A stretch of 64,000 nt of DNA, taken from assembly GCA_903892645.1 (NCBI GenBank), contig CAITJF010000152.1, forward strand, positions 2,205 through 66,204, written 5' to 3'. Within the stretch, counting starts at the first letter, position 1, and every line of letters starts with the position of its first letter. The translations under genes were made by a program, and so were the position numbers. The stretch is from an uncultured Nitrosomonadales bacterium (GTDB lineage Bacteria; Pseudomonadota; Gammaproteobacteria; Burkholderiales; Gallionellaceae). The notes under the pieces were generated by a model that was not told the DNA's origin, ran no database searches, and saw only the letters and a list, made by a program, of their open reading frames with translations. Shown one piece after another: positions 1 to 64,000 of this stretch.

Positions 1-2404
1 TGGGGTTTTTCTGTGCATAGCCGCGCAGGTGGATGCCTTGGCGCAGATGATCCAGCGCCGCCAGGTGTTCGCGCCAGTGCGTGTCCAGGCTTTGCAGCAT
101 GACGATACGTTCGTACTGATGCATCGCCTCTGCACCCACCTGCGCCACCTTGGCCTGGTACTGCTGTTGCGCGGCCTGCGCTACACGCAGGCGCAAGCCA
201 TTTTCGTCCAGTTGCTTATCCTGTTCCAGCCACTGCGCCAGCGGCAAGCCCAACTGGAATTCAGCAGCCAGTACTTTCTCCAGTGATGGCACATCCCACT
301 GCTCTTCCATGCTCTGTGGAACAATGTATTCGCTGATGGTGCTGTTCAACACATCTTCGCGCATTGCCGCAATGGTCTCGGAAATATCCGCACTTTCCAG
401 CAGCTCATTGCGTTGCTGGTAAATCACCTTGCGCTGGTCGTTGGCGACGTCATCGTACTCGAGAATCTGCTTGCGCATGTCGAAGTTGCGCGCCTCAACC
501 TTGCGCTGTGCATTTTCGATGGCGCGCGTCACCCACGGATGCTCGATCGCCTCGCCTTCCGGCAACTTGAATTTATTCATGATCGCCGTCACGCGGTCAG
601 AGGCGAAAATACGCAACAGCGGGTCTTCCAGTGACAGGTAGAAGCGGCTGGAGCCAGGGTCGCCTTGGCGCCCGGACCGTCCGCGCAACTGGTTGTCCAC
701 CCGGCGCGATTCATGCCGTTCGGTGCCGATGATATGCAAACCACCGCTCGCCAATACCTGCTCGTGTACTGGCCGCCATTCGGCGCGCAATTGCTCGATG
801 CGCTGGTTGCGCGTGGCGTGATCCAGGCTCTCGTCCATGCGCAGCAGTTCAATGGGTTTTTCCACGTTGCCGCCCAGCACAATGTCGGTGCCGCGGCCGG
901 CCATGTTGGTGGCAATAGTAACCATTTTGGGGCGCCCCGCCTGTGCCACAATCTCGGCTTCGCGCGCATGCTGCTTGGCATTCAGCACCTGATGCGGCAG
1001 CTTCTCTTTTTCCAGCAGTTGCGACAACAGTTCCGATGTTTCAATCGAGGTCGTGCCGACCAGCACCGGCTGGCCGCGCTGGTAGCAATCCTGAATATCC
1101 GCTATTACCGCCGTGTATTTTTCGCGCAGGGTCAGGTAGACCTTGTCCATCATGTCGCGGCGTATGGTGGGAAGGTGCGGCGGGATGATCACGGTTTCCA
1201 GATTGTAAATCTGCTGGAACTCATAGGCTTCGGTATCCGCAGTGCCGGTCATGCCTGCCAGCTTGTTGTACATGCGGAAATAATTCTGGAATGTGATGGA
1301 CGCGAGTGTCTGGTTCTCCTTCTGGATAGGCACCCCTTCCTTGGCTTCCACCGCCTGATGCAGGCCATCCGACCAGCGCCGCCCGGCCATCATCCGTCCG
1401 GTGAATTCGTCCACAATGATTACCTCGCCGTCCTGTACCACATAATGCTGGTCGCAGTGATACAGCGCATGCGCGCGCAACGCGGCATACAGGTGATGAA
1501 CCAGCGTGATGTTGGCTGGGTCATACAGGCTGCCGCCTGCCGGTAGCAGCCCGCTTTGGGCCAGTAGCTGCTCGGCGTTTTCGTGCCCGGCCTCTGTCAG
1601 CAGGATCTGGCGGTTCTTCTCATCCACACTGTAATCACCGGGCCCGTCTTCAGCCTGCTGGCGGGTAAGCTGGGGTACCAGCTTGTTCATGCGCACATAG
1701 ACATCCACATTGTCTTCTGCCTGGCCGGAAATAATCAGCGGGGTGCGCGCCTCGTCGATCAGGATGGAGTCCACCTCGTCCACAATGGCGTAATTCAGCT
1801 TGCGCTGGAAGCGCTCGCTGGCGTGGGTCGCCATGTTGTCGCGCAGATAGTCAAAACCAAATTCGTTGTTGGTGCCGTAAGTGATGTCGGCAGCATAGGC
1901 AGTTTGCTTATCGGCATGATCCATCTGTGACAGGATGACGCCAACTGAAAGGCCGAGGAAGCGATACAACCGCCCCATCCATTCGGCATCGCGGCCGGCC
2001 AGGTAATCGTTCACCGTCACCACATGCACGCCTTGGCCGGACAGCGCATTGAGATACGCGGACAGGGTCGCCATCAGGGTCTTGCCCTCGCCGGTGCGCA
2101 TTTCTGCAATCTTGCCGTAATGCAGCACCATGCCGCCGATCATCTGTTCATCGAAGTGGCGCATCTGCAATACGCGCTGGCTGGCTTCGCGCACCACGGC
2201 AAAAGCTTCCGGCAGCAATGCATCCAGTGATTCGCCTTGGGCAGCGCGCTGTTTGAAAGCGTCGGTTTTATGGCGCAATTCATCATCCGACAGCTTTGCC
2301 ATTTCAGCTTCGAGTGCGTTAATTGCCAGCACGGTCTGGCGGTATTGTTTGAGCAGGCGGTCGTTGCGGCTACCGAAAATACTTTTCAGCAAATTGGAAA
2401 TCAT
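1..2404 (-). CDS. secA: Preprotein translocase ATPase SecA (first ~800 codons; 3' end lies beyond window start)
   Basis: Reverse complement of 2342-2404 reads [21 protein letters not shown]. In-frame Walker [10 protein letters not shown] is encoded by rc of 2078-2104 (codons 101-109). The frame has no stop inside the window, so it is absent from the ORF track. The listed + ORFs here are antisense artefacts. Confidence 0.9.
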
Positions 2405-2449
2405 CTTTTAATTCTTCTTTAATTTTAATTCAGGGTCACAAAAATCTTG

Positions 2450-2492
2450 GTCACAAAAAACGAAAAGGGTGAGGCAGCCACACCTCACCCTT
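2450..2492 (-). terminator. Rho-independent terminator downstream of the M23 peptidase gene
   Basis: Perfect 10-bp stem AAGGGTGAGG (2465-2474) / CCTCACCCTT (2483-2492) with an 8-nt loop. On the minus strand it is followed by a T-rich run (TTTTCGTTTTTTGTG). Confidence 0.6.
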
Positions 2493-2510
2493 GCACAAAG
2501 CCGGCACCTA

Positions 2511-3431
2511 TCAACCTGCGGCGCTTTGCAGGAAACGCGTGGGATTCTGGGCGATGCCCTTGTATCTCACTTCAAAGTGCAGGTGATTGCCGGTAGAGCG
2601 GCCTGTGTTACCCACCTTGGCAATCTCCTGTCCGCGCCGCACTATCTGCCCGACTTTGACCAGCAATCTGGAAGCATGCGCATAACGCGTAACAATGTCA
2701 TTGCCGTGATCTATCTCAACCATATTACCATATTGCGGATGGTAGTCTGAATACACCACAATACCGCCGGCCGAAGCCAGAATGGGCGAACCCTCCGGCA
2801 CCATAAAATCCACCCCCTCGTGCATCGCGTTCTTGCCGGTAAAAGGGTCGAAGCGCCAGCCGAAATTAGAGGAATGCCAGCCGTCCCTGGTCGGTGGCAC
2901 AGAGGGGAACTGTTTCTTCTCCAGGCTGGACTGCATCAGCAGTGTTTCCAGCGCCATCAGCTTGTCATTGCGGTCATTCAGCAGCACCGACAGGCTGGCT
3001 AATTGCTGATTCATGCCGGACAAGGAAACATCTTGCTGCATGGCAGGTATATAAGGGCCGCCTTGCGCGGGCGGCTGGTCGAAGTTAAACTCCTGCGGTT
3101 TTATTCCGCCCAGTTTGGCCAAGCGGGCACCGAGCGCGTCCAAACGTAATAACTGGGCCTGCATCTGACCCATGCGGCCAGCCATGGTATCCAAACCTTC
3201 ACGCAAATAGGATTGCTGCTTCTGCTGGCCCTCAGCCTGTACGCTGGCTAACCAAGCGCGCATCTCGGTGCTCATGGCATCCGGGTGGAAGCGGATGAGG
3301 GTGTACTGCACCGCAAATACGGCCGCCAACAACAAGCCCATCGCCAACAATGCCACCAGCAGCAAGTGTGTGCCATTCAGCGTAATACTGCGAACTTTTG
3401 CAAAACGACTGGAAACCAGAATAATATTCAT
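2511..3431 (-). CDS. M23 (LytM-type) metallopeptidase with N-terminal membrane anchor
   Basis: 306-aa ORF. It has an N-terminal hydrophobic helix and the C-terminal M23 motifs HEGVDF and GNTGRSTGNHLHFEV. Confidence 0.85.
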   Translation of the reverse strand: MNIILVSSRFAKVRSITLNGTHLLLVALLAMGLLLAAVFAVQYTLIRFHPDAMSTEMRAWLASVQAEGQQKQQSYLREGLDTMAGRMGQMQAQLLRLDALGARLAKLGGIKPQEFNFDQPPAQGGPYIPAMQQDVSLSGMNQQLASLSVLLNDRNDKLMALETLLMQSSLEKKQFPSVPPTRDGWHSSNFGWRFDPFTGKNAMHEGVDFMVPEGSPILASAGGIVVYSDYHPQYGNMVEIDHGNDIVTRYAHASRLLVKVGQIVRRGQEIAKVGNTGRSTGNHLHFEVRYKGIAQNPTRFLQSAAG

Positions 3432-3459
3432 GTTCCACCTTCAGTATTAATTTGATCAA

Positions 3460-3885
3460 GTGTCAAAACGTTTGAACTCTTACTTCAGCGTCAGCCAGGA
3501 ACTGCGCCAATTATCCCGCAAGGCAGCGCAACTTGTTGCGTTGCAGCGGCATTATGAACGGCTGGCTCCCCCCTCACTGATGCGCGCCAGCCGTGTGCTG
3601 CAACTTGATCGGCAGACTCTGACGCTTGCCGCAGACAACAGCGCGGTAGCCGCAAAGCTGCGCCAGCTTGCCCCGGAACTGGCCAGCCTGTTCCAAGGCG
3701 CGGGGTGCGAGGTTACTGGAATTCAGGTGAAGGTGCAAGTTGCCAGGCCGCCCGTCATATACACGCCCATCCCCGCCTTGCTGAGCGCTACGGGACGGCA
3801 GCGACTGATTGATTTGGCTGATAAATTGCCTGATTCACCGTTGAAAAATGCATTGCAACGTCTTGCCAGAAAAAGTAATGGCTAA
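3460..3885 (+). CDS. DUF721/DciA-like protein
   Basis: 141-aa ORF. Its position between secA and lpxC and its basic helical sequence resemble DUF721 (DciA) proteins common at this locus in beta/gamma-proteobacteria. The family call is from recall only. Confidence 0.6.
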   Translation: MSKRLNSYFSVSQELRQLSRKAAQLVALQRHYERLAPPSLMRASRVLQLDRQTLTLAADNSAVAAKLRQLAPELASLFQGAGCEVTGIQVKVQVARPPVIYTPIPALLSATGRQRLIDLADKLPDSPLKNALQRLARKSNG

Positions 3886-3893
3886 GGGTGCGT

Positions 3894-4094
3894 CTAAACG
3901 AGGATACGCCAGCCGATCAGGACATAGCGTTCCAGCACGAACAGCGCGGCAAACACCAGAAGCGCAAAAGCTACGAAGCGCACTATCTGCCAAGCCAGAT
4001 TGATATAGCGGCGGTTGCGGGTGAATACATACATTCCGCCGGCCAAAATAATGGAGAGGGCAGACAGGATGAGCAACAGGCGCAAGATGAGCAT
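3894..4094 (-). CDS. Small two-helix membrane protein (hypothetical)
   Basis: 66-aa ORF with two clear hydrophobic segments (LLILSALSIILAGGMYVF, FVAFALLVFAALFVL). No family recognised. Confidence 0.4.
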   Translation of the reverse strand: MLILRLLLILSALSIILAGGMYVFTRNRRYINLAWQIVRFVAFALLVFAALFVLERYVLIGWRILV

Positions 4095-4132
4095 GGCGTT
4101 TCTCCTTGCGGGAGCGGAATGGGGGGTGTGAG

Positions 4133-5044
4133 TTAAGCAGCCTGCAATTGCAAACGCAGGAATGCTGGCGCTTCCTCAGCCCTGCCGAAAGTAACGAACT
4201 CCCACGCCTGCTCGTCAGCCAGCAGGGCGCGCAACAGGACATTGTTGAGCGCATGACCAGATTTGTAACCGGAAAACGCACCGATCAGCGGATGGCCAAG
4301 CAGGTATAAATCGCCGATGGCATCCAGCACCTTGTGCTTGACGAACTCATCCTCGAAGCGCAAGCCGTCCGGGTTGATGACACGGTACTCGTCCATCACG
4401 ATGGCATTGTCCAGATTGCCGCCCAGTGCCAGTCCTTGTGCGCGCATGGCCTCGACATCCTGCATAAAACCAAAGGTACGGGCGCGGCTTACTTCCCTGA
4501 TGTAAGAATGTTCGCCCAGATCCACCGTTACATTCTGCTTGGTGGTGGCAAATACCGGATGGGCAAAGTCGATGGTAAAGTCCAATTTGAAGCCGTTGAA
4601 CGGCTCGAAGCGCACCCACTTGTCGCTATCCTTGACCTCTACGGTTTTTTTGATGCGGATAAATTTCTTTGCGGCGGACTGCTCAACAATGCCTGCGGAT
4701 TGCAGCAGGAAAATGAACGTCCCCGCGCTGCCGTCCATAATGGGAACTTCCGCGCTGCTCAAGTCAACAAAGGCGTTATCCACGCCCAGCCCGGCAAAGG
4801 CGGACATCAAATGCTCGATGGTGGCCACACGCGCACCGCTTGCTTCCAGGCAAGTGGACAGGCGGGTATCGTGCACCGCATGCGTTTCGGCACGTATCTC
4901 CACCACCGGGACGAGATCCACGCGGCGGAACACGATGCCGCTGTTGGCGGGTGCGGGGCGCAGGGTCAGGTCAACCCTCTCGCCGGTATGCAGCCCGACC
5001 CCGGTCGCGTGTACCGGATTTTTCAGTGTGCGTTGCTTAACCAT
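4133..5044 (-). CDS. lpxC: UDP-3-O-acyl-N-acetylglucosamine deacetylase
   Basis: 303 aa. Typical LpxC N-terminus [24 protein letters not shown] and the [10 protein letters not shown] block. Canonical position next to ftsZ. Confidence 0.95.
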
Positions 5045-5126
5045 GTTGCATCAAGTCCAATCAATCAAGCGCGCAGTTTAACATGGCCGCAACACGCGGC
5101 CCAAAATACGCCAACCCGGCAATATG

Positions 5127-6284
5127 TTAATCTGCCTGTTTGCGCAGGAAGGATGGGATATCCAGCGTATCAATACCGGACTGTTTCATCGCCTCGACCG
5201 CTTCACGGTGGCGTCCGCTACGCATCACGGTCGGTTTTTCAAGCTCGTTGTAATTGACGGCGGATATCGGCTCGTCGTGCGTACCGGTACGCTCCCAGGA
5301 TACCAGCTCAGGCTTGGGTTGTTTGCTCTTCACCGGTGAACCCAGACCCGTCGCCACGATGGTTACGCGCAGTTCGTCGCCCATGCTCTCATCGAACACC
5401 GAACCGACTATCACGGTGGCATCCTCAATGGCGAACTGCACGCTGTTGGTCACTTCCCTGTATTCCCTCAGCGTGAGGCTGCAATTGGAACTGATGTTTA
5501 CCAGCACGCCGCGCGCGCCGGCCAGATCCACGTCTTCCAGCAACGGGCTGGACATGGCGCGCTCTGCCGCAAGTTTGGCGCGATCCGGCCCGGAAGCAGT
5601 GGCTGAACCCATCATCGCCATACCGTTTTCCGACATCAGGGTGCATACGTCGGCAAAGTCCACATTCACCAAGCCGGGCACATTGATTACTTCGGCAATA
5701 CCCGCCACCGCGCCCTGCAATACACCGTTGGAGGAACGGAACGCGTCCAGCAGGGTGGTGTCTTCCCCCAGCACAGTCATCAGCTTTTCGTTCGGTACGA
5801 TGATTAGCGAATCCACATATTGGCTTAACGCTTCGATGCCCTCTTGTGCCAAGCGCATGCGCTTGCCTTCGTGGGCAAATGGCTTGGTCACCACGGCCAC
5901 GGTGAGTATATCCATTTCCCTGGCTACCTGAGCCACCACGGGTGCCGCGCCGGTACCAGTGCCGCCGCCCATGCCGGCAGTGATAAACACCATGTTTGCA
6001 CCTCTGATCAATTCGGCAATGCGCTCACGGTCTTCCTCGGCAGCGGCCCGCCCGACATCCGGAACCGCCCCGGCGCCCAATCCCTTGGTGATGTTGGCAC
6101 CGATCTGCAGCTGGGTGCGTGCCTTGTTGCGTTTGAGTGCTTGGGCATCGGTGTTGATGGCGATGAACTCCACGCCCTGCACCCCCTCCTGGATCATATG
6201 ATCCACCGCATTGCCGCCGCAGCCGCCCACACCAATTACTTTAATCACGGCATCCTGAAGTTGTGCATCCATAATTTCGAACAT
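5127..6284 (-). CDS. ftsZ: Cell division GTPase FtsZ
   Basis: 385 aa. VIGVGGCGGNAV and the tubulin signature GMGGGTGTGAAP are present. Confidence 0.97.
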   Translation of the reverse strand: MFEIMDAQLQDAVIKVIGVGGCGGNAVDHMIQEGVQGVEFIAINTDAQALKRNKARTQLQIGANITKGLGAGAVPDVGRAAAEEDRERIAELIRGANMVFITAGMGGGTGTGAAPVVAQVAREMDILTVAVVTKPFAHEGKRMRLAQEGIEALSQYVDSLIIVPNEKLMTVLGEDTTLLDAFRSSNGVLQGAVAGIAEVINVPGLVNVDFADVCTLMSENGMAMMGSATASGPDRAKLAAERAMSSPLLEDVDLAGARGVLVNISSNCSLTLREYREVTNSVQFAIEDATVIVGSVFDESMGDELRVTIVATGLGSPVKSKQPKPELVSWERTGTHDEPISAVNYNELEKPTVMRSGRHREAVEAMKQSGIDTLDIPSFLRKQAD

Positions 6285-6374
6285 TATTTTTCCCCCGGTT
6301 AATTATAAAACTGAAACATCCAATAAACCACTTAAAATTGCCTGCCAAAAAACAATACGTTAAAAGTAAACCCG

Positions 6375-7610
6375 CTAAAAATTACTCTGGACCCATGCTT
6401 TCATCCTGTCCAGCACATCGCTGAACGAGCTGGAGTGTAGGCGCGCCACTCGGTGGCGATGATGTTGCTCCAGTCCGTAAAGCAGCAAGCCGACCCCGGT
6501 GGAAAAGCGCGGCGTCTTCACCACATCAGACAAGCCACCCACGTAATGCGGCAGCCCCAAACGCACCGGCATATGGAATATCTCTTCGCCCAGCTCCACC
6601 ATGCCTTGCATGGCGCTACTGCCGCCGGTGATCACGATGCCGGAGGACAGCAAGTCCTCGAAGCCGCTGCGGCGCAACTCGGCCTGCACCAGCGAATACA
6701 ATTCTTCCACGCGCGGCTCGATGACTTCCGCCAGTGTCTGGCGCGACAACATGCGCGCTCCGCGTTCGCCCACGCCCGGCACCTCGATAGGTCCATCGTC
6801 GGCAAGCTGGCGCAAGGCGCAGCCATATTTGATCTTGATATCCTCAGCGTCCTTGGTCGGGGTGCGCAGGGCCATCGCAATATCGTTGGTGATCTGGTCG
6901 CCCGCAATGGGAATCACTGCGGTATGGCGGATTGCGCCGCCGGTGAAAATTGCCACATCGGTGGTGCCGCCGCCGATGTCCACCAGGCATACCCCCAGGT
7001 CTTTCTCGTCGTCCGCCAGTACCGCCTTGCTCGATGCCAGCGGCTGCAAGATCATCTCGCGCACTTCCAGCCCGCAACGGTGCACGCACTTCATGATGTT
7101 TTGCGCCGCCGCCACCGCGCCGGTGACAATATGCACCTCGACTTCCATCTTCATGCCGCTCATGCCGAGCGGCTTCTTGATGCCCTCCTGCCCGTCAATG
7201 CTGAATTCCTGTTCCAGGATATGCAGGATTTGCTGGTCGCCCGGCAGGCTGATTGACCTGGCGGTTTCTATCACGCGGTCAATGTCGGCCTGTGCCACCT
7301 CCTTGTCCTTGATCTTGACCATGCCATTGGCGTTCTGGCTTTTGATGTGACTGCCTGCAATGCCGGTGTACACCTCGCGTATCTTGCAGTCGGCCATCAA
7401 TTCGGCATCACCCAGTGCGCGCTGGATTGCAGCCACTGTCGCGTCGATGTTGACCACCATGCCTTTCTTCATGCCGGATGATTCATGCATCCCCACGCCG
7501 ATTACTTCCAGCGTGCCTTCCGGCTTGATCTCGCCGACGATGGTGACTATCTTGGAAGTGCCTATATCCAGGCCGACGATCAAGTTTTTGGTTTCCCTGT
7601 TTTTGCTCAT
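6375..7610 (-). CDS. ftsA: Cell division protein FtsA
   Basis: The ORF track gives 6375..7640. The likely start is the internal Met (MSKNRETKNLIVGLDIGTSKI) at 7610. It has an actin-like ATPase fold motif and lies between ftsQ and ftsZ. Confidence 0.93.
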   Translation of the reverse strand: MSKNRETKNLIVGLDIGTSKIVTIVGEIKPEGTLEVIGVGMHESSGMKKGMVVNIDATVAAIQRALGDAELMADCKIREVYTGIAGSHIKSQNANGMVKIKDKEVAQADIDRVIETARSISLPGDQQILHILEQEFSIDGQEGIKKPLGMSGMKMEVEVHIVTGAVAAAQNIMKCVHRCGLEVREMILQPLASSKAVLADDEKDLGVCLVDIGGGTTDVAIFTGGAIRHTAVIPIAGDQITNDIAMALRTPTKDAEDIKIKYGCALRQLADDGPIEVPGVGERGARMLSRQTLAEVIEPRVEELYSLVQAELRRSGFEDLLSSGIVITGGSSAMQGMVELGEEIFHMPVRLGLPHYVGGLSDVVKTPRFSTGVGLLLYGLEQHHRHRVARLHSSSFSDVLDRMKAWVQSNF

Positions 7611-7641
7611 TGCATTTCTCCGATGCCACAACCCAATCAAA

Positions 7642-8475
7642 TCAACCCTGCTTCCTTTTTTCTGCTGTGTAACCCGGCAAATATGCCGCGAAGCCGTTTT
7701 GATACCGCAAATCCACGTAATTCACCGTGCGCTGCATGGAAGCCAGGCTGTACGGATACACCGCCACGAAGCGCCCCAAGCGCTGCTGTGACTGCTCGTG
7801 TCCCAACTCCAGCACCATGCCGTTGTTCAGGCGTAACTGCCAGGCATGGCGCGGCGACAGGCTGACCTGCACAATCCCCTGCTTGAGTGGCGCAAGCTGC
7901 TCGCCGAATGCGCTATATATCTGCGCCATTTCGGCAGCGGTACCGGGCTGGCCGATGAATTTCGGCAACACCTGATTCGTTTCCCCGCAAGGGGGAGGCC
8001 GATGGATACCCGATGCCCCCGCAAGGGGTGCTCCGCCGGGCACTCGGACTTCGTCCGGTCTTGGCGCAGCCTCCGGCATCACCCTCTCGCACTCTGCCGC
8101 AAACACTTCGCCGTGCGTGTTCACCAGCTCCGTGTCGTTCCAATGCGCCAACGCCAAGTGCTCTTCCAAACCCACCTCCAGCTGCCATGGGAAATGGCGC
8201 CGCACGCTTACCTTGCGTACCCAAGGTAATTTCTCAAAAGCATGCCGCGTCCTTTCCAGGTCGATGGTAAAAAAATTGCCGCGTAACTCATTGCGCACCA
8301 CCGCCTCGACCTGTGCGACATCCACCCGGTTCGGTGCGGTGCTTAACTGCACGGCACGTAGCGGGAACTCCTGCATATATAGTGCGTAGTGCAATGCACC
8401 ATACAACGCCAGTACAAGGCTGATGCCGAATAGCGCATTGGACAGTTGGCGCAATATGTCCGGTTTATCCCACAT
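7642..8475 (-). CDS. ftsQ: Cell division protein FtsQ (with an extra Pro/Gly/Arg-rich insert)
   Basis: The track ORF starts at a TTG inside a palindrome (8502). The probable start is ATG at 8475 (MWDKPDILRQ). It has a TM helix plus POTRA-like region and sits at the dcw position between ddl and ftsA. Confidence 0.85.
   Translation of the reverse strand: MWDKPDILRQLSNALFGISLVLALYGALHYALYMQEFPLRAVQLSTAPNRVDVAQVEAVVRNELRGNFFTIDLERTRHAFEKLPWVRKVSVRRHFPWQLEVGLEEHLALAHWNDTELVNTHGEVFAAECERVMPEAAPRPDEVRVPGGAPLAGASGIHRPPPCGETNQVLPKFIGQPGTAAEMAQIYSAFGEQLAPLKQGIVQVSLSPRHAWQLRLNNGMVLELGHEQSQQRLGRFVAVYPYSLASMQRTVNYVDLRYQNGFAAYLPGYTAEKRKQG
7983..8028. repeat. Two copies of the 12-nt mini-hairpin CCCCGCAAGGGG inside ftsQ
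   Basis: CCCC-GCAA-GGGG occurs at 7983-7994 and again at 8017-8028, a 34-bp offset. Both lie within the extra segment of ftsQ. Confidence 0.7.
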
Positions 8476-8485
8476 CGCCCTCTCC

Positions 8486-9442
8486 TCAACCCTCTCCCGC
8501 AAGCGGGAGAGGGGGCAAACATGAAGAGCTATTTCTAACTTCTGCCAGCTCCAGTATGCGCAACACCAGTTGTTCGAAGCTCATACCGGCCTGACGTGCC
8601 GCCATTGGCACCAGGCTGTGGTCAGTCATGCCGGGCGAGGTATTGATTTCCAGCAGATACGGTTTCCCCGCCTCGTCGACCAGAAAATCCACTCGCCCCC
8701 AGCCCGTGCCGCCTATCAGTGCGAAGCCCTGTTGCGCCAGTCGCTGCATTTCCGTTTCCTTTTCCGGCGCAAGCCCGCAGGGGCACAGGTAGCGTGTATC
8801 GTCGCGCAGGTATTTCGCCTCGTAGTCGTAAAACTCATTGGCCGGTTCGATTTTGATTACTGGCAATGTCTGATCGCCGAGAATGGCGACGGTGTATTCG
8901 CCGCCGCCGATGAACACCTCCGTAATCACCAGCTTGTCATGGCGTGCGGCTTCTTCATAAGCTGCGCGCAAATCACCCACCCGCTTCACTTTGCTGATGC
9001 CCACACTGGAGCCTTCGTTGGCCGGCTTGACGAATAGCGGCAATTCCAATCGTGCTGCGACGGCATCAAAATCGCTATTGGCCGTCAGCAATTCATATTC
9101 CGGGACGGGCAATCCAGCCGCTTGCCATACCAGCTTGCTGCGCCACTTATCCATGGCCAGCGCGCTGGCCAGCACGCCGCTGCCGGTATAAGGGATGCCC
9201 ATCAGTTCAAGCGCGCCCTGCACCGTGCCGTCCTCGCCGAAGCGCCCATGCAACGCGATGAAAACGCGCTGGTAGCCCTCGTCGAGCAAAGTGTGTAAAT
9301 CCTGCACGGCGGGATCAAAACCGTAGGCGTCGACGCCGCTCTTCCGCAAAGCGGCCAGCACCGCCGCGCCGCTCTTGAGCGACACCTCGCGCTCGGCAGA
9401 ACGCCCGCCGTACAACACCGCGACTTTGCCAAAATTCTTCAT
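8486..9442 (-). CDS. ddl: D-alanine--D-alanine ligase
   Basis: The likely start is [21 protein letters not shown] at 9442, immediately after the murB stop. It has an ATP-grasp body and the tail [16 protein letters not shown] followed by a 17-codon extension. Confidence 0.92.
8490..8513. repeat. 24-nt perfect palindrome at the ddl/ftsQ junction
   Basis: CCCTCTCCCGC-AA-GCGGGAGAGGG. It is preceded by a direct repeat of CCCTCTCC (8478-8485). Confidence 0.8.
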
Positions 9443-10374
9443 ATTCCTTTCCCTTCGATCACTGGCGCTCCGATGATGCGCACTTCGCATTGCAGGCTCA
9501 CGCCGGTCTGGCGCTGCACCGCAGCCTGCACTTCATTGATCAACTTCTCGATGTCCGTTGCTGTGGCATCGCCTGTATTCACAATGAAATTGGCGTGTTT
9601 TTCCGACACTAGCGCCCCGCCGATCTGACGACCTTTCAGCCCACACTGCTCGATTAGCCTTGCCGCGTGGTCACCCGGCGGGTTGCGGAACACCGAACCG
9701 GCATTCGGCAAATTCAATGGCTGGCTAGCAATACGTTTGCCCAACAATGCCTTGATTCCTTCGCGCGCAATTTCGCCATCCCCGGAAGGCAAGCGCAGCC
9801 ACGCGGCAGTGAACCATTCCTCGCTTGCTTCACGCAGCGCCACATGGCGGTAGCCGATCTCGTATTCCTGCGGAGTGCGTTCCAGCAAATCCCCGCTACG
9901 TGTCATCACTTGCACCCGCGCCACCACATCCCATATTTCGCTGCCATAACAACCTGCATTCATCGCCAGCATTCCGCCCACCGTGCCGGGTATCCCGGCA
10001 AAAAATTCCGCGCCGCTCAAGTTATGTAGCGCCGCAAAGCGCGCCAGCTTTGCACCGGGTATGCCGGTTTGTGCGTATACCGTGCCGTCTGCCTCCAAAC
10101 GCAGTTCGTTCAAAGCGCCATGCAGCAACAGCGCCGTGCCGTGCAGGCCGCCGTCGCGCACCAGCAAATTGCTACCCAGGCCGATTGCCATCAGCGGCTC
10201 CCCAGCTGGCAGGATGCGCAGAAATGCCGCGAGGTCGGCCAGATCTGCCGGTTGATAAACGCGTTCTGCACGGCCACCCGCGCGCCAACTGGTGAGGCGG
10301 CGCATGTCCACATCGTGGCGTAGCGTTCCGCGTAAACCTGCAGCGATGAACTGTGTCGGCTCTGTCATATTCAT
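9439..10374 (-). CDS. murB: UDP-N-acetylenolpyruvoylglucosamine reductase
   Basis: 311 aa. FAD-binding MurB-like sequence ([16 protein letters not shown]). dcw position between murC and ddl. Confidence 0.92.
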
Positions 10375-11777
10375 GTATCACCCTGAGCCATACGCTTTAC
10401 CAAACTCGGCACACCGCTGATCGAACCTGCACCCATGGTCACCACCACATCACCCGATCTGGCCATTTTCAAAATCGCTTGCGGCATGTCCTGTATCTGT
10501 TCGACGAACACAGCCTCACCCTGTCCAGCCACACGCACCGCATGCATCAACGTGCGCCCGTCCGCCGCCGCAATGGGGGCCTCACCCGCCGCATATACTT
10601 CTGCCAGCAGCAGCGCATCTACCCCGCCCAGTACCTTGACGAAATCCTCGAACAGATCGCGCGTGCGCGTGTGGCGATGCGGCTGGAATGCCAGCACCAA
10701 GCGCCGCCCCGGAAAGGCGCCGCGCACTGCGGCTATCGTGGCTGCCGTCTCGGCGGGATGGTGGCCGTAGTCATCTATCAGCGTAAACGTGCCGCCATCC
10801 ACCAGTGGAATTTCGCCATAGCGCTGGAAGCGCCGCCCAACGCCCTGGAACTCCGCCAGCGCGGCTACGATGTCATCTTCCGCCACGCCTACTTCCAGTC
10901 CCACGGCGATGGCTGCCAGCGCGTTAAGCACGTTGTGGGTGCCCGCCAGATTGAGCGTAATGTCCAAATTTACTGGCACGCTGTTGTGCCGGCACAGCGC
11001 GGTGAAGCGCATCTTCCCGCCCTCGTGGCGCACGTTGACCGCACGGATCTGCGCATCCTCGGCGAAACCGTAAGTGGTTACCGGCTTGCTGAGGCGCACC
11101 AGCAATTCGCGCACATTGGCATCGTCCACGCACAGTATGGCGCGGCCATAGAACGGCAGGCGCTCCAGGAAGTCCACGAATGCCTGCTTGAGCCGGCCAA
11201 AATCATGGCCGTAAGTTTCCATGTGGTCGGCATCGATGTTGGTGACCACTGCCAGGATGGGCGTCAGATAGAGGAATGAAGCATCGGACTCGTCCGCTTC
11301 GGCCACGATGAATTCGCCGGTTCCGAGTTTGGCATTGGTTCCGCTGCTGTTGAGGCGCCCGCCGATGACATAGGTCGGGTCGAAACCGCCTTTGGCCAGT
11401 ACGCTGGCCACCAGGCTGGTGGTAGTGGTCTTGCCATGAGTGCCCGCGATGGCGATGCCCTGGCGCAGCCGCATCAGCTCGGCCAGCATCATGGCGCGCG
11501 GCACTACCGGAATGTTGCGCGCACGCGCCGCCACCACTTCCGGATTATCGCTGCCGACAGCCGTAGACACCACCACTGCATCTGCGTTGGACAGATTCTG
11601 TTCGGCATGGCCCACATGCACTGCCGCACCAAGCTTCCGCAAACGCTGCGTGGCCGCGCTGTCGAACAGATCGGAGCCGCTCACCTGGTAGCCCAAATTG
11701 AGCAGCACTTCCGCGATGCCGTTCATGCCGGAGCCACCGATGCCCACGAAGTGAATGTTTTTAATTTTGTGTTTCAT
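10371..11777 (-). CDS. murC: UDP-N-acetylmuramate--L-alanine ligase
   Basis: The likely start is [18 protein letters not shown] at 11777, adjacent to the murG stop. Mur ligase P-loop [10 protein letters not shown]. Confidence 0.93.
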
Positions 11778-12838
11778 GCTGCCGCCAATTCTGTGCACAC
11801 CTGTGCCACGCGTGATGCCGCTGCCGGTTGCGCCACTGCGCGTGCGGCCAGCGCCATGACCAATGCGTGTGCTCGTGTCATATCCTGCAACAAATCAGCC
11901 AAACGCTGCGGGGTCAATTCACTCTGCGGCAATAAAATCGCCGCGCCGTGTTCACTCAGAAAACGCGCATTGCCGGTCTGGTGGTCGTCCACCGCAAACG
12001 GGAATGGCACCAGAATGCTCGCCACACCTGCCGCTGCCAGTTCGGCAATAGTCAAGGCTCCGGCACGGCAGATCACTACATCGGCCCAGGCATAGTGGTG
12101 CGCCATATCCTCCAGAAAAGGTTTGATCTCGGCAGACACCCCTGCTTGTTGATAGGCTGCTTGCACCGTTTCCAAATGCTGTTTACCGGTTTGGTGCGTC
12201 ACGTTGGGACGCACGGCTTGCGGCAATAAAGCCAGCGCTTGCGGCACGCATTCGTTGATCGCTTTTGCGCCCAGGCTTCCGCCGACCACCAGCACATTGA
12301 GTACGCTGTTGCGTGCGGTATAGCGCTGCTGCGGTTCGGGCAGTGCGGCGATGCTGTCGCGCACCGGATTGCCGCACCACTCGGCGCCGGGCAGTACTTT
12401 CGGGAAACCGCTCAGCACGCGTTTGGCAAAATGCGCCAATGTCTTGTTGCTCAGCCCGGCAATCGAGTTTTGCTCATGAATGACCAGCGGGCGGCGCAAC
12501 AATGCAGCCATGATGCCACCGGGAAAGGTGATGTAACCGCCCATGCCCAGCACCACATCGGGACGATGGCGCAGCAGCGCAACCGCACTTTGCCACAGCG
12601 CCACCAACAGGTTGACGGGCAGCAGCAGCTTGCGCAGCAGCCCCTTGCCGCGCAGCCCGGAGAAGCGCACCCACGCCATTTCGTAACCATGTTTGGGCAC
12701 CAGATCGGCTTCCATGCTGTTGGGTGTGCCCAGCCAAGTGACGTGCCAACCCAGTGCGCGCAGGCAATCAGCGACGGCGAGGGCTGGGAATATATGGCCG
12801 CCGGTTCCACCAGCCATAATTAAAATATTACGGCTCAT
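11774..12838 (-). CDS. murG: Undecaprenyldiphospho-muramoylpentapeptide beta-N-acetylglucosaminyltransferase
   Basis: 354 aa. N-terminal [15 protein letters not shown] motif. A GAGGAG Shine-Dalgarno lies 7-8 nt upstream. Confidence 0.95.
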
Positions 12839-12930
12839 ACATGTACTCCTCGCATGAGTCGCCTGTTTTGGCTACGCCGAAACCGCCGGATGATGCTTGC
12901 TGCATTCATCATTGCGATGACTGAATTCAT
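12835..12930 (-). CDS. 31-codon bridging micro-ORF between ftsW and murG (coding status uncertain)
   Basis: ATG 12930-12928 overlaps the ftsW TGA (ATGA). Its TGA 12837-12835 overlaps the murG ATG (ATGA). Peptide: [31 protein letters not shown]. Confidence 0.2.
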
Positions 12931-12960
12931 TTTGGCTGGCCTCTCATCATCCGGCGGTTT
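12880..12960 (-). other. Long RNA hairpin spanning the ftsW stop and the ftsW-murG spacer
   Basis: Perfect 16-bp inverted repeat AAACCGCCGGATGATG (12880-12895) / CATCATCCGGCGGTTT (12945-12960) with a 49-nt loop. The loop contains a nested TCATC/GATGA hairpin (12906-12920). Confidence 0.7.
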
Positions 12961-14090
12961 TCCCAGTCGATCCGCAGGAGTATCGCCGCTGCGATACAGT
13001 TCACCACCACGCCGCTGCCGCCGAAGCTGAGGAAGGGCAGAGTCAGACCCTTGGTGGGCAGCACGCCCATATTCACGCCGGCGTTGATCATCGCCTGCAT
13101 GCCCAACCATACGGCGATACCCTGCGCCAACAGCGCGGCGAAGCGGCGGTCGAGAAAGGCTGCCTGGCGACCGATGGCGAAGGCGCGAATGAGCAGGCCG
13201 GCAAACAGCACGATGACCGTGCCCACACCAACGAAGCCGAGTTCCTCGGCAATGACCGCGAGCAGAAAATCCGTGTGTGCTTCCGGCAGGTAAAACAATT
13301 TTTCCACGCTGGCGCCCAGCCCCACGCCGAACCACTCGCCGCGCCCGAAGGCGATCAGCGCATGGCTCAACTGGTAGCCCTTGCCAAAAGGGTCAGACCA
13401 CGGGTCCATGAAGCCGATGACGCGCTGCATGCGGTAGGGCGAGGAAATAATCAGCGCCGCAAACGCCAGCGGCAAGGCGAACACCAGCCCGCCGAATACC
13501 TTGAGATTGAAGCCGCCCAGCCATAGGGTGCACAACGCAATCGAGCAGATCACCACGAATGCGCCCATGTCCGGCTCCAGCAGCAGCAGCCAGCCAACCA
13601 GCACCATCACTGCGAACATCGGCAGGAATGCCTTGCCGAAAGTGTGTTTGACAATACCTTTGCGCACCGTGTAGTCGGCGGCATATAGCACGGCGAACAG
13701 CTTCATCAGTTCGGACGGTTGCAGGTTGACGACGAGCAGAGACAGCCAGCGGCGGCTGCCATTCACCGCACGGCCAATGCCGGGAATCAGCACCAGGATC
13801 AGCAGCACCACGCCCAGCATGAACAAGTAAGGCGCCAGTTTTTGCCAGGTTTGCACCGGTACCTGGAACGCCATCACCCCAGCCGCAATGCCGATGAAAA
13901 TAAACAGGCTGTGCCGGATCAGGTAATACGCGGGGTGGAAGCCGGTGAATTTGCTTTCCTCGGCGGTGGCGATGGAAGCCGAGTACACCATCACCAGTCC
14001 GATGGACAGCAGCGCGAGCACGATCCACGCCAGCATTTCGTCGTATTCCGCCAGCGCAGGGCGGGGGACGCTCAGGCTTGCGACGCGCAT
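12927..14090 (-). CDS. ftsW: Peptidoglycan glycosyltransferase FtsW (SEDS family)
   Basis: 387-aa polytopic membrane protein at the dcw position between murD and murG. Confidence 0.92.
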
Positions 14091-15463
14091 GCCGCCCCCA
14101 TTTGTAGTTTATGCACTGCGCCGACGAATACCTCGGCGCGATGCGCATAGTTGCGGAACATGTCGAAGCTGGCACAGGCCGGCGACAGCAGCACCGCATC
14201 ACCCGGCTGCGCCAACATAGCACTTTGCTGTACCGCATCAGCCATATTGCTGGCATGTACCACAGGCACATCGCAATTTTCCAATACCGCCGCGATCCTG
14301 TCCGCATCGCGTCCGATCAGCACCACCGCGCGCGCGTGTTGCGCCACCACCGGATTGAGCGGCGTAAAGTCCTGTCCCTTGCCGTCCCCGCCTGCTATCA
14401 ATATAGCGAGCCGCCCCAAGCCTTGCAGCGCGGCTACGGTAGCGCCGACATTGGTGCCCTTGGAATCGTCGTAATAGATCACGCCATTGATTTCCGCCAC
14501 CGGCTCCATGCGGTGCGGCAGGCCCTTGAAAGCGCGCAATGCATCCAGCAAGGGAGCTAGCGGCAAACCGCTGGCGCAGCATAGCGCCAGCGCAGCCAAC
14601 GCGTTCGCCACATTGTGCAACCCGGCCACTTGCAACTCATTGGCATTCAGCACGCGCTGTTGCCCCTGGGTTAACCAGATGTCGCTGCCGCTACGATCCA
14701 TGCCCCAGTCATGCTCGCTGAGTGGTTCATTCAAACCAAAGGTCACATGCTTGCGCCCCGGCAATACCATACCCAGGCTGCGTGCATCGTCGCGGTTAAG
14801 CACCTGCACGCCTGCACCCCGAAAAATACGCGCCTTGGCGGCCGCGTAGGCATCCATATCAGCATAACGGTCGAGATGATCTTCGCTGACATTCAGCACC
14901 GTGGCCGCATCGGCATTCAGGGAAGAAGTTGTTTCCAGCTGGAAGCTGGACAGTTCCAGCACCCATACATCCGGTTGCCGTTCACCACGCTGTAGCAGTG
15001 CATCCAGCGCCGCAGGTGAGATATTGCCGGCCACTGCCGCGTCCAGCCCCGCCGCACGGCACATCGCACCGACCATGCTGGTCACCGTGGTCTTGCCGTT
15101 GACGCCGGTGACGGCAATAACTTTTGGCCTCGGGTTTTGGGTTTCGAGTTGCCGGGCAAACAGCTCAATATCCCCAACCACCGGAATGCCGCGCGCAACA
15201 GCACGCGCCACGAATGTATCGGCCAGCGGCACGCCGGGGCTGATGGCAATCAAATCAACGTTGCTGAAAATTTCATCGCAGAATGCGCCGCAATGAATTT
15301 CCACCTGCGGCAATTCCATGCGCAAGGTGGCGAATGCGGGCGGCAACTTGCGGCTGTCGGCGACGCGCACGCGCGCACCCTGCGCCACCAGCCAGCGCGC
15401 GAGCGACAAACCGGTCTCACCGAGACCGAGCACCAGCACCGATTTGTTCGCCAATTCCATCAT
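14072..15463 (-). CDS. murD: UDP-N-acetylmuramoylalanine--D-glutamate ligase
   Basis: 463 aa. N-terminal Rossmann GLGETG and P-loop [12 protein letters not shown]. Confidence 0.94.
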
Positions 15464-16563
15464 CGCAATTTCAGCGTCGCCAATCCCACCAGCACCAGCA
15501 GCATGGTGATAATCCAGAACCGGACCACTACCTGCGTCTCTTTCCAGCCCTTCTGTTCGAAGTGATGGTGCAATGGCGCCATCAGCAGGATGCGCTTTCC
15601 TTTACCGTAAACTTTTTTGGTGTATTTGAAATACGATACTTGCAGCATCACCGAAACCGCCTCGACCACAAACACGCCGCCCATGATGAACAGCACCAGC
15701 TCCTGCCGGATGATCACTGCCACCGTTCCCAGCGCCGCGCCCAGCGCCAGCGCCCCCACGTCGCCCATGAACACTTCCGCCGGATAGGCGTTGAACCACA
15801 GGAAGGCCAGCCCCGCTCCGGCAATTGCGCTGCAGAACACCGCCAGCTCGCCCGCGCCGGGAACGTGCGGCACACCGAGATATTTGGCGAACACCGCATG
15901 GCCCGCGATATAAGCGAACAGGGCCAGCGCGCTGCTCACCATCACCGTGGGCATGATCGCCAACCCATCCAGACCATCGGTCAGATTCACCGCGTTGCTG
16001 CTGCCGACGATGACCAGATAAGTCAGCAAGATGAACAGGGTCGCGCCCAACGGGAACACCAGAAACTTGAAGAACGGCACGATGAGTTCGGTATGCGCAG
16101 GCAGGCTGGAATGCCGCCACAGGTACACCGCAACAACCAGCGCAATAATGGACTGCCAGGACATCTTGGTCCTGGCCGACAGACCCTTGGGATTGCGGTG
16201 CACCACCTTGCGGTAATCGTCCACCCAACCGATGGCGCCGAAACCCAGGGTGGTGAGCAGCGCCACCCATATATAGGGGTTGGTGAGGTCGCCCCACAAC
16301 AGCGTGGTGATGACTATCGAGGTGAGAATCAGCGCGCCGCCCATGGTCGGTGTCCCGGCCTTTACCAGATGGGTCTGCGGGCCGTCGTCGCGCACCGCCT
16401 GGCCGATCTTGTAGGCGGTCAGCTTGCGGATCATCATCGGCCCCACCATGAAGGAAATAAACAGCGCGGTCATCGCGGCCAGCACGGCGCGCAACGTGAT
16501 GTAGCCGAACACGTTGAACGTCCTGATGTCTTGCGCCAGCCATTGTGAGAGCGCCAGTAACAT
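15460..16563 (-). CDS. mraY: Phospho-N-acetylmuramoyl-pentapeptide transferase
   Basis: 367-aa polytopic membrane protein with [13 protein letters not shown] and [10 protein letters not shown] motifs. Confidence 0.95.
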
Positions 16564-16571
16564 AACCCCCC

Positions 16572-17933
16572 TTATTGCGGCGCGGTGCAGTGCTGCACCA
16601 CCCGCTCCATGCGCATGAAACGCGAACCCTTTACCAGCACCGTGCTGCCTGCGCCCATATTTTTGTCCAGCGCGGCGAGCAAATCCTCAATGCGTTCAAA
16701 ATGGCGCGCACCCGCGCCGAATTCATGCACGGTATGGGCAGTCAATTCCCCGAGCGCCAGCAACTCGTCCACCCCCAAGCGGCGGGCTTCCGCGCCGATC
16801 TCGCCATGCAGGCGCACCGCAGCGGCCCCCAGTTCGCCCATGTCGCCCAGCACCAAAATTTTCTTGCCGGCAGCCTGCGCCAGCACCTTGAGTGCGGCGT
16901 GCAGCGAGGCAGGGTTGGCGTTGTAGCTGTCGTCGATCAGCACTGCACCGTGCAACGCTGTCTTGCGCTGCAAGCGCCCGCCTACGCCGCAAAATTTTTC
17001 CAGCCCCGCCGCAATATCGGCCAGGCCTATGTGCAGAGCCGCTGCCGCTGCGGTGGCGGCCAGCGCGTTGCGCACGTTGTGCACTCCAGGCACCTGCAAC
17101 TTTGCGCTGAAGCTGCCCTGCGGCGTGCTCACTTCGATGTGCGCGCCATGCCCTTGCGGCTGCCATTGCGCATGGACTGCCACATGGCGTTCCATGCCGA
17201 ATTCAATCACCGCATGGGTGCCTGCCAGCTCGCGCCACAGCGGGGCATGGGCATCGTCAGCGTTGATCACCGCGATACCGTTATCCGGCAAGCCTGAAAA
17301 AATCTCCCCCTTGGCGCGCGCCACCGCATCCACCGAGCCGAGTCCGGCCAGGTGCGCGCTGCCCGCATTGTTGACGACGGCCACATCCGGGCGCGCCAGG
17401 CGCGCCAGGTAATCAATTTCGCCGGGATGGTTCATGCCCATCTCGATCACCGCATAGCGGTGTGTGGCGCGCAGCTTCAGCAGCATGAGCGGCATGCCGA
17501 TGTCGTTATTCAAATTCCCTTGCGTCGCCAATACCGCATCCGTGCTGCCCGCCGCGCTGCGCAAGATACCCGCCAGCATTTCCTTCACCGTGGTTTTGCC
17601 GTTGCTGCCGGTCACCGCCACCAGCGGAATATCAAACCGCCCACGCCAATGCGCCGCCAGACGCCCCAGGGCGAGACGCGTGTCCTCCACCAGCAACAGC
17701 GGGCACGGCGGCTCGACGCCGTGATAGCTTGACGCGTTTACCAGCGCAGCCACCGCACCGCTTTGCGCGGCACCGGCGACGAATTCGCTGCCGTCAAAAT
17801 TTTCCCCTTGCAGCGCCACGAACAAATCGCCGGGAGCAATCTTGCGGCTGTCGCTGGATACGGCGGTGAACAGCGTATTCTGGCCGATCAGTTTGCCGCC
17901 TAATACCTGCGCAGCTTGTGACAGCAGCATCAT
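16572..17933 (-). CDS. murF: UDP-N-acetylmuramoyl-tripeptide--D-alanyl-D-alanine ligase
   Basis: 453 aa. P-loop [12 protein letters not shown]. Its start overlaps the murE stop (ATGA). Confidence 0.94.
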
Positions 17934-19543
17934 TCCTTAATGCCCCGAATGTCCTGAACCTGTCGAAGGACGTGCCAGGCTTGCAGCGCGCGTTGCGCCA
18001 CCTCGGTATCGCTGAACGGATACTTCACGCCATTGATTTCCTGATAGGGCTCATGCCCCTTGCCCGCTACCAGCACGGTGTCTGTCGCCCGCGCATGGAC
18101 GATGGCTTGTTCAATCGCCTGTGTGCGGTCTTCAATGATTTGATAATTCCATTTGCCCATGCCGGAAACGATGGCAGCGATAATGTCGCGCGGCTCCTCA
18201 TTGCGCGGGTTATCGCTGGTAACAATGCAGCTATCCGCCAGCCTGGCCGCGATGGTGCCCATCATCGGGCGCTTGCCCCGGTCGCGGTCGCCGCCGCAAC
18301 CGAACACGCAAATCAGCTTGCCGCCGCTGGCCTCGGCTACTTCACGCAAGGCCTGCAACACTTTTTCCAAGGCATCCGGGGTATGCGCATAATCCACCAC
18401 AACAGATGGGCATCCATCCCCGCCAAGCGTCTGCATGCGCCCTGGCACTGCCTGCACCCGCGCCAGTTCGCGCAGTGCATCGTCCAGTGCTATCCCGCTC
18501 AGCAATAACACCGCCAGCACCCCGAGCAGATTGGCGGCATTGAATCGCCCAAGCAGCGCACTGCGTAGCACAGCGCCACCCCAACTGGAATGCACTTGCA
18601 GGCTGAGTCCTTGCGCATCCATATGCAGCGCGCCGCCATATACCATGCGCAGGCCGAGGCGTTCCGCCAGCGCCAGCGCGGCGTCGCTCAAGCCATAACC
18701 CACCACCTCCACTTCCACATCCTGCTGCGAGAGGGTGGCGGCAGAGCCGCCGGGCACCCCCCGGCGTACCTCTTGCAGGTGCAACTGTTCGGCAAGCTCC
18801 GCGCCGAATGTGTCATCCAGGTTGAGCACGGCATACTTGAGCTGTTGCCAGTCGAACAAACGGCGCTTGGCCGCCGCGTAATGCTGCATGTTGCCGTGGT
18901 AATCCAGATGGTCGCGGCTGAGGTTGGTGAGCAGTGCCACGTCAAATTTCACGCCATTCGCGCGCCCTTGTTCCAGAGCATGGGAGGACACTTCCATCGC
19001 CACTGCCTGGGCGCCTTGCACCAGATAATCGGCCAGCAATCCATGCAAGTTGACGGCATCGGGTGTGGTGTTCAACGCAGGCTGCAAGGCGCCAAAAAAG
19101 CCATTGCCCAATGTGCCGACCAGCGCAGTTTTCTTGTTCAGCGCACCGAAGGATTGTGCGATCCAGTGGCTGCATGAAGTCTTGCCGTTGGTGCCGGTGA
19201 CACCCACCACCCACAATTTTCCGGAGGGGTTGCCGTAAACGTAATCGGCGATTTCTCCCGCGCGCTGACGCAGGCCGGCAACCGCCAGATAAGGCACTTG
19301 CCATGCCCCGTTCCAGCTGAAGCAGTGCGCCTCCCAGATCACTGCATTTGCGCCATTGGCGATGGCCTGCGCAATGAACAGACGCCCATCCGCTTTATCA
19401 CCGGGATAGGCGACGAAGGTGTCGCCCGGTTTTACTGCGCGGCTATCCGTCACCAACCGTGTGATCGTCACACCAAGAGAGGCGAGCAGTTCAGGATGGA
19501 AGCCTGTTTTGAGCGCTGTTTGGTTTTGAGTCGAAGGACTCAT
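17930..19543 (-). CDS. murE: UDP-N-acetylmuramoyl-L-alanyl-D-glutamate--2,6-diaminopimelate ligase
   Basis: 537 aa. P-loop GVTGTNGKTSCS and the DNPR motif (TSDNPRNE). Confidence 0.93.
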   Translation of the reverse strand: MSPSTQNQTALKTGFHPELLASLGVTITRLVTDSRAVKPGDTFVAYPGDKADGRLFIAQAIANGANAVIWEAHCFSWNGAWQVPYLAVAGLRQRAGEIADYVYGNPSGKLWVVGVTGTNGKTSCSHWIAQSFGALNKKTALVGTLGNGFFGALQPALNTTPDAVNLHGLLADYLVQGAQAVAMEVSSHALEQGRANGVKFDVALLTNLSRDHLDYHGNMQHYAAAKRRLFDWQQLKYAVLNLDDTFGAELAEQLHLQEVRRGVPGGSAATLSQQDVEVEVVGYGLSDAALALAERLGLRMVYGGALHMDAQGLSLQVHSSWGGAVLRSALLGRFNAANLLGVLAVLLLSGIALDDALRELARVQAVPGRMQTLGGDGCPSVVVDYAHTPDALEKVLQALREVAEASGGKLICVFGCGGDRDRGKRPMMGTIAARLADSCIVTSDNPRNEEPRDIIAAIVSGMGKWNYQIIEDRTQAIEQAIVHARATDTVLVAGKGHEPYQEINGVKYPFSDTEVAQRALQAWHVLRQVQDIRGIKE

Positions 19544-21270
19544 GCCTCCTCCTTGATAATGTCAGCGGGCGGCATCATCACATTGCCGAGCGGCGCATCA
19601 TTGGGCACGTTGAGCAGGCGCAACGCCGAGCCCATCACATTGCTGAACACTGGCGCAGCGACCTGGCCGCCATAGTATTGCTCGCCGCTTGGCTCGTTGA
19701 TCATCACCGCCACGATCAGGCGCGGGTTGGACGCGGGCGCCAGCCCGACAAACGAGGCGATATAGCGGTTAACATAATGTCCGCCTTCCAATTTATGTGC
19801 TGTGCCGGTTTTGCCCGCCACGCGGTAACCGTTGATCTGCGCCAGCGGCGCGGTTCCGCCGGGCTTGACCACCAGCTCCAGCATGTCGCGTACCGCGCGT
19901 GCCGTGGCCTGGGAATACACCTTCTTGCCGACAGTCGGCACATCCTGCTTGAGCAGCGTCACTAATTTCAGGTCGCCGTCGTTGGCGAATACGGTATAGG
20001 CGCGCGCCAGTTGCAGCAGGTTGACCGAGATGCCGTTGCCATATGACATGGTGGCTTGCTCGATGGGTTGCCATTTTTTGTAATCGCGCAGCCTACCCGC
20101 CGCCTCGCCGGGAAACGCACTGCCGGTTTGCGCGCCGAAGCCGGTTTCGCTCAGACTGCGCCAGAAGGTTTCAGGCGGCAGCGACAGCGCGATCTTGGCC
20201 GCGCCCACGTTGCTGGATTTCTGGATTACCTGCGACACGGTGAGCGTTGCTTCCGGGTGGGTGTCATGAATCTTGCGCCCGCCAACGGCGAATACGCCGT
20301 TCTCGGTGTTAATGACGGTCTGTGGCGTTACCTTGCCCGCCTCCAGCGCAGCCGCCACGGTAAACGGCTTCATCGTGGAGCCCGGCTCGAACAGGTCAGT
20401 CACCGCATGGTTGCGCAACACCTTGAGGTTAGGTTTGTCGCGGTTGTTGGGGTTGTAACTCGGCCAATTGGCCAGCGCCAGCACCTCGCCACTCTTTGCA
20501 TCCAGCACCACGATGGAACCCGCCTTGGCGTTATGCTGCTCGACCGCCAGCTTGATCTCGCGGTAAGCCAGATACTGCATCTTGCTGTCTATGCTCAGCG
20601 CCAGGTCGCTACCCGGCTTGGGCGCGCGTATGCTGGCCACGTCTTCGACGATATGCCCGCGCCTGTCCTTGATGACGCGCTGGCTGCCGGCCTTGCCGCC
20701 AAGCTGATCCTGTAATGCCAGCTCGATACCCTCCTGCCCATTGTCGTCCACATCGGTGAAGCCCAGCAGATGCGCCGTCACATCCGCCTCTGGATAATAG
20801 CGGCGGTATTCACGGCGTAGCGACACGCCCGGCACTCCCAGCTTCACGATCTTTTCCGCCTGCTCGGGCGGCAGTTGGCGCTTGAGATAAACGAAATCGC
20901 GCGAGGTATCGAACAAACGGTTTTTCACTTCTTCGACATCCATGCCCACGATCTGCGCCAACTTTTTCACTTGTTGCGGTGTCGCCTCCACATCCTGCGG
21001 GCTGACCCAGATGGATTCCACTGGCGTGCTGATGGCGAGCGGTTCGCTATAGCGGTCGGTAATCATGCCACGGTGCGCATTAATGTCGACGACACGGCCA
21101 TAACGCGCATCACCTTTCTGTTGCAGGAAGTCGTTGTGTATGCCTTGCAGGTACACCGCGCGCACCATCAGCGCGCACAGGCCCAGCAGCAGCAGCACAA
21201 ACAACAGACGGGAACGCCACGGCGGTAATTCCTTGAGCCCTGTCGTCTGTATGCCGCTGGCGTAATTCAT
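19540..21270 (-). CDS. ftsI: Division-specific transpeptidase PBP3/FtsI
   Basis: 576 aa. N-terminal TM helix and the penicillin-binding motifs STMKPF, SSN and KTGT. Confidence 0.94.
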   Translation of the reverse strand: MNYASGIQTTGLKELPPWRSRLLFVLLLLGLCALMVRAVYLQGIHNDFLQQKGDARYGRVVDINAHRGMITDRYSEPLAISTPVESIWVSPQDVEATPQQVKKLAQIVGMDVEEVKNRLFDTSRDFVYLKRQLPPEQAEKIVKLGVPGVSLRREYRRYYPEADVTAHLLGFTDVDDNGQEGIELALQDQLGGKAGSQRVIKDRRGHIVEDVASIRAPKPGSDLALSIDSKMQYLAYREIKLAVEQHNAKAGSIVVLDAKSGEVLALANWPSYNPNNRDKPNLKVLRNHAVTDLFEPGSTMKPFTVAAALEAGKVTPQTVINTENGVFAVGGRKIHDTHPEATLTVSQVIQKSSNVGAAKIALSLPPETFWRSLSETGFGAQTGSAFPGEAAGRLRDYKKWQPIEQATMSYGNGISVNLLQLARAYTVFANDGDLKLVTLLKQDVPTVGKKVYSQATARAVRDMLELVVKPGGTAPLAQINGYRVAGKTGTAHKLEGGHYVNRYIASFVGLAPASNPRLIVAVMINEPSGEQYYGGQVAAPVFSNVMGSALRLLNVPNDAPLGNVMMPPADIIKEEA

Positions 21271-21584
21271 GGTTGCGTTGCTAGCCCTTTCAACTGTTCG
21301 CCACGGATAAACTGAATCTGCCCGCTCTTCGGCAACTGCATCTGCAACTTGGCCCCGGCGATCTTTTCCACGCGCACCGGCATCGCCCAGGTACTCTGCT
21401 CAAGCTGCAACTGGCCCCATTCCACTTCCATCCGTTGCGCCTCGTCTTTTTCTTTTTGCAGTTCGGTAAACAATTTGCGCGCCTTGTGCTGTGAAGTCAC
21501 CACACCCAACGCGCAAGCGATCACCACAAGCAGGAGCAACAGGTGCGATCTAGCCACCCGCGTCTCCCGCGTACTCGGCCACAC
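21267..21584 (-). CDS. ftsL: Cell division protein FtsL (start codon uncertain)
   Basis: Small bitopic protein ([17 protein letters not shown] followed by a coiled-coil) between rsmH and ftsI. The track start overlaps the rsmH 3' end. Confidence 0.65.
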
Positions 21585-22509
21585 GCATCACCGCACTGCG
21601 CGCACGCGGGTTTACTGCCACCTCCTGCGGCGCAGCGCGCAACGCCTTGCCAACCAAACGCAGCCTGCCCTTGGGTACCTCGGCGGCGCGGATCGGCAGC
21701 TTGTGCGGCAGCTTGTCGCCCTGTGCCATGTCGCGCAAAAAATGCTTCACCATGCGGTCTTCCAGCGAATGGAAGCTGATAATCACGATGCGCCCTTCCG
21801 GTCTCAGGCAATCCACGCATTGCGGCAAAATCCGCGCAAGCTCTTCGAGTTCCTGATTGAGATAAATCCGTATAGCCTGAAAGGTGCGCGTTGCCGGATT
21901 TTTCCCGGGCTCACGCGTGCGCACAGCCTTGGCGACGATTTCACTGAGTTGGTGCGTGGTAACGATGGGCTGTTCCTGGCGCGCCGCAACAAGCGCTCTT
22001 GCAATCTGTTTAGCAAACCGTTCCTCGCCGAAGTCACGTATCACCTCCCCAAGCAAACCTTCTTCTACCGAAGCCAGCCACTGCGCTGCGGTTTGCCCGC
22101 TGCTGGTGTCCATGCGCATGTCCAGCGGCGCATCAAAACGAAAACTGAACCCGCGCTGTTTGTCGTCCAGCTGCGGCGACGACATGCCCAAATCGAGTAG
22201 CACGCCATCCACTTTTTCAACTGACAACCTGTGCAGTACTTCGGCCAAATGCGCGAACCCGCTATGCACCATGATGAAACGCGGATCTGCAATCGCTTGC
22301 CCTGCTGCCACTGCCGCCGGGTCTTTGTCCAGCGCAATCAAGCGGCCATGCGCGCCCAGTTTTTCCAGAATCAACCGGCTATGTCCGCCGCGCCCGAAAG
22401 TGCCGTCCACATAAACACCTTCCGGTTTCACCTGCAACGCTTCGGCTGCTTCGTGCAACAACACCGTTTCATGCAATACTTTGGGCGCGTGGGGCAAGCC
22501 CACACTCAT
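21550..22509 (-). CDS. rsmH: 16S rRNA (cytosine1402-N4)-methyltransferase
   Basis: 319 aa. [14 protein letters not shown]-binding motif. Position after mraZ. Confidence 0.94.
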
Positions 22510-22514
22510 AAAAA

Positions 22515-22647
22515 CCTCTGCACAACGTTACGAGCGAAGCTGAGGCAAGGCAAAAAATGGCGAGGAACCAGAATGTACATTTCAGTACATGAGGGTTTCG
22601 AGCCATTTTTTAACGCCGCATCAGTGAGCGTAGTAGTTGTGCAGAGG
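22515..22647. repeat. 133-bp imperfect palindromic (MITE/REP-like) element in the mraZ-rsmH spacer
   Basis: The termini CCTCTGCACAAC (22515-22526) / GTTGTGCAGAGG (22636-22647) are perfect. The arms also share AAAAAATGGC and ATGTAC blocks. By eye the arms are about 70 percent complementary. Confidence 0.75.
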
Positions 22648-22651
22648 TCTT

Positions 22652-23098
22652 TCACAGCGTAAATCCCTCCAGCTCAGGTGGCAAATCCCCATCGGTAAAG
22701 CCACTCATCTTCTCGTGCTGTGCCTGCCAGCGTGTTTCGTCCCATACCTCGCACTTATTGCCTTGCCCGACCAGCATCACGCGCTTATCCAGCACGGCAT
22801 AGCTGCGTAACGTCGGGGAGATCAGCACACGGCCTGCGGCATCCATCACCACATCTTCCGCATGGCCGACCAGAAAGCGCTGCAAAGCGCGAATGCGAGG
22901 ATTGAAAGCCGAGAGCCGCATCAGTTTTTCGCGAATGGGCTGCCACTCGGGTTGGGGATATAGCAGCAGGCAACCATCCGCATCAGTGGTTAGCACCAAC
23001 TGGCCGGCGCAATGCGCGAGCAGCATGTCGCGATACCGTGCCGGTATCGCGAGCCTGCCCTTGCTATCCAGACTGAGTTGCGCTGCCCCCTGAAACAT
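22652..23098 (-). CDS. mraZ: Transcriptional regulator MraZ
   Basis: The start is the ATG at 23098 (MFQGAAQLSLDSKGRLAIP). It has a duplicated SpoVT/AbrB-like fold and is the first gene of the dcw cluster. Confidence 0.93.
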   Translation of the reverse strand: MFQGAAQLSLDSKGRLAIPARYRDMLLAHCAGQLVLTTDADGCLLLYPQPEWQPIREKLMRLSAFNPRIRALQRFLVGHAEDVVMDAAGRVLISPTLRSYAVLDKRVMLVGQGNKCEVWDETRWQAQHEKMSGFTDGDLPPELEGFTL

Positions 23099-23121
23099 CA
23101 CTTTATCCCTGAGCTTATTTA

Positions 23122-23156
23122 CCCACTAAAACCCACTTTTTACCACCTTTGCCCAC
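23122..23156 (-). promoter_or_regulatory. Four 10-bp-phased MraZ-box repeats (GTGGG/GTGGT on the gene strand)
   Basis: + strand CCCAC at 23122, 23132 and 23152, and ACCAC at 23142. The period is exactly 10 bp. They lie between the -10 element and the mraZ ATG, matching the GTGGG direct-repeat operator described for E. coli MraZ. Confidence 0.7.
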
Positions 23157-23183
23157 TATATTGAAAAAACCGCCATCGGTCAA
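23155..23183 (-). promoter_or_regulatory. Sigma70-type dcw promoter (Pmra-like)
   Basis: The minus strand reads TTGACC (23183-23178), a 17-nt spacer, then TATAGT (23160-23155). The -10 overlaps the first MraZ box. Confidence 0.65.
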
Positions 23184-23380
23184 GCAACAAAACAGGTTTT
23201 TTCTTTGCGGGACAAGTAGTTAGCGCGAAAAGCTAATGTTATATGAATTTCTTTAATAAAGAACGAATTGCGCAAACAAGCTCAAGTTGCTTGTGATGAA
23301 TAGGTCTAGATATTTTGGAAAAACGGAAAGAAAAGGGAGTGGGCTAGTTAAACAAAATCAATTCGGCCACAGGGGGTTAA

Positions 23381-23548
23381 AGATTTAAAGCAGAGAGTGC
23401 AAAAGAGCTTATTCTCGTGGCACTCGCCGAAGCGAGTGGCAACAAAAGCACTGTGGCGGAAAAGCTCGGCATGTCGCGCATTATCTTGTGGAAGCGCTTG
23501 AAGCAATATGGCATTACCGACGATACCTTAATGTACGGGGCGAATTGA
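23381..23548 (+). pseudogene. Remnant of the C-terminal Fis-type HTH of an NtrC-family (sigma54-dependent) regulator
   Basis: Between the stops at 23378-23380 and 23546-23548 the frame reads ...KELILVALAEASGNKSTVAEKLGMSRIILWKRLKQYGITDD. No AAA+ or receiver coding sequence lies upstream, where the DNA is AT-rich and non-coding. Confidence 0.6.
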
Positions 23549-23799
23549 AAGGAAACGTGATTCTGCCACCAATGATAAGCCTATTCTGCTTGTCAGCGGG
23601 GCGCGGGGCCATGGTATATTGGCAACCATGTTTTGCGATAGCAGGGTTAAGCAAAGGACGCTTCAGCAAGTGGGAGATATTTGCGAGCAGATGTGGGATT
23701 TTTGAAACAGTAATTTTACGAGTAAACCCTTTCCGCTAATGAGCACCTCTAAAAATTTGCCGGAATGACAAGCTCTGCATTTTTAGAGGCACACTAATA

Positions 23800-24306
23800 A
23801 TGAATAGATTAAGAAATTCACTGGTCATTGGAGTTGCGTGCATGGCCTTCGCAATTATTCCGGCAACCGGATGGGCGGATACTGCGCCATGCGAAAAGAA
23901 TTTCACTGTCAAGGATGGCTTGTTTGACAGTAAAATTTACAAGACATGGCAAGACCTGGTGGCGCTCACTCAGCAAATGATTTTCAATCGTACATATGCA
24001 TACTTGGTGAAAGACGGTTGGGTGATAAACAGGACGGACAAGGAATCTGGAGTAATTTCTGCTTCACAAGTGGAAGAGTCAACTGGCGGAGTGGGAAAAG
24101 TGGCAAACCTGAATATTCTTATCGAGAATGCCGGTAATTATTATGGAGGGTTGCCAAGCGGGAGAGGAGTGCCTGGCGGGTTCAGGGTCACAATGACTTT
24201 CTCGATACCCAGCGGGCTTAATGCACATGAAGAGATGGTACGAAAAAACTTTTGCGATATCTTGGCGGAAATTAAGGGCGGGACTTACGGGGCTAATTTA
24301 AAATAG
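23800..24306 (+). CDS. Hypothetical secreted protein
   Basis: 168-aa ORF with a signal-peptide-like N-terminus (VACMAFAIIPATGWA-DT). It lies in a visibly AT-richer stretch. No family recognised. Confidence 0.5.
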   Translation: MNRLRNSLVIGVACMAFAIIPATGWADTAPCEKNFTVKDGLFDSKIYKTWQDLVALTQQMIFNRTYAYLVKDGWVINRTDKESGVISASQVEESTGGVGKVANLNILIENAGNYYGGLPSGRGVPGGFRVTMTFSIPSGLNAHEEMVRKNFCDILAEIKGGTYGANLK

Positions 24307-24370
24307 GGCGAGGCTAATTTGTAGTAGTCGCGATAGATAGGGTCTGGCCAAAGGGGGGCTCACCACCAGC

Positions 24371-27300
24371 CTACACTGACTGATCCGCCACTAAAGTTTT
24401 TTCCTGCCACCATGCATAGACGACAGGTATGACGATGAGGGAGAGTAGGGGTGCGGAAATCATGCCACCCACCAGCGGCGCGGCAATGCGCTTCATCACA
24501 TCCGCGCCGGTGCCTGAGCTGACCATCACCGGAATCAACCCGGCCACGATCACCGATACCGTCATCATTTTCGGGCGGATACGCAGCAACGCCCCGTGAA
24601 TGATGGCCTGTTGCAAACTTTGGCGGTTTACCGGCTGGCCGGATTGGCGCAGTTCCGCGATGGCATGATCCAGATAGAGCAACATGACCACGCCGAACTC
24701 TGCCGCCACCCCGGCCAAGGCGATAAACCCCACAGCGACAGCCACAGACCGGTGATAATCCAGCAAATACACTAGCCAGAAGCCACCCGACAGGGAAAAT
24801 GGCAAGCACAGCAACACCAGCAGCACTTTGCCGCTGTGGCGGAAATTCAAATAAAGCAATGCCACCACCAACAGCAGCGTGAGCGGTATCACCCACAATA
24901 AACGCTCCTTGGCGTGCTGCAGGTTGGCATATTGCCCCGTCCAGGCGATGGCATAGCCCGGTTGCAGCTCGATGGTTTTTGCCACTGCGGCTTGTGCCTT
25001 GGCGATATAGCCATCTATGTCGCGCGCGGCAGAATCAATGTAAATATAAGCCACAAGGCGGCCATTTTCGCTTTTAATTTCGACCGGTCCGTCATTCACA
25101 CTTATGCTCGCCACCGTGCCCAGCGTTACTTGCGCACCGGAAGGCGTCATGATGCGGCTTGCCGCAAGCGCGGTGAGCGAATCACGGAACGCGCGCGGGT
25201 AGCGCAAATTGATAGGGAAGCGGTTGCGTCCTTCGATCACCATGCCGATATTTTCTCCGCCAATGGCACTCTGCACCAAGCGCTGTACATCGGCTGCGGT
25301 AATGCCGTAGCGTGCCGCTTGGACGCGATCCAAAGTAATATCCACGTAGCGTCCACCGGAAGCGCGGTCAGCAAAAGCGTTGCGCGTGTCTGGCATGGTC
25401 TCGATGACCTCCTCGACTTTCCTGGCCAATAAACTGACTTCTTCCAGGTCGGGGCCGGTAACCTTGATGCCCAGCGGTGTGCGGATACCGGTAGATAGCA
25501 TATCTATGCGCGTGCGGATGGGGTACCCCCAAGAATTGGTCAGCCCCGGCAAGCGTACCTGGCTGTCCAGCTTGCGGATCAAATTTTCCATGGTTTCGCC
25601 GGGCGGCCACTGCTCGCGCGGCTTGAGCTGAATGGTAGTTTCCAGCATCGAGAGCGGTGCAGGGTCGGTAGCGGTATCGGCGCGCCCGGCTTTGCCAAAC
25701 ACGCGCTCGACCTCGGGCATTTGCGCAATCAGACGGTCGGTGATTTGCAGGATGTTTGATGCTTCGTCTATCGATACGCCGGGCAGGGTGGTGGGCATAT
25801 ATAGCAGATCACCCTCGTTGAGCGACGGCATGAATTCGCTGCCCAGTTTTGCGAGCGGCCATGCGGCGCTCAGCAGCAGCAGCAGGCAAAGCGACAGGGC
25901 AAGTTTACGTTTTTGCAGCGCGGCCAGCAGCAGCGGGCGATAAAGCGCATGCAGCACCCGGTTCAACGGGTTGCTTTGTTCGCGGGTAATGCGCCCACGG
26001 ATAAAATATCCCATTAACACCGGAGCCAGGGTGATGGCGAGCACCGCGCTGGCCGCCATGGCATAAGTCTTGGTGTAGGCGAGCGGAGCGAATAGCTTGC
26101 CTTCCTGCCCGGTTAGGGTCAGTACCGGCAGGAAAGATGCGGTGATGACCAGCAGCGAAAAAAACAGCGCCGGCCCCACTTCAAGCGCGCTCTGCCGGGT
26201 GATTTCCCAATAATCGGGGTGATCCCCTGCGCGCTCCAGATGCTTATGCATGTTTTCTATCATTACCACTGCGGCATCCACCATGGCGCCGATGGCGATG
26301 GCGATGCCGCCCAGCGACATGATGTTGGCGGTTACGCCTTGGTTTTCCATCACGATGAAAGCGGCCAAAATGCCGATGGGCAGCGTGATTACCGCTACCA
26401 GTGAGGAGCGCAGGTGAAATAAGAATGCGAGGCATACCAAAGCGACGATAAGCGATTCCTCGACCAGTTTTTCACTCAGCGTTTTGATGGCGCGCTTGAT
26501 TACGCCGGAGCGGTCGTAAGTAACGACCAGTTCGACTCCCGGCGGCAGGCCGCTTTGCAACTCATTCAATCGTGCCTTGACGTGCGTGATGGTCTGGAGC
26601 GCATTTTCGCCGTAGCGCATGATTACGATGCCGCCGGTCACTTCGCCTTGCCCATCCAGATCGGTTACGCCACGGCGCAATTCATGTCCGATTTGAATTT
26701 GCGCCACATCTTCCAGGCGGATGGGCACACCATGCGCGTTGACCCCCAATGGAATGTGCCGGAAATCGTCCAGGTTCTTCAAGTAATTTTGCGCGCGTAC
26801 AACGTATTCGGCATGCCCCATTTCCATTACCGAGCCGCCGCCAGTCATATTGCTGTCGCGGATTGCTTGCTCGACACGTTCCAGGTTCAGGCTATATGCC
26901 GCCAGGCGGTTGGGGTTCACTTCGATCTGGAATTGCCGCACCATGCCGCCGACGCTGGCGACTTCGGCTACACCATGCAGGCTTTGCAGTTCGTATTTGA
27001 GGAAGGAATCCTGCACCGCGCGCAATTGATCGGCATCGTAGCGGTGATGCCGATCCACCAAGGCGTATTCGAACACCCAGCCCACGCCCGAAGCGTCCGG
27101 CCCCAACGTGGGAATGATTTTTTCAGGTAGGCGATCCTTAATCTGGCTTAAATATTCCAGCACGCGCGAGCGCGCCCAATACGGATCGGTGCCATCCTGA
27201 AAAATCACGTAAACATATGATTCGCCGAACATGGAAAAACCGCGTACTGCGGTTGAGCCAGGTACCGACAACAACTCCGAGGTAATCGGGAAAGTGACTT

Positions 27301-27502
27301 GATCCTCCACCACCTGTGGTGGTTGGCCCGGATAAGCGGTTTTGATGATGACCTGCACGTCGGAAAGGTCGGGAATGGCATCCAGTGCCATTTGACGCGA
27401 GGAATATATTCCCCATCCGGCCAGCAGCAGGGCGCCCAACAGCACCAACAGGCGGTTTTTCAGCGACCATTCGATGATGCGCGCAATCATGCTTGAGTCC
27501 AA
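24371..27502 (-). CDS. Heavy-metal efflux RND transporter, CusA/CzcA family
   Basis: 1043-aa 12-TM RND protein with a typical HME N-terminus (IARIIEWSLKNRLLVLLGALLLAGWG) and AIGAMVDAAVVMIENMHKHL. Confidence 0.9.
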   Translation of the reverse strand: MDSSMIARIIEWSLKNRLLVLLGALLLAGWGIYSSRQMALDAIPDLSDVQVIIKTAYPGQPPQVVEDQVTFPITSELLSVPGSTAVRGFSMFGESYVYVIFQDGTDPYWARSRVLEYLSQIKDRLPEKIIPTLGPDASGVGWVFEYALVDRHHRYDADQLRAVQDSFLKYELQSLHGVAEVASVGGMVRQFQIEVNPNRLAAYSLNLERVEQAIRDSNMTGGGSVMEMGHAEYVVRAQNYLKNLDDFRHIPLGVNAHGVPIRLEDVAQIQIGHELRRGVTDLDGQGEVTGGIVIMRYGENALQTITHVKARLNELQSGLPPGVELVVTYDRSGVIKRAIKTLSEKLVEESLIVALVCLAFLFHLRSSLVAVITLPIGILAAFIVMENQGVTANIMSLGGIAIAIGAMVDAAVVMIENMHKHLERAGDHPDYWEITRQSALEVGPALFFSLLVITASFLPVLTLTGQEGKLFAPLAYTKTYAMAASAVLAITLAPVLMGYFIRGRITREQSNPLNRVLHALYRPLLLAALQKRKLALSLCLLLLLSAAWPLAKLGSEFMPSLNEGDLLYMPTTLPGVSIDEASNILQITDRLIAQMPEVERVFGKAGRADTATDPAPLSMLETTIQLKPREQWPPGETMENLIRKLDSQVRLPGLTNSWGYPIRTRIDMLSTGIRTPLGIKVTGPDLEEVSLLARKVEEVIETMPDTRNAFADRASGGRYVDITLDRVQAARYGITAADVQRLVQSAIGGENIGMVIEGRNRFPINLRYPRAFRDSLTALAASRIMTPSGAQVTLGTVASISVNDGPVEIKSENGRLVAYIYIDSAARDIDGYIAKAQAAVAKTIELQPGYAIAWTGQYANLQHAKERLLWVIPLTLLLVVALLYLNFRHSGKVLLVLLCLPFSLSGGFWLVYLLDYHRSVAVAVGFIALAGVAAEFGVVMLLYLDHAIAELRQSGQPVNRQSLQQAIIHGALLRIRPKMMTVSVIVAGLIPVMVSSGTGADVMKRIAAPLVGGMISAPLLSLIVIPVVYAWWQEKTLVADQSV

Positions 27503-27562
27503 AAAATATCCGCGCCAAAGTCGCGAGAAATTGGTGTTCCTTCGTGGCGAGACTCTTTGTGT

Positions 27563-28978
27563 CTAATGGTCGCCCGCATCATGATTGTGCAGGCGCTGGG
27601 CAGCATCGCTCATCGAGGCAGCCGCGTCCAGTAAAAATTGCCCATTCACCGCAACCTGATCGCCTGCCCGCAAGCCGGCAGTGATCTCAATGGAATCTGT
27701 GGTTTCGATGCCGGTTTCCACTTTTACCGGAGTGAAATACCCGCCGTTGGATAGCATTACCAGATCACCCTTGCCGGTGCGCATCACGGCCGAGCGAGGT
27801 ATGGCAAGCGCCTTGTGGGGGTTGGCATGGATTACGACGTCAAGAAAAGCCCCAATAGGCAGTGGATTTTTGGCATTATTGACGCTCAGCCGCGCCTGCA
27901 CGGTGCGCGTTGCACTATCAACTACCGGGGGGATCAATTGCAGGCGTGCCTTGATTTCCGGTGCATTCGATAGCGGCAGCCTCACAATTGCCTCATCCCC
28001 TTCCTTTACCCAAACCAGTTGATCGGGATAAAGCGGCACATCGACCCATACCCGTGACAGGTTAGCGAAGGAAAACAGGTTGTCCATCGGTTTGACCGTG
28101 CTGCCTTCATGAACCTCGATTTTGGTGACAAAACCGGACTGCGGTGCGCGTATCTCAACCACATTCTTTGATCTATAGGTTTTGGTCAACTCGTCTATCA
28201 GTTCATTGCCAACATCGGCATAGAGAAGCCTGTCGCGGACAAGAACACGCTTGCCGGCATTCGTCCTTATGTCCATCATGTCATCTTCAGGCATGCCCTT
28301 GCCGTTTGTATGAGCATCCTCAGCTTCCATTGGCGCAACAAGAATATCTTTTTCCCTTAGCAGGTCGATGTACTCTTCTTGGGACTTAAGTAATTCCGGG
28401 GAATAAATCTCATACAGCACTTGCCCCTCACGGACTTGCTGACCAACAGAACTTACATGTAGTTTTCTGACCACCCCTTCAACCTTCGCGCTGAGGTTGA
28501 AAACCAGGCTTTCATCAACAGCCACATTGCCATAGGCATGAATATCCTGGCTCAGGGTTTGCCATTTTGCTGCGGCCAGACGCACGCCGAGTCTTTGCTG
28601 CGTGGCTGTATCAATGCGCACACCGTGACCGTGTGCGGGTTGGGGTATGCCCGGCTGCTCCATTTCCACCAGATCCATGCCGCAGATCGGGCATGAACCA
28701 GGCTGATCCTGAATAACCTCGGGATGCATGGGGCACACCCAAAGTTTCTTTGCCGGTTTCGTTGAATTCTTGCCGGTGGGTGCTATGGGGTCAAGGTTTG
28801 AACTGGCTACAGGAGCGGCATAAGTATTGCCCACAAGCTGGGTTGCCGCATGATCGCCGTGGGTAAAGCCAATAATTATCAGAAGAGCGGCTGCAAATAT
28901 GCCGAACCACAGCCTCACATATTTGAAGGCTTCAGCGCAGAGCAATCCGGGGTGCCATTCTTTTCTAAGCCATGCCAT
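27563..28978 (-). CDS. RND periplasmic adaptor (CusB-like) with N-terminal heavy-metal-binding motif
   Basis: 471 aa. It has a membrane anchor, then [23 protein letters not shown], then an adaptor beta-barrel/lipoyl region. Confidence 0.85.
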
Positions 28979-28985
28979 GTTTTTG

Positions 28986-29456
28986 TCAATTCAGTAACCG
29001 CGCCCTGATTTCAGCGAGAATTCTGGGAGGGGATAATGACCTTAAATCAAAAGGCGGCAACTCCAGTGCATCCAGAGTATTTTTCACCAGCAGGCCAAGC
29101 TCGGTATCGCCTTCCATACACAGGCGGCGGCTGAAAAAAAGTGTATCCGGATCTTCCTTGCGCAGGGCAAGCATCAGAAAATCATAGGCGCTGGCGCTGA
29201 TGGTCAAGTCCGGCTCCCTGATGCGTCGGCAGGCAACCAGGCCTTTAGGGGTGAGGGTGAAATGATAAGCCACCCCGGCATCGGTCACCCGGATGCTGAT
29301 GAGCTTGTCCTGCAGGGGTTGCATCACTTCAGAGCGTAAAGCGCCACCCACTGCCAGATTAACCGCTTGAACAAACAGCAAGGTCTGCGGATACTTTGGC
29401 AACACGGACAGAATATCGCTGATTGGTTTGGGAAGAAGAAAAGGCTGGTTGCTCAT
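28986..29456 (-). CDS. ubiT: SCP2-domain ubiquinone biosynthesis accessory factor UbiT (YhbT-like)
   Basis: 156 aa. SCP2 sterol-carrier-like sequence ([20 protein letters not shown]) directly downstream of the ubiU-ubiV pair. Confidence 0.75.
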
Positions 29457-29537
29457 AATATCTGTTTGGTTGGTGTCTTCTCAAGGCGTTCAATTCCTAT
29501 TTGCTAAGTATAATCCCCTTTCAACCATTGCGGCATC

Positions 29538-30449
29538 TCATTCATGTTGCACGGCGCTGGCGAGGAACATCTGCTCCATCCCCGGACGTCCATGCCAGTA
29601 GCCGTTGCAGGCTGCTTCCGGCATCACGCTTTCCATTTGTTGCATGGCGATTTCGGGGCTTGTCCGTTGCTCTATGCAGTCGCGGAACTGGCGGATAATT
29701 TCTGCGCTGTGTTCGGCTTGCGGGCTGATGCGCAGCACGTCCACACCGGCATTGCGGAGGGTGTCCAGATCGCCGAGCAAGTTGTACATCAGGGCGGACT
29801 GGGTCTGTGTGCCGTTGATCACCAGGAATGGTTTACCTTCGCGGGTGCGCATGGTCTTGCCGTCTGGGTCATCAATGCAGAGAAAACGGCAATCGTCCTT
29901 GGGCAGGTTGTGAAAGCGCGCGGTGAAACAGCGCGAAGAAAAAGCCAGCGGTAATCTGCCATAGGAGAACACTTCCGTTTCCAGTCCCGCAGGCCGCGAT
30001 TGCTGTAGCGGCTGTAGTCCTTCAAGCGACATTTCTACCGGCATGACCCAGCGCTTGGCGCCGAGAGATGCGATCAGTTGCAGAGTCTGCTGGTTGTAAA
30101 TATTGAGATAAGGCCCGGCAATGAATGGCATGCGCCCCGCCAGGCGGTGAACGGCACCCATGTCATTGGCTTCCACCATGAAGTCGCTATTTTCCGCAAT
30201 TTTGCGTAGCGACTTCAGGTCGGATTCGGACTCGATCAATGTCAGGGTGGAGAGAACCACTGTCTTGCCGGCGGCGGCAAGCATCTTCGCTATTTCCAGC
30301 CAGTCTGGCAGGCGCATGATATGGCGCCGCGAGCAAACCGTTTCTCCGAGATAAACGATATCTACCGGAGCAGCGGCGATTTCTACATAGAATTCCTGTA
30401 GCTTTTCCTGCGTCCAGTAATAAAGAATAGGGCCGAGCGAGAGCTTCAT
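29538..30449 (-). CDS. ubiV: U32-family O2-independent ubiquinone hydroxylase subunit UbiV (YhbV-like)
   Basis: The N-terminus [21 protein letters not shown]...[12 protein letters not shown] closely parallels E. coli YhbV/UbiV as recalled. Confidence 0.8.
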
Positions 30450-30459
30450 GGTTTCCTCA

Positions 30460-31473
30460 TTATTTCCATGGCCGGTGATATGCGCCCAAGGTGTGTTGCT
30501 GGCCTTCGGAGACTTTGCCCAGTTCGACAGTCCATGCGGGTTTGACGGAAAACCCCCCGGGGTTTTTCATGCATTGGTCAATCGCCTCGCGCCAGACACG
30601 AGTGACTTGCCCCACATAGGCCGGGCTTCTCTGCCGCCCTTCGATCTTGAGGCCGCGCACTTTGATGCGCAGCAGTTCCGGCAGCAGTTCCATGGTGTTC
30701 AGGCTGGTAGGTTCTTCCATGGCGTAGTAGGTTTCTCCTTCCACCTCGAAGCGTCCCTTGCACAGGGTGGGATAGCCAGTGTTTTCATCATCGGCGTAGC
30801 GGTCGATGAGTACGCCGTTGAGGCGCGATTCCAGGCCTTGGGCGGTCTTCTGCCAGCGTACGGCTTTGGGCGGCGAGCATACGCCGCAGTTGTTGGGGGA
30901 TTCGCCCGTGACATAGGAGGAAAGTGAACAGCGCCCTTCGACCATGACGCACAGCCCGCCGAAGCCAAAGAGTTCCAGTTCCACCGGCGTGCCGGCGGCC
31001 AGTTCTTCAACCTGGGCAAATGACAGCACGCGCGGCAATACTGCGCGACGGATGCCAAAATACTCGTGGTAGAAATTGATCGCCTCGTAATTGGTGGCGG
31101 AACCCTGCACCGAGAGATGGAGGTGCAACTGGGGATGGGTCCTCATGGCATATTGCATGAGGCCGGGGTCGGCCAGGATGATCGCGTCCATGCCATTATC
31201 GGCGGCCTGGTCTATCGCCTTCGTCCAGCGCTCCCAGCCATGAGACTTGGGGTAGGTATTCAGCGCCAGAAATACTTTCGCACCTTTTTCATGCGCATAT
31301 TCGACACCCGCGCGCGCATTTGCCGCATCGAAATTCAGCCCGGTGAAGTTGCGTGCATTCGTGTCGTCGCGAAAGCCGAGATAGACGCAGTCCGCACCGT
31401 TGTCTACGGCCACTTTCAGCGCCGGCAGGCTGCCTGCCGGGCACACCAGTTCCAGTTTGTATTCAGGCGGCAT
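30460..31473 (-). CDS. ubiU: U32-family O2-independent ubiquinone hydroxylase subunit UbiU (YhbU-like)
   Basis: The likely start is [43 protein letters not shown] at 31473 (the track ORF begins at 31530). Peptidase U32 family. Confidence 0.8.
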
Positions 31474-32464
31474 AAGGGATTTTCTCTTGTTCAAGCGACA
31501 GCTTGGCAAATTCGCCTTGGCGATGGCCACGGCGTTTCAGTTCAAACTCGATCCCATTCAGGATGTTCCACTTTTGCGAACACCAGGATGGAGCAAGCAG
31601 GATGTCTTTTGAGGCAGTGCCGGTGACGCGGTGGTAGACGATATGGGGCGGGGTGCACTCGATCAGGTCAGCCGCGATGCGGATGTAGTCGGCCACTTCC
31701 AGTGGCTGATATTCGCCGCGCCGCCACTCGGCGGCCAGCACGGTATTTTTGACCACATGCAGCGGATGCAGTTTAAGGCCGTCTGTTCCCAAGGCAAGCA
31801 CGGTATCGAGCGAGGAGTGGTAATGGTGTTCCGTTTCTCCGGGAAGGCCGATGATCAGGTGAGTGCATACCGGGATGCCGCGTTTTCTTGCGGCTATTAC
31901 CGTTTTCTCATATTCCTTAAGTCCATGGCCGCGGTTCACCCGCTTGAGAGTCTCGTCAAAGGCTGATTGCAGGCCGAGTTCCAGCCATACCACCAGCCCG
32001 CGCCGCTGATAATCCACCAGCAAATCCAGCACCGCTTCAGGAACGCAGTCAGGGCGCGTGCCGATGGACAGGCCTGCCATATCCGGCTCGGATAATGCTT
32101 CTTCATAGAGTGCTGCCAGTTCGGCGACATCGGCGTAGGTGTTGGTATAGGCCTGAAAATAGGCAAGGAAGCGACGCGCCCGGGTGCGTTTGCCAATAGC
32201 GTGTTTGCCGCTTCTGATTTGCTCGGAAAGTGAAGGCGGGGTGCGCCCATTGGGGCTGAAAGAGGCATTGTTGCAGAAGGTGCATCCTCCCATCCCCTTG
32301 GCGCCATCGCGGTTGGGGCAGGTAAGGCCTGCATCAAGCGCGATCTTGTGCACCCGCTCGCCATGCTGCTGCAACATGTGTTGCCCGAAGGTAAGGATAT
32401 AGTCAGAAAGTGCCATTGATCCGGCACAGTTCGTGAGTGGTGAGCGGAGTAATGGCACCCGCAA
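31463..32464 (-). CDS. TIGR01212-type radical SAM protein (YhcC-like)
   Basis: LTCPNRDGAKGMGGCTFCNN cluster motif. The start may be the internal Met at 32416. Its stop lies 8 nt after the ubiU ATG, an 11-nt overlap. Confidence 0.75.
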   Translation of the reverse strand: MRVPLLRSPLTNCAGSMALSDYILTFGQHMLQQHGERVHKIALDAGLTCPNRDGAKGMGGCTFCNNASFSPNGRTPPSLSEQIRSGKHAIGKRTRARRFLAYFQAYTNTYADVAELAALYEEALSEPDMAGLSIGTRPDCVPEAVLDLLVDYQRRGLVVWLELGLQSAFDETLKRVNRGHGLKEYEKTVIAARKRGIPVCTHLIIGLPGETEHHYHSSLDTVLALGTDGLKLHPLHVVKNTVLAAEWRRGEYQPLEVADYIRIAADLIECTPPHIVYHRVTGTASKDILLAPSWCSQKWNILNGIEFELKRRGHRQGEFAKLSLEQEKIPYAA

Positions 32465-32532
32465 ATTTACCCATCGTGGGTTTGTCGATTTTTTTCTGCG
32501 CTGGAAAAATCATTGGCTATTACACGCAATGG

Positions 32533-32880
32533 TTACTGTTTGCCAGGGGCTTTGTAATCCGGATTTAAGTAGCAAAAACCCACTTTTTTCTCGGCGGTCT
32601 TGTTGCATGTCTCGTAGTCATAGTATTTGCATTCAATGCCCCACGTCACTATGCAATAAGGTGCTATCTCCGGCGCTGGAGATACTCCGGTCGTGTCGGC
32701 CACGCAATTTGTCTGGCTTCCTGCTGTGCGCTTGCACTCATCGTAAGAAGCATACTTGCACTCATCCATACGAACTTTCCCTTCCGGTGTTGTTGCGCAG
32801 AATGCACCAGCAAACGCATATTGCGGGAGTCCGATGGCAACGCACAACAACAGGCCGACAAGATTTTTTTTAGCTCTCAC
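32533..32880 (-). CDS. Secreted cysteine-rich protein, tandem DUF3551-like modules
   Basis: Signal peptide, then two 4-Cys modules. The second reads PYCIVTWGIECKYYDYETCNKTAEKKVGFCYLNPDY, which resembles the PWC...C...C...C..NP.Y pattern recalled for DUF3551. Confidence 0.55.
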   Translation of the reverse strand: MRAKKNLVGLLLCVAIGLPQYAFAGAFCATTPEGKVRMDECKYASYDECKRTAGSQTNCVADTTGVSPAPEIAPYCIVTWGIECKYYDYETCNKTAEKKVGFCYLNPDYKAPGKQ

Positions 32881-33120
32881 AGTGATCTCCTTTAGTATTA
32901 CCAGGCAACCGAAGCCAAGGGATATATCCCGAGCGGCTCATTCCATCCGGTTGCAGTCAACAGCAACAGTTCTGCGCAAATTTCGAATGAATGCAACGCC
33001 AATAGTTCCATTCAAACTTGAGCAAACACAGCTTCGGGAAATGGCAAATCCGATATGGAATTTATGAGCGACGGAACTGGCTAAATTCATGCTATTTCAA
33101 GAATAGCCATTTTACACAAA

Positions 33121-33729
33121 TCAGTTGAGCAATAGCTTAATATCATGCACAAGGGCATCCGCTCCTTGTCCATAAGCCGCGTGCAGGCGCAATCTCCCCG
33201 ACGGGTCGTAAATATAGGTTCCGACCGAGTGATCCAACGTATAGTTGGCGGGGCTCTTACCCGGTTCCTTGCTATAAAACAGGTGGTATTCCTTGGCGGT
33301 CTCGGCAATTTGTGCCGGCGTACCGTAGAGGCCCATGAATTTTGGATTAAACGAGGGAACGAATTGAGCCAGAAGTGCCTGAGTATCGCGCTCGGGGTCC
33401 AGGGTTATGAACAGAACCTGCACCTTGTCCGCGTCGGGACCGAGGCGTTTCATTACGAGAGCAAGCTCCGATAATGTATTCGGGCAGGCTTCAGGGCAAT
33501 GCGTGTACCCGAAAAACAATACAACAACTTTACCCTTAAAGTCAGATAAGGTGCGTGGTTTTCCCTGATGATCGGTCAACCGGAAATCTTTTCCGGAGTC
33601 GATCCCGGTAACATTGGTAGACTTGAACGGTTGTGCCGCTTGCGGCTGATTGCAGCCGCACAGGGATGCTATGGCCAGGCTCACAAGTAAAGATTTCAGG
33701 AACGGTTTAAAAAAAGCTGCTCTTGTCAT
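33121..33729 (-). CDS. SCO1/SenC-family copper chaperone / thiol-disulfide protein
   Basis: 202 aa. Lipoprotein-like signal (LAIASLCGC), the CPEAC (CxxxC) motif and a downstream His (LDHSVGTY). Confidence 0.85.
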   Translation of the reverse strand: MTRAAFFKPFLKSLLVSLAIASLCGCNQPQAAQPFKSTNVTGIDSGKDFRLTDHQGKPRTLSDFKGKVVVLFFGYTHCPEACPNTLSELALVMKRLGPDADKVQVLFITLDPERDTQALLAQFVPSFNPKFMGLYGTPAQIAETAKEYHLFYSKEPGKSPANYTLDHSVGTYIYDPSGRLRLHAAYGQGADALVHDIKLLLN

Positions 33730-33929
33730 GACGTTGTCGCGTTCGTCCTCACGATTTTTACAGGTTTAAATTCCATACATTGCCAGCAACATCGCCGCAA
33801 ACATATCCGCCAGATGACTGTTCGAATTGTCCCATACGCTGGCGCGCTACTATAATGACGGTGCATTATAAACCGCAAGGCGGGTTGGACGGGCTTTGTC
33901 CGTGATTAAAATTTATCGGCCATGAATTC

Positions 33930-34316
33930 ATGAATTTGTTATGGGTAAAAAACATTCACATTACTTGTGTGGCGTTGAGCTACACGTTGTTTTTCTTGCG
34001 CGGGGTGTGGCTGATTCAAGGCTCGCCCCGGCTGCGCCAGCGCTGGGTGAAAATTGTCCCGCATGTGATGGATACGCTGCTGTTGGCAAGCGCCATTACG
34101 CTTGCGATCGGCATCCGGCAATATCCCGGCGTGAATGCCTGGCTTACCGCCAAAGTGGTCGGCCTGCTGTTCTACATCGGGTTTGGCATGATGGCGTTTC
34201 GTTTTGGCAAAACCATGCGCGCAAGAATCTCGGCATGGGTAGCAGCGCAACTGGTATTTTTTTATATCGTGGCGGTCGCACTCACACATAATCCACTGCC
34301 TTTTTCCGTGCTATAA
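33930..34316 (+). CDS. SirB2-family inner-membrane protein
   Basis: 128 aa, four hydrophobic helices, N-terminus NIHITCVALSYTLFFLRG typical of the SirB2 family. The call is from recall. Confidence 0.6.
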   Translation: MNLLWVKNIHITCVALSYTLFFLRGVWLIQGSPRLRQRWVKIVPHVMDTLLLASAITLAIGIRQYPGVNAWLTAKVVGLLFYIGFGMMAFRFGKTMRARISAWVAAQLVFFYIVAVALTHNPLPFSVL

Positions 34317-34357
34317 GTATCTTGATTGGCGCGAATACATCAGTTGTTCTGGCAGGT

Positions 34358-34867
34358 CTATTTTTCCCAGCATGCCTTGGCAAGTTGCGGCAGGTAAGCG
34401 GATAATCCGGCAACGGCGAACTCGGTTTGTACGGGAGCGCTACCGAAGGGAGAGAATTCGAATATAAGTTTTCGAGACTGGGCAAGCCGCTTGATTAACG
34501 TAGCTGCATCGCGTGCGGAAATCGTTGCATTGGTCACTTCGCGCCAGCTCTGGGGGAAGGGTTTGTTGTCATCAAGCTGGAGGTTTACGAGTTGCTTATC
34601 AACCACGGTAACCTCCAGTGCCATCCCGGTTTCAACGTAAACAGATGCTTTTCCTTTTACACATTGAATGGTCAGGACGGGAAAGGAAGTTTTCATCCAG
34701 CCCTCTACCGCCTTTTCTGCCTTAAGCGATAAAGTCAGAGATTCTTCAGCTGTCGAAGGTGTGGGTGAGACCTGCCACTTAGACGATTGCGGTGCGGCTT
34801 CAGCGGCAATCGGGATGGCACAAACGAATAGCAGCAAGAAAGTGCGAACGTATGGGGTAAGCCACAT
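34358..34867 (-). CDS. Hypothetical periplasmic protein
   Basis: The likely start is MWLTPYVRTFLLLFVCAIPIAAEA at 34867 (signal peptide); the track ORF starts at 34927. The C-terminal pattern F.V.GL...L..L..AC is reminiscent of VasI-like proteins, but this is unverified. Confidence 0.5.
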   Translation of the reverse strand: MWLTPYVRTFLLLFVCAIPIAAEAAPQSSKWQVSPTPSTAEESLTLSLKAEKAVEGWMKTSFPVLTIQCVKGKASVYVETGMALEVTVVDKQLVNLQLDDNKPFPQSWREVTNATISARDAATLIKRLAQSRKLIFEFSPFGSAPVQTEFAVAGLSAYLPQLAKACWEK

Positions 34868-35102
34868 AACATCTTTTTTGCAAAACATTTTTTGGCTACA
34901 GTGCTCTTTGTTAAAAAGGGGGGGCATCAGGTTATTCCTCAGTTTTTCGGGATGAGCCAGTGTACCGCAAGAAATATATAATGGTCACGGCGCATATCTG
35001 GTTGTTACGATTTGGTAGCGGTTCGGCGTCTTTAAAAGCTTAAAGCTAAAGGCTGCCATCTCTATGAAAGTTCCTCTCAAGAGCGCTCCATTTTCATGAA
35101 AC

Positions 35103-35116
35103 TTGATATACATCAA
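35103..35116 (+). promoter_or_regulatory. Perfect FNR box TTGAT-ATAC-ATCAA (class II-type position)
   Basis: TTGATATACATCAA. A -10-like GAAAAT sits at 35139-35144, 22 nt after the box. This is the only strong signal upstream of the heme-copper cluster. Confidence 0.7.
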
Positions 35117-35206
35117 AGAAACTTGGTGCTTGGGCAACGAAAATTGCCATCGCTAAAAGCGGTACCCGAATTTCATTCAATTACCATTCACCCGGAGAAC
35201 TAACCG

Positions 35207-35347
35207 ATGGAAGCAACAAAGCAAGGCGGGATTGAAACAACCGGTGGGCAAGGAACGCGGATGTCCAGCTGGCGCATGAGTTTCATAGGTGTGATGTGCT
35301 TAGTGGTTTTTTACGTAGTTTGGGGTATCGTCAAAATGATTTTGTAG
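35207..35347 (+). CDS. 46-aa single-TM micro-protein (below ORF-track cutoff)
   Basis: GGAGA lies 7 nt upstream of the ATG. Peptide: MEATKQGGIETTGGQGTRMSSWRMSFIGVMCLVVFYVVWGIVKMIL. Confidence 0.4.
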   Translation: MEATKQGGIETTGGQGTRMSSWRMSFIGVMCLVVFYVVWGIVKMIL

Positions 35348-35407
35348 TTAGATTTTTGGAACTTTTTTTTGGAACTATTTTTTAGTTATCGTGCCAGGGA
35401 GGCCATT

Positions 35408-35557
35408 ATGTCAAATGAAGAGAGTTTTAGACCCACCGTCTTGCAACGCATCCTCGACGACATCAATTTTATGATGTGTTTGGGGTTGGTTATACCGACG
35501 GTGTTTTACACATTGTGGGGAGTCATGGAAGTTGCCACCATCCCATTGGGCAAATAA
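35408..35557 (+). CDS. 49-aa single-TM micro-protein (possible small oxidase subunit)
   Basis: GGGAGG lies 6 nt upstream of ATG 35408. Peptide: MSNEESFRPTVLQRILDDINFMMCLGLVIPTVFYTLWGVMEVATIPLGK. The track lists a TTG-extended form from 35369. Confidence 0.45.
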   Translation: MSNEESFRPTVLQRILDDINFMMCLGLVIPTVFYTLWGVMEVATIPLGK

Positions 35558-35609
35558 CCGCATTCACGCTGGATTTATTTTAATTTTTTCTTTTTAAGAG
35601 GGGGCTTCA

Positions 35610-36155
35610 ATGGGTTATTCATTCACAGCACCAGCAAAGAATTGGGCGACCGAACCGATCGAGCGTACCGAAATCTTATGGATCGTTATCGCAGGTTCGT
35701 GGTGTCTTTTCATGTTTTGCTGGATGATTGCCTGGCACTGGATTGGCAATCAAAACATGGCCAACGAAGCGTATAAAACTACGCCGGAAGCTTACGCTAA
35801 AAAAGTCGAGGAATTCACCGCGAAATATACCGTGCGCCAAGACAAGAGCGATCCCAGTTTGCCGGTGGTGGCTCCGCCTCCCGGCAGTGACGTTTATCTG
35901 GCGGCAAGCCGTTGGCAATGGCGTCCGATAGTGGAGTTCCAGAAGGGTAAATCCTACCGTGTGCATATTTCGTCACTGGATTGGGATCATGGCTTTTCCC
36001 TGCAGCCGGAGAATATCAATTTCACGGCTTATCCCGGATACGATGCAGTTGTGACCATGACACCCAACAAGACTGGCACATTTGGCATTGTGTGTAATGA
36101 ATATTGCGGCATCGGTCACCACACCATGCTCGGCAGAATTTACGTAAAGGAGTAG
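35610..36155 (+). CDS. Heme-copper oxidoreductase subunit II, ba3-like, CuA centre intact
   Basis: 181 aa, one N-terminal TM helix and a cupredoxin domain. CuA ligands: H127 (DHGF) and C162-x3-C166-x3-H170-x2-M173 in CNEYCGIGHHTMLGRIYVKE. Confidence 0.85.
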   Translation: MGYSFTAPAKNWATEPIERTEILWIVIAGSWCLFMFCWMIAWHWIGNQNMANEAYKTTPEAYAKKVEEFTAKYTVRQDKSDPSLPVVAPPPGSDVYLAASRWQWRPIVEFQKGKSYRVHISSLDWDHGFSLQPENINFTAYPGYDAVVTMTPNKTGTFGIVCNEYCGIGHHTMLGRIYVKE

Positions 36156-36158
36156 GAA

Positions 36159-37856
36159 ATGGCTATAACTACCGCACAATCACCCTTTCGCACGGACCCG
36201 CTGACCGGTCTGCGCATTGACCTGACCGCCCAAGCACTGGTGAAGGTCAATGCAGTACTCGCCGTCGTGTTCCTGCTGGTCGGCGGAACTGCCGGCTTGC
36301 TGGTCGCCTTGACGCGCTGGCCGGCGGTGCACTTGCTGCCCGCTGACCTGTTCTATATGGCGCTCACCGCACACGGCATTGTAGCGCTCATGGTGTGGAT
36401 CATCTTTTTCGAAATAGCGGTGCTGTATTTCGTAGCCTCGACCTTGCTTAGCTGCCGGTTGGCGGCGCCAAAACTGGCTTGGACGCAGGTTGTGCTGATG
36501 GTTGTTGGCGCAGCCATGACTTTTGTCGCAATCCTGCAAGGCGATTCCAGCGTCATGATGACGTCTTATGTGCCGATGAATGCCGCCCCGCATTTCTACC
36601 TGGGCTTGATCCTGTTTGCGGTGGGTGCGCTAATTGGTTGCGGCGTATTCTGGGGTACATTAGTGATCGCTGCGGAAGAAAAGACCTACGAAGGCACGTT
36701 GCCGCTGACGGTGTATGGTTGCGTAATCGCCACGATTATCGCGGTTTTCACCATCGCTTCTGGTGCCATCATCCTGATCCCGACGTTCCTGTGGTCGCTG
36801 GGCCTGATCAAGAGCATAGACCCGATGATGTATCGCGTAATCTGGTGGGCGTTCGGCCACTCGTCGCAGCAAATCAACGTGACCGCCCATATTACGATTT
36901 GGTACACGGTTGCCGGTCTGGCGTTCGGCGCCAAGCCGATGTCGGAAAAAGTGAGCCGTACCGCTTTCCTGTTGTATATCTGCTTCCTGCAATTTGGTTC
37001 GGTGCACCACTTGTTGTCCGATCCGGGATTGAGCTCGGCGTGGAAAATCTTCAACACCAGCTACATGATGTATCTGGCGGTGTTGGCCAGCTTGATTCAC
37101 GGTCTGACCGTGCCTGGTTCGATCGAAGTGGCGCAGCGCAGGAGCGGGTTGAACAATGGCCTGTTCGAGTGGCTGCGTAAATGTCCCTGGGGCAATCCGG
37201 TATTCTCCTCCACGATCCTGTCGATCATCATTTTCGGCTTTATCGGCGGCGTTACCGGGGTGGTGATGAGTGTGGAGCAAGTTAATATGATCATCCACAA
37301 CACCATCTATGTGCCGGGGCATTTCCACGGTACGGTGGCGGGCGGTACTACGCTGGCTTTCATGGGACTGACCTACTATCTGATCCCGGTGCTGTTTCAG
37401 CGCCAAGTCATCATGAAGCCGTTGGCAGCCTTGCAGCCTTGGTTGTTTGGCATCGGGACATCGATATTCGCGATTGCCATAATGGGTGCGGGAACCTTGG
37501 GTGTGCCACGCCGTCATTGGGATGTCACTTTTGCTGGGCAGGCGCTGGGTTTTGAATGGCCCGGTATGGCGCAAATGATGTTAGCCATCGGCGAAATAGG
37601 CGGTGTCATAGCGGTGTTGGGTGGCGCATTGTTCTGCGTGATCGTGGTGGGTTCCATCCTGATCGGCGAGCCGGTTCCAGCAAATGCCAAGAATATCGTG
37701 GCGCCTCCCGCCGATGCGGGCGGTCACAAGGAAATCGGTATGGGTGGCTTCGAAGCCCCAGGTACCTTTATCTTGGCCATGGTGCTGTTTGTAACCCTCG
37801 TGCTCTACTACTTCGTCAACTTCAAGTATCTGGCCACTCTGTGGACATTGACCTGA
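36159..37856 (+). CDS. Heme-copper oxidoreductase subunit I, B-family-like but lacking the cross-link tyrosine (candidate NO reductase)
   Basis: 565 aa. Ligand set H72, H234, H283/H284 and H388/H390. The residue four positions after the first CuB His is Gln (GHSSQQ, codon 36870-36872) rather than the Tyr of GHPxVY. Confidence 0.85.
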   Translation: MAITTAQSPFRTDPLTGLRIDLTAQALVKVNAVLAVVFLLVGGTAGLLVALTRWPAVHLLPADLFYMALTAHGIVALMVWIIFFEIAVLYFVASTLLSCRLAAPKLAWTQVVLMVVGAAMTFVAILQGDSSVMMTSYVPMNAAPHFYLGLILFAVGALIGCGVFWGTLVIAAEEKTYEGTLPLTVYGCVIATIIAVFTIASGAIILIPTFLWSLGLIKSIDPMMYRVIWWAFGHSSQQINVTAHITIWYTVAGLAFGAKPMSEKVSRTAFLLYICFLQFGSVHHLLSDPGLSSAWKIFNTSYMMYLAVLASLIHGLTVPGSIEVAQRRSGLNNGLFEWLRKCPWGNPVFSSTILSIIIFGFIGGVTGVVMSVEQVNMIIHNTIYVPGHFHGTVAGGTTLAFMGLTYYLIPVLFQRQVIMKPLAALQPWLFGIGTSIFAIAIMGAGTLGVPRRHWDVTFAGQALGFEWPGMAQMMLAIGEIGGVIAVLGGALFCVIVVGSILIGEPVPANAKNIVAPPADAGGHKEIGMGGFEAPGTFILAMVLFVTLVLYYFVNFKYLATLWTLT

Positions 37857-37881
37857 TGGGCGCAAGTTGACCTAAGGCGTG

Positions 37882-37918
37882 CCAAAACGGTGGGAGGTTT
37901 TTTCTCCTGCCGTTTTGG
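37882..37918 (+). other. Stem-loop between subunit I and the heme O synthase gene
   Basis: Perfect 9-bp stem CCAAAACGG (37882-37890) / CCGTTTTGG (37910-37918), extended by a partial inner GGGAG/CTCC pairing. No trailing U-run follows. Confidence 0.4.
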
Positions 37919-37971
37919 AGTTAAAGGCACAAGGTGTGGATATTTCACGCCCAACCACTTGGGGTTTGTAT

Positions 37972-38829
37972 ATGGGAACAGCTATTAAACAAGTTACCGA
38001 TTTGTTCAAGTTAAGGATCGGTATCGTCATCAGCTTCACTGCATTGGCTGGTGTGGCGGTAACGCCGGGTTCGCTGGCTGGCTGGAAAATTGTATTGTTG
38101 GGGCTTGCGGTGTTGATTTCTTCAGCCAGCGCGGGTGCATTCAATCAATACGTTGAGCGGGATATTGACGTGCGCATGGCGCGCACCTGTAAGCGTCCCT
38201 TTGTCACCGGCACGCTTCAGCATGGCCCGTTCTGGCTGTGCGTGATTCTTGTCATGCTGGCAGGTTCGGTGTCGGCGGCAGTAGTGGCGCTCAATTCCGT
38301 CTCGGCCCTGTTTGTATTTTTGGGGGCGTTTTTCTATGCTGTGGTTTACACAGTTTGGTTGAAACGTCGTACCTGGATGAACATCGTGATCGGCGGATTG
38401 GCCGGTAGTTTCGCGGTGCTGGCAGGAGCCGCTGCGGTAAACCCGCAGCTAAGCTCGCAAGCGTTGATTCTGGCAGGAATATTGTTTTTGTGGACACCAC
38501 CGCATTTCTGGAGCTTGGCAATCGCCTATCACAAGGATTACGATGCCGCAAAAGTCCCCATGTTGCCGGTGGTGGTGGGTGACGAACGCGCTGCACGCAT
38601 TATTTTTGGCAGCACTGTGCTGCTGGTGGCGACTTCGTTGATGCCGGTTTTCTACGGCATGGGCTGGATTTATTTCATTGGTGCGGCGAGCGGCGGTGCG
38701 TATTTTCTGCTGAAAAGCGTGCAGTTGATGCGTATGCCAAATCGTGCAACAGCGATGTCATGCTTCCATGCTTCACTCATGCAATTGAGTCTATTGCTGA
38801 CCGCAGCGATGATAGACGCGTCTTTGTAG
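37972..38829 (+). CDS. ctaB: Protoheme IX farnesyltransferase (heme O synthase)
   Basis: The likely start is MGTAIKQVTDLFKLRIGIVISFTALAG at 37972 (track ORF from 37879). UbiA-family motif NQYVERDIDVRMARTCKRPFVTG. Confidence 0.88.
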   Translation: MGTAIKQVTDLFKLRIGIVISFTALAGVAVTPGSLAGWKIVLLGLAVLISSASAGAFNQYVERDIDVRMARTCKRPFVTGTLQHGPFWLCVILVMLAGSVSAAVVALNSVSALFVFLGAFFYAVVYTVWLKRRTWMNIVIGGLAGSFAVLAGAAAVNPQLSSQALILAGILFLWTPPHFWSLAIAYHKDYDAAKVPMLPVVVGDERAARIIFGSTVLLVATSLMPVFYGMGWIYFIGAASGGAYFLLKSVQLMRMPNRATAMSCFHASLMQLSLLLTAAMIDASL

Positions 38830-38837
38830 TTTTGCCG

Positions 38838-39686
38838 ATGCGTCTATGGCTGTTGCTGGGCCTGTTGGGGATGGCGGGAGCGGCGTTTGCCTCAGGGGGA
38901 AACGTTCAACCCGCAGCACCCGTTAAATTCGATCAAAAATCTGCATTGCAATTCAGTCAAAGTGTAGTCGGCCAGCAGATGGCCGACTATGCCTTGCTTG
39001 ACCGCAACGGTCAGGCAGTCAGGCTTTCCAGTTATCGCGGCAAGCCGGTGCTGGTGAGCTTTATTTATACCGGTTGTTCGGTAACCTGCCCCGCCACCAC
39101 ACAATATCTTGCCAAAGCGGTCAAATACATGCAGAACGCTCTTGGTGCTGACAGCTTCCAGGTGTTGACTGTCGGCTTCAATGCCCCTTGGGATTCGCCA
39201 CAGGCGATGCGCGATTTTGCTTCACGGCAAAATATCAAGTTGCCACACTGGGAGTTTCTGAGTGCAGATGCGGCAACCATGCAGAATTTCACGCGAGACC
39301 TCGGATTCAGCTACGCCTATTCGGTCACTGGTTTCGATCATATTTCCCAGCTCACCTTGCTTGACCAGGAAGGCAAGGTTTATCGCCAAATATACGGTGA
39401 TAATTTCGAGTTGCCTCAGATGGGTGAGCCGTTAAAAAAACTGGTGGGCAATGTGCAAACCCAGTATCCCGGTTGGGAGGGTTTGAGCAACCGCATTCGC
39501 TTGTTCTGTACCGTTTATGATCCCAGCACGGGATCCTATACCACCGATTATTCGTTTTTCTTCGGCATATTTATCAGCTTGGTGATGACTTATTACTTCG
39601 TCAAATGGATTGTCCGTGAATGGCGCCGCGCCCCACGCCGCAACCCTCCCAAAGCCAATGAGGCAGTTGAAATAAAACCATCCTAG
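38838..39686 (+). CDS. SCO1/SenC-family protein with C-terminal membrane helix
   Basis: The likely start is MRLWLLLGLLGMAGAAFA at 38838. It has the thioredoxin-like CSVTC (CxxxC) motif, a conserved His (FDHISQ) and the C-terminal TM FFFGIFISLVMTYYFV. Confidence 0.8.
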   Translation: MRLWLLLGLLGMAGAAFASGGNVQPAAPVKFDQKSALQFSQSVVGQQMADYALLDRNGQAVRLSSYRGKPVLVSFIYTGCSVTCPATTQYLAKAVKYMQNALGADSFQVLTVGFNAPWDSPQAMRDFASRQNIKLPHWEFLSADAATMQNFTRDLGFSYAYSVTGFDHISQLTLLDQEGKVYRQIYGDNFELPQMGEPLKKLVGNVQTQYPGWEGLSNRIRLFCTVYDPSTGSYTTDYSFFFGIFISLVMTYYFVKWIVREWRRAPRRNPPKANEAVEIKPS

Positions 39687-39785
39687 CCATGCCTGCGCTC
39701 AGTGCTGAGTTCAGTAGTTGTGTAATCACGATCATTTTGAGCGATGCCATGGTTTATGCCTGTGAAGTAGGCGGTAAAACAAAAA

Positions 39786-39814
39786 TTGCAACCAGGAAAA
39801 TCAGCTGTCATAAT
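39786..39814 (+). promoter_or_regulatory. Candidate sigma70 promoter for the second half of the cluster
   Basis: TTGCAA (39786-39791), a 17-nt spacer, then CATAAT (39809-39814), in the 177-bp AT-rich spacer after the SCO gene. Confidence 0.45.
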
Positions 39815-39863
39815 GCTAAAAGGTATATTATTAATACATCTTTTATAATATGATTAATATGGG

Positions 39864-41795
39864 GTGGTCATGATCAAGTTGATACAGCGTATTGGGCAGG
39901 GTCTGTTGCTGCGTGTGGAAAAAGGATTCAATGCCATTTTCGGCGCGGAGCTGAATCCGTTGTACCAGCTTGGCGCCATTTTGTTTTTCCTGTTCTGGGT
40001 GGTATTGGGGAGCGGGTTTTATCTTTACGCGTTTTATCGCACCGGAGTAAGCGAGGCGTATTCTTCGGTCGATAAAATCACCCACGAACAATGGTATCTG
40101 GGCGGTATCATGCGCAGCCTGCACCGCTATGCCTCGGATGGCATGGTGGTCTTGGTGCTGGTGCACATGGCGCGCAATTTTGTGATGAACCGCTTGAGCG
40201 GCTTCCGTGCTTTTTCCTGGCTTACCGGTATCGTGCTCCTGCTACTGTTAATTATTTCCGGCATCAATGGCTACTGGCTGGTGTGGGATCAGCTTGCGCA
40301 ATTCGTTGCCGTGGCCAGCACGGAATTCCTGGACTGGCTGCCGGTTTTCGTCTCCCCATTGGTGCGCAATTTCCTGACCCCGGACAGCATCAATGACCGT
40401 TTCTTCTCGTTGCTGTCTTTCATGCATTTGGGCATTCCGCTTGGGATGCTGATTTTCATCATGGTTCACACCCAACGGGTGAGCGGAGCCAAGACCCAGC
40501 CTTCGAGGCCACTTGCGATTGGACTAGGCCTTACGCTGCTGGTGCTGGCTCTGGTTAAGCCAGCTTTGAGCCAGGGCGGCCAGGCTGACCTGAGCACGAT
40601 TGCCGCGCAAATCAAGCTGGACTGGTTTTTCATGGCGGTTTACCCACTGATTTATATGTGGTCGCCGAACCAGTTGTGGGCGCTGGTTGGTGGCTTCCTG
40701 GCTTTTCTCCTGCTGTTGCCATTGCTGGCGCGCACCAAACGCATGAGCGAAGGTTTCCAGATCACCACTGCGCCGAGCATGCGCACCTTTACGGCCAAGC
40801 CGGGTGAAACTGTATTGGAAGCAGCGTTGCGTCAGGATATTCGGCTGCCTTACACATGTCGCGATGGAGCCTGCGGAAATTGCAAGGGCACCATTCTGCA
40901 TGGGGCGGTTGATTATGGCGTGCATCAGGAAGATGCCTTGAGCGAGCAGGACAAGCAGGCAGGCAAGGCGTTGTTCTGCTGCGCCACGCCGTTGTCCGAT
41001 ATGGAAATTGAATATTACGAAAATGAAACACTGAAACAAGTCCCAGTGAAGCTCATGCAGTGCCGTGTACATAAGATGGTGCGCGCCACGCCGGATGTGA
41101 TGGTGCTGTATTTGAAAATGCCGCAGGGCAGTAAACTGCAATTTTTTGCCGGCCAATATCTCGACATTCTGCTGGAGGATGGTGCACGCAGAAGCTTCTC
41201 GTTCGCCAATGCCCCGCACGATGACGGATTTATCCAATTGCACATCCGTCTAATTCCAGGCGGCAAGTTCACCAATCATGTGTTCACGCAAATGAAGGAA
41301 GGCGACGAGCTGAGCTTTGAAGGCCCGCTTGGTACTTTCTTCCTGAACGAGAAAAGTGATATGCCGATAATTTTTGTGGCCGGCGCTACTGGCTTCGCAC
41401 CAGTGAAAAGTATGTTGGATCACGCTTTTTACACTGGCTCCAAGCGCCGTATGCTGTTGTACTGGGGGGTGAAAATGCGCAAAGATTTATACATGGCCGA
41501 TTTGCCGGAGCTCTGGCAACGGGAGCACGACAATTTTACTTTTATACCGGTGCTGTCCGAGCCGGGGCCGGATGATAACTGGCAGGGGCGTACCGGCTTG
41601 GTGCATGAGGCCATTTTGCAGGATCACCCTGACCTGAGTGGCTTCCAGGTTTATGCTTGCGGCTCGATGCTAATGGTACAGGCAGCGCGTCCGGCTTTTC
41701 TCGCGCAGGGGTTGCCGGAAAATGCATGTTTTTCGGATGCCTTCCTGTTGCCTACACATAAGGTAGCGCAACCTGCCGTGGAGGTGCAACCATGA
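39864..41795 (+). CDS. Fusion protein: cytochrome b-type membrane domain + plant-type 2Fe-2S ferredoxin + FNR-like FAD/NAD(P)H reductase
   Basis: Start at GTG 39864 or ATG 39870. Four heme-ligand His sit in cytochrome b context (SLHRYASD, LVHMARNF, FMHLGIP, MVHTQR). Also present: CRDGACGNC...CC, then RSFSF, GPLG and GATGFAP motifs. Confidence 0.8.
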   Translation: MVMIKLIQRIGQGLLLRVEKGFNAIFGAELNPLYQLGAILFFLFWVVLGSGFYLYAFYRTGVSEAYSSVDKITHEQWYLGGIMRSLHRYASDGMVVLVLVHMARNFVMNRLSGFRAFSWLTGIVLLLLLIISGINGYWLVWDQLAQFVAVASTEFLDWLPVFVSPLVRNFLTPDSINDRFFSLLSFMHLGIPLGMLIFIMVHTQRVSGAKTQPSRPLAIGLGLTLLVLALVKPALSQGGQADLSTIAAQIKLDWFFMAVYPLIYMWSPNQLWALVGGFLAFLLLLPLLARTKRMSEGFQITTAPSMRTFTAKPGETVLEAALRQDIRLPYTCRDGACGNCKGTILHGAVDYGVHQEDALSEQDKQAGKALFCCATPLSDMEIEYYENETLKQVPVKLMQCRVHKMVRATPDVMVLYLKMPQGSKLQFFAGQYLDILLEDGARRSFSFANAPHDDGFIQLHIRLIPGGKFTNHVFTQMKEGDELSFEGPLGTFFLNEKSDMPIIFVAGATGFAPVKSMLDHAFYTGSKRRMLLYWGVKMRKDLYMADLPELWQREHDNFTFIPVLSEPGPDDNWQGRTGLVHEAILQDHPDLSGFQVYACGSMLMVQAARPAFLAQGLPENACFSDAFLLPTHKVAQPAVEVQP

Positions 41796-42304
41796 GCCAG
41801 CCGCTGAAATACTTGGGGCAAGGGCTAGCCTACGCGCTGTTCGCCGTGGTGCTTGGTTATTTCTCCACTTCACCGGAGTACGCGCACTTGCCGGCGGATT
41901 CCGCGCTGCTTAAGCTGAGTTTCAACCACGCGGCCCAGCGAAAGAAACCGTGCCACGAGCGCACCGACGAGGAAATGGCCAAGCTGGCAAAAAATATGCG
42001 GATACGCAAGGATTGTCCGCGCGAACGCTCCGACGTGGTGGTGGAGTTGGAGATGGACGGCAAGCAGTTGTACCATGTCGTGCTGCACCCGCCCGGCCTG
42101 TCGCATGACGGTGCCGCTTCAATATATCGCCGCCTGCCGGTGCCGGCAGGCCCCCATCGTTTCGTGGCGCGCCTGAAGGATATGGAGGGGGGCGATTTCA
42201 GCTTTGTGCACGAGGAAAACATTACTCTTGGCGCCGGCAAGGTAATGGTGATTGATTTCAAGGCCGACGTTCCCGGCGCCCCCGGCTTTATGTTTAAGAG
42301 TTAG
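41792..42304 (+). CDS. Membrane-anchored hypothetical protein, translationally coupled to the preceding gene
   Basis: Its ATG overlaps the upstream TGA (ATGA at 41792-41795). It has an N-terminal TM (LAYALFAVVLGYF) and a ~130-aa soluble domain with two Cys. No family recognised. Confidence 0.6.
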   Translation: MSQPLKYLGQGLAYALFAVVLGYFSTSPEYAHLPADSALLKLSFNHAAQRKKPCHERTDEEMAKLAKNMRIRKDCPRERSDVVVELEMDGKQLYHVVLHPPGLSHDGAASIYRRLPVPAGPHRFVARLKDMEGGDFSFVHEENITLGAGKVMVIDFKADVPGAPGFMFKS

Positions 42305-42310
42305 GACAAC

Positions 42311-43717
42311 ATGACTATTCCCGTGGAAGCGAACTCTCCTTATGATGCGCCGCCGGATGTTGGCGGTGTGTATGCGTTGCCCACGCCGCATCAAGCCAGC
42401 CAGCGCTTGGCTGCCGGCTGGCTGTGGCTGAGTTTTGCCGCACTGGTGGGGGCAGGTTTTTTTGCTCTGCTGGTAGTGATGGCGCGTACACCTTATGTGT
42501 CCGATATTTTTCCCACGGTAGATTTTTTCCGTAGCGCCCTGGTGGTGCATGTGGATTTGTCGGTGCTATTGTGGTTCTTTGCTTTCGCCGGTGTGCTGTG
42601 GGGTGCAGCCTCCCCTCCAAAGTGGATGCCCCTCGGTTGGGTAGCGCTGTTGCTGGCGGTGGTAGGCGTGATAGTGGTTGTGGTTTCGCCGTTTGTCAGC
42701 ACCGGCGGGCCGCTCATGAATAACTATATTCCGGTGCTGGAAAACAGGGTGTTCCTTACCGGTTTGTTCCTGTTTGGTTGCGGTATCGGGTTGCTTGCCT
42801 TGCGTGGCCTGCTGACGATTCCCCTCACCGGGTTTGGTGCAAATAGAGATGGCGGCATACTTTGTTTCGGCCTTTATACTGCCGCAGTGGCGACGACGAT
42901 GGCGCTCATCGCATTTTCCTGGGCATTCGCAACCATTCCGTTTTTTGTGCGCGGTCTTCCTTATTACGAGGCGCTGTTTTGGGGTGGTGGGCATGTGATG
43001 CAATTCGCCTATACCCTGCTGATGTTGGTTGGCTGGTTGTGGCTGTCCTCTGAATGCGGTGCCCAGGTGCCATTAACTCCGCGCATATCACTGTTCCTGT
43101 TCGCCTTGGGGGTTGCACCGGTGCTGTTTACACCGCTGATCTACGCCCTTTATGAGACCAATACCGGCGATAACATGGGAATGTTCATCTGGATGATGAA
43201 AATCGGTGGCAGCCTGGCGGCTGTGCCGATTGGGCTGGCGGTAGCGTATGCAATGGGGAACCGTGGCTATCCTGACCCTTCGAAGCGTCCGCTGTTTGCT
43301 GCCTTGCTGTGTTCGATGGTTTTGTTTGCGGTGGGCGGTGGCATTAGCCTCATGATCAAGGATAGCAACACCATCATCACCGCGCATTATCATGGTACCG
43401 GGGGCGCTGTGAGCCTGGCTTTCATGGGGCTGGCTTTTGTGCTGCTGCCCAAGCTGGGGTTTCGTGCGCCTGATTTGAAGCTTGCCAGCTGGCAGCCTTA
43501 TGTGTACGGTATCGGGCAGTTGCTGCACATCATCGGGCTGCTGTGGTCGGGTGGGTACGGCGTGCAACGCAAGGTCGCTGGAGCAGCCCAGGAATTGCAC
43601 AGTTTCGGGCAGGTCGCCGGAATGGGATTGATGGGAATAGGCGGGTTAATCGCCGTGATCGGCGGCCTGATGTTTCTGGTGGTGGTGTTTCGTGCAATGA
43701 GGGGGCGAACACGTTAG
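42311..43717 (+). CDS. Heme-copper subunit-I-like 12-TM protein lacking two CuB histidines
   Basis: 468 aa. It retains H80 (VVHVDLSVLLWFF), H228 (WGGGHVMQF) and H359/H361 (AHYHGT). The HH position, 49/50 residues after H228, is I277-Y278 (codons 43139-43144). Confidence 0.75.
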   Translation: MTIPVEANSPYDAPPDVGGVYALPTPHQASQRLAAGWLWLSFAALVGAGFFALLVVMARTPYVSDIFPTVDFFRSALVVHVDLSVLLWFFAFAGVLWGAASPPKWMPLGWVALLLAVVGVIVVVVSPFVSTGGPLMNNYIPVLENRVFLTGLFLFGCGIGLLALRGLLTIPLTGFGANRDGGILCFGLYTAAVATTMALIAFSWAFATIPFFVRGLPYYEALFWGGGHVMQFAYTLLMLVGWLWLSSECGAQVPLTPRISLFLFALGVAPVLFTPLIYALYETNTGDNMGMFIWMMKIGGSLAAVPIGLAVAYAMGNRGYPDPSKRPLFAALLCSMVLFAVGGGISLMIKDSNTIITAHYHGTGGAVSLAFMGLAFVLLPKLGFRAPDLKLASWQPYVYGIGQLLHIIGLLWSGGYGVQRKVAGAAQELHSFGQVAGMGLMGIGGLIAVIGGLMFLVVVFRAMRGRTR

Positions 43718-43804
43718 CGCCGCAGGCGGCCATTACGCCACGCTTTTCGGCTTTGTAGCTCGTTACGACTTCTCTTATTTTGACAGCAACGTAGTTTGCA
43801 TAGA

Positions 43805-45382
43805 ATGCGCAAATATCTACAAAACTTGTTGCTGCGTCTGGAAAACGCATTCAATGCGCCGTTCGGTCAGGCATTGAATCCTTGGTACCACCTCGGCGCG
43901 ATCACCTTTTATCTGTTCTGGATCGTGGTGGTAAGCGGCGTTTATCTCTATATCTTTTACCGAACCGGGGTGGATGAAGCCTACCAGTCGGTCGAACGCC
44001 TTACCCATGATCAATGGTATGCCGGCGGCGTGATGCGCAGCCTGCACCGCTATGCTTCTGACGGCATCGTGGTGACGATGCTGCTGCATATGCTGCGCAA
44101 TTTTATTACCGGACGTTTCCACAGCTTCCGCTGGTTTTCCTGGGTGAGCGGGGTTTTTCTGATCTGGCTGGTTTACACTTGCGGCATCAACGGCTACTGG
44201 ATGGTGTGGGACAGGCTGGCGCAATTCATTGCCGTGGGCACTGCGGAATGGTTCGATTGGATGCCGCTGTTCAGCCAGCCGCTGGCGCGCAACTTTCTCG
44301 TGCAAGGCGATGTCAATGATCGCTTCTTTGCACTGCTGTCGTTTGCCCACATCACCATTCCGCTGGTATTGCTGCTGTTCATGTGGATACATACCAAGCG
44401 CATGAACCACGCCGAAACCAACCCTCCCCTGCGCCTTGCGGTCGGCACGCTGCTTATGCTGCTGGCGCTGTCGCTGGTCAAGCCGGCGCTAAGCCACGCA
44501 CATGCCGATCTGGCGCTGTTGCCTGATGTGATCCGACTTGACTGGTTTTATCTGGCGCCGTATCCGCTGCTTTATATCTGGTCGCCTGGCGCGGTGTGGG
44601 TGTTGGTTGGCGGGATTACCGCGCTGCTCCTATTGGTGCCGTGGTTATTCAGGCCGCGCACGCGCCCTGCGGTGGCGGAGGTGCATCTGGACAATTGCAA
44701 CGGTTGTGCACGTTGCGCTGCCGACTGTCCTTATTCGGCCATTGTGATGCATCCGCGCCAGGACGGCAGGCCGCACCAATTACAGCCAGTGGTAGATCCG
44801 GACTTGTGCGCAAGTTGCGGCATTTGCGTCGGTGCCTGTCCATCTTCCATGCCGTTCCGCAGTAACGAACTGGTGAGCGGTATCGAGTTGCCGGATCAGG
44901 AGTTGGCGACGCTACGTGCAGGTATTGATCGTACACTGGCGGTGTTGCACGGCGATGCGCGCGTTATGGTGTTTGGCTGCGATTGTGCCTACGATGTGCA
45001 TGCATTGCAGTCGGAGGGAGTGGCGGCGCTTTCGCTCCCCTGCATCGGCATGCTGCCACCAGCGTTTATTGACTACGTGCTGCGCGACGCACGTGTTGAT
45101 GGGGTGATGGTTGCCGGTTGCCGTGAAGGGGATTGCCAATACCGTCTTGGCATCCGCTGGACGGAGTTGCGCCTGGCACGCCAGCGAGTACCGCATTTGC
45201 GCCAGCGAGTGCCACTTCAGCGTATCGAGTTTTGTTGGGCCGGCATACAGGATGATGAGCGGGCACGCGCGGAACTCGGCACTCTGCGTGCGCGGGTGGC
45301 GCAACTGCCGCGAGAAATAATCATGGAAGAGGATTCGCGAGAGCATGAACGCCAGTCCGGTGACAAAAACCAACCTGATTAA
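43805..45382 (+). CDS. Fusion protein: cytochrome b-type membrane domain + 2x[4Fe-4S] ferredoxin + MvhD/FlpD-like domain
   Basis: The likely start is ATG 43805 (MRKYLQNLLLRLENAF, parallel to its paralogue); the track ORF starts at 43796. The N-terminal half is a paralogue of 39864..41795 with the same four His. Then come CNGCARCAADCP and CASCGICVGACP, then FGCDC...LPCIGML...VAGCREGDCQYRLG. Confidence 0.8.
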   Translation: MRKYLQNLLLRLENAFNAPFGQALNPWYHLGAITFYLFWIVVVSGVYLYIFYRTGVDEAYQSVERLTHDQWYAGGVMRSLHRYASDGIVVTMLLHMLRNFITGRFHSFRWFSWVSGVFLIWLVYTCGINGYWMVWDRLAQFIAVGTAEWFDWMPLFSQPLARNFLVQGDVNDRFFALLSFAHITIPLVLLLFMWIHTKRMNHAETNPPLRLAVGTLLMLLALSLVKPALSHAHADLALLPDVIRLDWFYLAPYPLLYIWSPGAVWVLVGGITALLLLVPWLFRPRTRPAVAEVHLDNCNGCARCAADCPYSAIVMHPRQDGRPHQLQPVVDPDLCASCGICVGACPSSMPFRSNELVSGIELPDQELATLRAGIDRTLAVLHGDARVMVFGCDCAYDVHALQSEGVAALSLPCIGMLPPAFIDYVLRDARVDGVMVAGCREGDCQYRLGIRWTELRLARQRVPHLRQRVPLQRIEFCWAGIQDDERARAELGTLRARVAQLPREIIMEEDSREHERQSGDKNQPD

Positions 45383-46299
45383 CGCCTGCGCAGCCGGTAG
45401 TTAAGTGACACCAGAATGAGCAGCAGGAATGCCGCTGTGGCGTTATGAAGCAGCACCAGAAAAAGCGGCAGGCTGTATGCCACGGCGCTGATTCCCAGAG
45501 CGACTTGCAGCGTGAGCGCGGCGATCAGCAGCATGCCGCTGCGCCGCAAATTTTCCCGGATCAGGCAGGCTCCTAACCAGGCAAGATAACAAAACACCAG
45601 CAGCGCGGAGAAACGGTGCGCCATGTGCAAAGTCTGCTGCGCAGCACCCGGAATGAAGTTGCCGCCCTGTGGCACTTTCAACACCTGAAAAGGATTGAAG
45701 TCCGCCAGTGATGCGTGCTGTAGCCATCCATCGCAGCCGGATGGACCGGTGCAGCTTAAGGCAGCGAAACTCGCACTGACCATGCCCCCCAGCGTTATTT
45801 GTACCACGAGCAGCCCCAACCCCAGTGATACCCACCTGCGCAAACGTGAAGAGGCAGCGTATCGAGGCACGTATCCGAGATGTAATCGCCACAGCAGCGC
45901 CAGCATTCCCAGGCCGCCGAGCAGGTTGCCGAGCGCAACCGCTGGCAGGTGTGCGTTGTGCGTCCATTTGCCGAGCACTGCAAGGAAAGCCGTTAGCCCC
46001 AATAATGCCAGCGCAGGCGGAAAATCACCGGGTGCCACGCGGCGGCGGCGCCAGGCGAGTGAGGTAATGGCAAGGGCGGTAAAACCCATGGTGCTCGCCG
46101 CAATGCGGTGAGTGGTATTTATCCAGTTCGGATGGGGAGGGGCAAGGCCAGCCAGATTGTGTCCATAACATGCAGGCCGGTCGGGGCAGCCCAACCCGGC
46201 GCCAGTCAGGCGCATGTGGGCACTTAGCAAGATGATTATCGCCATTAGTGCGAAGGTGAACAGCACCAAGCCGTGGAATACGCGATTACCGTCAGCCAT
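45379..46299 (-). CDS. ctaA: Heme A synthase (COX15/CtaA family)
   Basis: 306-aa polytopic protein with N-terminal LLSAHMRLTGAGLGCPDRPACYG and paired His-containing helices. Its stop overlaps the convergent gene's stop (TTAA at 45379-45382). Confidence 0.8.
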   Translation of the reverse strand: MADGNRVFHGLVLFTFALMAIIILLSAHMRLTGAGLGCPDRPACYGHNLAGLAPPHPNWINTTHRIAASTMGFTALAITSLAWRRRRVAPGDFPPALALLGLTAFLAVLGKWTHNAHLPAVALGNLLGGLGMLALLWRLHLGYVPRYAASSRLRRWVSLGLGLLVVQITLGGMVSASFAALSCTGPSGCDGWLQHASLADFNPFQVLKVPQGGNFIPGAAQQTLHMAHRFSALLVFCYLAWLGACLIRENLRRSGMLLIAALTLQVALGISAVAYSLPLFLVLLHNATAAFLLLILVSLNYRLRRR

Positions 46300-46336
46300 G
46301 TGACCTCAGAAGGCGAACCTTACCTGAATCTCTTTT

Positions 46337-46516
46337 TCAGGGATTAATGAAGGTAATTATTTGGGAGGTGGTTACCGCAAGAACCGAGATGATAACCAAA
46401 AAAACCAGGCTACGATATTTGAAGCGGCCACCGTAGGCGTTCTCGAGACGGTCAAGCAGCCAGTCTGATACGAAATAAAGACCAAGGGCGATCAGGGTGT
46501 AATAAAGGTAAGCCAT
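46337..46516 (-). CDS. 59-aa two-TM micro-protein upstream of ctaA (below ORF-track cutoff)
   Basis: Hand translation: MAYLYYTLIALGLYFVSDWLLDRLENAYGGRFKYRSLVFLVIISVLAVTTSQIITFINP. There is no clear Shine-Dalgarno, so coding status is uncertain. Confidence 0.3.
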   Translation of the reverse strand: MAYLYYTLIALGLYFVSDWLLDRLENAYGGRFKYRSLVFLVIISVLAVTTSQIITFINP

Positions 46517-46639
46517 GAATTATAAATGTCCGTCAGCACGTTATTATCTTCGACATCAAGATGGTTGCACAATATGGGCTGTTCTTATGTGCTTGGCGCA
46601 AGTTGCCGGGAGTGACTACCTGACCACACTAGGCCGCGC

Positions 46640-46680
46640 AAAAAAGACAATGGCGCACCGGGAAAAACCAGTAGTGCGCC
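46640..46680 (-). terminator. Rho-independent terminator after the cytochrome c gene
   Basis: The stem GGCGCAC (46652-46658) / GTGCGCC (46674-46680) is followed on the minus strand by ATTGTCTTTTTT. Confidence 0.55.
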
Positions 46681-46734
46681 ATGTGTCCAGTTATGCAGTT
46701 GCGAGAAACCGCTGCTGCATTGGTTCGTTCGTTA

Positions 46735-47049
46735 TTACAGCGAAAGAATCCAACCCACTGTGGACTTTATTTCAGCATCGGTCATCTTGCCTTTTTGCGC
46801 TGGCATTGGCATGGTGCCCCATACTCCGGAGCCGCCTTCTGTTACCTTTTTGATCAGCTTGGCTTCGGCAGTAGCGTCACCTTTGTATTTTGCGGCCACT
46901 TCCTTATATCCTGGCCCGACGAGTTTCATGTCCACTGCGTGGCAGTTCAGGCAGCCGGCTTTTTTGGCGAGGTCTTTCCCATCTTCGGCAAATGCCGGTG
47001 CGCTGAGGAAACAAGCGGTAATTCCTGCAATGATCAAAACTCTTTTCAT
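46735..47049 (-). CDS. Soluble class I cytochrome c (c551/c552-type)
   Basis: The likely start is MKRVLIIAGITACFLSAPAFA at 47049 with a GGAGA Shine-Dalgarno. Heme motif CLNCH and distal Met in WGTMPMP. Confidence 0.88.
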   Translation of the reverse strand: MKRVLIIAGITACFLSAPAFAEDGKDLAKKAGCLNCHAVDMKLVGPGYKEVAAKYKGDATAEAKLIKKVTEGGSGVWGTMPMPAQKGKMTDAEIKSTVGWILSL

Positions 47050-47144
47050 TTTATTTCTCCACGAGGTTAAAAAATCTGACGACAGTTGGTGAGATAGCCT
47101 AATTTCAGCCATAAGCATTTTGTGGCAAAACAACCATGTATTAC

Positions 47145-47158
47145 TTGATGTAAATCAA
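47145..47158 (-). promoter_or_regulatory. Perfect FNR box TTGAT-GTAA-ATCAA upstream of the cytochrome c gene
   Basis: TTGATGTAAATCAA. On the gene strand a -10-like CAAAAT (47122-47117) lies 22 nt downstream of the box. Confidence 0.65.
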
Positions 47159-47318
47159 ATTTCGACAGGTCAGCGCTACCGGTAACACTTGCTCTCGATG
47201 GTATGGGAGAGAAAAATGGCAAGGCGACAACCGCAACCAAAACAACTGGGTAAGGTAAGCAAGTTTCTCACCCATATGCTTTAACGAACGGTTCCGTTTT
47301 GCGTTGACAGTATGGCTG

Positions 47319-48053
47319 CTAGAGGAATTGCGGCGGCGGGCCGACGTAGGCTTGTAACCCAGGCAGATTATGAAGCTCCACCGATTTGTTGCGTATGTTA
47401 ATCAACCCGATCCCCTGGAAGTGTGACAGTGTGCGGCTGACCGTTTCCAGCTTCATCCCGAGATAGCTGCCGATTTCCTGGCGCGTCATGCGCAAATGGA
47501 ATGATGTGGGCGAGTAACCGCGTGTGGCAAAGCGCTGCGACAGGTTAAGCAGGAAGGCAGCCAAACGCTCTTCTGCGCGCATCGAGCCGAGCAGCAGCAT
47601 GATGCCTTGGTCACGCACGATCTCGCGGCTCAGGATGCGGTGCAGGTGGCGTTGCAGAGAGGGTAATTTGCGGCTGAGTTCCTCCAGTTGGCTAAAAGGG
47701 ATCTCGCATACCTCGCTGTCTTCCAAGGCGATCGCATCGCAGGTATGTGCATCGCTGCTGATGGCATCCAACCCGATGATTTCCCCTGCCATTTGGAAGC
47801 CGGTGACCTGTTCGCGGCCATCTTCGTGCAGCACTTGGGTCTTGAAAAAACCGGTACGGATGGCATATAGAGACTGGAATTTTGCGCCACTGCGGTATAA
47901 GTAATCGCCGCGCTGGTATGCGTGCTTCAGGCTGATTAAGTCATCCAGCTGCTCCAAGTCAGCCTCAGTGAGTTTCCTGGGCAGGCACAGCTCACGCAAG
48001 TTACAGCCGGAACAGGCGACTCTTAGCGGGGTTAGAGAGACGGATTTTTGCAC
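47319..48053 (-). CDS. fnr: FNR-type O2-sensing Crp/Fnr family regulator
   Basis: 244 aa. N-terminal Cys cluster ACSGCNLRELCLP plus an internal Cys. cNMP-like domain and the HTH recognition motif ETVSRTL (E--SR). Confidence 0.88.
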   Translation of the reverse strand: MQKSVSLTPLRVACSGCNLRELCLPRKLTEADLEQLDDLISLKHAYQRGDYLYRSGAKFQSLYAIRTGFFKTQVLHEDGREQVTGFQMAGEIIGLDAISSDAHTCDAIALEDSEVCEIPFSQLEELSRKLPSLQRHLHRILSREIVRDQGIMLLLGSMRAEERLAAFLLNLSQRFATRGYSPTSFHLRMTRQEIGSYLGMKLETVSRTLSHFQGIGLINIRNKSVELHNLPGLQAYVGPPPQFL

Positions 48054-48107
48054 GTTTTTCTTGAGTTAGGCAGCATAATTTTTATAGGCATAATTATGAC
48101 AGGGATT

Positions 48108-48121
48108 TTGACCTATATCAA
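48108..48121 (+). promoter_or_regulatory. FNR box TTGAC-CTAT-ATCAA in the fnr-hemN divergent spacer
   Basis: 9 of 10 consensus half-site positions match. CATAAT sits at 48143-48148, 21 nt after the box and about 30 nt before the hemN ATG. Confidence 0.65.
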
Positions 48122-48178
48122 ACGCACGCCATGGCTTGCTAGCATAATCCGATAACTTAGTGAGCCAGCAGAATTATC

Positions 48179-49582
48179 ATGTCCTCAAATATAAAAGCAT
48201 CATCCGAATTAGAAGTTGATCTGGAGTTAATCCGCAGGCTGGACAAGAACGGCCCGCGTTACACCTCCTATCCTACCGCCGACCGTTTTGTCGAGGCGTT
48301 CAATGCCGAAAGCTACCGCAATTGGGTGGCCAAGCGCGAGATTGGCGGTATCAACCGTCCGCTGTCGTTGTATGTGCACATTCCATTCTGCAATACACTG
48401 TGCTTTTACTGCGCCTGCAACAAGGTGATCACCAAAGATCGCAGCAGGGCGGAAGATTATGTCCGCTACCTGATCAAGGAGCTGGCCATGCAGGCTGCCT
48501 TGCTGGGCGATGGGCAGCGCGTTGAACAGTTGCATTGGGGTGGCGGCACCCCAACCTTTCTGAGCGACGACCTGATGCGCGAATTAATGGGTGCTACCCG
48601 AAAGCATTTCAAGCTGGTGGAAAATGGTGAGTATTCCATTGAAATAGACCCGCGCAAAGTCAGCGACCAGACCATCATCCTGCTTGGCGAATTGGGCTTC
48701 AATCGTATCAGCATCGGTGTGCAGGACTTTGATCCGTTGGTGCAGCGCGCGGTAAATCGTATCCAAAGTGAGGCAGAAACGCTGCAGGTGATCCGCGCGG
48801 CGCGTGCCAACGGCTTCAAGTCGGTTAGTCTCGATCTCATTTATGGGTTGCCCAAGCAGACCCTGACGGGCTTTAAAGCCACTCTGGAGAAGGTGATTGC
48901 CGCCAATCCGGATCGCCTGTCCATCTACAACTATGCGCACATGCCCACCATTTTCAAGCCGCAGCGCCGTATCCACGAGGAAGACTTGCCCTCGCCGCAG
49001 GTCAAGCTGGATATTCTCAGCCTCGCGGTCAAGACGCTGACTGATGCCGGTTATGTGTATATCGGCATGGATCACTTTGCCAAGCCAGATGATGAGTTGG
49101 CGATAGCGCAGCGCCAAGGCAGGCTGCACCGCAATTTCCAGGGCTATTCCACGCATTCCGACTGTGACCTGGTGGCGATAGGGGTGAGTTCCATCGGCAA
49201 GATCGGCCCTACCTACAGCCAGAATTTCCGTGAGCTGGAAGATTACTACGACGCGCTTGACCGTGACGAATTGCCCATCATGCGCGGCATGGAACTGAAT
49301 TCAGACGACCTGGTGCGTCGCGCCATCATCCAGGCCCTGATGTGCCATTTCGAGCTTTCCAAGGAATCTTTCAACATCGCCTACCTCATCGACTTTGATC
49401 GCTACTTCGCCACCGAACTCGGTGAGCTGAAGGAATACGAGCGCGAAGGGCTGCTCAAGCTCACGCCGGAGTGGATCAGCGTCACGCCAAAGGGGCGCAT
49501 GCTAATCCGCAATATCTGCATGGTGTTCGACAAATATCTGCGCACGAGACAGGAACATGCACGCTATTCCAAGGTCATATAG
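48179..49582 (+). CDS. hemN: Oxygen-independent coproporphyrinogen III oxidase (radical SAM)
   Basis: 467 aa. HIPFCNTLCFYCAC (CxxxCxxC) and GGGTPTFL motifs. Confidence 0.93.
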   Translation: MSSNIKASSELEVDLELIRRLDKNGPRYTSYPTADRFVEAFNAESYRNWVAKREIGGINRPLSLYVHIPFCNTLCFYCACNKVITKDRSRAEDYVRYLIKELAMQAALLGDGQRVEQLHWGGGTPTFLSDDLMRELMGATRKHFKLVENGEYSIEIDPRKVSDQTIILLGELGFNRISIGVQDFDPLVQRAVNRIQSEAETLQVIRAARANGFKSVSLDLIYGLPKQTLTGFKATLEKVIAANPDRLSIYNYAHMPTIFKPQRRIHEEDLPSPQVKLDILSLAVKTLTDAGYVYIGMDHFAKPDDELAIAQRQGRLHRNFQGYSTHSDCDLVAIGVSSIGKIGPTYSQNFRELEDYYDALDRDELPIMRGMELNSDDLVRRAIIQALMCHFELSKESFNIAYLIDFDRYFATELGELKEYEREGLLKLTPEWISVTPKGRMLIRNICMVFDKYLRTRQEHARYSKVI

Positions 49583-49600
49583 CGGCATGATTCGCAAGGG

Positions 49601-50851
49601 ATGGTAATGAAATGCGTAGATGATTTTCGCTTGCGCTTAGGCAAGCAGGAACTGGTGCCGATTATGGTCGGCGGGATGGGCGTAGATATATCGACCGCCG
49701 ATCTTGCGTTGGAGATTGCCCGCCTAGGCGGTGTAGGCCACATTTCCGACGCAATGTTGCCTACTGTTACAGATCGGCGCTACGACACCGATTTCGTTAA
49801 AAACAAACTCCAGCAGTACAAATACAACCTCGACAACTCCGATAAATCTGCAGTGAAATTCGATCTCGGCCAGGTTGCCGAGGCCACGCGTTTGCACGTG
49901 AGCCATGCCATGCAATCCAAGCGCGGAGAGGGCATGATTTTCATCAACTGCATGGAAAAGCTTACCATGAATGCGCCACGCGAGACGCTTACCGTGCGCT
50001 TGCGCACCGCACTGGATGCCGGTATAGACGGCATTACGCTGGCCGCCGGACTGCATCTGGGTTCGTTCGCGATGATAGAAGACCACCCGCGTTTTCGCGA
50101 TGCCAAGCTTGGCATCATCGTCTCCTCGCTACGTGCGTTGCAGCTGTTCCTGCGCAAAAACGCCAGAACCAGCCGTCTGCCGGATTTTATCGTGGTGGAA
50201 GGCCCGCTTGCAGGTGGCCATTTGGGTTTTGGTATGGACTGGGCAAAATACGATCTGCGTACCATCGTGAACGAGATTTACCTGTATCTGCAAGCCGAGC
50301 ATCTGGATATTCCAGTCATCCCCGCAGGAGGGATTTTTACCGGCAGCGACGCTGTATCTTTTCTCGAGGAAGGTGCTGCGGCAGTGCAAGTGGCGACGCG
50401 CTTTACCGTGGCGCACGAATGCGGCTTGCCGCAGGACGTGATGCAGGAATATTTCAAGGCCGGTGAAGACGATATCGTGGTTAACACCATCTCGCCCACC
50501 GGTTACCCGATGCGTATGTTGAAAAACACCCCGGCCATCGGTTCGGGCATCCGCCCCGGTTGCGAATCCTACGGCTACCTGCTCGATGCCAACGGCAACT
50601 GCTCCTACATTGATGCGTATAACCGCGAGGTCGCGGCGCACCCGGACGCAAAGACAATTTCCGTGATGGATAAGACCTGTCTGTGTACTCACATGCGCAA
50701 CTATAAGTGCTGGACCTGCGGGCACTACACCTACCGATTAAAGGACACCACACGCCGCTTGCCAGACGGTAGCTATCAGGTTCTCAGTGCGGAACAAGTG
50801 TTTCATGACTACCAGTTCAGTGCTGACAATAAAATTGCTTTGCCTGATTAG
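49601..50851 (+). CDS. Nitronate monooxygenase/NPD-like FMN oxidoreductase with Cys-rich C-terminal extension
   Basis: 416 aa. TIM-barrel NPD-like motifs (PIMVGGMGVDIS, VVEGPLAGGHLG, IPAGGI). The extra C-terminus has CLCTHMRNYKCWTCGH. The start may be ATG 49607. Confidence 0.7.
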   Translation: MVMKCVDDFRLRLGKQELVPIMVGGMGVDISTADLALEIARLGGVGHISDAMLPTVTDRRYDTDFVKNKLQQYKYNLDNSDKSAVKFDLGQVAEATRLHVSHAMQSKRGEGMIFINCMEKLTMNAPRETLTVRLRTALDAGIDGITLAAGLHLGSFAMIEDHPRFRDAKLGIIVSSLRALQLFLRKNARTSRLPDFIVVEGPLAGGHLGFGMDWAKYDLRTIVNEIYLYLQAEHLDIPVIPAGGIFTGSDAVSFLEEGAAAVQVATRFTVAHECGLPQDVMQEYFKAGEDDIVVNTISPTGYPMRMLKNTPAIGSGIRPGCESYGYLLDANGNCSYIDAYNREVAAHPDAKTISVMDKTCLCTHMRNYKCWTCGHYTYRLKDTTRRLPDGSYQVLSAEQVFHDYQFSADNKIALPD

Positions 50852-50985
50852 TCTCATACCTTACATGCACTCACGGTAAATCCGTAGCGTGTAAGTGTTT
50901 CGCCCGAGTTATCTAACATCTCACTAGCCTTCAGCAGGTTTTGGCTTCGTTTATAATCGCCCCATCACTTTCAAGAGGTGGCGCC

Positions 50986-53016
50986 ATGAATAAATTCCTC
51001 AAATATGGCTTATTGGGCGCAGGTGGCATTGGCGTGTTGGCGGCGGCAGGTGTGGCTTATATTGCCGCGACATTCAATCCCAACGACTATAAGGCACAGA
51101 TCATCCAGGTCGTGAAGGACAAAAAGCAGCGCACCCTCAAGCTGGATGGCGACATCAAGCTGACTTTCTTTCCCGGCATAGGCGCCAACATCGGCAAGAT
51201 TTCCCTCTCCGAATTCAAGAGCGAAAAAGAATTCGTTGCAATTGAGGGTGCCCATGTTTCGCTGGCACTGCTACCGCTGTTTTCCAGGCAGGTGGTGGTG
51301 GACGAGGTGGTGGTCAGCGGCCTGAAGGCCACGCTGGTGAAACTTAAAGACGGCAAGACCAATATTGAGGACCTGCTGGGCAAGGAGGGGGGCAAGGCCG
51401 GAATCAAGGCTGAAGATACGCAGATGAAATTCGACATCGCTTCGGTGCGCGTGGAAAAAGCCGGGTTGACTTATCACGATGAAACCAGCGGTGCACAGTA
51501 TGCGCTGAAAGACATCAACCTCAAAACCAGTCGTGTCGCTAATGGCGTACCGTGCAAGATTGATTTCGCGGCGGTGATCCAGTCTAGCCAGCCCAAGCTG
51601 GACATCATTACACAACTGAAGACCACGCTCACTTTCGATTTTGGAAAGCTAATCTACCGTCTGGAAGGGCTGGATTTGCAGGCTAAAGGTGTGGCACCAG
51701 GCATTGATAATCTTGCGGCCAGTCTTGCGCTTCCCATGCTGGAAGGCAATGCAAAATCGTTCAAGGCCAGTATGTTGACGCTGGGATTGGACATGAAGCA
51801 ACCAGAGCAGGCGTTCAAGGTGAAGCTCTCATCTCCTGTGAATGGCAACCTTGAAATACCGCAATTCAATCTGTCCGATCTCACGGTCGCGGTAAATGCC
51901 ACAGGCGACAAACTGCCGAACAAATCGGTCAGCAGCGAGATGAAGGGTAGCGTGCAGGTGGATGCCGGGCGGGAGAGCGTGCAGATCAATCTTGCGGGAG
52001 GCTTGTTGCAAAGCCAGGTAAAGGCCAGAGTGGCGTTGAATAGCTTTTCCAACCCGGTTGTCCGTTTTGATGTGGACGTAGATCAGTTCGATGCCGACCT
52101 GTATCTGCCGAAGAAATCCGAAAATGGTTCTGCCAAGGTTAATGCCGCAGCATCGGAGCAACCGCTGGATCTTTCCGCTTTGAGAAGACTCAATCTGGAT
52201 GGCAGTTTGCGCATCGGTACCCTCAAGGCTGCCAATATAAAATCGTCGCAGCTGCGCCTCGGCATGAAGGCACACAATGGAGTGCTCGACATCAATCCGC
52301 TGTCCGCTAATCTGTATCAGGGCAGTATGAGTGGCAGCGTTACGGTTAATGCCGTACCAGTCAAGCCCAGCTTCGCCATCAACGAAAATCTCAGTGGCAT
52401 TAACATCGCGTCGTTGCTCAAGGATGCCGCCAATTTTGATACGCTGGAAGGCAAGGGCAATGTGTCGCTCAACCTCAACACGCAGGGCGGCACTGTGACT
52501 GCGCTCAAGCAGGCACTTAACGGCAGCATGGCGCTAAGCTTGGCCGATGGCGCGGTCAAGGGCATCAACATCGCCAAAAAATTGCGCGATGCGAAAGACC
52601 TGTTTGGCAAAGGCGGTGTGGCACAGACTCATGCGGCCAACAAGGACGAGAAGACCGACTTCAGCGAGCTTAAGGCCAGCTTCAAGGTGAACAGCGGCGT
52701 GGCGCACAACGACGATCTCTCGCTGAAATCGCCGCTGCTGCGCTTGTCCGGCAATGGCGACATCAACATCGGCAACGACAGCATCAACTATCTGGCCAAG
52801 GCCACGCTGGCAACCACGCTGCAAGGCCAGGGCGGCAGGGACAATGTCGGCGGCATCACCGTGCCGGTGCGATTGAGCGGGCCATTCACCGACCTCAAAT
52901 ACACACTGGATTTCGGCGCGATGGTATCCGACGCGGTGAAGCAGAAGGTTCAAACAGAGGTCAAGACCAAGCTGCAAGACCAGCTCAAAGAAGGCATGAA
53001 GGGGTTGTTCAAATAA
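50986..53016 (+). CDS. AsmA-family outer-membrane assembly protein
   Basis: The likely start is MNKFLKYGLLGAGGIGVLAAAG (TM anchor) at 50986. It has a long beta-rich body and the AsmA-like C-terminal block VPVRLSGPFTDLKY. Confidence 0.7.
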   Translation: MNKFLKYGLLGAGGIGVLAAAGVAYIAATFNPNDYKAQIIQVVKDKKQRTLKLDGDIKLTFFPGIGANIGKISLSEFKSEKEFVAIEGAHVSLALLPLFSRQVVVDEVVVSGLKATLVKLKDGKTNIEDLLGKEGGKAGIKAEDTQMKFDIASVRVEKAGLTYHDETSGAQYALKDINLKTSRVANGVPCKIDFAAVIQSSQPKLDIITQLKTTLTFDFGKLIYRLEGLDLQAKGVAPGIDNLAASLALPMLEGNAKSFKASMLTLGLDMKQPEQAFKVKLSSPVNGNLEIPQFNLSDLTVAVNATGDKLPNKSVSSEMKGSVQVDAGRESVQINLAGGLLQSQVKARVALNSFSNPVVRFDVDVDQFDADLYLPKKSENGSAKVNAAASEQPLDLSALRRLNLDGSLRIGTLKAANIKSSQLRLGMKAHNGVLDINPLSANLYQGSMSGSVTVNAVPVKPSFAINENLSGINIASLLKDAANFDTLEGKGNVSLNLNTQGGTVTALKQALNGSMALSLADGAVKGINIAKKLRDAKDLFGKGGVAQTHAANKDEKTDFSELKASFKVNSGVAHNDDLSLKSPLLRLSGNGDINIGNDSINYLAKATLATTLQGQGGRDNVGGITVPVRLSGPFTDLKYTLDFGAMVSDAVKQKVQTEVKTKLQDQLKEGMKGLFK

Positions 53017-53024
53017 ACACCGCA

Positions 53025-53046
53025 GGGGCGCGATTAATCGCGCCCC
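53025..53046 (+). terminator. 22-nt perfect palindrome after asmA (possible terminator)
   Basis: GGGGCGCGATTAATCGCGCCCC. No U-run follows, so terminator function is uncertain. Confidence 0.35.
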
Positions 53047-53062
53047 ACAGAACAATTCATCT

Positions 53063-53629
53063 ATGAGTAATTTTGCAACGTGCCTCATTCGCTGGCAACG
53101 CCAGTATGGCCGCCACGGCTTGCCGTGGCAGGGTGCGGATGCCTACTGTGTGTGGCTGTCCTAGATCATGTTGCAGCAGACCCAGGTCGCCACCGTCATC
53201 CCTTATTACCAGCGCTTCGTAACAAGTTTCCCGGATATTGCCGCGCTCGCAGCGGCGAGCGAGGACGACGTGCTGGCGCACTGGAGCGGGCTGGGCTACT
53301 ACTCGCGTGCGCGCAATCTGCACCGTGCGGCGCAGCTCATCATGCAGCGGCATGACGGAAAATTTCCATATCACTTCGACGATATCCTCGCACTGCCCGG
53401 CATAGGCCGTTCCACCGCCGCCGCCATCAGCGCCTTGGTGTTCCATGAGCGGCGCGCGATTCTCGATGGCAACGTCAAACGCGTACTGGCGCGCTACCGC
53501 GCCATCGAAGGTTACACTGGCGAGAAAAAAACTGAGGCGCAACTCTGGCAACAGGCGGAAGCGTTGTTGCCAGTGCGCGACGTGGCGACTTACACGCAAG
53601 GCCTGATGGACTTGGGCGCGTTGCTCTGA
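53063..53629 (+). pseudogene. mutY: A/G-specific adenine glycosylase MutY, inactivated (in-frame amber plus 3' truncation)
   Basis: The frame from ATG 53063 reads ...GLPWQGADAYCVWLS-TAG(53162-53164)-IMLQQTQVATVIPYY... The canonical motif is WLSEIMLQQTQV. Homology ends at ...QGLMDLGALL-stop, before the Fe-S loop and the C-terminal domain. Confidence 0.8.
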
Positions 53630-54316
53630 TGTCAGGCTGGAAACCCGAGAGCCATCCAGAAGACCTGCTTCATCCGGGAGTTCACAATGATAAACCGCAG
53701 TTGCCAGCACTTCTGGCAATCCCCATTCCATCAGCAAGGTAGAGGCCAATTCACGGTGGTCGGTATCAAAGGCTTCCCGCTCTAACGCTAGCTGTTTATG
53801 AATCTCGTTATCCGATGTGGAAATAATTTCACCATAGCGCTCGGGAAAGATGGAGGCTAGAGCCAATTCCCCAACGCTGCATAACAGTCCGGCAGTAAAG
53901 TTTTCTTCAGGAGTAATCTGGGCATAATGAGCCAGTGCCTGTGCTGAAATGGCGGCTGCCAAGGCGCGTGACCAGAATCGCTTATAGTCAAATTGAGGAC
54001 AGTTGCCGCTACGATGATTATGCAACACAGAGAGGGCGAGAACGAGAACGCGCACCCGAAGAGTGCCAAGTGTGGTGACGGCTTTCGAAAGCGAGACAAT
54101 GGGACGGTTATGGCCGTAGGAAGCAGCATTGGAAAACTTCAGTAGATCCCCCGCAATTGCCGGATCGGACTGTACCAAGCGAACTAGATCGTCGATTTTG
54201 TAATCGTCACACTGCAGTAGCTTGGCGATAGCCAAGCCTACGCCCTTAGGGGAGGGCAACTGCCCCGAGGCCTTGAGTTGCTTGTAAAGTGCTGGATCAA
54301 CCAACTGCACAATCAC
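53630..54316 (-). CDS. HDOD-domain protein, 3' end replaced (ORF runs on antisense through mutY to 53057)
   Basis: The first ~228 codons are HDOD-like (LPSPKGVGLAIAKLL...DDLVRLVQSDPAIAGDLLKFSNAASYG...SLSKAVTTLG). The remaining ~190 codons of the track ORF are the reverse complement of mutY and are not credible coding sequence. Confidence 0.6.
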
Positions 54317-54599
54317 TCTCCTTCTGGAGCGTACATCAGTGGCTCCTTCGAATGCTACATGTCGAGGGGGTCTATTTCAGCGACGACTCCAACACCTGGC
54401 TACCTTCTCAAAGTATTGAGTTAGCCCGGTACGGATTAATTTTGATCGTCAGTCACCATCATAATGAGAATCGTCATGACCATCGCTGTCTTACCCCTAA
54501 ACAAAAACTCATCAGGGAGAAGCTACTCCTGTTTTTGGTTAATTCATATATGCCAAAAGGCCTATATATTTTGACGTAGGGGGAAGAGAGAGGTTTGTG

Positions 54600-54947
54600 T
54601 CAGTGTTTGTCTGACAGGATGCAGGTATCCGGCAGGGGTCGCTTTCCGCCCACCGGCGGATGAATGTCATTTTTGGATAGAGCTAAGCAGGTGGATTTCG
54701 CGGCATACCGGTCAGATGGAAGGTACGCTTCCGCAATTACTTGGGCCGGTAAGAAGCAATCGTCCTGCCTTCTGTATCTACAACCAGCCAGGATTCTTCC
54801 CCTTGGCGAGCCGGAATGTCGGACTTTCTGCCTAATTTGATAGCAGGGATGCCGTTGACGAATAAGATGAACATGATTTTCTCCATTGAGTGAGTGCATC
54901 CAGATTACCGCTTTAAAATGGAATTGCATGAGAGGATAAGATGGCAA
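54600..54947 (-). pseudogene. Decayed HUH/Y1 (IS200/RAYT-like) transposase remnant
   Basis: The translation contains NGENHVHLIRQ (the MxNHxHLL HUH block), then GRILAGCRYRRQ (similar to GhLfqgRYk) and NDIHPPVGG (similar to RYIhxNPV). Spacing is shortened and the sequence is degenerate. Confidence 0.4.
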
Positions 54948-54977
54948 AAAGGGTAGTATTTCTGCACTGGAAAAATT

Positions 54978-55250
54978 ATGGGGATCGCCATAAAAAGACT
55001 GAAAAATGAAGCGGCATTGTTTAAAGAAGCGTTACTCGCAGGGGTGAAGTATGCGGAGGGGCGAGGCGTAGTCGAGTTTGAAGCAACTGATTCGGCGAGC
55101 AAGAAAATTTTATATATCTACAGGCGGCTGGCCCACGATAAAGTCATTCAGCTATTGCCGGAAGATCGGGTTGCCGAAAAATCCTTGCGGCACAAACTTG
55201 CAATCTGGTATTCAAAACAATTGCCCATGGACCATTCGCTTTTAAAGTAA
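54978..55250 (+). CDS. Hypothetical protein (weak)
   Basis: 90-aa ORF in the AT-richer patch. No motif recognised. Confidence 0.25.
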   Translation: MGIAIKRLKNEAALFKEALLAGVKYAEGRGVVEFEATDSASKKILYIYRRLAHDKVIQLLPEDRVAEKSLRHKLAIWYSKQLPMDHSLLK

Positions 55251-55405
55251 AAGAGTCGCCCAGTTGATCTTGCCGATACACACGTGCCACGGGTTTATTT
55301 CATGCTGCAAAAGGCTCAGCCTGGAATGGATCTGGCGATGAATGGTAAACTTTGGCCTAGGTAGCGATATCCATGAGTGCATGGTGTTTCAACGAATAGG
55401 TAGAT

Positions 55406-55921
55406 TTGTACATGAAAGCAATTTTTCTGGTTTTTTTCTGGGCATCAGCAATATCTGTAACTGCATTTGCGAGTACACCAGGCGAGGTTGAGGTCGGTGG
55501 CTATCTTCGCGAGGCGACGTTACATGGGTTTTCCGGTAATTCAAAAAGGTTCTCCGACTACCGTGGGAAACCCTTGGTCATTAACGTTTGGGCCAGTTGG
55601 TGTGCCCCCTGCCGGGCAGAAATGGGTTCGCTGGAGCGGCTTTACCGCCGGTATGGTGGAAAGCAATTCAATGTTATCGGCATCTCAACCGACGACGATG
55701 GCAGCGCAGCCGCAGCATTTATCAAGAAATCAAAGATTACGTTTGTTAACTATCTTGATAGCAAGGTGTTCCTGGAAAACATGTTGGGAGCCAATATGAT
55801 TCCATTGACCATTCTGGTGGATGCCAACGGTCGCGTGGTTGAGAAAGTTCATGGGGCTCATGAATGGGATAGCCCGGAATTTATTGAGGCGATAGGAAAA
55901 ACGTTTCACATAAAGATGTAA
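55406..55921 (+). CDS. TlpA/ResA-like periplasmic thiol:disulfide oxidoreductase
   Basis: Signal peptide plus the thioredoxin motif WASWCAPC. Confidence 0.85.
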   Translation: MYMKAIFLVFFWASAISVTAFASTPGEVEVGGYLREATLHGFSGNSKRFSDYRGKPLVINVWASWCAPCRAEMGSLERLYRRYGGKQFNVIGISTDDDGSAAAAFIKKSKITFVNYLDSKVFLENMLGANMIPLTILVDANGRVVEKVHGAHEWDSPEFIEAIGKTFHIKM

Positions 55922-55984
55922 CATTAAGCCAGCAGCGCACCACCCTAGTGTAGTGTCTTGCAATCACCTTTGCTTTCCGCAAGG

Positions 55985-56104
55985 CCGTTCGTGCTGAGCC
56001 TGTTCTGAGCATGTCGAAGTGGTATGAATGGCAACCACTTGGCAAGCCGCCTTTGGGTTGCTTAGTGGGATGGCTAGTCGTTTTATCAGGCTCAGGCCGA
56101 ACGG
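55985..56104. repeat. MITE/REP-like element with 18-bp terminal inverted repeats
   Basis: CCGTTCGTGCTGAGCCTG (55985-56002) against CAGGCTCAGGCCGAACGG (56087-56104), 16 of 18 complementary. It lies in the convergent spacer between the tlpA-like and pseudouridine synthase genes. Confidence 0.6.
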
Positions 56105-56133
56105 GTATGCGAAGCCATTTACGAGGCACTGCA

Positions 56134-56865
56134 CTAGAATTTTTCATCCTCGCGCAGGTAACGCCACTGTCCGGTCGGCAAGTCGCCCAGCTTGACCTTG
56201 CCGATACGCACGCGCTTTAACCCGGTGACTTTCAGCCCGACCAGTTCGCACATGCGGCGGATCTGGCGTTTCTTTCCTTCGTGCAAGATAAAATGCAACT
56301 GGTCGTCATTCTGCCAGCTTACTTTGGCGGGTTTGAGCGCTTCGCCGTCCAGCTTCAGGCCGAGGTTCAACATTTGTAAACCGTTGCCCGCAATCTTGCC
56401 TTGTATGCGCACCAGGTATTCCTTGTCGATGGCGGAATCTTCGCCGATGAGTTGTTTGGCGATGCGGCCATCCTGAGTCAGCACCAGCAAGCCCTGCGAA
56501 TCAATATCCAGGCGGCCTGCTGGGGCGAGGCCTTTCAAATGCGCCGGGCTGAAACGCAGCGGTGATTGATCACTGGCAAAGTGTGAAGCCGCGTTGATCA
56601 GGGTGACGGCGGGCTTGTGGTTATCCTCCGCCTGCCCGGAAACATAGCCGATGGGCTTGTTCAGCAGGATGGTCACACGCGTGTGTTGCTGGGTTTGTGC
56701 GGCACGATTCAGGGTGATGCGCTGCGCGGGGTCAATCCTGATGCCCAGTTCGGTGACCGGTTTGCCATCTACCAGCACCCAACCGCGTTCGATATAGCTA
56801 TCCGCCTCGCGGCGGGAGCACAGGCCTTGTTCAGACATCAGCTTGGAGAGGCGGATTTTTTCCAT
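56134..56865 (-). CDS. rRNA pseudouridine synthase, RsuA/RluB/RluF family
   Basis: N-terminal S4 domain ([30 protein letters not shown]) and catalytic block [17 protein letters not shown]. Confidence 0.88.
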
Positions 56866-57494
56866 TAGTGAGGTGGATGGATACCATCGTTTGGTTTAAT
56901 TGCAGCAAGTCCTTCTTCGGCGAGCGCAGTACGGAGCTCTTCCAGTCTGGCATGAAAGTCCGCCGCTTCGCCATAATCCAGAAAGCGGGCGTAGCGCGAG
57001 TGGGAACCGAGAACCTTGCGCGCATGTTTGATTGGGCAGAAAAACTGTTCGGTTCGCGCTGTGATCTCACGGGCGTAGCCAAGCAGCCCATTGGCATACG
57101 AGCAATAGATGCAGTGGAATTTTTCAAAGATATTGAGATATGCCAGGTGCTGGTGATCAATCACGATGTAATTCGATCGTCTGGCCTTGGGGATACCGTA
57201 AATCGGGAAGCAGGTCACCTGATAAAGCGTGACACAGCAGTCCAGAAAAACCAATGGGATGATCATACCGTAGATGATGGGCGCGGTGAGCAGCTGCTGC
57301 GGGCGCACAGTAAGGAACCAGCGGAAAATCCCCATCTTTAGCCGGAGATGCGTTTCCCTGATGGAGCGTTCGAATTCGACGCGCTTGCCTTCGATTTGGT
57401 ACAGGAAACGGCCCTCCTGTTCATGGAGAGCCGTCCGCAGTTCATCTTCGAGCGAGGTTATTTGGTTCAGGATATGGCGAATCCGCTCATTCAT
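56865..57494 (-). CDS. Hypothetical membrane protein with Cys/His motifs
   Basis: 209 aa. N-terminal coiled-coil, two hydrophobic helices, then [10 protein letters not shown]...FFCPIKHA. No family recognised. Confidence 0.5.
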
Positions 57495-57538
57495 AAGATT
57501 GCGCTCCCGGCGCGGTCGGCAAGGCGATCGGTAGCGCG

Positions 57539-58015
57539 CTAGATTTGATGATCGACCAACCTGCCATCGGCCATGCGCAGCCTTTTTGAAAGCGAGACCG
57601 CCACCGCGCGGATTACCTTGGCTGCGGTTCTTGGCACCTCGGTCAGCATCTTGTCTAGTGAGTCTTTTGTTAATGTCAGCAAGGTGCAGTCCGTTGCCGC
57701 GACGCAGGTGGCGGAGCGCCTCTCGCCATCCAGCACCGCCATTTCGCCGAATGCCCGCCCCTTGTGCAAAGTGGCGATATCGACAGCTTCCTCATCCATG
57801 TTGACTTTCAGTATGGAAACATTGCCGGAATTGACAATACACATGAAGGTGCCGTCATCGCCCTCCTTGAAGATTGTTTCTCCCTCCCCAATTTTGCTGA
57901 CGCTGAAATAGCGCGCAGCCGACTGGATCTCGGCAGAGGGGAAATTGTTGAAGAGGTCGCATTCCATCAGCATTTCGCCGATGTCTTCAATGAGGAGGGA
58001 GTTTTCCGGCGTCAT
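57539..58015 (-). CDS. Stand-alone cyclic-nucleotide-binding domain protein
   Basis: 158 aa. cNMP-binding signature GRAFGEMAVLDGERRSATCVA. Confidence 0.8.
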   Translation of the reverse strand: MTPENSLLIEDIGEMLMECDLFNNFPSAEIQSAARYFSVSKIGEGETIFKEGDDGTFMCIVNSGNVSILKVNMDEEAVDIATLHKGRAFGEMAVLDGERRSATCVAATDCTLLTLTKDSLDKMLTEVPRTAAKVIRAVAVSLSKRLRMADGRLVDHQI

Positions 58016-58110
58016 AGTCGCAAGGATGTCGGGTTATGCAGCGTTCCTGCGGATTCTAGCAAATGTTCATCCTGCCCATGCGGACTTTTTCAGATGCTGC
58101 CGTGTGTGTA

Positions 58111-58860
58111 TCATTTCTGGGCGCAGGCAGAACAGGTTTTATCCTTGATGAGTTTAATGGTGCGCAGCTCCATGTGCAGCGCGCCCAGCAGCAGCAATTT
58201 TCCACAAAGTGAGGTGCCCGCGTCCAGCAGCAATTTGAGCGCCTCGGTGGCTTGCAGGCTGCCGATGATGCCGACCAGCGGGGCAAACACGCCCATCACC
58301 GCGCAACGCGTTTCTTCGGCTTCGGTCTGTTCCGGATACAGGCAATGGTAGCAGGGGCTATGCGGATGGCGCAGGTCGAACACGGTTACCTGTCCATCGA
58401 AGCGGGTAGCGGCGCCGGATACCAAAGGTTTTTTCAGTTGCACACAGACCCGGTTAAGCGCGTAGCGCGTGGCGAAGTTGTCGCTGCAATCCAGCACTAT
58501 GTCGGCTTGTGCCGCCAGTTCAAGCAGACGCGTTTCATTCACACGTTCATTCAGCGCGATGACGCGCACTTCGGGATTGATCTCGGCAAGCGCGATCTGC
58601 GCAGAAGTTGCCTTGAGCATGCCGATGCTGGAAGTGCGGTGCAAAATCTGGCGTTGCAGATTGGTCAGGTCTACCGTATCACCATCGCACAGCGTCAAGG
58701 TGCCAACGCCGCTGGCGGCCAAGAACAGGGCGGCGGGAGAACCCAGCCCGCCGGTGCCGATTACCAGCGCGTGTGCACCCAGCAGTTTTTGTTGGCCCTC
58801 GATGCCGATTTCCGGCAACAGGATATGTCGGCTGTATCGCAGCAGTTGTTGGTCATTCAT
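58111..58860 (-). CDS. moeB: Molybdopterin-synthase adenylyltransferase (MoeB/ThiF family)
   Basis: The likely start is MNDQQLLRYSRHILLPEIG at 58860 (track ORF from 58881). GTGGLGSPAALFLAASGVG nucleotide loop and CYHC/CSAC zinc motifs. Confidence 0.85.
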   Translation of the reverse strand: MNDQQLLRYSRHILLPEIGIEGQQKLLGAHALVIGTGGLGSPAALFLAASGVGTLTLCDGDTVDLTNLQRQILHRTSSIGMLKATSAQIALAEINPEVRVIALNERVNETRLLELAAQADIVLDCSDNFATRYALNRVCVQLKKPLVSGAATRFDGQVTVFDLRHPHSPCYHCLYPEQTEAEETRCAVMGVFAPLVGIIGSLQATEALKLLLDAGTSLCGKLLLLGALHMELRTIKLIKDKTCSACAQK

Positions 58861-58861
58861 A

Positions 58862-58990
58862 CCTAAAAATCCACATTTCATCCCAACTGCTGCGTTGCGT
58901 AAAAAATTTCTTGCTTACATATAAAGCATATGCGGCGCGGCGAAATTTTTTACGCGCCTTGCATTTGGGCGAACTCTGGATTTTTAGAGG
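58862..58990. repeat. 129-bp nested imperfect palindrome in the S41 protease-moeB spacer
   Basis: Outer arms CCTAAAAATCCA (58862-58873) / TGGATTTTTAGAGG (58977-58990). Inner perfect 14-bp arms GCGTAAAAAATTTC (58897-58910) / GAAATTTTTTACGC (58942-58955). Confidence 0.75.
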
Positions 58991-59010
58991 CTCCCTATGG
59001 CGAACTGCGC

Positions 59011-60426
59011 TTACTTTCCGTGCAGAATATTCATCCCCTTCAGCACATTCAAGGCTTGGTTCAGCTGGTAATCATTTTTTGAGCCAAACTCTGTGATTTC
59101 CGGTTTGGTTGTTTCGCCTTCCTTGGATTTGGCAGCCGGAGCTTTAGCCGGGGTTGCAGGTTTTTCGCCATCCACTTTATCCTCGGATTGGCGATTATTG
59201 ATCAGGTGGCGCTCCAAATCGGCTTCGCGCATGTTTATGTGAAAGTCGCCAGCCGCCGGGTCTTCCACGGCGATGTCGGGGACAATACCCTTGGCCTGGA
59301 TGGAGCGTCCGTTGGGCGTGAAGTAACGCGCAGTGGTAAGTTTGATCGCGGTGTTGTTGCCAAGCGGCAGGATGGTCTGCACCGAACCTTTGCCGAAAGT
59401 TTGCGTACCCATAATGACGGCGCGTTTATGGTCTTGCAATGCACCGGCGACGATTTCTGAGGCAGACGCGGAACCGCCGTTTACCAGCACGATCATCGGC
59501 ACATCCTTAATCGCTGGTGGCAGATCTTTCAGGTAATCGGCCTTATCGTTATGACCGCGCGCGTAGTTGTCCGGAGAAGCAGTCAGGCGCATCTTTGCAT
59601 CCGCATTGCGCCCTTCGGTATAAACCACCAGCGCATCCTTGGGCAGGAAGGCGGCGGACACGCCCACCGCGCTGTTGAGCAGGCCGCCCGGGTCGTTGCG
59701 CAAGTCCAGCACCAGGCCTTTCAGCCCCCCTTCGCTCTGCTTGGATAAAGTGTCCAGCGCGACGGCAAGATTTTCACCGGTGCGTTCCTGGAACTGGGTG
59801 ATGCGGATAAAGGCATAGCCGGGCTCGACCAGCTTGGATTTGACGCTCTGCACCTTGATGACAGCGCGCGTCAGGGTGAAGGTCAGTTGATGGGGTTCGT
59901 TCTTGCGGATCACCATCAGGGTGATTTTGCTGCCCGGCTTGCCGCGCATGCGTTTGACCGCATCGTTCAGCGACAGTCCTTTTACCAGCGTGTCGTCAAG
60001 CTTGAAGATCAGGTCGCCGCTCTTTATGCCTGCCTGGTATGCTGGCGTGTCTTCGATCGGCGAGACGACTTTTACCAGGCCATCTTCCATGCCGACCTCT
60101 ATGCCCAGGCCGCCGAATTCGCCTTGGGTGCCGACTTGCAGCTCTTTGTAGCCCTCGGCATCCAGATAAGCGGAATGCGGATCCAAGCCGCTCAACATGC
60201 CGGTGATAGCTTCGGTGATCAGCTTCTTGTCGCTGACCGGTTCCACGTAGTCACTCTTGATGCGGCCGAATACCTCGGAAAAGGCGCGCAGTTCTTCGAC
60301 CGGCAGGGTCGTTTCGGTATCCTTGTCGGCAATGGCGGAGAAGTGCAGACCGGCCAGTATGCCAGCGATCAGGCCCAGCCCGATCAATCCAGTTTTTTCG
60401 ATACGACTACGCATGTATAACCTCAT
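59011..60426 (-). CDS. Carboxy-terminal processing (S41) protease
   Basis: 471 aa. PDZ region plus S41 motifs GGSASASEIVAGAL and TFGKGSVQ. Confidence 0.9.
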   Translation of the reverse strand: MRLYMRSRIEKTGLIGLGLIAGILAGLHFSAIADKDTETTLPVEELRAFSEVFGRIKSDYVEPVSDKKLITEAITGMLSGLDPHSAYLDAEGYKELQVGTQGEFGGLGIEVGMEDGLVKVVSPIEDTPAYQAGIKSGDLIFKLDDTLVKGLSLNDAVKRMRGKPGSKITLMVIRKNEPHQLTFTLTRAVIKVQSVKSKLVEPGYAFIRITQFQERTGENLAVALDTLSKQSEGGLKGLVLDLRNDPGGLLNSAVGVSAAFLPKDALVVYTEGRNADAKMRLTASPDNYARGHNDKADYLKDLPPAIKDVPMIVLVNGGSASASEIVAGALQDHKRAVIMGTQTFGKGSVQTILPLGNNTAIKLTTARYFTPNGRSIQAKGIVPDIAVEDPAAGDFHINMREADLERHLINNRQSEDKVDGEKPATPAKAPAAKSKEGETTKPEITEFGSKNDYQLNQALNVLKGMNILHGK

Positions 60427-60453
60427 TGAGTGATATTTTTCTACGCCCCGGTT

Positions 60454-61626
60454 TTACCGGATGACCCATTTCATCGGATCCATGGGCTTTCCCTCGTGGC
60501 GCAGTTCGAAGTATAAACCGGAATCCTCATTTCCGCCGCTGTTGCCGACGGCTGCTATGGTATCGCCTCCGCGCAAAACGTCGCCCACTTGTTTGTACAG
60601 CGTTTCATTATTGCCATACAAGCTCATGTAGCCTTTGCCATGATCTATGATCAATAAGTTCCCGAAGCCGCGCAGCCAGTCGGCAAATACTACCCGCCCT
60701 GCCGCCACGGCTTTGACCGACTGGTTGGCGGTAGCGCGCAGAAACAGGCCTTTCCACAGCACTGTACTGTCCGGGCGCGCATTGCCGAACTTGTTGCTCA
60801 CTTCGCCTTTCACCGGTAGCGTCAGCTTGCCCTTGAGTTGCTCGAACGGGCTGCCGTCGAAACGGCCGTCGGGCAAATTGTCGTTGCTGAACATCCCCTT
60901 GCTTTTCGGCTGCGCCAGCATTCTGGAGAGTTTTTCCACCAGTTGAGCCAGATGGTTCTCGTCGCGTTGCAGGCGGCCGATCTCGCGGCGCTGTTGCTTG
61001 AGCTGCAACGCAATTTTGCCGAGTACCTGTTGATGCGTGCGCTTATCTTCTTCCAGGGTTTGTTTCTGCAATTTTTGCTCTTCCTGTAGCGCGGTGATCT
61101 CTGCGCTTTTCTGCATGGTCTGGGTAGTGACCGTATTCAACTGTGCCAGGTTGTTGCGCAGGGTTTTGAGCCATGCCGCGCGGCTGCGGGCGATGTATTC
61201 GTAATACTGCATTTCGCGCGCAGCCTGATTGGGATCATGATTGTTCAGCAGCAGTTTGAGATACTCCTGTTTGCCGCCCAGATATTGCTGGTAGAGCATT
61301 TCCCCCAGCAGCATCTGCTGTCCTTGGATGTCCCGTTTCAGTTGCCGTGCCTGCTGTTGCAATTGCACCAGTGTGCGTCCCGCTTCACGGTGTTGTTGCG
61401 CCAGATCAGCCAGCTTGCGGTTGCTGTCGCTGATGGCGCGTTCCGATTCGCGTAGCGCGTCTGCCACCTCCGATCTGGATTCGCTGGTCTTCTCCAGTTC
61501 CTGTTGCAGCCCGGCAATGCGCTTGCGCAGATTTTCCAGTTCATCCTGCTGCGAAGCATGCGTGCTTCCGGTGCCTGCCACCAGGCAGATGCACAGCAGC
61601 AGCGTGAGTCGGGTGCGAGTGGTCAC
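60454..61626 (-). CDS. envC: Murein hydrolase activator EnvC-like (coiled-coil + degenerate M23 domain)
   Basis: The proposed GTG start at 61626 overlaps the gpmI TGA (GTGA). This gives the signal peptide [23 protein letters not shown], a long Q/E/L-rich coiled-coil and a C-terminal LytM domain. The track ORF extends spuriously to 61962. Confidence 0.8.
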
Positions 61627-63152
61627 TGGAGGTTGATAAGCGGCTTGCCCGTCATTTCCGGCGGTTGCGGCAGGCCCATCATGGCGAGCAGGGTGGGCGC
61701 GACATCCCGCAATGAGCCGCCGTCTATCATGCCCGCCTTGCGGCCTATGTACAGGAACGGCACCAGATTCAAAGTATGCGCGGTATGCGCCTGATGGGTA
61801 GTGTGATCGATCATCTGTTCGGCATTGCCGTGGTCGGCGGTAATCACTACTTCGCCGCCGCATTCCAGCATCGCGTTCACCACGCGGCCAATGCAACCAT
61901 CCAGTGTCTCGATAGCCTCGACCGCCGCTGCCAGGATACCGGTGTGGCCGACCATGTCGCAATTGGCGTAGTTGCAGATGATGGCTTGATACTGCCCACT
62001 AAGGATTGCCGCCTCGAGTTTGCCGGTGACTTCGACCGCGCTCATCTCCGGCTGCAAGTCGTAGGTCGCCACTTTCGGTGAGGGAACCAGGATGCGGTCT
62101 TCGCCGGGGTAGGGTTGTTCCGTGCCGCCATTGAAAAAGTAAGTGACGTGCGCATACTTCTCCGTCTCCGCGATGCGCAACTGCTTGAGTCCCAGATTGG
62201 CGACATATTCGCCGAAACCGTTGTGGATAGCTGAAGGCGAGAAGGCGGCAGGCAAGTGGCTGAAATCCTCGCCATAGCTGCTCAGCATGACGTAGTCCGC
62301 CAGCTTGGGGAAGCGCTTGCGCGTGAACTTGTCGAATGCCGCATCGGTCAGGGCGCGAGTCATTTCACGCGCGCGGTCGGCGCGGAAATTCATGAACACT
62401 ACCGCGTCGCCATCCTGCATGGCAGCCGATTCACCGATGACGGTGGCCTTCACGAACTCGTCGTTTTCGTCGCGCGCATAGGCCTGCTGCAAACCTTCTA
62501 AAGCCGTGGCAGCACTGAATGCAGCCTTGCCTTGGGTCAGCATATCGTAAGCCGGCTGTACCCGCTCCCAGCGGTTGTCCCTGTCCATCGCATAGTAACG
62601 CCCGACAATGGAGGCGATGCGCCCGACGCCGAGCGCGGTACACTTATCCTGCAAGCGTTGCAGCGAATGTTCGGCGCTGCGCGGCGGCGTATCGCGCCCG
62701 TCGAGGAAGGCGTGCAGGAATATTTTGCGCAGCCCGGAGTGTGCCGCCAGTTCCAGCAGGGCGTGGATATGATTTTCGTGGCTGTGCACCCCGCCGGGCG
62801 ACAATAGCCCCATGATATGCAGCGCCGTACCGTTATTTTTGGCTTGCGCGATGGCATGGATAAACGCCGCATTGGTGTTGAAACTGCCGTCCTGAATCGC
62901 CAAGTCCACGCGCGTGAGCTCTTGATAAACCACACGGCCCGCGCCGATGTTGAGGTGACCGACTTCGGAATTGCCCATCTGCCCTCTGGGTAAACCCACC
63001 GACAATTCGGAAGCATTAATCAGAGTATGCGGGTAACTGTTCCATAGCCGGTCCCAGTTCGGCTTGCGTGCTTGGGCGATGGCGTTGTGGTCGGGGTCTT
63101 CGCTGTAACCAAAGCCGTCGAGAATGAGCAGGAGGACAGGGGTAACTTTCAT
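61623..63152 (-). CDS. gpmI: 2,3-bisphosphoglycerate-independent phosphoglycerate mutase
   Basis: 509 aa. [15 protein letters not shown] and ADHGNAE motifs. Confidence 0.95.
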
Positions 63153-63266
63153 GCTGGCTTTTGCGTTATCAAAGTATCAGAATGTAAAAGGTTGCTAATT
63201 TAGCGTGCTATCTTAGCCGATTTCTGGGTGTCGCATGATGCTGGGCAGGGAAGGTAATGGTAGATC

Positions 63267-63569
63267 GTGAAGAAAAAATTAATCGATAAAGACGAAGATA
63301 TTTTGCAGGCTTCGCTGGCGGTCAAGGCAATTGCCCACCCGCTGCGATTGAAAATACTGTGCGTGCTGGGCGACAAGGAGGTCAGCGTGCAGGACATCGT
63401 TGCCGAAGTCGGCACCTCGCAGAGCAATATCTCGCAGCACCTCGCCATCCTGCGCGACAAGGGTGTGCTGACCACGCGCAAGGATGCCAACCGCGTGTAC
63501 TACCGCATCGGCGACCCCCGCACCATCAAGCTGGTGGGGATGATGCGCGAAGTGTTTTGTACCAGATAG
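63267..63569 (+). CDS. ArsR/SmtB-family transcriptional regulator
   Basis: 100 aa, GTG start. HPLRLKILCVL...VSVQDIVAEVGTSQSNISQHLAILRDKGVL winged HTH. Confidence 0.85.
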   Translation: MKKKLIDKDEDILQASLAVKAIAHPLRLKILCVLGDKEVSVQDIVAEVGTSQSNISQHLAILRDKGVLTTRKDANRVYYRIGDPRTIKLVGMMREVFCTR

Positions 63570-63582
63570 GGTTTGCGCTTCT

Positions 63583-63608
63583 CAATATATTAGGATATGC
63601 TAATATTG
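63583..63608. promoter_or_regulatory. Imperfect AT-rich inverted repeat, possible ArsR-family operator
   Basis: CAATATATTAG-gatatg-CTAATATTG lies between the arsR-family stop and the RND adaptor start. Confidence 0.3.
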
Positions 63609-63632
63609 TAACTTTCAATGTGGGTGGTTCGC

Positions 63633-64000
63633 ATGGGGTATCGCACGTTATTCATGCTGGCTTTGGGTTTTGCATTCACATCCGTTGCGCAGGCGGCGGA
63701 GAAGCTTGCCGTTGCGCCGGTGCAATACCGCGAGGTGGCGCAAAGCTATAGCGCCGAGGGTGTGGTTGAGGCGGCGCGGCAATCCACCGTGTCGGCGCAG
63801 ATCACCGGGCGCGTGAAGGAGATTCTGTTCGACGTCGGCGACACGGTCAGGAAGGGCCAGGTTATCCTGCGTATAGACGAGCGCGAAGCGGCTCAGACAC
63901 TGGCCGGTAGCCAGGCGCAGGTGATGCAGGCGCAGGCCGCCATGCAGAATGCCAAGTCCAATTACGAGCGCTCGCGCCAGTTGTTCGCGCAGAAATTCAT
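63633..64000 (+). CDS. RND/efflux periplasmic adaptor subunit (5' part; continues beyond window)
   Basis: ATG 63633. Signal peptide MGYRTLFMLALGFAFTSVAQA, then the adaptor N-terminal pattern ...VSAQITGRVKEILFDVGDTVRKGQVILRIDERE. No stop falls in the window. Confidence 0.75.
   Translation, partial: MGYRTLFMLALGFAFTSVAQAAEKLAVAPVQYREVAQSYSAEGVVEAARQSTVSAQITGRVKEILFDVGDTVRKGQVILRIDEREAAQTLAGSQAQVMQAQAAMQNAKSNYERSRQLFAQKF

Follow-up and report, generated by a model that had tools for sequence, protein, structure and literature searches.

A CuB-less paralogue of haem-copper oxidase subunit I encoded with cytochrome b fusion proteins in an eNOR-type operon: a possible module for haem O/A maturation

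What is the role of a membrane redox module, comprising two cytochrome b fusion proteins, an anchored orphan protein and a CuB-less paralogue of haem-copper oxidase (HCO) subunit I, that is encoded downstream of a CuA-type reductase in a Gallionellaceae genome? The window, i.e. the whole stretch of DNA that was analysed, comprises 64,000 nucleotides from an uncultured Nitrosomonadales bacterium. An earlier note had listed twelve features of the eleven-kb cluster, all of which were found in the sequence when checked item by item.

Results

An eNOR-type nitric oxide reductase operon

35103-35116 (no strand): exact FNR/CRP-family box TTGATATACATCAA, 91 bp 5' of m46
35207-35347 (+): m46, single-TM micro-protein, tandem paralogue of m49
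35408-35557 (+): m49, single-TM protein of 49 aa, true ATG at 35408
35610-36155 (+): eNOR subunit II, with a CuA cupredoxin domain (Pfam COX2)
36159-37856 (+): eNOR subunit I (coxI), a B-family-derived HCO (Pfam COX1, 224 bits)

Judged by its sequence, the locus is an FNR-box-fronted eNOR-type nitric oxide reductase operon, in which m46/m49 and a CuA subunit II accompany a subunit I with a Tyr to Gln substitution. The best PDB matches of subunit I are B-family ba3 oxidases, the HPVVY motif of which aligns with HSSQQ, in agreement with the earlier description of a ba3-like subunit lacking the catalytic tyrosine. Gln occupies the catalytic Tyr position within GHSSQQ, a motif shared by 95% or more of 56 homologues, and subunit I retains H72, H234, H283, H284, H388 and H390. 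The Tyr to Gln substitution is the published defining signature of eNOR and, because of it, the first half is assigned as eNOR rather than as the norSY-senC (sNOR) type that had been suggested. An sNOR identity is thus ruled out by the GHSSQQ signature. The coxI product is 66% identical to the homologue at the matching position of a syntenic operon in the Ferrigenium straubiae KS genome, the subunit I of which was placed in the eNOR class in a 2026 bioRxiv preprint; the eNOR of this organism is the nearest described relative of the cluster's first half.

The CuA site of subunit II is complete, its ligands H127, C162, E164, C166, H170 and M173 being conserved. The two micro-proteins have a common Q...FYxxWG motif; m46 is kept in just the five closest loci, and m49, the internal ATG of which marks where conservation sets in, has 47 homologues, one of them in a Thermodesulfobacteriota locus, that are always located 5' of eNOR subunit II. 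The m49 protein is probably a small eNOR subunit. FNR boxes with at most one mismatch number 8 in the window compared with 2.07 expected (0/100 shuffles reached 8), and such a box precedes coxII in all the closest relatives and, overall, in 22 of 49 related loci.

Cofactor genes and regulators

37879-38829 (+): haem O synthase CtaB (TIGR01473, 272 bits, above the cut-off)
38838-39686 (+): SCO/SenC-like thiol-disulfide or copper protein with a C-terminal TM helix (Pfam SCO1-SenC, 4e-13)
39687-39869 (no strand): AT-rich spacer, with TTGCAA-17-CATAAT at 39786-39814
45379-46299 (-): haem A synthase CtaA (Pfam COX15-CtaA, 8e-40)
46337-46516 (-): m59, conserved two-TM micro-protein
46735-47049 (-): periplasmic monohaem cytochrome c of 104 aa (signal peptide, CLNCH, Pfam Cytochrom_C, 2.8e-11)
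47145-47158 (no strand): second exact FNR box TTGATGTAAATCAA, about 100 bp 5' of the cytochrome c start
47319-48053 (-): Fnr regulator with an N-terminal Cys cluster (NF008365, 258 bits, cut-off 228; Pfam cNMP_binding and HTH_Crp_2)
48179-49582 (+): HemN, oxygen-independent coproporphyrinogen III oxidase (TIGR00538, 603 bits)

A CSVTC motif is present in the SCO-like protein, the conserved region of which begins at M27 of the longest ORF; the protein probably starts at 38838. The promoter sequence proposed earlier for the spacer is present, but promoter-like matches do not exceed chance (12 found, 10.7 expected); a putative internal promoter there is possible. The ctaA gene is convergent with cybFeS, both stop codons sharing TTAA (45379-45382), and belongs to an operon behind the second FNR box in the order cytochrome c, m59, ctaA. 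There are 55 homologues of m59, usually adjoining hcoX on either strand. The gene hemN is divergent from fnr, with a one-mismatch FNR box at 48108-48121.

The cytochrome c gene was absent from the earlier list of features. It has the same position in close relatives (L003-L005 and L007-L009) and adjoins m59 in L012; its product is a candidate electron donor to CuA.

Proteins of the second half

39870-41795 (+): cybFNR, a six-TM di-haem cytochrome b followed by a [2Fe-2S] ferredoxin and an FAD/NAD(P)H reductase
41792-42304 (+): p170, an N-terminal TM anchor and a periplasmic Ig-like beta-sandwich
42311-43717 (+): hcoX, a CuB-less, two-haem paralogue of HCO subunit I
43805-45382 (+): cybFeS, a six-TM di-haem cytochrome b followed by 2x[4Fe-4S] and an MvhD/FlpD-like domain

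Comparison of hcoX with coxI by hhalign (99.8% probability) places I277-Y278 at the HH motif position, and in Foldseek comparisons its TM-scores against subunit I chains of HCOs lie at 0.57-0.74, most of them near 0.7. It retains the bis-His site for the low-spin haem, the proximal His for the high-spin haem, the haem-propionate-binding Arg/Lys pair and, on the distal side, one His plus Gln; two of the three CuB/FeB histidines are missing. In this family (718 clusters at 50% identity, E<=1e-30), H80, H228, Q231, H359, Y360, H361, R420 and K421 are near-invariant in 137 cluster representatives.

The p170 gene overlaps cybFNR by ATGA (41792-41795). Pfam and NCBIfam profile searches with p170 gave no match, nor did comparison of its predicted structure (AF2, pLDDT 88) with the PDB; H46, C54, C75 and H122 are invariant. 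It is probably a subunit-II-like partner of hcoX.

The Pfam domains of cybFNR are Cytochrome_B, Fer2, FAD_binding_6 and NAD_binding_1, and those of cybFeS are Cytochrome_B, 2x[4Fe-4S] and FlpD/MvhD; the top PDB match of the latter is cytochrome b6 (1e-20). The haem ligands are H87, H101, H188 and H202 in cybFNR, in which an LDWF ef-loop motif is conserved, and H84, H98, H185 and H199 in cybFeS.

These features raise the possibility, which we regard as rather unlikely, that hcoX is a free-standing reductase of NO, O2 or peroxide with haem b/o and no copper, receiving electrons from cytoplasmic NAD(P)H/ferredoxin via the cytochrome b wires, or from cytochrome c. It might then resemble a membrane analogue of flavohaemoglobin, shielding haem-copper enzymes or detoxifying NO beside the respiratory eNOR. 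The enzyme-like layout, with subunit-I-like hcoX, subunit-II-like p170 and an electron-input module, points in this direction, as do the invariance of H228, Q231, Y360 and the Ser that occupies the K-channel position, the homology of the cybFNR reductase module to that of NO-inducible flavohaemoprotein (NF009805, 1.5e-21) and the FNR/Dnr-type boxes at the loci. By contrast, a non-haem metal site beside the high-spin haem is retained in every NO reductase of the superfamily described by Murali et al. (2024).

Conservation and natural fusions

The loci compared were 80 genome loci that are the query's closest relatives, hence a non-random sample; among the 49 with full flanks, coxI is present in 47, p170 in 46, cybFeS in 45, ctaB in 43, cybFNR and m59 each in 40, and ctaA in 20. 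Syntenic loci span Beta-, Gamma- and Zetaproteobacteria and Thermodesulfobacteriota. Scattered homologues of the second-half genes in relatives would have spoken against a single unit; instead, because the second half is strongly syntenic with the first across many lineages, the eleven kb can be regarded as one conserved unit, as the earlier note had it.

The cytochrome b module and hcoX form a single ORF in four loci (full length in L086 and L087, truncated at the end of the contig in L088 and L089), in which the FeS/MvhD domain is lost. Other fusions are of cytochrome b with p170 (L096, L107), of FeS/FlpD, a TM segment and p170 (L083) and, in one case, of hcoX with CtaB; the p170 fusions retain the TM segment between the cytoplasmic modules and the sandwich. 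Since natural fusions join them, the cytochrome b module, hcoX and p170 act as one unit; the earlier suggestion that cytochrome b and hcoX work together is supported by their occurrence as a single polypeptide in independent metagenome contigs, at least four in number. Fusions of hcoX with TPR domains, which are frequent in assembly factors, were present in 8 of the 10 extended-length representatives scanned.

The conserved module, made up of hcoX, p170, m59 and either one or two cytochrome b fusions, lies between ctaB/sco and ctaA in the window, and hcoX lies between ctaB and ctaA in L046. In Nitrospirae, hcoX is located 3' of ctaB in A-family caa3 operons (L054 and L056, the latter a partial contig). 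Three Thermodesulfobacteriota contigs from two MAG assemblies carry hcoX-CtaB-cytochrome c units, with no eNOR found within 9 kb. Both arrangements weaken the proposal of a wire ending in the CuA enzyme, in that the paralogue also occurs in caa3 operons or with just haem O synthase and cytochrome c. The eNOR-free units favour hcoX as a free-standing enzyme; against this, hcoX is nearly always found inside haem-copper operons with ctaB, sco and ctaA, which is unusual for detoxification, and in Nitrospirae goes with the caa3 oxygen reductase. The Thermodesulfobacteriota units adjoin NifU-Fdx-miniCOX1-DUF1858-ScdA_N-Mrp operons; we take genes of the ScdA_N, DUF1858, NifU and Mrp types to be Fe-S repair and nitrosative-stress genes.

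Expression in Ferrigenium straubiae

The cluster, a candidate undescribed system in the earlier note, is already listed as the same operon in the 2026 preprint on F. straubiae, in which the paralogue is named 'eNOR scaffold protein' and a quinol:NAD+ oxidoreductase is proposed; the observation that the second half matches no characterised system holds. During denitrifying Fe(II) oxidation all proteins of the cluster were detected, and transcripts (TPM) were about 13000 for eNOR II, 2300 for eNOR I, 630 for ctaB, 340 for sco, 550 for cybFNR, 460 for p170, 320 for hcoX and 70 for cybFeS (preprint). In the proteome, on the scale used in the preprint (no unit given), eNOR reached 31.6, the module proteins 23.9-28.0 and Sco1 24.7. 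Second-half transcripts are thus about 5-40 times lower than those of eNOR I/II and similar to those of ctaB and sco. The contrast comes from one organism, and membrane proteins are unevenly detected; it further weakens a wire ending in the CuA enzyme.

A respiratory partnership between the second half and eNOR has been proposed in the preprint, and in similar form in the earlier note; it appears to us improbable. The cytochrome b fusions would either take electrons from quinol at a Qo-like site or join NAD(P)H/ferredoxin to the membrane, in a supercomplex with eNOR in which the energy of NO reduction is used to reduce NAD(P)+ or ferredoxin, or NAD(P)H supplies the electrons for reducing NO. 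Consistent with this proposal are co-encoding with eNOR in 47/49 loci, the bc1/b6-type cytochrome b modules (four His as haem ligands; PEWY-like LDWF conserved), MvhD/HdrA2-like and FNR-like modules typical of electron-bifurcating systems, the many carriers that are Fe(II)- or sulfur-oxidising lithoautotrophs needing reverse electron flow, and the detection of every protein. However, besides the transcript contrast, the module's proteome values lie 3.6-7.7 units below those of eNOR I/II on the preprint's scale. Moreover, 9/49 loci are without cybFNR, the cytochrome b::hcoX fusions do without FeS/MvhD, and hcoX occurs with caa3 oxidases and also without eNOR or cytochrome b. A Rieske protein or other obvious high-potential partner is absent, and electron flow from the P side to NAD+ should oppose the membrane potential. 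The cluster is also found in Simplicispira, a heterotrophic genus.

The preprint's label, the loss of CuB ligands, periplasmic TPR fusions in related clusters and sub-stoichiometric expression of hcoX might alternatively indicate a catalytically dead scaffold or pseudo-enzyme that serves only as a template on which eNOR subunit I folds or assembles, the role of the cytochrome b fusions then being unrelated. We consider this very improbable: the haem-ligand sets, the propionate R/K pair and distal H228/Q231 are near-invariant in the 137 divergent representatives, hcoX persists without eNOR and, because it is fused directly to a di-haem cytochrome b, an electron-transfer role is hard to avoid.

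Discussion

We tentatively favour, with somewhat less than even confidence, the interpretation from gene context that the second-half module serves reductant-driven maturation or handling of haem O/A(s). The ctaB neighbours, caa3 operons, eNOR-free units and hcoX::CtaB fusion suggest that the link of hcoX is with haem O/A and not with eNOR itself, and expression of the module in F. straubiae at the level of the cofactor genes was counted in favour of maturation. A simple replacement of CtaA by hcoX is not indicated, since CtaA is present here and in 20/49 clusters.

In the proposed mechanism, electrons would enter from cytoplasmic NAD(P)H via FAD to the [2Fe-2S] of cybFNR, or from a ferredoxin-level donor via the MvhD-like [2Fe-2S] to the 2x[4Fe-4S] of cybFeS, would cross the membrane via two b haems, and would pass to hcoX, first to its low-spin and then to its high-spin haem, close to the periplasmic face. 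There, in what is the weakest step of the proposal, hcoX would hold farnesylated haem from the adjacent CtaB, with reductant driving an oxygenase-type or handling step, so supplying haem A(s) to eNOR, and in other lineages to caa3 oxidases, at very low O2. The module would be an accessory of oxidase/NOR maturation, outside the main respiratory path.

Several factors count against maturation: the LDWF motif of the cytochrome b modules would also fit quinol chemistry; the enzyme-like layout, and the invariant distal residues and K-channel-position Ser, would equally fit a free-standing NO/O2/peroxide enzyme; and the Thermodesulfobacteriota neighbours of hcoX are likewise counted against it.

Eukaryotic haem A synthase, Cox15, requires the ferredoxin Yah1 and the reductase Arh1 (PMC7140478), and cybFNR contains a domain of each kind. 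If the maturation proposal is correct, the dependence of Cox15 on a ferredoxin and its reductase would have its bacterial counterpart in the hcoX module.

Gene organization of the cluster and its flanks

All of the genes that the earlier note had listed for the cluster were recovered by ORF listing and by Pfam and NCBIfam scans; features at its upstream end and in its far flank are as follows.

35207-35347: m46, single-TM micro-ORF after the FNR box
From a conserved start at 35408: m49, single-TM micro-ORF after m46
46735-47049, minus strand: monohaem cytochrome c gene (104 aa, signal peptide, one CLNCH motif, Pfam 2.8e-11)
47319-48053: fnr (NF008365, 258 bits)
Up to 49582 (fnr-hemN region, 47319-49582): hemN, divergent from fnr (603 bits)

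The micro-ORFs m46 and m49 (35207-35557) are tandem paralogues with a common Q...(F/I/L)YxxWG motif; the duplication is present in the closest relatives only, and even in Thermodesulfobacteriota a counterpart of 47 aa is encoded ahead of eNOR subunit II. They are followed by coxII and coxI (subunits II and I), ctaB (haem O synthase, 272 bits versus TIGR01473) and sco, the SCO-like product of which (38838-39686) has a CSVTC motif. The latter protein belongs to an atypical subfamily: it matches SCO1 weakly (4e-13) and no NCBIfam model, and its C-terminal part contains a TM helix and a conserved CTVYDP motif. The region immediately upstream of the cluster contains a second SCO1/SenC gene, of canonical type (33121-33729, minus strand, Pfam 1e-44), and a gene for a four-TM protein of the SirB family (33930-34316); homologues of both recur near the cluster in several unrelated loci of other genomes (here given L-numbers), e.g. 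L043, L045, L059, L092 and L101 for SCO1/SenC and L012, L026, L044 and L055 for SirB.

An AT-rich spacer separates sco from the second half, which begins with cybFNR (cytochrome b::2Fe-2S::FAD/NAD(P)H reductase; Pfam Cytochrome_B, Fer2, FAD_binding_6 and NAD_binding_1), joined by an ATGA overlap to p170, encoding a 170-aa TM-anchored protein. These are followed by hcoX, encoding a CuB-less paralogue of haem-copper subunit I with a weak match to Pfam COX1 (39 bits), and by cybFeS (Cytochrome_B, two 4Fe-4S motifs and FlpD/MvhD). The haem A synthase gene, ctaA, is convergent to cybFeS, with TTAA common to both at the cybFeS stop, and beyond it lies the two-TM micro-ORF m59. The 800-bp interval from m59 to the next gene holds the cytochrome c gene, which had not been listed previously; because this gene and a second FNR box are found there, the minus-strand unit comprises FNR box, cytochrome c, m59 and ctaA, an operon converging on the eNOR operon. 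The cytochrome c gene occupies the same position in close relatives (L003-L005 and L007-L009) and adjoins m59 in L012. A scan of the whole window against Rfam gave no match.

An exact FNR box, TTGATATACATCAA, is present at 35103-35116, ahead of m46/m49, and another at 47145-47158, ~100 bp upstream of the cytochrome c gene; a one-mismatch box (48108-48121) lies between the divergent fnr and hemN. Boxes with at most one mismatch number eight in the window versus 2.07 expected, a count reached in 0 of 100 shuffles. With fnr next to the cluster, the regulator for the boxes is encoded beside it, and the two exact TTGAT-N4-ATCAA boxes together with the nearby Fnr gene make the cluster a predicted member of the FNR regulon. 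Among 49 related loci, coxII is preceded by a box in 22, the Gallionella/Ferrigenium group being without one. The TTGCAA-17-CATAAT motif of the spacer, previously read as a promoter, is present, but such matches are no commoner than in shuffles (12 versus 10.7), and it thus provides no promoter evidence.

Assignment of the first half to the eNOR family

Subunit I (565 aa, Pfam COX1 224 bits) has the haem-copper oxidase fold, its nearest solved structures being the Aquifex and Thermus ba3 oxidases of the B family (4e-52 to 1e-46). Its haem ligands (H72, H388 and H390) and non-haem metal ligands (H234, H283 and H284) are conserved, and its H234-S-S-Q-Q238 segment aligns with HPVVY of ba3 oxidase, such that the cross-linked Tyr (His+4) is replaced by Gln; GHSSQQ is kept in at least 95% of 56 subunit I homologues. 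Subunit II matches Pfam COX2 and has a complete CuA ligand set (H127, C162, E164, C166, H170 and M173). The Tyr to Gln exchange is a published eNOR diagnostic, by which eNOR is reported to differ from oxygen reductases as well as the other NORs (PMC8756737). The Ferrigenium straubiae KS genome has a syntenic operon with a coxI homologue that shares 66% identity with the window subunit I; the subunit I of that operon was classed as eNOR by the authors of a May 2026 preprint (bioRxiv 10.64898/2026.01.22.701106). The nearest relatives of the window, among the matches listed, are Nitrosomonadales/Gallionellaceae MAGs.

The earlier note had likened the first half to the norSY-senC (sNOR) type. The sNOR systems of ammonia oxidisers (norSY-senC-orf1) are indeed similar in being B-family-related, in lacking the catalytic Tyr, and in having a CuA subunit and a co-encoded SenC/SCO protein, but they have another active-site signature, the Gln of the window enzyme being reported to set eNOR apart, and the published classification treats the two as distinct families (Murali et al. 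2024, PMC11214002). The sNOR assignment is ruled out because Gln occupies the Tyr position; judged by this signature, the first half is an eNOR, and as such a new member of a known family.

The Rhodothermus eNOR has been characterised as an NO reductase with haem A(s), in work that also noted ctaA in many eNOR operons and cited expression of eNOR in Gallionellaceae KS (Murali et al. 2024, PMC11214002); the presence of ctaB and ctaA in the window is consistent with this cofactor. Compared by description with the R. marinus enzyme, the window system shares a B-family-derived subunit I with the Tyr to Gln exchange and the three metal-ligand His kept, CuA in subunit II, and haem O and haem A synthase genes in the operon. 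By contrast, the published enzyme has two subunits, without the cytochrome b fusions, p170, hcoX or m59.

The operon in Ferrigenium straubiae

The F. straubiae preprint names the same operon, with the genes eNOR II, eNOR I, haem O synthase, Sco1, "Cytbc1CCC-like protein 1", a hypothetical protein, an "eNOR scaffold protein" annotated as COX subunit I, a small "PerM" and "Cytbc1CCC-like protein 2"; the first Cytbc1CCC-like protein (cyt b/FeS/FAD/NADH) was proposed to be a quinol:NAD+ oxidoreductase (bioRxiv 10.64898/2026.01.22.701106). The cluster has therefore been noted in the literature, yet is uncharacterised, so that the earlier description of it as an undescribed system no longer holds; the second-half module has been reported once, in this preprint, and has no characterised counterpart. 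The F. straubiae locus (L018) has the same gene set and order, with 55-68% identity to the window proteins, but differs in that m59 lies between hcoX and cybFeS, in that the cluster lacks ctaA and cytochrome c, and in that no FNR box was found upstream. The preprint regards the cytochrome b genes as unusual and as possible Ferrigenium markers; by contrast, we find them in several classes.

During denitrifying Fe(II) oxidation, transcripts of all nine F. straubiae genes are above their microoxic level.

Transcript abundance (TPM) in F. straubiae during denitrifying Fe(II) oxidation
eNOR II: ~13000
eNOR I: ~2300
ctaB: ~630
cybFNR: ~550
p170: ~460
sco: ~340
hcoX: ~320
m59: ~300
cybFeS: ~70

In the proteome (preprint scale, unit not stated) eNOR I and II are both at 31.6, followed by hcoX (28.0), cybFNR (26.2), Sco1 (24.7) and cybFeS (23.9). 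F. straubiae co-expresses the module with eNOR, at the level of the assembly genes.

Haem sites of hcoX

Profile-profile alignment of hcoX with eNOR subunit I (hhalign) gave 99.8% probability over 431 columns and, with the AF2 model (pLDDT 78, pTM 0.84; TM-scores 0.57-0.74, mostly ~0.7, versus subunit I chains), reveals a twelve-TM subunit I fold with bis-His low-spin and His-ligated high-spin haem sites. A PDB sequence search with the hcoX profile found no solved HCO at E<=0.01, the fold emerging solely via hhalign, AF2 and Foldseek. H80 and H361 align with the low-spin haem ligands, H359 with the high-spin proximal ligand, R420-K421 with the propionate-binding RR pair, and H228 with the first CuB His. 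Two of the three CuB/FeB His are missing, with I277-Y278 in place of the HH pair and H228 alone remaining, and F232 is at the cross-linked Tyr/Gln position (His+4), where Phe is found in 104 of 137 representatives (50%-identity clusters). Across the same representatives H80, N138, Y139, H228, Q231, S335, H359, Y360, H361, R420 and K421 are near-invariant, and positions 277 and 278 are variable. Because the haem ligands are kept and the CuB His are lost, hcoX very probably has two haems and lacks CuB/FeB. That hcoX is an inert scaffold we regard as very improbable. It belongs to a large, distinct family, with 718 clusters at E<=1e-30; no homologue was found in the plasmid collection.

The gNOR and NOD enzymes are similarly haem-copper superfamily members with CuB/FeB His replaced. 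However, gNOR has one His replaced by Asp and NOD is a qNOR-like protein of ~800 aa, whereas hcoX has ~460 aa and, throughout its family, lacks two of the three His. A rival reading, in which hcoX is a free-standing NO, O2 or peroxide reductase, appears unlikely.

Cytochrome b modules, p170 and gene fusions

The cytochrome b modules of cybFNR (H87/H101 and H188/H202) and cybFeS (H84/H98 and H185/H199) each have four His ligands with bc1-like H-x13-H spacing on helices B and D; they score 85 and 68 bits, respectively, with Pfam Cytochrome_B, and cytochrome b6 is nearest to both (1e-20). Each has six TM helices, hence the Fe-S/flavin domains are cytoplasmic. It may be inferred, with fair confidence, that the b haems carry electrons between cytoplasmic NAD(P)H/Fe-S and the haems of hcoX. 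Both modules have a PEWY-like ef-loop motif, LDWF(F/Y), in which D and W are conserved, and the cluster genes scanned (Pfam, NCBIfam) include no match to a Rieske or c1/f family. A respiratory or quinol:NAD+ coupling, as put forward in the preprint and in the earlier note, is in our view improbable.

p170 matches no Pfam or NCBIfam family. Its model (pLDDT 88) comprises a TM helix and a generic Ig-like sandwich, and a structure search, cupredoxin and Rieske proteins included, returned no solved structure at E<=0.001; H46, C54, C75 and H122 are invariant. A cytoplasmic location, first suggested by positive charges after the TM helix, is ruled out by fusion topology: the sandwich is periplasmic, because a hydrophobic segment separates it from the cytoplasmic part in each p170 fusion.

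Cytochrome b, hcoX and p170 are physically linked through fusions. In four loci a single ORF has cytochrome b at the hcoX N terminus, complete in L086 and L087 and truncated by the end of the contig in L088 and L089; the operon there is coxII-coxI-ctaB-sco-cybFNR-p170-[cyt b::hcoX], with the FeS/MvhD domain absent. Cytochrome b::p170-like proteins occur in L096 and L107, and an FeS/FlpD::TM::p170-like protein in L083. The constant core is hcoX, cytochrome b and p170, usually with m59, and the cytoplasmic input modules are interchangeable. Little weight is given to an hcoX::CtaB fusion, because it is a singleton. A C-terminal TPR domain is present in eight of ten extended-length hcoX representatives scanned (P0247, P0275, P0304, P0318, P0345, P0350, P0365 and P0386); in P0247, the one inspected, it follows an extra TM helix and would be periplasmic. 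The TPR domain of one hcoX relative weakly resembles that of CcmH/CycH.

Synteny and genomic contexts

A scan of species-representative genomes for hcoX relatives gave at least 532 loci, and synteny was counted in the 49 with enough flank among the best 80.

Occurrence in 49 loci (within the best 80 of at least 532)
coxI, eNOR-type: 47
p170: 46
cybFeS: 45
m49: 45
ctaB: 43
cybFNR: 40
m59: 40
ctaA: 20

The second half is thus a conserved module, its genes being syntenic in these loci rather than scattered, scattering being the outcome that the earlier note had named as refuting its proposal. Among the carriers are Gallionellaceae, Burkholderiales (with the isolate Simplicispira hankyongi), Sulfuricaulis, Thiotrichales, Mariprofundaceae and Ca. 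Muproteobacteria. In MAGs of Thermodesulfobacteriota, eNOR-hcoX-CtaB-SCO is accompanied by a divergent cybFeS and by p170, cybFeS being intact in L113 and split into a cytochrome b gene and an FeS/FlpD gene in L083. The public gene calls of the L083 contig omit eNOR subunit I (~6600-8834), the ORF of which is intact with GHSSQQ, so context tables built from called genes can miss eNOR.

The module also occurs outside eNOR operons. In Nitrospirae, hcoX comes after ctaB in a caa3 operon of the A family (subunit I with HPAVY and HH, subunit II with a cytochrome c domain), as seen in locus L054 and on the partial contig L056, and in L046 the order is A-type coxI, ctaB, cybFeS, hcoX, ctaA. Three Thermodesulfobacteriota contigs (two MAG assemblies) have hcoX with CtaB and cytochrome c, with no eNOR or cytochrome b within 9 kb of hcoX; facing these genes is an operon of NifU, ferredoxin, mini-COX1, DUF1858, ScdA_N and Mrp. 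Considering these contexts, the most constant partner of hcoX is haem O synthase. That the module is broadly distributed, has a core defined by fusions and occurs beyond eNOR operons is new here and needs experimental follow-up.

Two further small ORFs were observed in these loci. Mini-COX1 (134-140 aa; L083:4867-5277, and ~7550-8120, minus strand, in L084, L114 and L115) matches only the helix-X region of the COX1 profile, the L083 copy covering profile positions 342-404 with the sequence IHAHFN; in all of these loci it belongs to a NifU-to-Mrp operon of the above kind, facing hcoX. Directly after hcoX in the L054 caa3 operon is a 158-aa ORF (11445-11921), by eye resembling a regulator of the Rrf2/NsrR type.

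Possible roles of the module

The module may serve eNOR and other haem-A enzymes by making or handling farnesylated haem (A(s)), a role which we consider a real possibility, though short of an even chance, the purpose itself being weakly inferred. This role is favoured because the module is located amid the ctaB, sco and ctaA genes, is associated with CtaB in all contexts, accompanies two distinct families of haem-A-type enzymes, has expression levels like those of assembly factors, and has TPR fusions in some relatives, and because the eukaryotic haem A synthase, Cox15, needs a [2Fe-2S] ferredoxin (Yah1) and an FNR-type reductase (Arh1; PMC7140478). In the Cox15 system an NAD(P)H flavoprotein and a [2Fe-2S] ferredoxin power a membrane haem-modifying step, and cybFNR, encoded beside ctaB and ctaA, holds both kinds of domain. 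By contrast, the eukaryotic parts are soluble and separate, with neither a cytochrome b wire nor an HCO-like protein; the analogy would be one of function and is not a claim of homology. The proposal that hcoX is an O2-independent replacement for CtaA was set aside, since ctaA co-occurs and, in our reasoning, b-type haems are unlikely methyl-group oxidants.

SoxABCD/SoxM quinol oxidases of the Sulfolobales and bc-aa3 supercomplexes are similar to the cluster in that a cytochrome b homologue is co-encoded with haem-copper subunits I/II, and window proteins include weak NCBIfam matches to SoxC, SoxB and SoxA. In these systems the cytochrome b homologue feeds electrons to the haem-copper subunit I/II pair, and the archaeal SoxABCD/SoxM enzymes use haem A(s). 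However, their cytochromes b are devoid of cytoplasmic Fe-S and flavin domains and deliver electrons to an oxidase that contains copper, whereas here the partner is without CuB, and cytochrome b forms fusions with NAD(P)H/Fe-S modules or with the paralogue itself.

It is conceivable, and is suggested tentatively, that hcoX, p170, m59 and cytochrome b represent a new membrane oxidoreductase class, i.e. a copper-free enzyme on the HCO scaffold, the two haems of which would be reduced from the cytoplasm via di-haem cytochrome b wires with interchangeable NAD(P)H/Fe-S inputs, with the chemistry of no known HCO. Candidate chemistries would be the making or installing of haem A(s) at near-zero O2, or, in lithoautotrophs, the coupling of NO reduction to that of NAD(P)+ or ferredoxin.

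eNOR is reported to be among the commonest NO reductases in environmental data and to be a source of N2O, and its operon carries a conserved, expressed and uncharacterised five-gene module. The module is a candidate for the electron supply to bacterial haem A synthesis and for the maturation of haem A(s) enzymes under nearly anoxic, denitrifying conditions, a question that has been raised explicitly for Ferrigenium. If the module were respiratory, it would be relevant to NAD(P)H formation in Fe(II) oxidisers. The isolated carriers, S. hankyongi and F. straubiae, are clear genetic targets, and, whichever function holds, hcoX is an oxidase scaffold reused without its copper site.

Follow-up and report, generated by a model that had tools for sequence, protein, structure and literature searches.

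Two adjacent genes in the 64 kb window (the whole stretch of 64,000 nucleotides that was analysed) very probably encode an NO reductase of the eNOR family, a CuA-containing heme-copper enzyme derived from the B-type (ba3-like) oxygen reductases, as judged from their sequences. In the initial annotation, the pair was read not as a ba3 oxidase but as a non-oxidase of the eNOR/sNOR/bNOR type, be it an NO reductase or an enzyme of another function. This reading was supported, and it was narrowed to eNOR by the glutamine at the cross-link position, the retained equivalent of ba3 S309 and the operon. The eNOR family, its signature, the activity of one enzyme and the architecture of the Gallionellaceae operon are already published, and the finding is real but ordinary, with nothing new in kind at this locus. 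The features of the region are listed in Table 1.

Table 1. Features of the predicted eNOR locus and its surroundings (positions within the window)
Feature	Position	Strand	Evidence or remark
Perfect FNR/Crp-family box TTGATATACATCAA	35103..35116	.	∼90 bp before the ORF of the 46-aa peptide
46-aa predicted membrane peptide, coding status uncertain	35207..35347	+	GGAGAA ribosome-binding site upstream
49-aa conserved small membrane protein	35408..35557	+	61/64 related loci
Predicted eNOR subunit II, CuA cupredoxin	35610..36155	+	Pfam COX2; best PDB match Thermus ba3 subunit II
Predicted eNOR subunit I, catalytic	36159..37856	+	Pfam COX1 E 3e-66; motif GHSSQQIN
Gln238 codon CAA, eNOR diagnostic residue	36870..36872	+	Aligned on ba3 Y237; PMC8756737
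Heme O synthase (CtaB/CyoE)	37879..38829	+	TIGR01473, 272 bits vs cutoff 210; 53/64 related loci
Sco1/SenC-type copper chaperone	38760..39686	+	PF02630 E 4e-13; 62/64 related loci
Fusion of cytochrome b, 2Fe-2S ferredoxin domain and FAD-/NAD-binding reductase domains	39864..41795	+	Domain searches
Conserved 170-aa protein	41792..42304	+	62/64 related loci; invariant H46, C54, C75, H122
Divergent 468-aa heme-copper subunit I paralogue	42311..43717	+	Pfam COX1 E 4.6e-10; 52/64 related loci
Fusion of cytochrome b, 4Fe-4S dicluster domain and FlpD-like domain	43796..45382	+	Domain searches
Heme A synthase (CtaA/Cox15)	45379..46299	-	PF02628 E 8e-40; convergent with the eNOR operon
Cytochrome c551/c552	46735..47049	-	Match to P. 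aeruginosa c551, E 1.6e-22
Fnr-type regulator	47319..48053	-	NF008365, 258 bits vs cutoff 228; Cys cluster C13, C16, C22, C105

Metal ligands and the cross-link residue

Both open reading frames named in the initial annotation were present. Subunit II (181 aa) contained the complete CuA site that had been claimed for it, with all five ligands (H127, C162, C166, H170 and M173) found in the reading frame. When the PDB was searched by HMMER, Thermus ba3 subunit II was the best match (E 3.8e-16), and the C-terminus VCNEYCGIGHHTMLGRIYVKE was aligned to ICNQYCGLGHQNMFGTIVVKE of that protein; the end of the Thermus subunit as given in the initial annotation was therefore right. The gene of this CuA cupredoxin lies directly upstream of that of subunit I, as in eNOR.

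Subunit I (565 aa) retained the six histidines that had been assigned as metal ligands, namely the heme ligands H72, H388 and H390 and the active-site metal ligands H234, H283 and H284, and all six aligned with the ba3 ligands in both HMMER and MAFFT. Its PDB matches by HMMER included 7DEG (E 4e-52) and ba3 (E 8e-46). The AF2 model, which was of moderate quality (pLDDT 79), gave TM-scores of 0.74–0.79 to B-family oxidases. In helix VI, the motif reads GHSSQQ, and Q238 was placed on the cross-link residue Y237 of Thermus ba3 in both alignments (HMMER against the PDB, and MAFFT), in agreement with the earlier proposal of a glutamine for the cross-link tyrosine. The alternative position used in cbb3 enzymes, six residues before the HH pair, had been described as empty of tyrosine, and L277 was indeed found there; the nearest conserved tyrosine upstream of the pair, Y273, is ten residues away from it. 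By these alignments, a tyrosine near the active-site metal of subunit I appears to be absent. For the eNOR family, the literature already records that no tyrosine has migrated.

The enzyme thus shares with Thermus thermophilus ba3 (1EHK, 1XME) and Aquifex aeolicus 7DEG the fold, all metal ligands, the CuA subunit with its nearly identical C-terminus and the K-channel positions S309, T315 and Y248. It differs from them in Tyr237 being replaced by Gln238, in the motif GHSSQQIN instead of GHP(I/V)VYFW, in the changes of T312 to His and Y244 to Ile, and in that NO rather than O2 reduction would be expected here by analogy with eNOR.

Several classes of heme-copper enzymes were rejected on these residues. 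For a B-family ba3-type O2 reductase, the tyrosine four residues after the CuB histidine is missing, since the motif is GHSSQQ with Q238. A C-family cbb3 O2 reductase would carry its cross-link tyrosine on helix VII at HH-6, where L277 stands here, and would have cytochrome c subunits, whereas subunit II proved to be a CuA cupredoxin. The cNOR and qNOR enzymes, which have an FeB-ligating Glu at H+4, a cytochrome c subunit or a fused quinol site and no CuA, were dismissed because Gln occupies H+4, CuA is present and subunit I was closer to the B family than to the cbb3 type, with an E-value of 5e-4 for NCBIfam ccoN and best PDB matches in the B family. The gNOR type, in which an active-site His is changed to Asp and subunit II is without CuA ligands, was dismissed because all three histidines and all CuA ligands are present.

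According to Table A4 and the Fig. 6 legend of PMC8756737, Gln at the cross-link column is diagnostic for eNOR (from Hemp & Gennis 2008), and Asn is found there in sNOR and bNOR. The equivalent of ba3 S309 is given as retained in eNOR and lost in sNOR in section 8 of PMC11214002. In sNOR, its loss goes with a conserved Glu at another place in the channel. In subunit I, the ba3 K-channel positions S309, T312, T315 and Y248 correspond to S311, H314, T317 and Y249, all of which were invariant in the alignment of close homologues; S311, H314 and Y249 were also kept in the wider clade of sequences with the QQ motif, where position 317 was Thr, Ser or Ala.

An sNOR of the norSY-senC-orf1 type, known from ammonia-oxidising bacteria, was first suspected on the basis of the Nitrosomonadales affiliation of the source organism and the Sco gene, and with its Sco/SenC gene and additional membrane ORFs behind the two subunit genes, the locus bears a superficial resemblance to that cluster. 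sNOR (NorSY) and bNOR (qCuANOR, Bacillus azotoformans) also share B-family descent, the missing Tyr cofactor and a cupredoxin subunit II with the enzyme described here. The suspicion was dropped on the Asn-versus-Gln criterion, as the published residue of sNOR and bNOR is Asn whereas Gln238 is found here and glutamine in essentially every homologue examined, and on the retained S309 equivalent, S311, which sNOR is said to be without. The two types form clades separate from eNOR, and the operon fits the described Gallionellaceae eNOR operon. Compared with sNOR by its published description, the enzyme is therefore highly improbable as a member of that type.

With eNOR (Hemp & Gennis 2008; Murali et al. 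2024, PMC11214002), on the other hand, the likeness extends to B-family descent, the CuA subunit II, the six histidines, Gln in place of Tyr, K-channel-like residues including the S309 equivalent, and CtaB and Sco in the operon with CtaA nearby. At the level of sequence, there is no substantive difference between the protein and the known eNOR family. Within the family, position 244 is His in the proteobacterial subgroup and Met in the others. The second low-spin heme ligand is kept as His here, but His390 is replaced by Lys in the Thermus copies, which matches the His/Lys ligation of the low-spin heme given for some eNORs in section 7 of PMC11214002.

Distribution and phylogeny of the glutamine clade

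The closest homologues of subunit I came from Nitrosomonadales and Gallionellaceae MAGs. Gln was found at the 238 position in 117 of 120 close homologues, in 82 of 85 locus ORFs and in all 120 Chloroflexi-group homologues, and the motif GHxxQQxN in essentially all homologues examined, over a range of identity from 93% to 40%. Its carriers comprised Gallionellaceae/Nitrosomonadales, a Defluviimonas plasmid, Thermus plasmids, Thermomicrobium, Chloroflexi and one haloarchaeon. Because the glutamine is conserved across homologues, chance or a sequencing error is excluded, and Gln238 is, on this alignment evidence, a family trait and not a one-off.

A neighbour-joining tree was built with Kimura distances and bootstrap. 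The QQ sequences, with haloarchaeal, Thermus, Chloroflexi and proteobacterial members, formed a single clade (94% bootstrap). Their nearest neighbours carried Tyr (GHxxQY), and the B family came next in the tree; the deeper node uniting the QQ and QY groups was weakly supported (24.5%). Since the nearest Tyr-keeping relatives form a separate group, the loss of Tyr defines the QQ clade. As the tree contains no experimentally characterised eNOR (R. marinus, M. magnetotacticum), the assignment to eNOR was based on the published signature, the taxa reported to carry eNOR, to which the members of the QQ clade belong, and the identity of the operon with that of Ferrigenium straubiae.

The nearest relatives, the Tyr-containing GHxxQYxN oxidases, are 36–44% identical to subunit I and have Q237, N240, S311 and H314 in common with it, but they retain the cross-link Tyr and are presumed O2 reductases. 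They are probably the ‘K family’, which was reported to cluster with eNOR (bioRxiv 10.1101/592808). Those among these relatives that bear a name are archaeal (Hodarchaeales and Thermoproteota).

When a plasmid collection was searched by tblastn for sNOR or eNOR references, eNOR-type copies were found in Thermus, T. roseum and Defluviimonas. The other matches examined, from Deinococcus, Geobacillus, Brevibacillus, Methylobacterium and Paraburkholderia, were Tyr-bearing B-family oxidases, and no Asn-type sequence was found in this collection. When the T. roseum homologue served as the seed for a second large protein search, Chloroflexi-group sequences alone were returned and none from Rhodothermus. 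The Thermus homologue adjoins genes for a multicopper oxidase-domain protein, a cytochrome P460 and an Rrf2 regulator; as a guess, the first of these may be a NirK-type nitrite reductase.

Operon structure and the FNR boxes

The genes are ordered eNOR II, eNOR I, heme O synthase, Sco and the cytochrome b/FeS/flavin fusion. This order, including the cytochrome b/FeS/FAD/NAD fusion, is shared with Ferrigenium straubiae KS, which also has a counterpart of the cytochrome b/4Fe-4S/FlpD-like fusion (bioRxiv 10.64898/2026.01.22.701106). The operon is probably opened by the two small membrane ORFs. The 46-aa peptide is poorly conserved (2 of 64 related loci); the 49-aa protein had no Pfam family match and may, by analogy with ba3 oxidases, be a small extra subunit. 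The true start of Sco is probably within the listed ORF. The operon itself contains CtaB, and CtaA stands next to it in convergent orientation; a CtaA gene was found near eNOR in 34 of 64 loci, and PMC11214002 describes it in many eNOR operons.

A cytochrome b-domain protein, such as the fusion encoded after Sco here, was found in 62 of 64 related loci. The 170-aa protein had no family match. In the 468-aa paralogue, pairwise alignment showed that the heme ligands and the H234 equivalent were kept and that the HH pair was replaced by I and Y. Instead of working as a plain two-subunit enzyme, the proteobacterial eNOR might form the centre of a conserved module of some 10 genes, whose other members would include the HH-lacking heme-binding subunit I paralogue, the two cytochrome b/FeS(/flavin) fusions and the 170-aa Cys/His protein, and in which NO reduction could be linked to the redox chemistry of quinol or NAD(H); this reading as a whole is unlikely. 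If it were true, the module would be an uncharacterised kind of respiratory supercomplex, serving for example reverse electron flow in lithoautotrophs.

The same accessory set (the HH-lacking paralogue, the cytochrome b fusions and the 170-aa protein), which is present in 52–62 of 64 related loci, could also speak for another substrate or role within a larger complex, such as a function confined to NO sensing or detoxification, the dismutation of NO or the reduction of some other small oxidant. The low turnover number of the R. marinus enzyme would fit this as well. However, nothing points to a different substrate, one member of the family has been shown to reduce NO, and the Ferrigenium enzyme is expressed under denitrifying conditions, so that a role of this kind appears extremely improbable.

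A perfect FNR box upstream had been noted in the initial annotation, and it was confirmed ∼500 bp ahead of subunit II, in front of the two small membrane ORFs. Only two perfect FNR boxes were found in the window, and the other (47145–47158) is located upstream of the cytochrome c551/c552 gene. Sites with at most one mismatch numbered 8 in the window, against 2.1 expected by chance. Of 75 related loci, 28 had a box of this quality (at most one mismatch) upstream of subunit II, where 0.047 per 960 nt would be expected. A promoter and terminator scan of the operon gave results no better than those of shuffled sequence, and no nir, nar or nos genes were found within the window, which speaks against the eNOR reading.

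Predicted electron and proton transfer

Low O2 would lead to expression, probably through Fnr or through a related regulator of the Dnr/Nnr type, for which this box is likewise the target. Cofactor maturation would involve the dedicated heme O synthase, the neighbouring heme A synthase and the Sco chaperone. A periplasmic c-type cytochrome, plausibly the FNR-boxed c551 encoded nearby, would pass electrons to CuA of subunit II. From there, they would reach the low-spin heme (H72, H390) and then the binuclear site, formed by the high-spin heme (H388) and the metal on H234, H283 and H284, where 2 NO + 2 e- + 2 H+ would be converted to N2O + H2O. Q238 might serve the active-site metal as a fourth ligand or as a polar partner. 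The K-channel residues S311, H314, T317 and Y249 suggest that protons would be taken up from the cytoplasm through a K-channel analogue, which would make NO reduction electrogenic; if this analogue works, NO reduction would conserve energy.

In O2 reduction, the His-Tyr cofactor supplies the fourth electron. Because this redox-active cofactor is absent in the enzyme described here (Gln238), no O2 reduction would be expected of it. Sedlacek et al. reportedly proposed the role of a high-affinity terminal oxidase at low O2 for the sNOR of N. europaea, and such a role despite the missing tyrosine was also weighed for the present enzyme. In its favour, an FNR box together with an Fnr regulator implies that the enzyme is induced when O2 is low, and the need for a heme A synthase that itself depends on O2 implies that expression is microoxic. 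Among solved structures, B-family oxidases that reduce O2 are the closest, and the F. straubiae eNOR was also transcribed under microoxic conditions (bioRxiv 10.64898/2026.01.22.701106). A low-O2 oxidase is nevertheless very unlikely, given the missing cofactor, the lack of a conserved Tyr at the cbb3-type alternative position and the separate grouping of the nearest Tyr-keeping relatives. Moreover, the eNOR of Rhodothermus marinus reduced NO and did not reduce O2 with any donor tested (PMC11214002).

The predictions made for the eNOR proposed here with respect to NO-reductase activity, the absence of O2-reductase activity, heme As and denitrifying expression are taken by analogy from the literature on other eNORs. 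The R. marinus enzyme, the sole eNOR for which an assay is given in PMC11214002, had a low turnover of 0.68 NO per second, and the same source describes heme As in eNOR, where it would occupy both heme sites. Under nitrate-reducing Fe(II)-oxidising conditions, the F. straubiae eNOR operon was both expressed and seen in the proteome (bioRxiv 10.64898/2026.01.22.701106). On this analogy, the source organism, a relative of the iron-oxidising Gallionellaceae, could detoxify or respire NO and emit N2O. Recognising eNOR-type enzymes alters metabolic reconstructions; in public annotation, the homologues are named ‘cbb3-type’ or generic ‘cytochrome c oxidase’, and ‘cbb3-type’ is a naming artefact.

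Subunit genes and the residue at the tyrosine position

The features of the locus are collected in the table below. Direct translation showed the complete CuA site of subunit II (H127, C162, C166, H170, M173), the six metal-ligand histidines of subunit I (H72, H234, H283/H284, H388/H390) and the helix VI motif GHSSQQ, with CAA (36870-36872) as the codon of Q238, all as described in the initial annotation. Among solved structures, subunit I matched B-family oxidases best (Aquifex 7DEG, E 4e-52; Thermus ba3 1EHK, E 8e-46). GHSSQQ aligned with the GHP(I/V)VY of both structures, so Q238 sits on ba3 Y237, the cross-link Tyr, and the MAFFT register was identical. The proposed absence of Tyr from the cbb3 cross-link position was also borne out: the residue six positions before the HH pair is L277, and the nearest Tyr is Y273. 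The AF2 model of subunit I (pLDDT 79, pTM 0.82) matched B-family structures with TM-scores of 0.74-0.79, and no solved eNOR structure was found among the PDB matches to this subunit. For subunit II, the best solved relative was ba3 subunit II (E 3.8e-16); the two C-termini, VCNEYCGIGHHTMLGRIYVKE and ICNQYCGLGHQNMFGTIVVKE, aligned, as the initial annotation had described.

Features of the eNOR locus and its neighbors
Feature	Position	Strand	Remarks
CusA/CusB-like RND efflux pair	24371-28978	-	AcrB-family pump; membrane-fusion protein with heavy-metal-binding domain
ubiT, ubiV, ubiU	28986-31530	-	O2-independent ubiquinone biosynthesis; NCBIfam equivalogs above cutoff
Radical-SAM gene	31463-32464		After ubiT/ubiV/ubiU
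Second, canonical Sco1/SenC gene	33121-33729	-	Upstream of operon
Secreted protein of unknown function	34358-34927	-	189 aa
Perfect FNR box	35103-35116		Upstream of subunit genes
Small membrane ORF	35207-35347		Downstream of FNR box
Small membrane ORF	35408-35557		Downstream of FNR box; conserved in 61/64 related loci
Subunit II	35610-36155	+	181 aa; Pfam COX2 match
Subunit I	36159-37856	+	565 aa; Pfam COX1 match, E 3e-66
CtaB	37879-38829
Sco	38760-39686
Cytochrome b/2Fe-2S/FAD/NAD fusion	39864-41795	+
170-aa protein	41792-42304	+	No family match
Divergent subunit I paralogue	42311-43717	+	468 aa; weak Pfam COX1 match
Cytochrome b/4Fe-4S/FlpD protein	43796-45382	+
Heme A synthase CtaA	45379-46299	-
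59-aa membrane ORF	Within 45379-47158	-	In one unit with c551 and CtaA
Cytochrome c551	46735-47049	-	E 1.6e-22 to P. aeruginosa c551
Perfect FNR box	47145-47158		Second of the window; upstream of c551/membrane ORF/CtaA unit
True Fnr	47319-48053	-	Cys cluster present; NCBIfam 258 bits vs cutoff 228
One-mismatch FNR box	48108-48121		Precedes hemN
hemN, oxygen-independent coproporphyrinogen oxidase	Within 47319-49582		Divergent from Fnr gene

The motif GH[ST]SQQ was present in 117/120 of the closest database homologues of subunit I (64-100% identity), and GH(S/G)(S/A)QQ in 82 of the 85 subunit I ORFs from related genomic loci. Distant relatives, sought among 1.8 billion cluster representatives, fell into three groups: a QQ group (P0121 at 51% identity; P0126, from the haloarchaeon Natrarchaeobius, at 40%), a QY group with the motif GHxxQYxN (36-44% identity) and the classical B family with GHP(L/I/V)VYFW. 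Plasmid copies from Thermus thermophilus (47% identity), Thermomicrobium roseum (44%) and Defluviimonas (58%) carried GH(G/S)(A/S)QQxN. This motif was shared by every one of the 120 proteins closest to the T. roseum homologue, mostly from Chloroflexi. When a neighbor-joining tree (527 alignment columns, 200 bootstrap replicates) was built without any biochemically characterised eNOR sequence, the QQ sequences formed a single clade (94% bootstrap), with QY adjacent and the B family farther out. The family-wide motif and the single QQ clade indicate, at the sequence level, that loss of the Tyr defines a large, old clade across Bacteria and Archaea.

In the cluster-representative search, the nearest Tyr-bearing relatives of eNOR were P0123, P0129, P0135 and P0141, with the motif GHxxQYxN; the named QY members, P0129 and P0135, are archaeal (Hodarchaeales, Thermoproteota). 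These four proteins probably represent the oxygen-reductase ‘K family’. They share Q237, N240, S311 and H314 with eNOR, so these residues are older than the Tyr loss.

Operon organization and assignment to eNOR

A 2026 preprint gives the eNOR operon of Ferrigenium straubiae as eNOR II followed by eNOR I, then heme o synthase and sco1, then a scaffold protein (bioRxiv 10.64898/2026.01.22.701106), and the genes from subunit II to the cytochrome b/4Fe-4S/FlpD protein run in the same order in the window. That preprint also reports cytochrome b/[Fe-S]/FAD/NADH and cytochrome b/[Fe-S] proteins, and terms the cytochrome b fusion proteins ‘rather unusual’. A cytochrome b-domain protein followed eNOR in 62/64 related proteobacterial loci, including the Defluviimonas plasmid. 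The divergent subunit I paralogue, found at 52 of the 64 related eNOR loci and without an NCBIfam match, keeps the heme ligands H80, H359 and H361 as well as H228, the equivalent of H234, but has I and Y in place of the HH pair; the paralogue is possibly what the preprint names the ‘eNOR scaffold protein’. The 170-aa protein was kept in 62/64 related loci, and its invariant H46, C54, C75 and H122 may constitute a site for metal binding or for maturation.

In a table adapted from Hemp & Gennis 2008 (PMC8756737), the active-site residue at H+4 is Tyr in O2 reductases, Glu in cNOR and qNOR, Asn in sNOR and CuANOR (bNOR), Asp in gNOR and Gln in eNOR. Gln at the Tyr column was the criterion for putative eNORs in the published tree, and the published taxon range is the same as the taxon spread of the QQ sequences recovered here (PMC8756737). 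According to Murali et al. [quoted passage not shown] Those of these features that show at the sequence level were all found in the window locus or the QQ clade. Residues S311, H314, T317 and Y249 of subunit I lie at ba3 S309, T312, T315 and Y248 and were invariant in the close-homologue alignment, position 317 being Thr, Ser or Ala across the wider QQ clade; the H390 column is Lys in Thermus members of the clade; and the heme A synthase gene adjoins the operon. The closest homologues came from Nitrosomonadales and Gallionellaceae MAGs.

On the Gln criterion, these points, the operon order and the closest homologues, the gene pair is, as judged from sequence, an eNOR. The suggestion of an NO reductase or other non-oxidase was thus supported by Gln at the Tyr column, the K-channel residues and the F. 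straubiae-like operon. The locus is a typical proteobacterial eNOR, of a family already known and with an operon already described for Gallionellaceae. An sNOR identity was rejected, given that H+4 is Gln rather than Asn and S311 is present. A high-affinity oxidase, as Sedlacek et al. (PMC6967387) proposed for sNOR, is unlikely in view of the absent Tyr and of the lack of O2 reduction by the R. marinus eNOR. Less probably, the enzyme has a different or additional function as part of a larger complex.

As an NO reductase, the enzyme would receive electrons from a periplasmic cytochrome c through CuA and the low-spin heme to the high-spin heme/His3-bound metal site, where 2 NO would be converted to N2O; four-electron O2 reduction would not be expected because the His-Tyr cofactor is missing. 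The conserved residues and the literature proposal suggest that protons would be drawn from the cytoplasm through the K-channel analogue, with energy conserved. Q238, together with invariant Q237 and N240, would make the pocket more polar and, like the Glu of cNOR, may act as a fourth ligand of the metal, which would be Fe or Cu.

Flanking genes in the window and on Thermus plasmids

The perfect FNR box recognized initially upstream of the subunit genes, TTGATATACATCAA, was confirmed, and the two small membrane ORFs that follow it are probably the start of the operon. Within the 900 nt preceding subunit II, 28 of 75 related loci had an FNR-type box with ≤1 mismatch (background expectation, 0.047 per 960 nt). 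Taken jointly, the FNR boxes, the Fnr gene, hemN and ubiT/ubiV/ubiU point to the operon and its neighbors as a low-oxygen regulon. CtaA is apparently under a low-oxygen regulator, despite the requirement of heme A synthase for O2. In the closest MAGs (L001, L002), eNOR likewise has the second Sco gene and the 189-aa secreted protein as neighbors. The RND pair near the copper-enzyme operon suggests copper or silver export.

On Thermus thermophilus plasmids, eNOR-type genes with the motif GHGAQQVN were found in two related loci (L081, 5303-7527; L082, 5286-7509); their annotation names a cbb3-type or b(o/a)3-type oxidase, and the low-spin heme ligand at the H390 equivalent is Lys. Next to the Thermus plasmid genes lie a multicopper oxidase-domain protein, a cytochrome c, a cytochrome P460, an Rrf2 regulator and a DUF542 protein, surroundings that are tied to nitrogen oxides; the multicopper oxidase-domain protein is possibly, at a guess, a NirK-type nitrite reductase.

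Follow-up and report, generated by a model that had tools for sequence, protein, structure and literature searches.

A conserved cytochrome b-ferredoxin-FNR fusion encoded in an eNOR-type nitric oxide reductase operon of a Gallionellaceae bacterium

Nitric oxide reductases of the eNOR type are common in nature and produce N2O, and the fusion gene examined here bears on the source of their electrons in proteobacteria. The gene occupies positions 39864-41795 (+) of a stretch of 64,000 nucleotides from an uncultured Gallionellaceae bacterium, called the window below. An initial annotation, made from the letters alone, read it as a cytochrome b fused to a 2Fe-2S ferredoxin and an FNR-type reductase, placed it in a heme-copper cluster, and left two options for it: a dedicated route of electron input, or a reverse route reducing NAD(P)+. 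The heme-copper setting was correct and is, more exactly, an eNOR-type nitric oxide reductase operon. Between the two directions, the present evidence favours electron input.

Domains and cofactor ligands of the fusion

From its GTG start, the open reading frame translates into 643 aa. The true start is probably the ATG at 39870, giving a protein of 641 aa, since homologs are 2 aa shorter and this ATG comes with a Shine-Dalgarno-like sequence, GGGGTGG. Residues 1-293 form a six-helix cytochrome b module (39864-40742, +; Pfam, hydropathy, AF2 and alignment), residues 303-376 a plant-type 2Fe-2S ferredoxin domain with the cysteines C332/C337/C340/C372 (40770-40991, +; Pfam and alignment), and residues 400-609 an FNR module with FAD-binding and NAD(P)H-binding parts (41061-41690, +; Pfam, NCBIfam and PDB matches). 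Each domain named in the initial annotation scored above its Pfam gathering threshold in an HMM scan: Cytochrome_B (PF00033) at residues 29-203 with 85.5 bits against 27.2, Fer2 at 303-376 with 55.1 against 21, FAD_binding_6 at 400-492 with 59.6 against 21.1, and NAD_binding_1 at 504-609 with 76.8 against 22. All of the motifs it quoted were present in the translation. The ferredoxin domain is tethered ~10 residues past membrane helix F and is followed by the FAD and NAD(P)H domains, and the linker length is kept among homologs. In an alignment of 54 homologs of 57-92% identity, the haem ligands H87, H101, H188 and H202 and the four cluster cysteines were invariant, as were D253-W254-F255, R443/S446, G487-P488-x-G490, G510 and C599-G600. 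The "CC" assigned earlier to the cluster holds for its first cysteine, C372, but the second, C373, is not conserved. The invariant ligands imply a candidate path NAD(P)H-FAD-2Fe-2S-haem b-haem b, in agreement with the path drawn at the outset.

Hydropathy and AF2 secondary structure gave six transmembrane helices, of which A-D carry the four histidines; helix E, an ef-loop with an xDWF motif, and helix F come next. The extension of the cytochrome b part through helix E, this Qo-type loop and helix F had gone unremarked in the annotation. Lysine and arginine number 10 per 62 residues in the n-side loops compared to 5 per 92 on the p-side, which gives the N-terminus and the Fer2-FNR module alike a cytoplasmic location. 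The cytoplasmic C-terminus anticipated earlier is thus supported by hydropathy, AF2 secondary structure and loop charges. On helices B and D, the histidine pairs H87/H101 and H188/H202 are spaced 14 positions apart (13 intervening residues). By analogy with b6, we assign H87 and H188 to a predicted haem bL near the periplasm and H101 and H202 to a predicted haem bH near the cytoplasm. The top PDB matches of this part were to cytochrome b6 (E 6e-22), and HMMER matches to mitochondrial cytochrome b extended through residue 298.

The xDWF motif was found in 119 of 120 homologs. Kao and Hunte treated PDWF as the Qo motif of their PDWF-FeS clade (PMC4122944). The target has LDWF, with Leu in place of the proline of P[E/D/V]W[Y/F] and with D-W-F invariant. 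BLASTP put LDWF in register with bovine IKPEWYF, though at a non-significant E = 29, and a short-segment phmmer search with this region gave no matches. The conserved loop on the periplasmic side appears to be Qo-type, and a putative Qo-like pocket seems to be retained. As judged from the alignment, the Qi region is remodelled and bc1/b6-type functional Qi features are missing: the haem-ci motif CxGG is absent, with YQLGA where b6 has YCLGG, and directly after the bH ligand (IMVH-TQRVSG) 4 residues are deleted relative to bc1. The AF2 model had a pTM of 0.52, with cd and ef loops below 50 pLDDT, and the ferredoxin domain was not confidently placed relative to haem bH.

The Rieske motif CxHxG...CxCH occurred in no frame of the 64-kb window and in none of 80 related loci. 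No operon protein gave a Rieske Pfam match, and none contained CxxCH, the motif for c-type haem; the scan of the window and the 80 loci likewise showed no c-type haem. The target appears to be a bc-type cytochrome b with neither a Rieske partner nor a cytochrome c1/f-type subunit in its operon. The annotation had recorded neither the absence of a Rieske protein nor a second, paralogous cytochrome b fusion 2 kb downstream.

The soluble half showed the Cys4 cluster motif, the RxYS flavin motif, the GxxG nucleotide motif, and the three-domain order and fold of the FNR superfamily. Its closest relatives in sequence and structure were GcoB, BenC, CarAd, T4moF and NqrF, with structural matches at TM 0.74-0.81 (GcoB 0.81, BenC 0.75). 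NCBIfam equivalog scores stayed under their cut-offs for BenC (201.7 vs 430), MmoC (196.9 vs 500), AntC (189.3 vs 402) and NqrF (135.1 vs 295). The nearest solved relatives are NADH enzymes, and by analogy the nucleotide of the target is probably NADH.

The eNOR-type operon and its conservation

A perfect FNR/Dnr/NnrR-type box, TTGATATACATCAA, was located by motif scan at 35103-35116, ~90 bp upstream of small ORF 1 (35207-35347, +), the first operon gene, which reads as 46 aa with one hydrophobic helix. Across the window there were 8 FNR-type boxes with at most 1 mismatch compared to 2.07 expected; two were perfect, including this one. An orthologous operon has been described in a preprint on Ferrigenium straubiae (10.64898/2026.01.22.701106). 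Small ORF 1 had no significant sequence match to the 47-aa gene at the equivalent position there. Small ORF 2 (35408-35557, +; 49 aa, one hydrophobic helix) matched the positional 38-aa gene at 40% identity (E 3e-8). The next gene, at 35610-36155 (+), encodes eNOR subunit II, with a cupredoxin domain (Pfam COX2), 68% identity to the F. straubiae ortholog, and a complete CuA site (H127...C162-N-E-Y-C166-G-I-G-H170-H-T-M173). Subunit I (36159-37856, +; Pfam COX1, 3e-66) is a haem-copper superfamily protein without the active-site Tyr; its helix VI reads FGHSSQQ, with Q replacing Y at H+4. It is 66% identical to the F. straubiae gene classed as eNOR in the preprint (10.64898/2026.01.22.701106). 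By these sequence criteria (Tyr-less subunit I, CuA subunit II and orthology to a curated eNOR), the operon is eNOR-type. NO reductase activity and haem As cofactors have been demonstrated only for the Rhodothermus marinus eNOR. The "norSY-senC-orf1" sNOR cluster of AOB was rejected as the identity of this operon, because the oxidase here is eNOR-type and the Nitrosospira and Nitrosovibrio matches cover the soluble reductase only, beside hemCDXY and not a NOR. Among standalone proteins, the one nearest to the soluble half (60% identity) is encoded by such a Nitrosospira gene adjoining hemCDXY.

Between subunit I and the fusion lie genes for haem o synthase CtaB (37879-38829, +; NCBIfam TIGR01473, 271.8 bits vs a cut-off of 210.3) and a SCO1/SenC-like thiol-disulfide/copper chaperone with a C-terminal TM helix (38760-39686, +; Pfam SCO1-SenC, 4e-13). 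The start codon of the following gene, p170 (41792-42304, +), overlaps the stop of the target (ATGA). From its ORF and predicted structure, p170 is a conserved single-pass membrane protein of 170 aa with a beta-sandwich domain; it belongs to no Pfam family, and H46, C54, C75 and H122 are invariant. These two His and two Cys made it a candidate substitute for a Rieske or cupredoxin protein, which is unsupported: the confident model, a TM helix and a generic beta-sandwich, matched no PDB fold below E 1e-3, and no Rieske or cupredoxin entry was among the 50 Foldseek matches listed. The COX1-like gene at 42311-43717 (+) is a paralog of eNOR I (27-31% identity) that keeps the haem ligands and lacks two of the three FeB/CuB His. 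It is called the "eNOR scaffold protein" in the preprint and said to be common in eNOR operons (10.64898/2026.01.22.701106). We rejected the "N2O red" HCO family as its identity, as that family is related to cNOR. The second cytochrome b fusion (43796-45382, +; Pfam, NCBIfam) joins a six-helix cytochrome b, 51% identical to that of the target, to 2x[4Fe-4S] and an FlpD/MvhD-like domain. Convergent with the operon is a gene for haem a synthase CtaA (45379-46299, -; Pfam COX15-CtaA, 8e-40), and farther on lies a Crp/Fnr-family regulator (47319-48053, -) with FNR-type boxes at 47145-47158 and 48108-48121. UbiU/V-like genes are also found within the window.

The full-length fusion occurred as a single ORF in more than 120 sequence clusters and in 73 species-level genomes from independent assemblies, and also in an isolate-derived genome. 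Hosts belong to the Gallionellaceae, many of them Fe(II)-oxidising, and to the Burkholderiales, Rhodocyclaceae, Steroidobacteraceae and Nevskiaceae; heterotroph-type lineages among them include Castellaniella, Rhodoferax, Polaromonas, Rubrivivax, Steroidobacteraceae and Nevskiaceae. The family is tractable, since several hosts belong to named genera or strains in culture (Castellaniella, Alicycliphilus). Co-location was counted in 45 well-flanked loci, all chosen as carrying the fusion. eNOR I/II stood beside it in 43, p170 and the COX1-like gene likewise in 43, a SCO1-like gene was present in 44, and the association with eNOR I/II, p170 and the COX1-like gene was kept across at least four gene orders. 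Across many Beta- and Gammaproteobacteria, nitrate-reducing iron oxidisers among them, both cytochrome b fusions are near-obligate companions of eNOR.

This conservation bears on whether the gene is an artefact of assembly error or frameshift, a reading to which we give practically no credence. The single ORF with its constant linker recurs across these clusters, 73 genome loci and the isolate-derived genome, and the ortholog was detected as protein in the F. straubiae proteome (10.64898/2026.01.22.701106). In four MAG loci (L073, L080, L066 and L017), frameshifts break the gene, the reverse of what an artefact predicts. Their split genes were rejected as "Rosetta-stone" support; the ORFs overlap out of frame and the query coordinates are contiguous, which marks them as frameshifts. 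The survey bears out the annotation's view of a genuine fusion. Its word "unusual" also holds, but the fusion had already been described, in 2014 (PMC4122944) and in the 2026 preprint (10.64898/2026.01.22.701106). We regard it as a real, conserved and already catalogued architecture.

The abundance of assembly genes in the operon (CtaB, the SCO1-like protein and convergent CtaA here; LpqE-like and CtaG copper chaperone genes in locus L083) raises the reading that the fusion powers cofactor assembly of eNOR and not catalysis. It might donate electrons to the O2-dependent haem a synthase CtaA, much as yeast Cox15 gets electrons from the ferredoxin Yah1 and its reductase Arh1, or it might export electrons in a NOX/FRE-like manner to reduce periplasmic Cu(II), Fe(III) or SCO1 thiols for CuA/FeB insertion. 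Haem As is required at both eNOR sites, the gene right after the fusion in Burkholderiales-type operons (L045, L047 and L067) is CtaA, as is the one after the Fer4-FlpD fusion in L084, the Nitrosospira relative of the soluble half adjoins hemCDXY, and the term "scaffold" for the COX1-like paralog (10.64898/2026.01.22.701106) points the same way. However, the strictly conserved two-haem transmembrane wire with its Qo-type loop exceeds the needs of a membrane anchor, nothing points directly to a metal- or thiol-reducing site, CtaA was within reach in only 23 of the 45 loci, and the F. straubiae operon has the fusion but no CtaA. We consider a maturation role unlikely.

The second fusion suggests another arrangement. 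Cytochrome b of the bc type is an obligate dimer in which electrons pass between monomers via the bL haems. In an "H-shaped" heterodimer of the two fusions, electrons would cross at the bL haems and so connect NAD(P)H with another acceptor in the cytoplasm, for instance an NO-stress protein of the hemerythrin type, while the quinone pocket would serve as a buffer. The two paralogous modules share one operon and occur together in 36 of the 45 loci, and hemerythrin genes come after distant Fer4-FlpD fusions. A membrane detour linking two cytoplasmic modules offers no obvious advantage, though, and 8 of the 45 loci carry the FNR fusion without the second one, which is therefore not required. Such a conduit strikes us as very improbable.

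Direction of electron flow

We propose that the target is a Rieske-less bc-type cytochrome b, its Qi side replaced by an attached NAD(P)H dehydrogenase, that serves the eNOR system as electron input; we hold the chances of this proposal, which is built on sequence, to be even. Cytoplasmic NAD(P)H, probably NADH, would reduce the FAD of the target, and the 2Fe-2S cluster would relay the electrons singly to haem bH. From there they would cross the membrane to haem bL, downhill and aided by the membrane potential, and then reduce a quinone at the periplasmic Qo-like pocket or a partner in the eNOR/COX1-like assembly. The outcome would be reductant for the NO-reducing system independent of the cytochrome c chain. 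By analogy with bc1/b6f, the target probably works as a dimer, either with itself or with the cytochrome b-4Fe-4S-FlpD paralog.

Several observations lead us to favour this direction. A diflavin variant, in which a flavodoxin-FAD-NAD module of the CPR/SiR type is joined to the same cytochrome b, was found in the same operon type, beside nnrS, and the tree indicated that it arose independently of the FNR fusion; its NAD(P)H-oxidising module thus argues for input. So do the nearest relatives of the soluble half, which are all NADH-oxidising donors to haem/iron enzymes. Finally, the membrane potential favours electrons leaving the cytoplasmic side for the periplasmic one, and ubiquinone is the quinone of Betaproteobacteria, to which electrons from NADH run 0.41 V downhill. 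Against input, eNOR is already able, with its full CuA site in subunit II, to accept electrons from periplasmic carriers, and since Fe(II) oxidisers make NAD(P)H at a high cost, a route that burns it and dissipates pmf looks wasteful. The unconfident AF2 placement of the ferredoxin domain and the non-significant LDWF/PEWY alignment also count against this reading.

The opposite direction, put forward in the F. straubiae preprint for the orthologous gene (10.64898/2026.01.22.701106) and one of the two options of the initial annotation, is a bifurcating quinol:NAD(P)+ oxidoreductase. Quinol would be oxidised at the Qo-like pocket and its electrons split, one passing to an acceptor of high potential that is coupled to NO reduction in an eNOR supercomplex and the low-potential one through bL, bH, 2Fe-2S and FAD to NAD(P)+, so that lithotrophs would get NAD(P)H without reverse complex I. 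The conserved Qo-type loop, the many Fe(II)-oxidising Gallionellaceae hosts in need of reverse electron flow, and NO/N2O as a very strong oxidant are all consistent with this proposal. A parallel one has been made for anammox Rieske/cytochrome b complexes in which an NAD(P) oxidoreductase sits on the n-side, and is backed there by Rieske potentials above +300 mV (PMC12954380). However, no Rieske protein, and nothing else identifiable as a one-electron acceptor of high potential, is encoded in the window or the 80 loci, and the fold searches gave no support for p170 in that place. Electrons from ubiquinol must oppose both the membrane potential and the 0.41 V, the anammox case being one of menaquinone, and a CuA-type acceptor at ~+0.25 V would put a symmetric low-potential branch at ~-0.1 V, a long way from NAD+. 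Heterotroph-type lineages, which have no need of reverse electron flow, carry the fusion equally, and the class of the diflavin variant is known only as NADPH-oxidising donors. We judge bifurcation by the fusion to be improbable. The more elaborate version, a Rieske-less supercomplex of the fusion, its Fer4-FlpD paralog, p170, the COX1-like protein and eNOR that splits ubiquinol electrons between NO and NAD(P)+ reduction, we judge distinctly improbable.

If electron input is the true reading, NAD(P)H would directly drive NO reduction in these organisms via a bc-type cytochrome b with neither Rieske partner nor Qi site, an unrecognised input module for respiration or detoxification. If the reverse reading is true, the fusion would be a new way of making NAD(P)H by bifurcation. 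In the supercomplex version, denitrifiers, iron oxidisers among them, would also gain a new source of NAD(P)H, and the complex would represent a new class of quinone-based electron bifurcation. In either direction, an entire cytochrome b unit, Qo loop included, would be reused as a generic transmembrane wire.

Relation to known systems

Kao and Hunte listed this fusion architecture in 2014 as the "PDWF-FeS" clade (PMC4122944). Both architectures of that clade match the two fusion genes of the operon, xDWF is shared, and there is no Rieske gene in the cluster; the clade motif is PDWF compared to LDWF in the target, and the 2014 paper makes no mention of the eNOR context. By architecture and motif the target fits this clade, whose named Alicycliphilus, Magnetospirillum and Turneriella members were set alongside by description. 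F. straubiae gene 2878407319 is the ortholog of the target (59-60% identity, identical gene order), and the operon genes there are 48-68% identical to those here. The F. straubiae orthologs were found in the proteome during denitrifying Fe(II)-oxidising growth, and the preprint considers these genes rather unusual and takes them to mark communities dominated by Ferrigenium (10.64898/2026.01.22.701106). Our survey finds them more widely, across five families or orders, and the quinol:NAD+ direction favoured in the preprint is opposite to the one favoured here.

In the anammox Rieske/cytochrome b complexes (Kuste4569-4574 and Kustd1480-1485; PMC12954380), as in the target, cytochrome b is wired on the cytoplasmic side via Fe-S and FAD to NAD(P), and Qi function is doubtful in both. 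Unlike the target, they have a Rieske protein, a subunit IV, multihaem cytochromes c and menaquinone, and their reductase is a separate subunit with a 4Fe-4S chain (PMC12954380), whereas that of the target is a fused 2Fe-2S/FNR module. BenC, GcoB, CarAd, T4moF, MmoC and NqrF share domain order, ligands and fold with the soluble half. NqrF of Na+-NQR is membrane-anchored like the target and feeds other Nqr subunits, and the remaining five feed soluble oxygenases; none of the six is joined to a cytochrome b. NOX/FRE flavocytochromes and dihaem succinate:quinone oxidoreductases follow a shared logic, from a cytoplasmic flavin dehydrogenase through two stacked b haems to a periplasm-side or outer-side acceptor or quinone site. 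Their membrane folds are unrelated to that of the target, in which the Pfam search gave no Ferric_reduct match and NAD_binding_6 only at E 0.24, and they are functional analogues only. Flavohaemoglobin Hmp and NorVW, although soluble and without the membrane haems or quinone-type site of the target, supply an NO-consuming haem/iron enzyme from NAD(P)H through an FNR-type reductase, as we propose for the fusion.

Architecture of the fusion protein

The cytochrome b-reductase fusion is encoded in a single reading frame at 39864-41795 (+), giving 643 aa from a GTG codon. Its homologs are shorter by two residues, and GGGGTGG precedes an ATG at 39870, so the true start is probably at 39870. A Pfam scan returned four domains, all above the curated cut-offs: Cytochrome_B (residues 29-203, 85.5 bits), Fer2 (303-376), FAD_binding_6 (400-492) and NAD_binding_1 (504-609). 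In an alignment of 54 sequences (57-92% identity), the presumed haem ligands H87, H101, H188 and H202 were invariant, as were the cluster cysteines C332, C337, C340 and C372, the flavin motif R443 and S446, and the GPxG (487-490), G510 and C599-G600 positions. All of the motifs quoted in the initial annotation are present, and the fusion of cytochrome b to a 2Fe-2S/FNR reductase is real and was correctly described there.

Hydropathy and AF2 secondary structure placed six transmembrane helices at residues 32-56 (A), 79-107 (B), 114-141 (C), 176-204 (D), 215-231 (E) and 268-288 (F), with the cd helix (143-158) and the short ef helices (247-265) on the same side of the membrane. Because the helix count is even, the Fer2-FNR module, which starts ~10 residues past helix F, is predicted to be cytoplasmic, as the initial annotation had supposed. 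The loop charges obey the positive-inside rule, K and R making up 10 of 62 residues in the presumed cytoplasmic loops vs 5 of 92 in the periplasmic ones. With six predicted helices the membrane module is thus larger than the four-helix ‘cytochrome b N-terminal’ domain, and HMMER alignments to mitochondrial cytochrome b reach residue 298.

The E-F loop holds IKLDWFFMAVYPLIY, the D-W-F of which is invariant in the 54 sequences. This putative Qo-type xDWF motif was found in 119 of 120 homologs, most of them with LDWF; BLASTP put LDWF in register with bovine IKPEWYF, an alignment that is non-significant alone (E = 29). On the cytoplasmic side, QLGA replaces the b6 haem-ci motif CxGG. Compared to bc1, four residues are inserted ahead of the first helix-D His and four are deleted directly after the bH ligand (IMVH-TQRVSG), which takes out the positions bearing the bc1 Qi residues. 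We read these features as a retained Qo-side pocket with a remodelled Qi side, and the latter would fit a protein-borne redox centre docking at the usual quinone position.

The best sequence matches of the soluble half among solved structures were GcoB (E 4e-50), BenC, NqrF, Fre, CarAd and T4moF, and the Foldseek ranking of the model agreed (TM 0.81 for GcoB, 0.75 for BenC, 0.74 for CarAd and about 0.6 for NqrF). To our knowledge, NADH is the electron source for all of these proteins, which pass electrons one at a time to haem or iron enzymes. Since the soluble half fell below every NCBIfam equivalog cut-off, its sequence assigns it to the three-domain Fer2-FAD-NAD reductase class and not to BenC, MmoC or NqrF proper. 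A standalone Fer2-FAD-NAD reductase with 60% identity to the soluble half is found in ammonia oxidisers (L079:9992-11032 of Nitrosospira sp. Nsp1; also at loci L072, L074 and L075); the L079 gene adjoins hemC-hemD-hemX-hemY and dsbD, and NOR genes are absent from its surroundings.

Proteins with the complete set of four Pfam domains made up more than 120 clusters (90% identity) in a word-indexed search; their sources were MAGs of Gallionellaceae, Nitrosomonadales and Burkholderiaceae, together with Ca. Ferrigenium straubiae. A genome scan found 73 full-length fusion loci in species-level genomes, the hosts being Gallionella, Sideroxydans, Polaromonas, Rhodoferax, Rubrivivax, Caldimonas and Castellaniella as well as Rhodocyclaceae, Steroidobacteraceae and Nevskiaceae. 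The fusion is therefore no assembly or frameshift artefact. When 1.84 billion representatives were searched exhaustively, proteins of full-length architecture formed one 50%-identity cluster plus fragments; by this sequence clustering the family is compact. Apparently split cytochrome b and reductase genes at four loci (L073, L080, L066 and L017) were ruled out as such, their overlapping out-of-frame ORFs being frameshifts. These broken fusion (or paralog) genes in four MAGs probably arose in sequencing, and risk mis-annotation as a separate cytochrome b and reductase.

The eNOR-type operon

The initial annotation had placed the gene inside a heme-copper cluster; haem-copper genes do surround it, and they are specifically of the eNOR type. 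Two small one-helix ORFs of 46 and 49 aa (35207-35347 and 35408-35557, +) lie between an FNR box and eNOR subunit II, which has a complete CuA motif. Subunit I (FGHSSQQ, without the active-site Tyr), haem o synthase and a SCO1-like protein immediately ahead of the fusion gene follow in the same direction. Downstream, p170 (41792-42304, +), the start of which overlaps the fusion stop (ATGA), is followed by a COX1-like paralog (42311-43717, +), a second cytochrome b fusion (43796-45382, +) and a haem a synthase gene convergent with the operon end. F. straubiae has an ortholog of every operon gene (48-68% identical) in the same order; its oxidase was classed as eNOR in a preprint whose authors include an HCO specialist (bioRxiv 10.64898/2026.01.22.701106), and the eNOR of Rhodothermus marinus is a biochemically verified NO reductase.

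The small ORF at 35408-35557 shares 40% identity with the 38-aa gene that F. straubiae has in this position, and the two small ORFs may be small eNOR subunits. The SCO1-like ORF as listed overlaps the ctaB end by 70 nt (38760-38829), so its true start is probably further downstream; the protein has an unusual transmembrane helix C-terminal to the thioredoxin fold. Another SCO1 gene is found at 33121-33729 (-).

Of 45 loci extending 6 kb or more to each side of the fusion, 43 had eNOR I and II, 43 had p170 with the COX1-like gene, 44 the SCO1-like gene, 36 the second fusion and 23 CtaA, and the fusion gene adjoined the p170/COX1-like pair in 35. The association with eNOR persists through at least four gene orders, which argues for a functional tie and not mere inherited synteny. 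FNR/Dnr/NnrR-type boxes (TTGAT-N4-ATCAA) lie at 35103-35116, 47145-47158 and 48108-48121, two perfect and one with one mismatch; the window has 8 matches vs 2.07 expected. A perfect box is 5' of the eNOR operon and others are near a Crp/Fnr regulator (47319-48053, -) and hemN (48179-49582), a placement pointing to low-O2/NO control.

The cytochrome b module of the second fusion is 51% identical to that of the first over all six helices, LDWF included; C-terminal to it come two 4Fe-4S motifs and a FlpD/MvhD-like domain. Fusions of this second type show more diversity than the FNR fusion. The COX1-like paralog, 27-31% identical to eNOR I, retains the His ligands of the low-spin and high-spin haems and a single FeB/CuB His; Ile-Tyr replaces the HH pair, the Tyr being invariant in 63 homologs. 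It may bind haem but have an active site of another kind; the preprint terms it ‘eNOR scaffold protein’ (bioRxiv 10.64898/2026.01.22.701106). p170, annotated ‘hypothetical’ everywhere, is a conserved single-pass membrane protein with a confident AF2 model (pLDDT 90) of a transmembrane helix and a beta-sandwich, and with invariant H46, C54, C75-P-R, H122, D130 and D155.

Elsewhere in the window, two Peptidase_U32 genes and a radical-SAM gene with a Radical_SAM_C domain (29538-32464, -) include a U32 pair that we take to resemble UbiU/UbiV of O2-independent ubiquinone synthesis; a radical-SAM gene and U32 pair are likewise close to the eNOR-type operon of locus L083. An RND efflux pump (ACR_tran, 1043 aa) and a CusB/HlyD-type adaptor with a heavy-metal-binding domain (24371-28978, -), probably a Cus-like copper/silver system, are close to the copper-dependent operon. 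Cumulative GC skew has its minimum at about 22000-24000, where GC content falls to 0.51. Of the longer ORFs, most lie on the - strand up to about 34 kb, and the + strand predominates from about 35 to 53 kb; the pattern may mark a strand switch tied to replication or a simple operon boundary.

Other fusions of the six-helix module

Six-helix modules with other cytoplasmic domains mostly carry 2x[4Fe-4S] and FlpD (527-701 aa). One metagenomic protein, P0158 (L083:10001-12484), is instead fused to flavodoxin, FAD_binding_1 and NAD_binding_1, a CPR/SiR-type diflavin reductase, and we know of no description of this architecture. Its locus reads COX2, COX1, UbiA, cytb-Fer4-FlpD, p167, COX1-like, Cu chaperones, SCO1, cytb-diflavin and NnrS, with Crp/Fnr regulator and hemerythrin genes close by, and is an eNOR-type operon like that in the window. 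In a rough NJ tree, built without support values, all FNR-fused modules formed one clade nested among the Fer4-FlpD-fused ones and the diflavin fusion fell elsewhere, so the six-helix cytochrome b seems to have acquired an NAD(P)H-type module at least twice.

One distant Fer4-FlpD fusion adjoins CtaA, nirS and an eNOR-like cluster. Immediately after other distant cytb-4Fe-4S(-FlpD) fusions, about 700 aa in length, the next gene encodes a hemerythrin-domain protein (L086:3643-4038, L087:11225-11620), of the family to which NO-stress proteins like YtfE/NorA belong; this adjacency hints that such fusions may pass electrons to cytoplasmic di-iron proteins.

Direction of electron flow and relation to known systems

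The predicted cofactor order is NAD(P)H site, FAD and 2Fe-2S in the cytoplasm, then bH, bL and the xDWF pocket on the periplasmic side. In the forward path, NAD(P)H would be oxidised at the cytoplasmic module and electrons would pass to the periplasmic side, where either a quinone in the xDWF pocket or some partner of the eNOR/COX1-like assembly could accept them. We give NAD(P)H oxidation by the fusion an even chance and favour it, since the two cytoplasmic modules, gained independently, are both of classes known for oxidising NAD(P)H and donating one electron at a time, the membrane potential favours transfer of electrons outward from the cytoplasm to the periplasmic side, NADH to ubiquinone is downhill by 0.41 V, the fusion occurs in many lineages without need for reverse electron flow, and the reverse route meets the obstacles described below.

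The preprint on the F. straubiae operon proposed the reverse, a bifurcating quinol:NAD+ oxidoreductase (bioRxiv 10.64898/2026.01.22.701106), in line with the conserved Qo-type loop, a precedent in anammox and the benefit to Fe(II) oxidisers. However, this route must run against the membrane potential and the ubiquinol/NAD+ gap, and requires at the Qo pocket a one-electron acceptor of high potential, which we did not find encoded in the window or the 80 related loci, p170 included. No Rieske motif was found in the window or in any of these loci, and no c-type haem motif within the operon. Nor was a Rieske substitute found among the operon partners, p170 having neither a Pfam domain nor a significant PDB fold match. 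We consider the reverse route improbable, and rate equally low a maturation role in which electrons go to CtaA or to periplasmic metal/thiol reduction; a heterodimeric conduit from cytoplasm to cytoplasm seems more doubtful still. NAD(P)H oxidation is thus our preferred reading.

The protein is a new member of a family already catalogued, of putative function throughout; its architecture matches the PDWF-FeS clade of Kao & Hunte (2014). Dibrova et al. (2017) listed a function-unassigned subfamily H of large cytochrome b-containing proteins, a candidate for the same family, and we found no experimental work on any member in the literature. The gene will not surprise bc-complex or HCO specialists; the family poses a testable bioenergetic question. 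Added here to what was known are the near-obligate eNOR linkage over about 70 genomes and several gene orders, a range wider than Ferrigenium, the paralogy of the operon's two cytochrome b modules, the diflavin variant, the Qi remodelling, the absence of any Rieske substitute and the thermodynamic case on direction.
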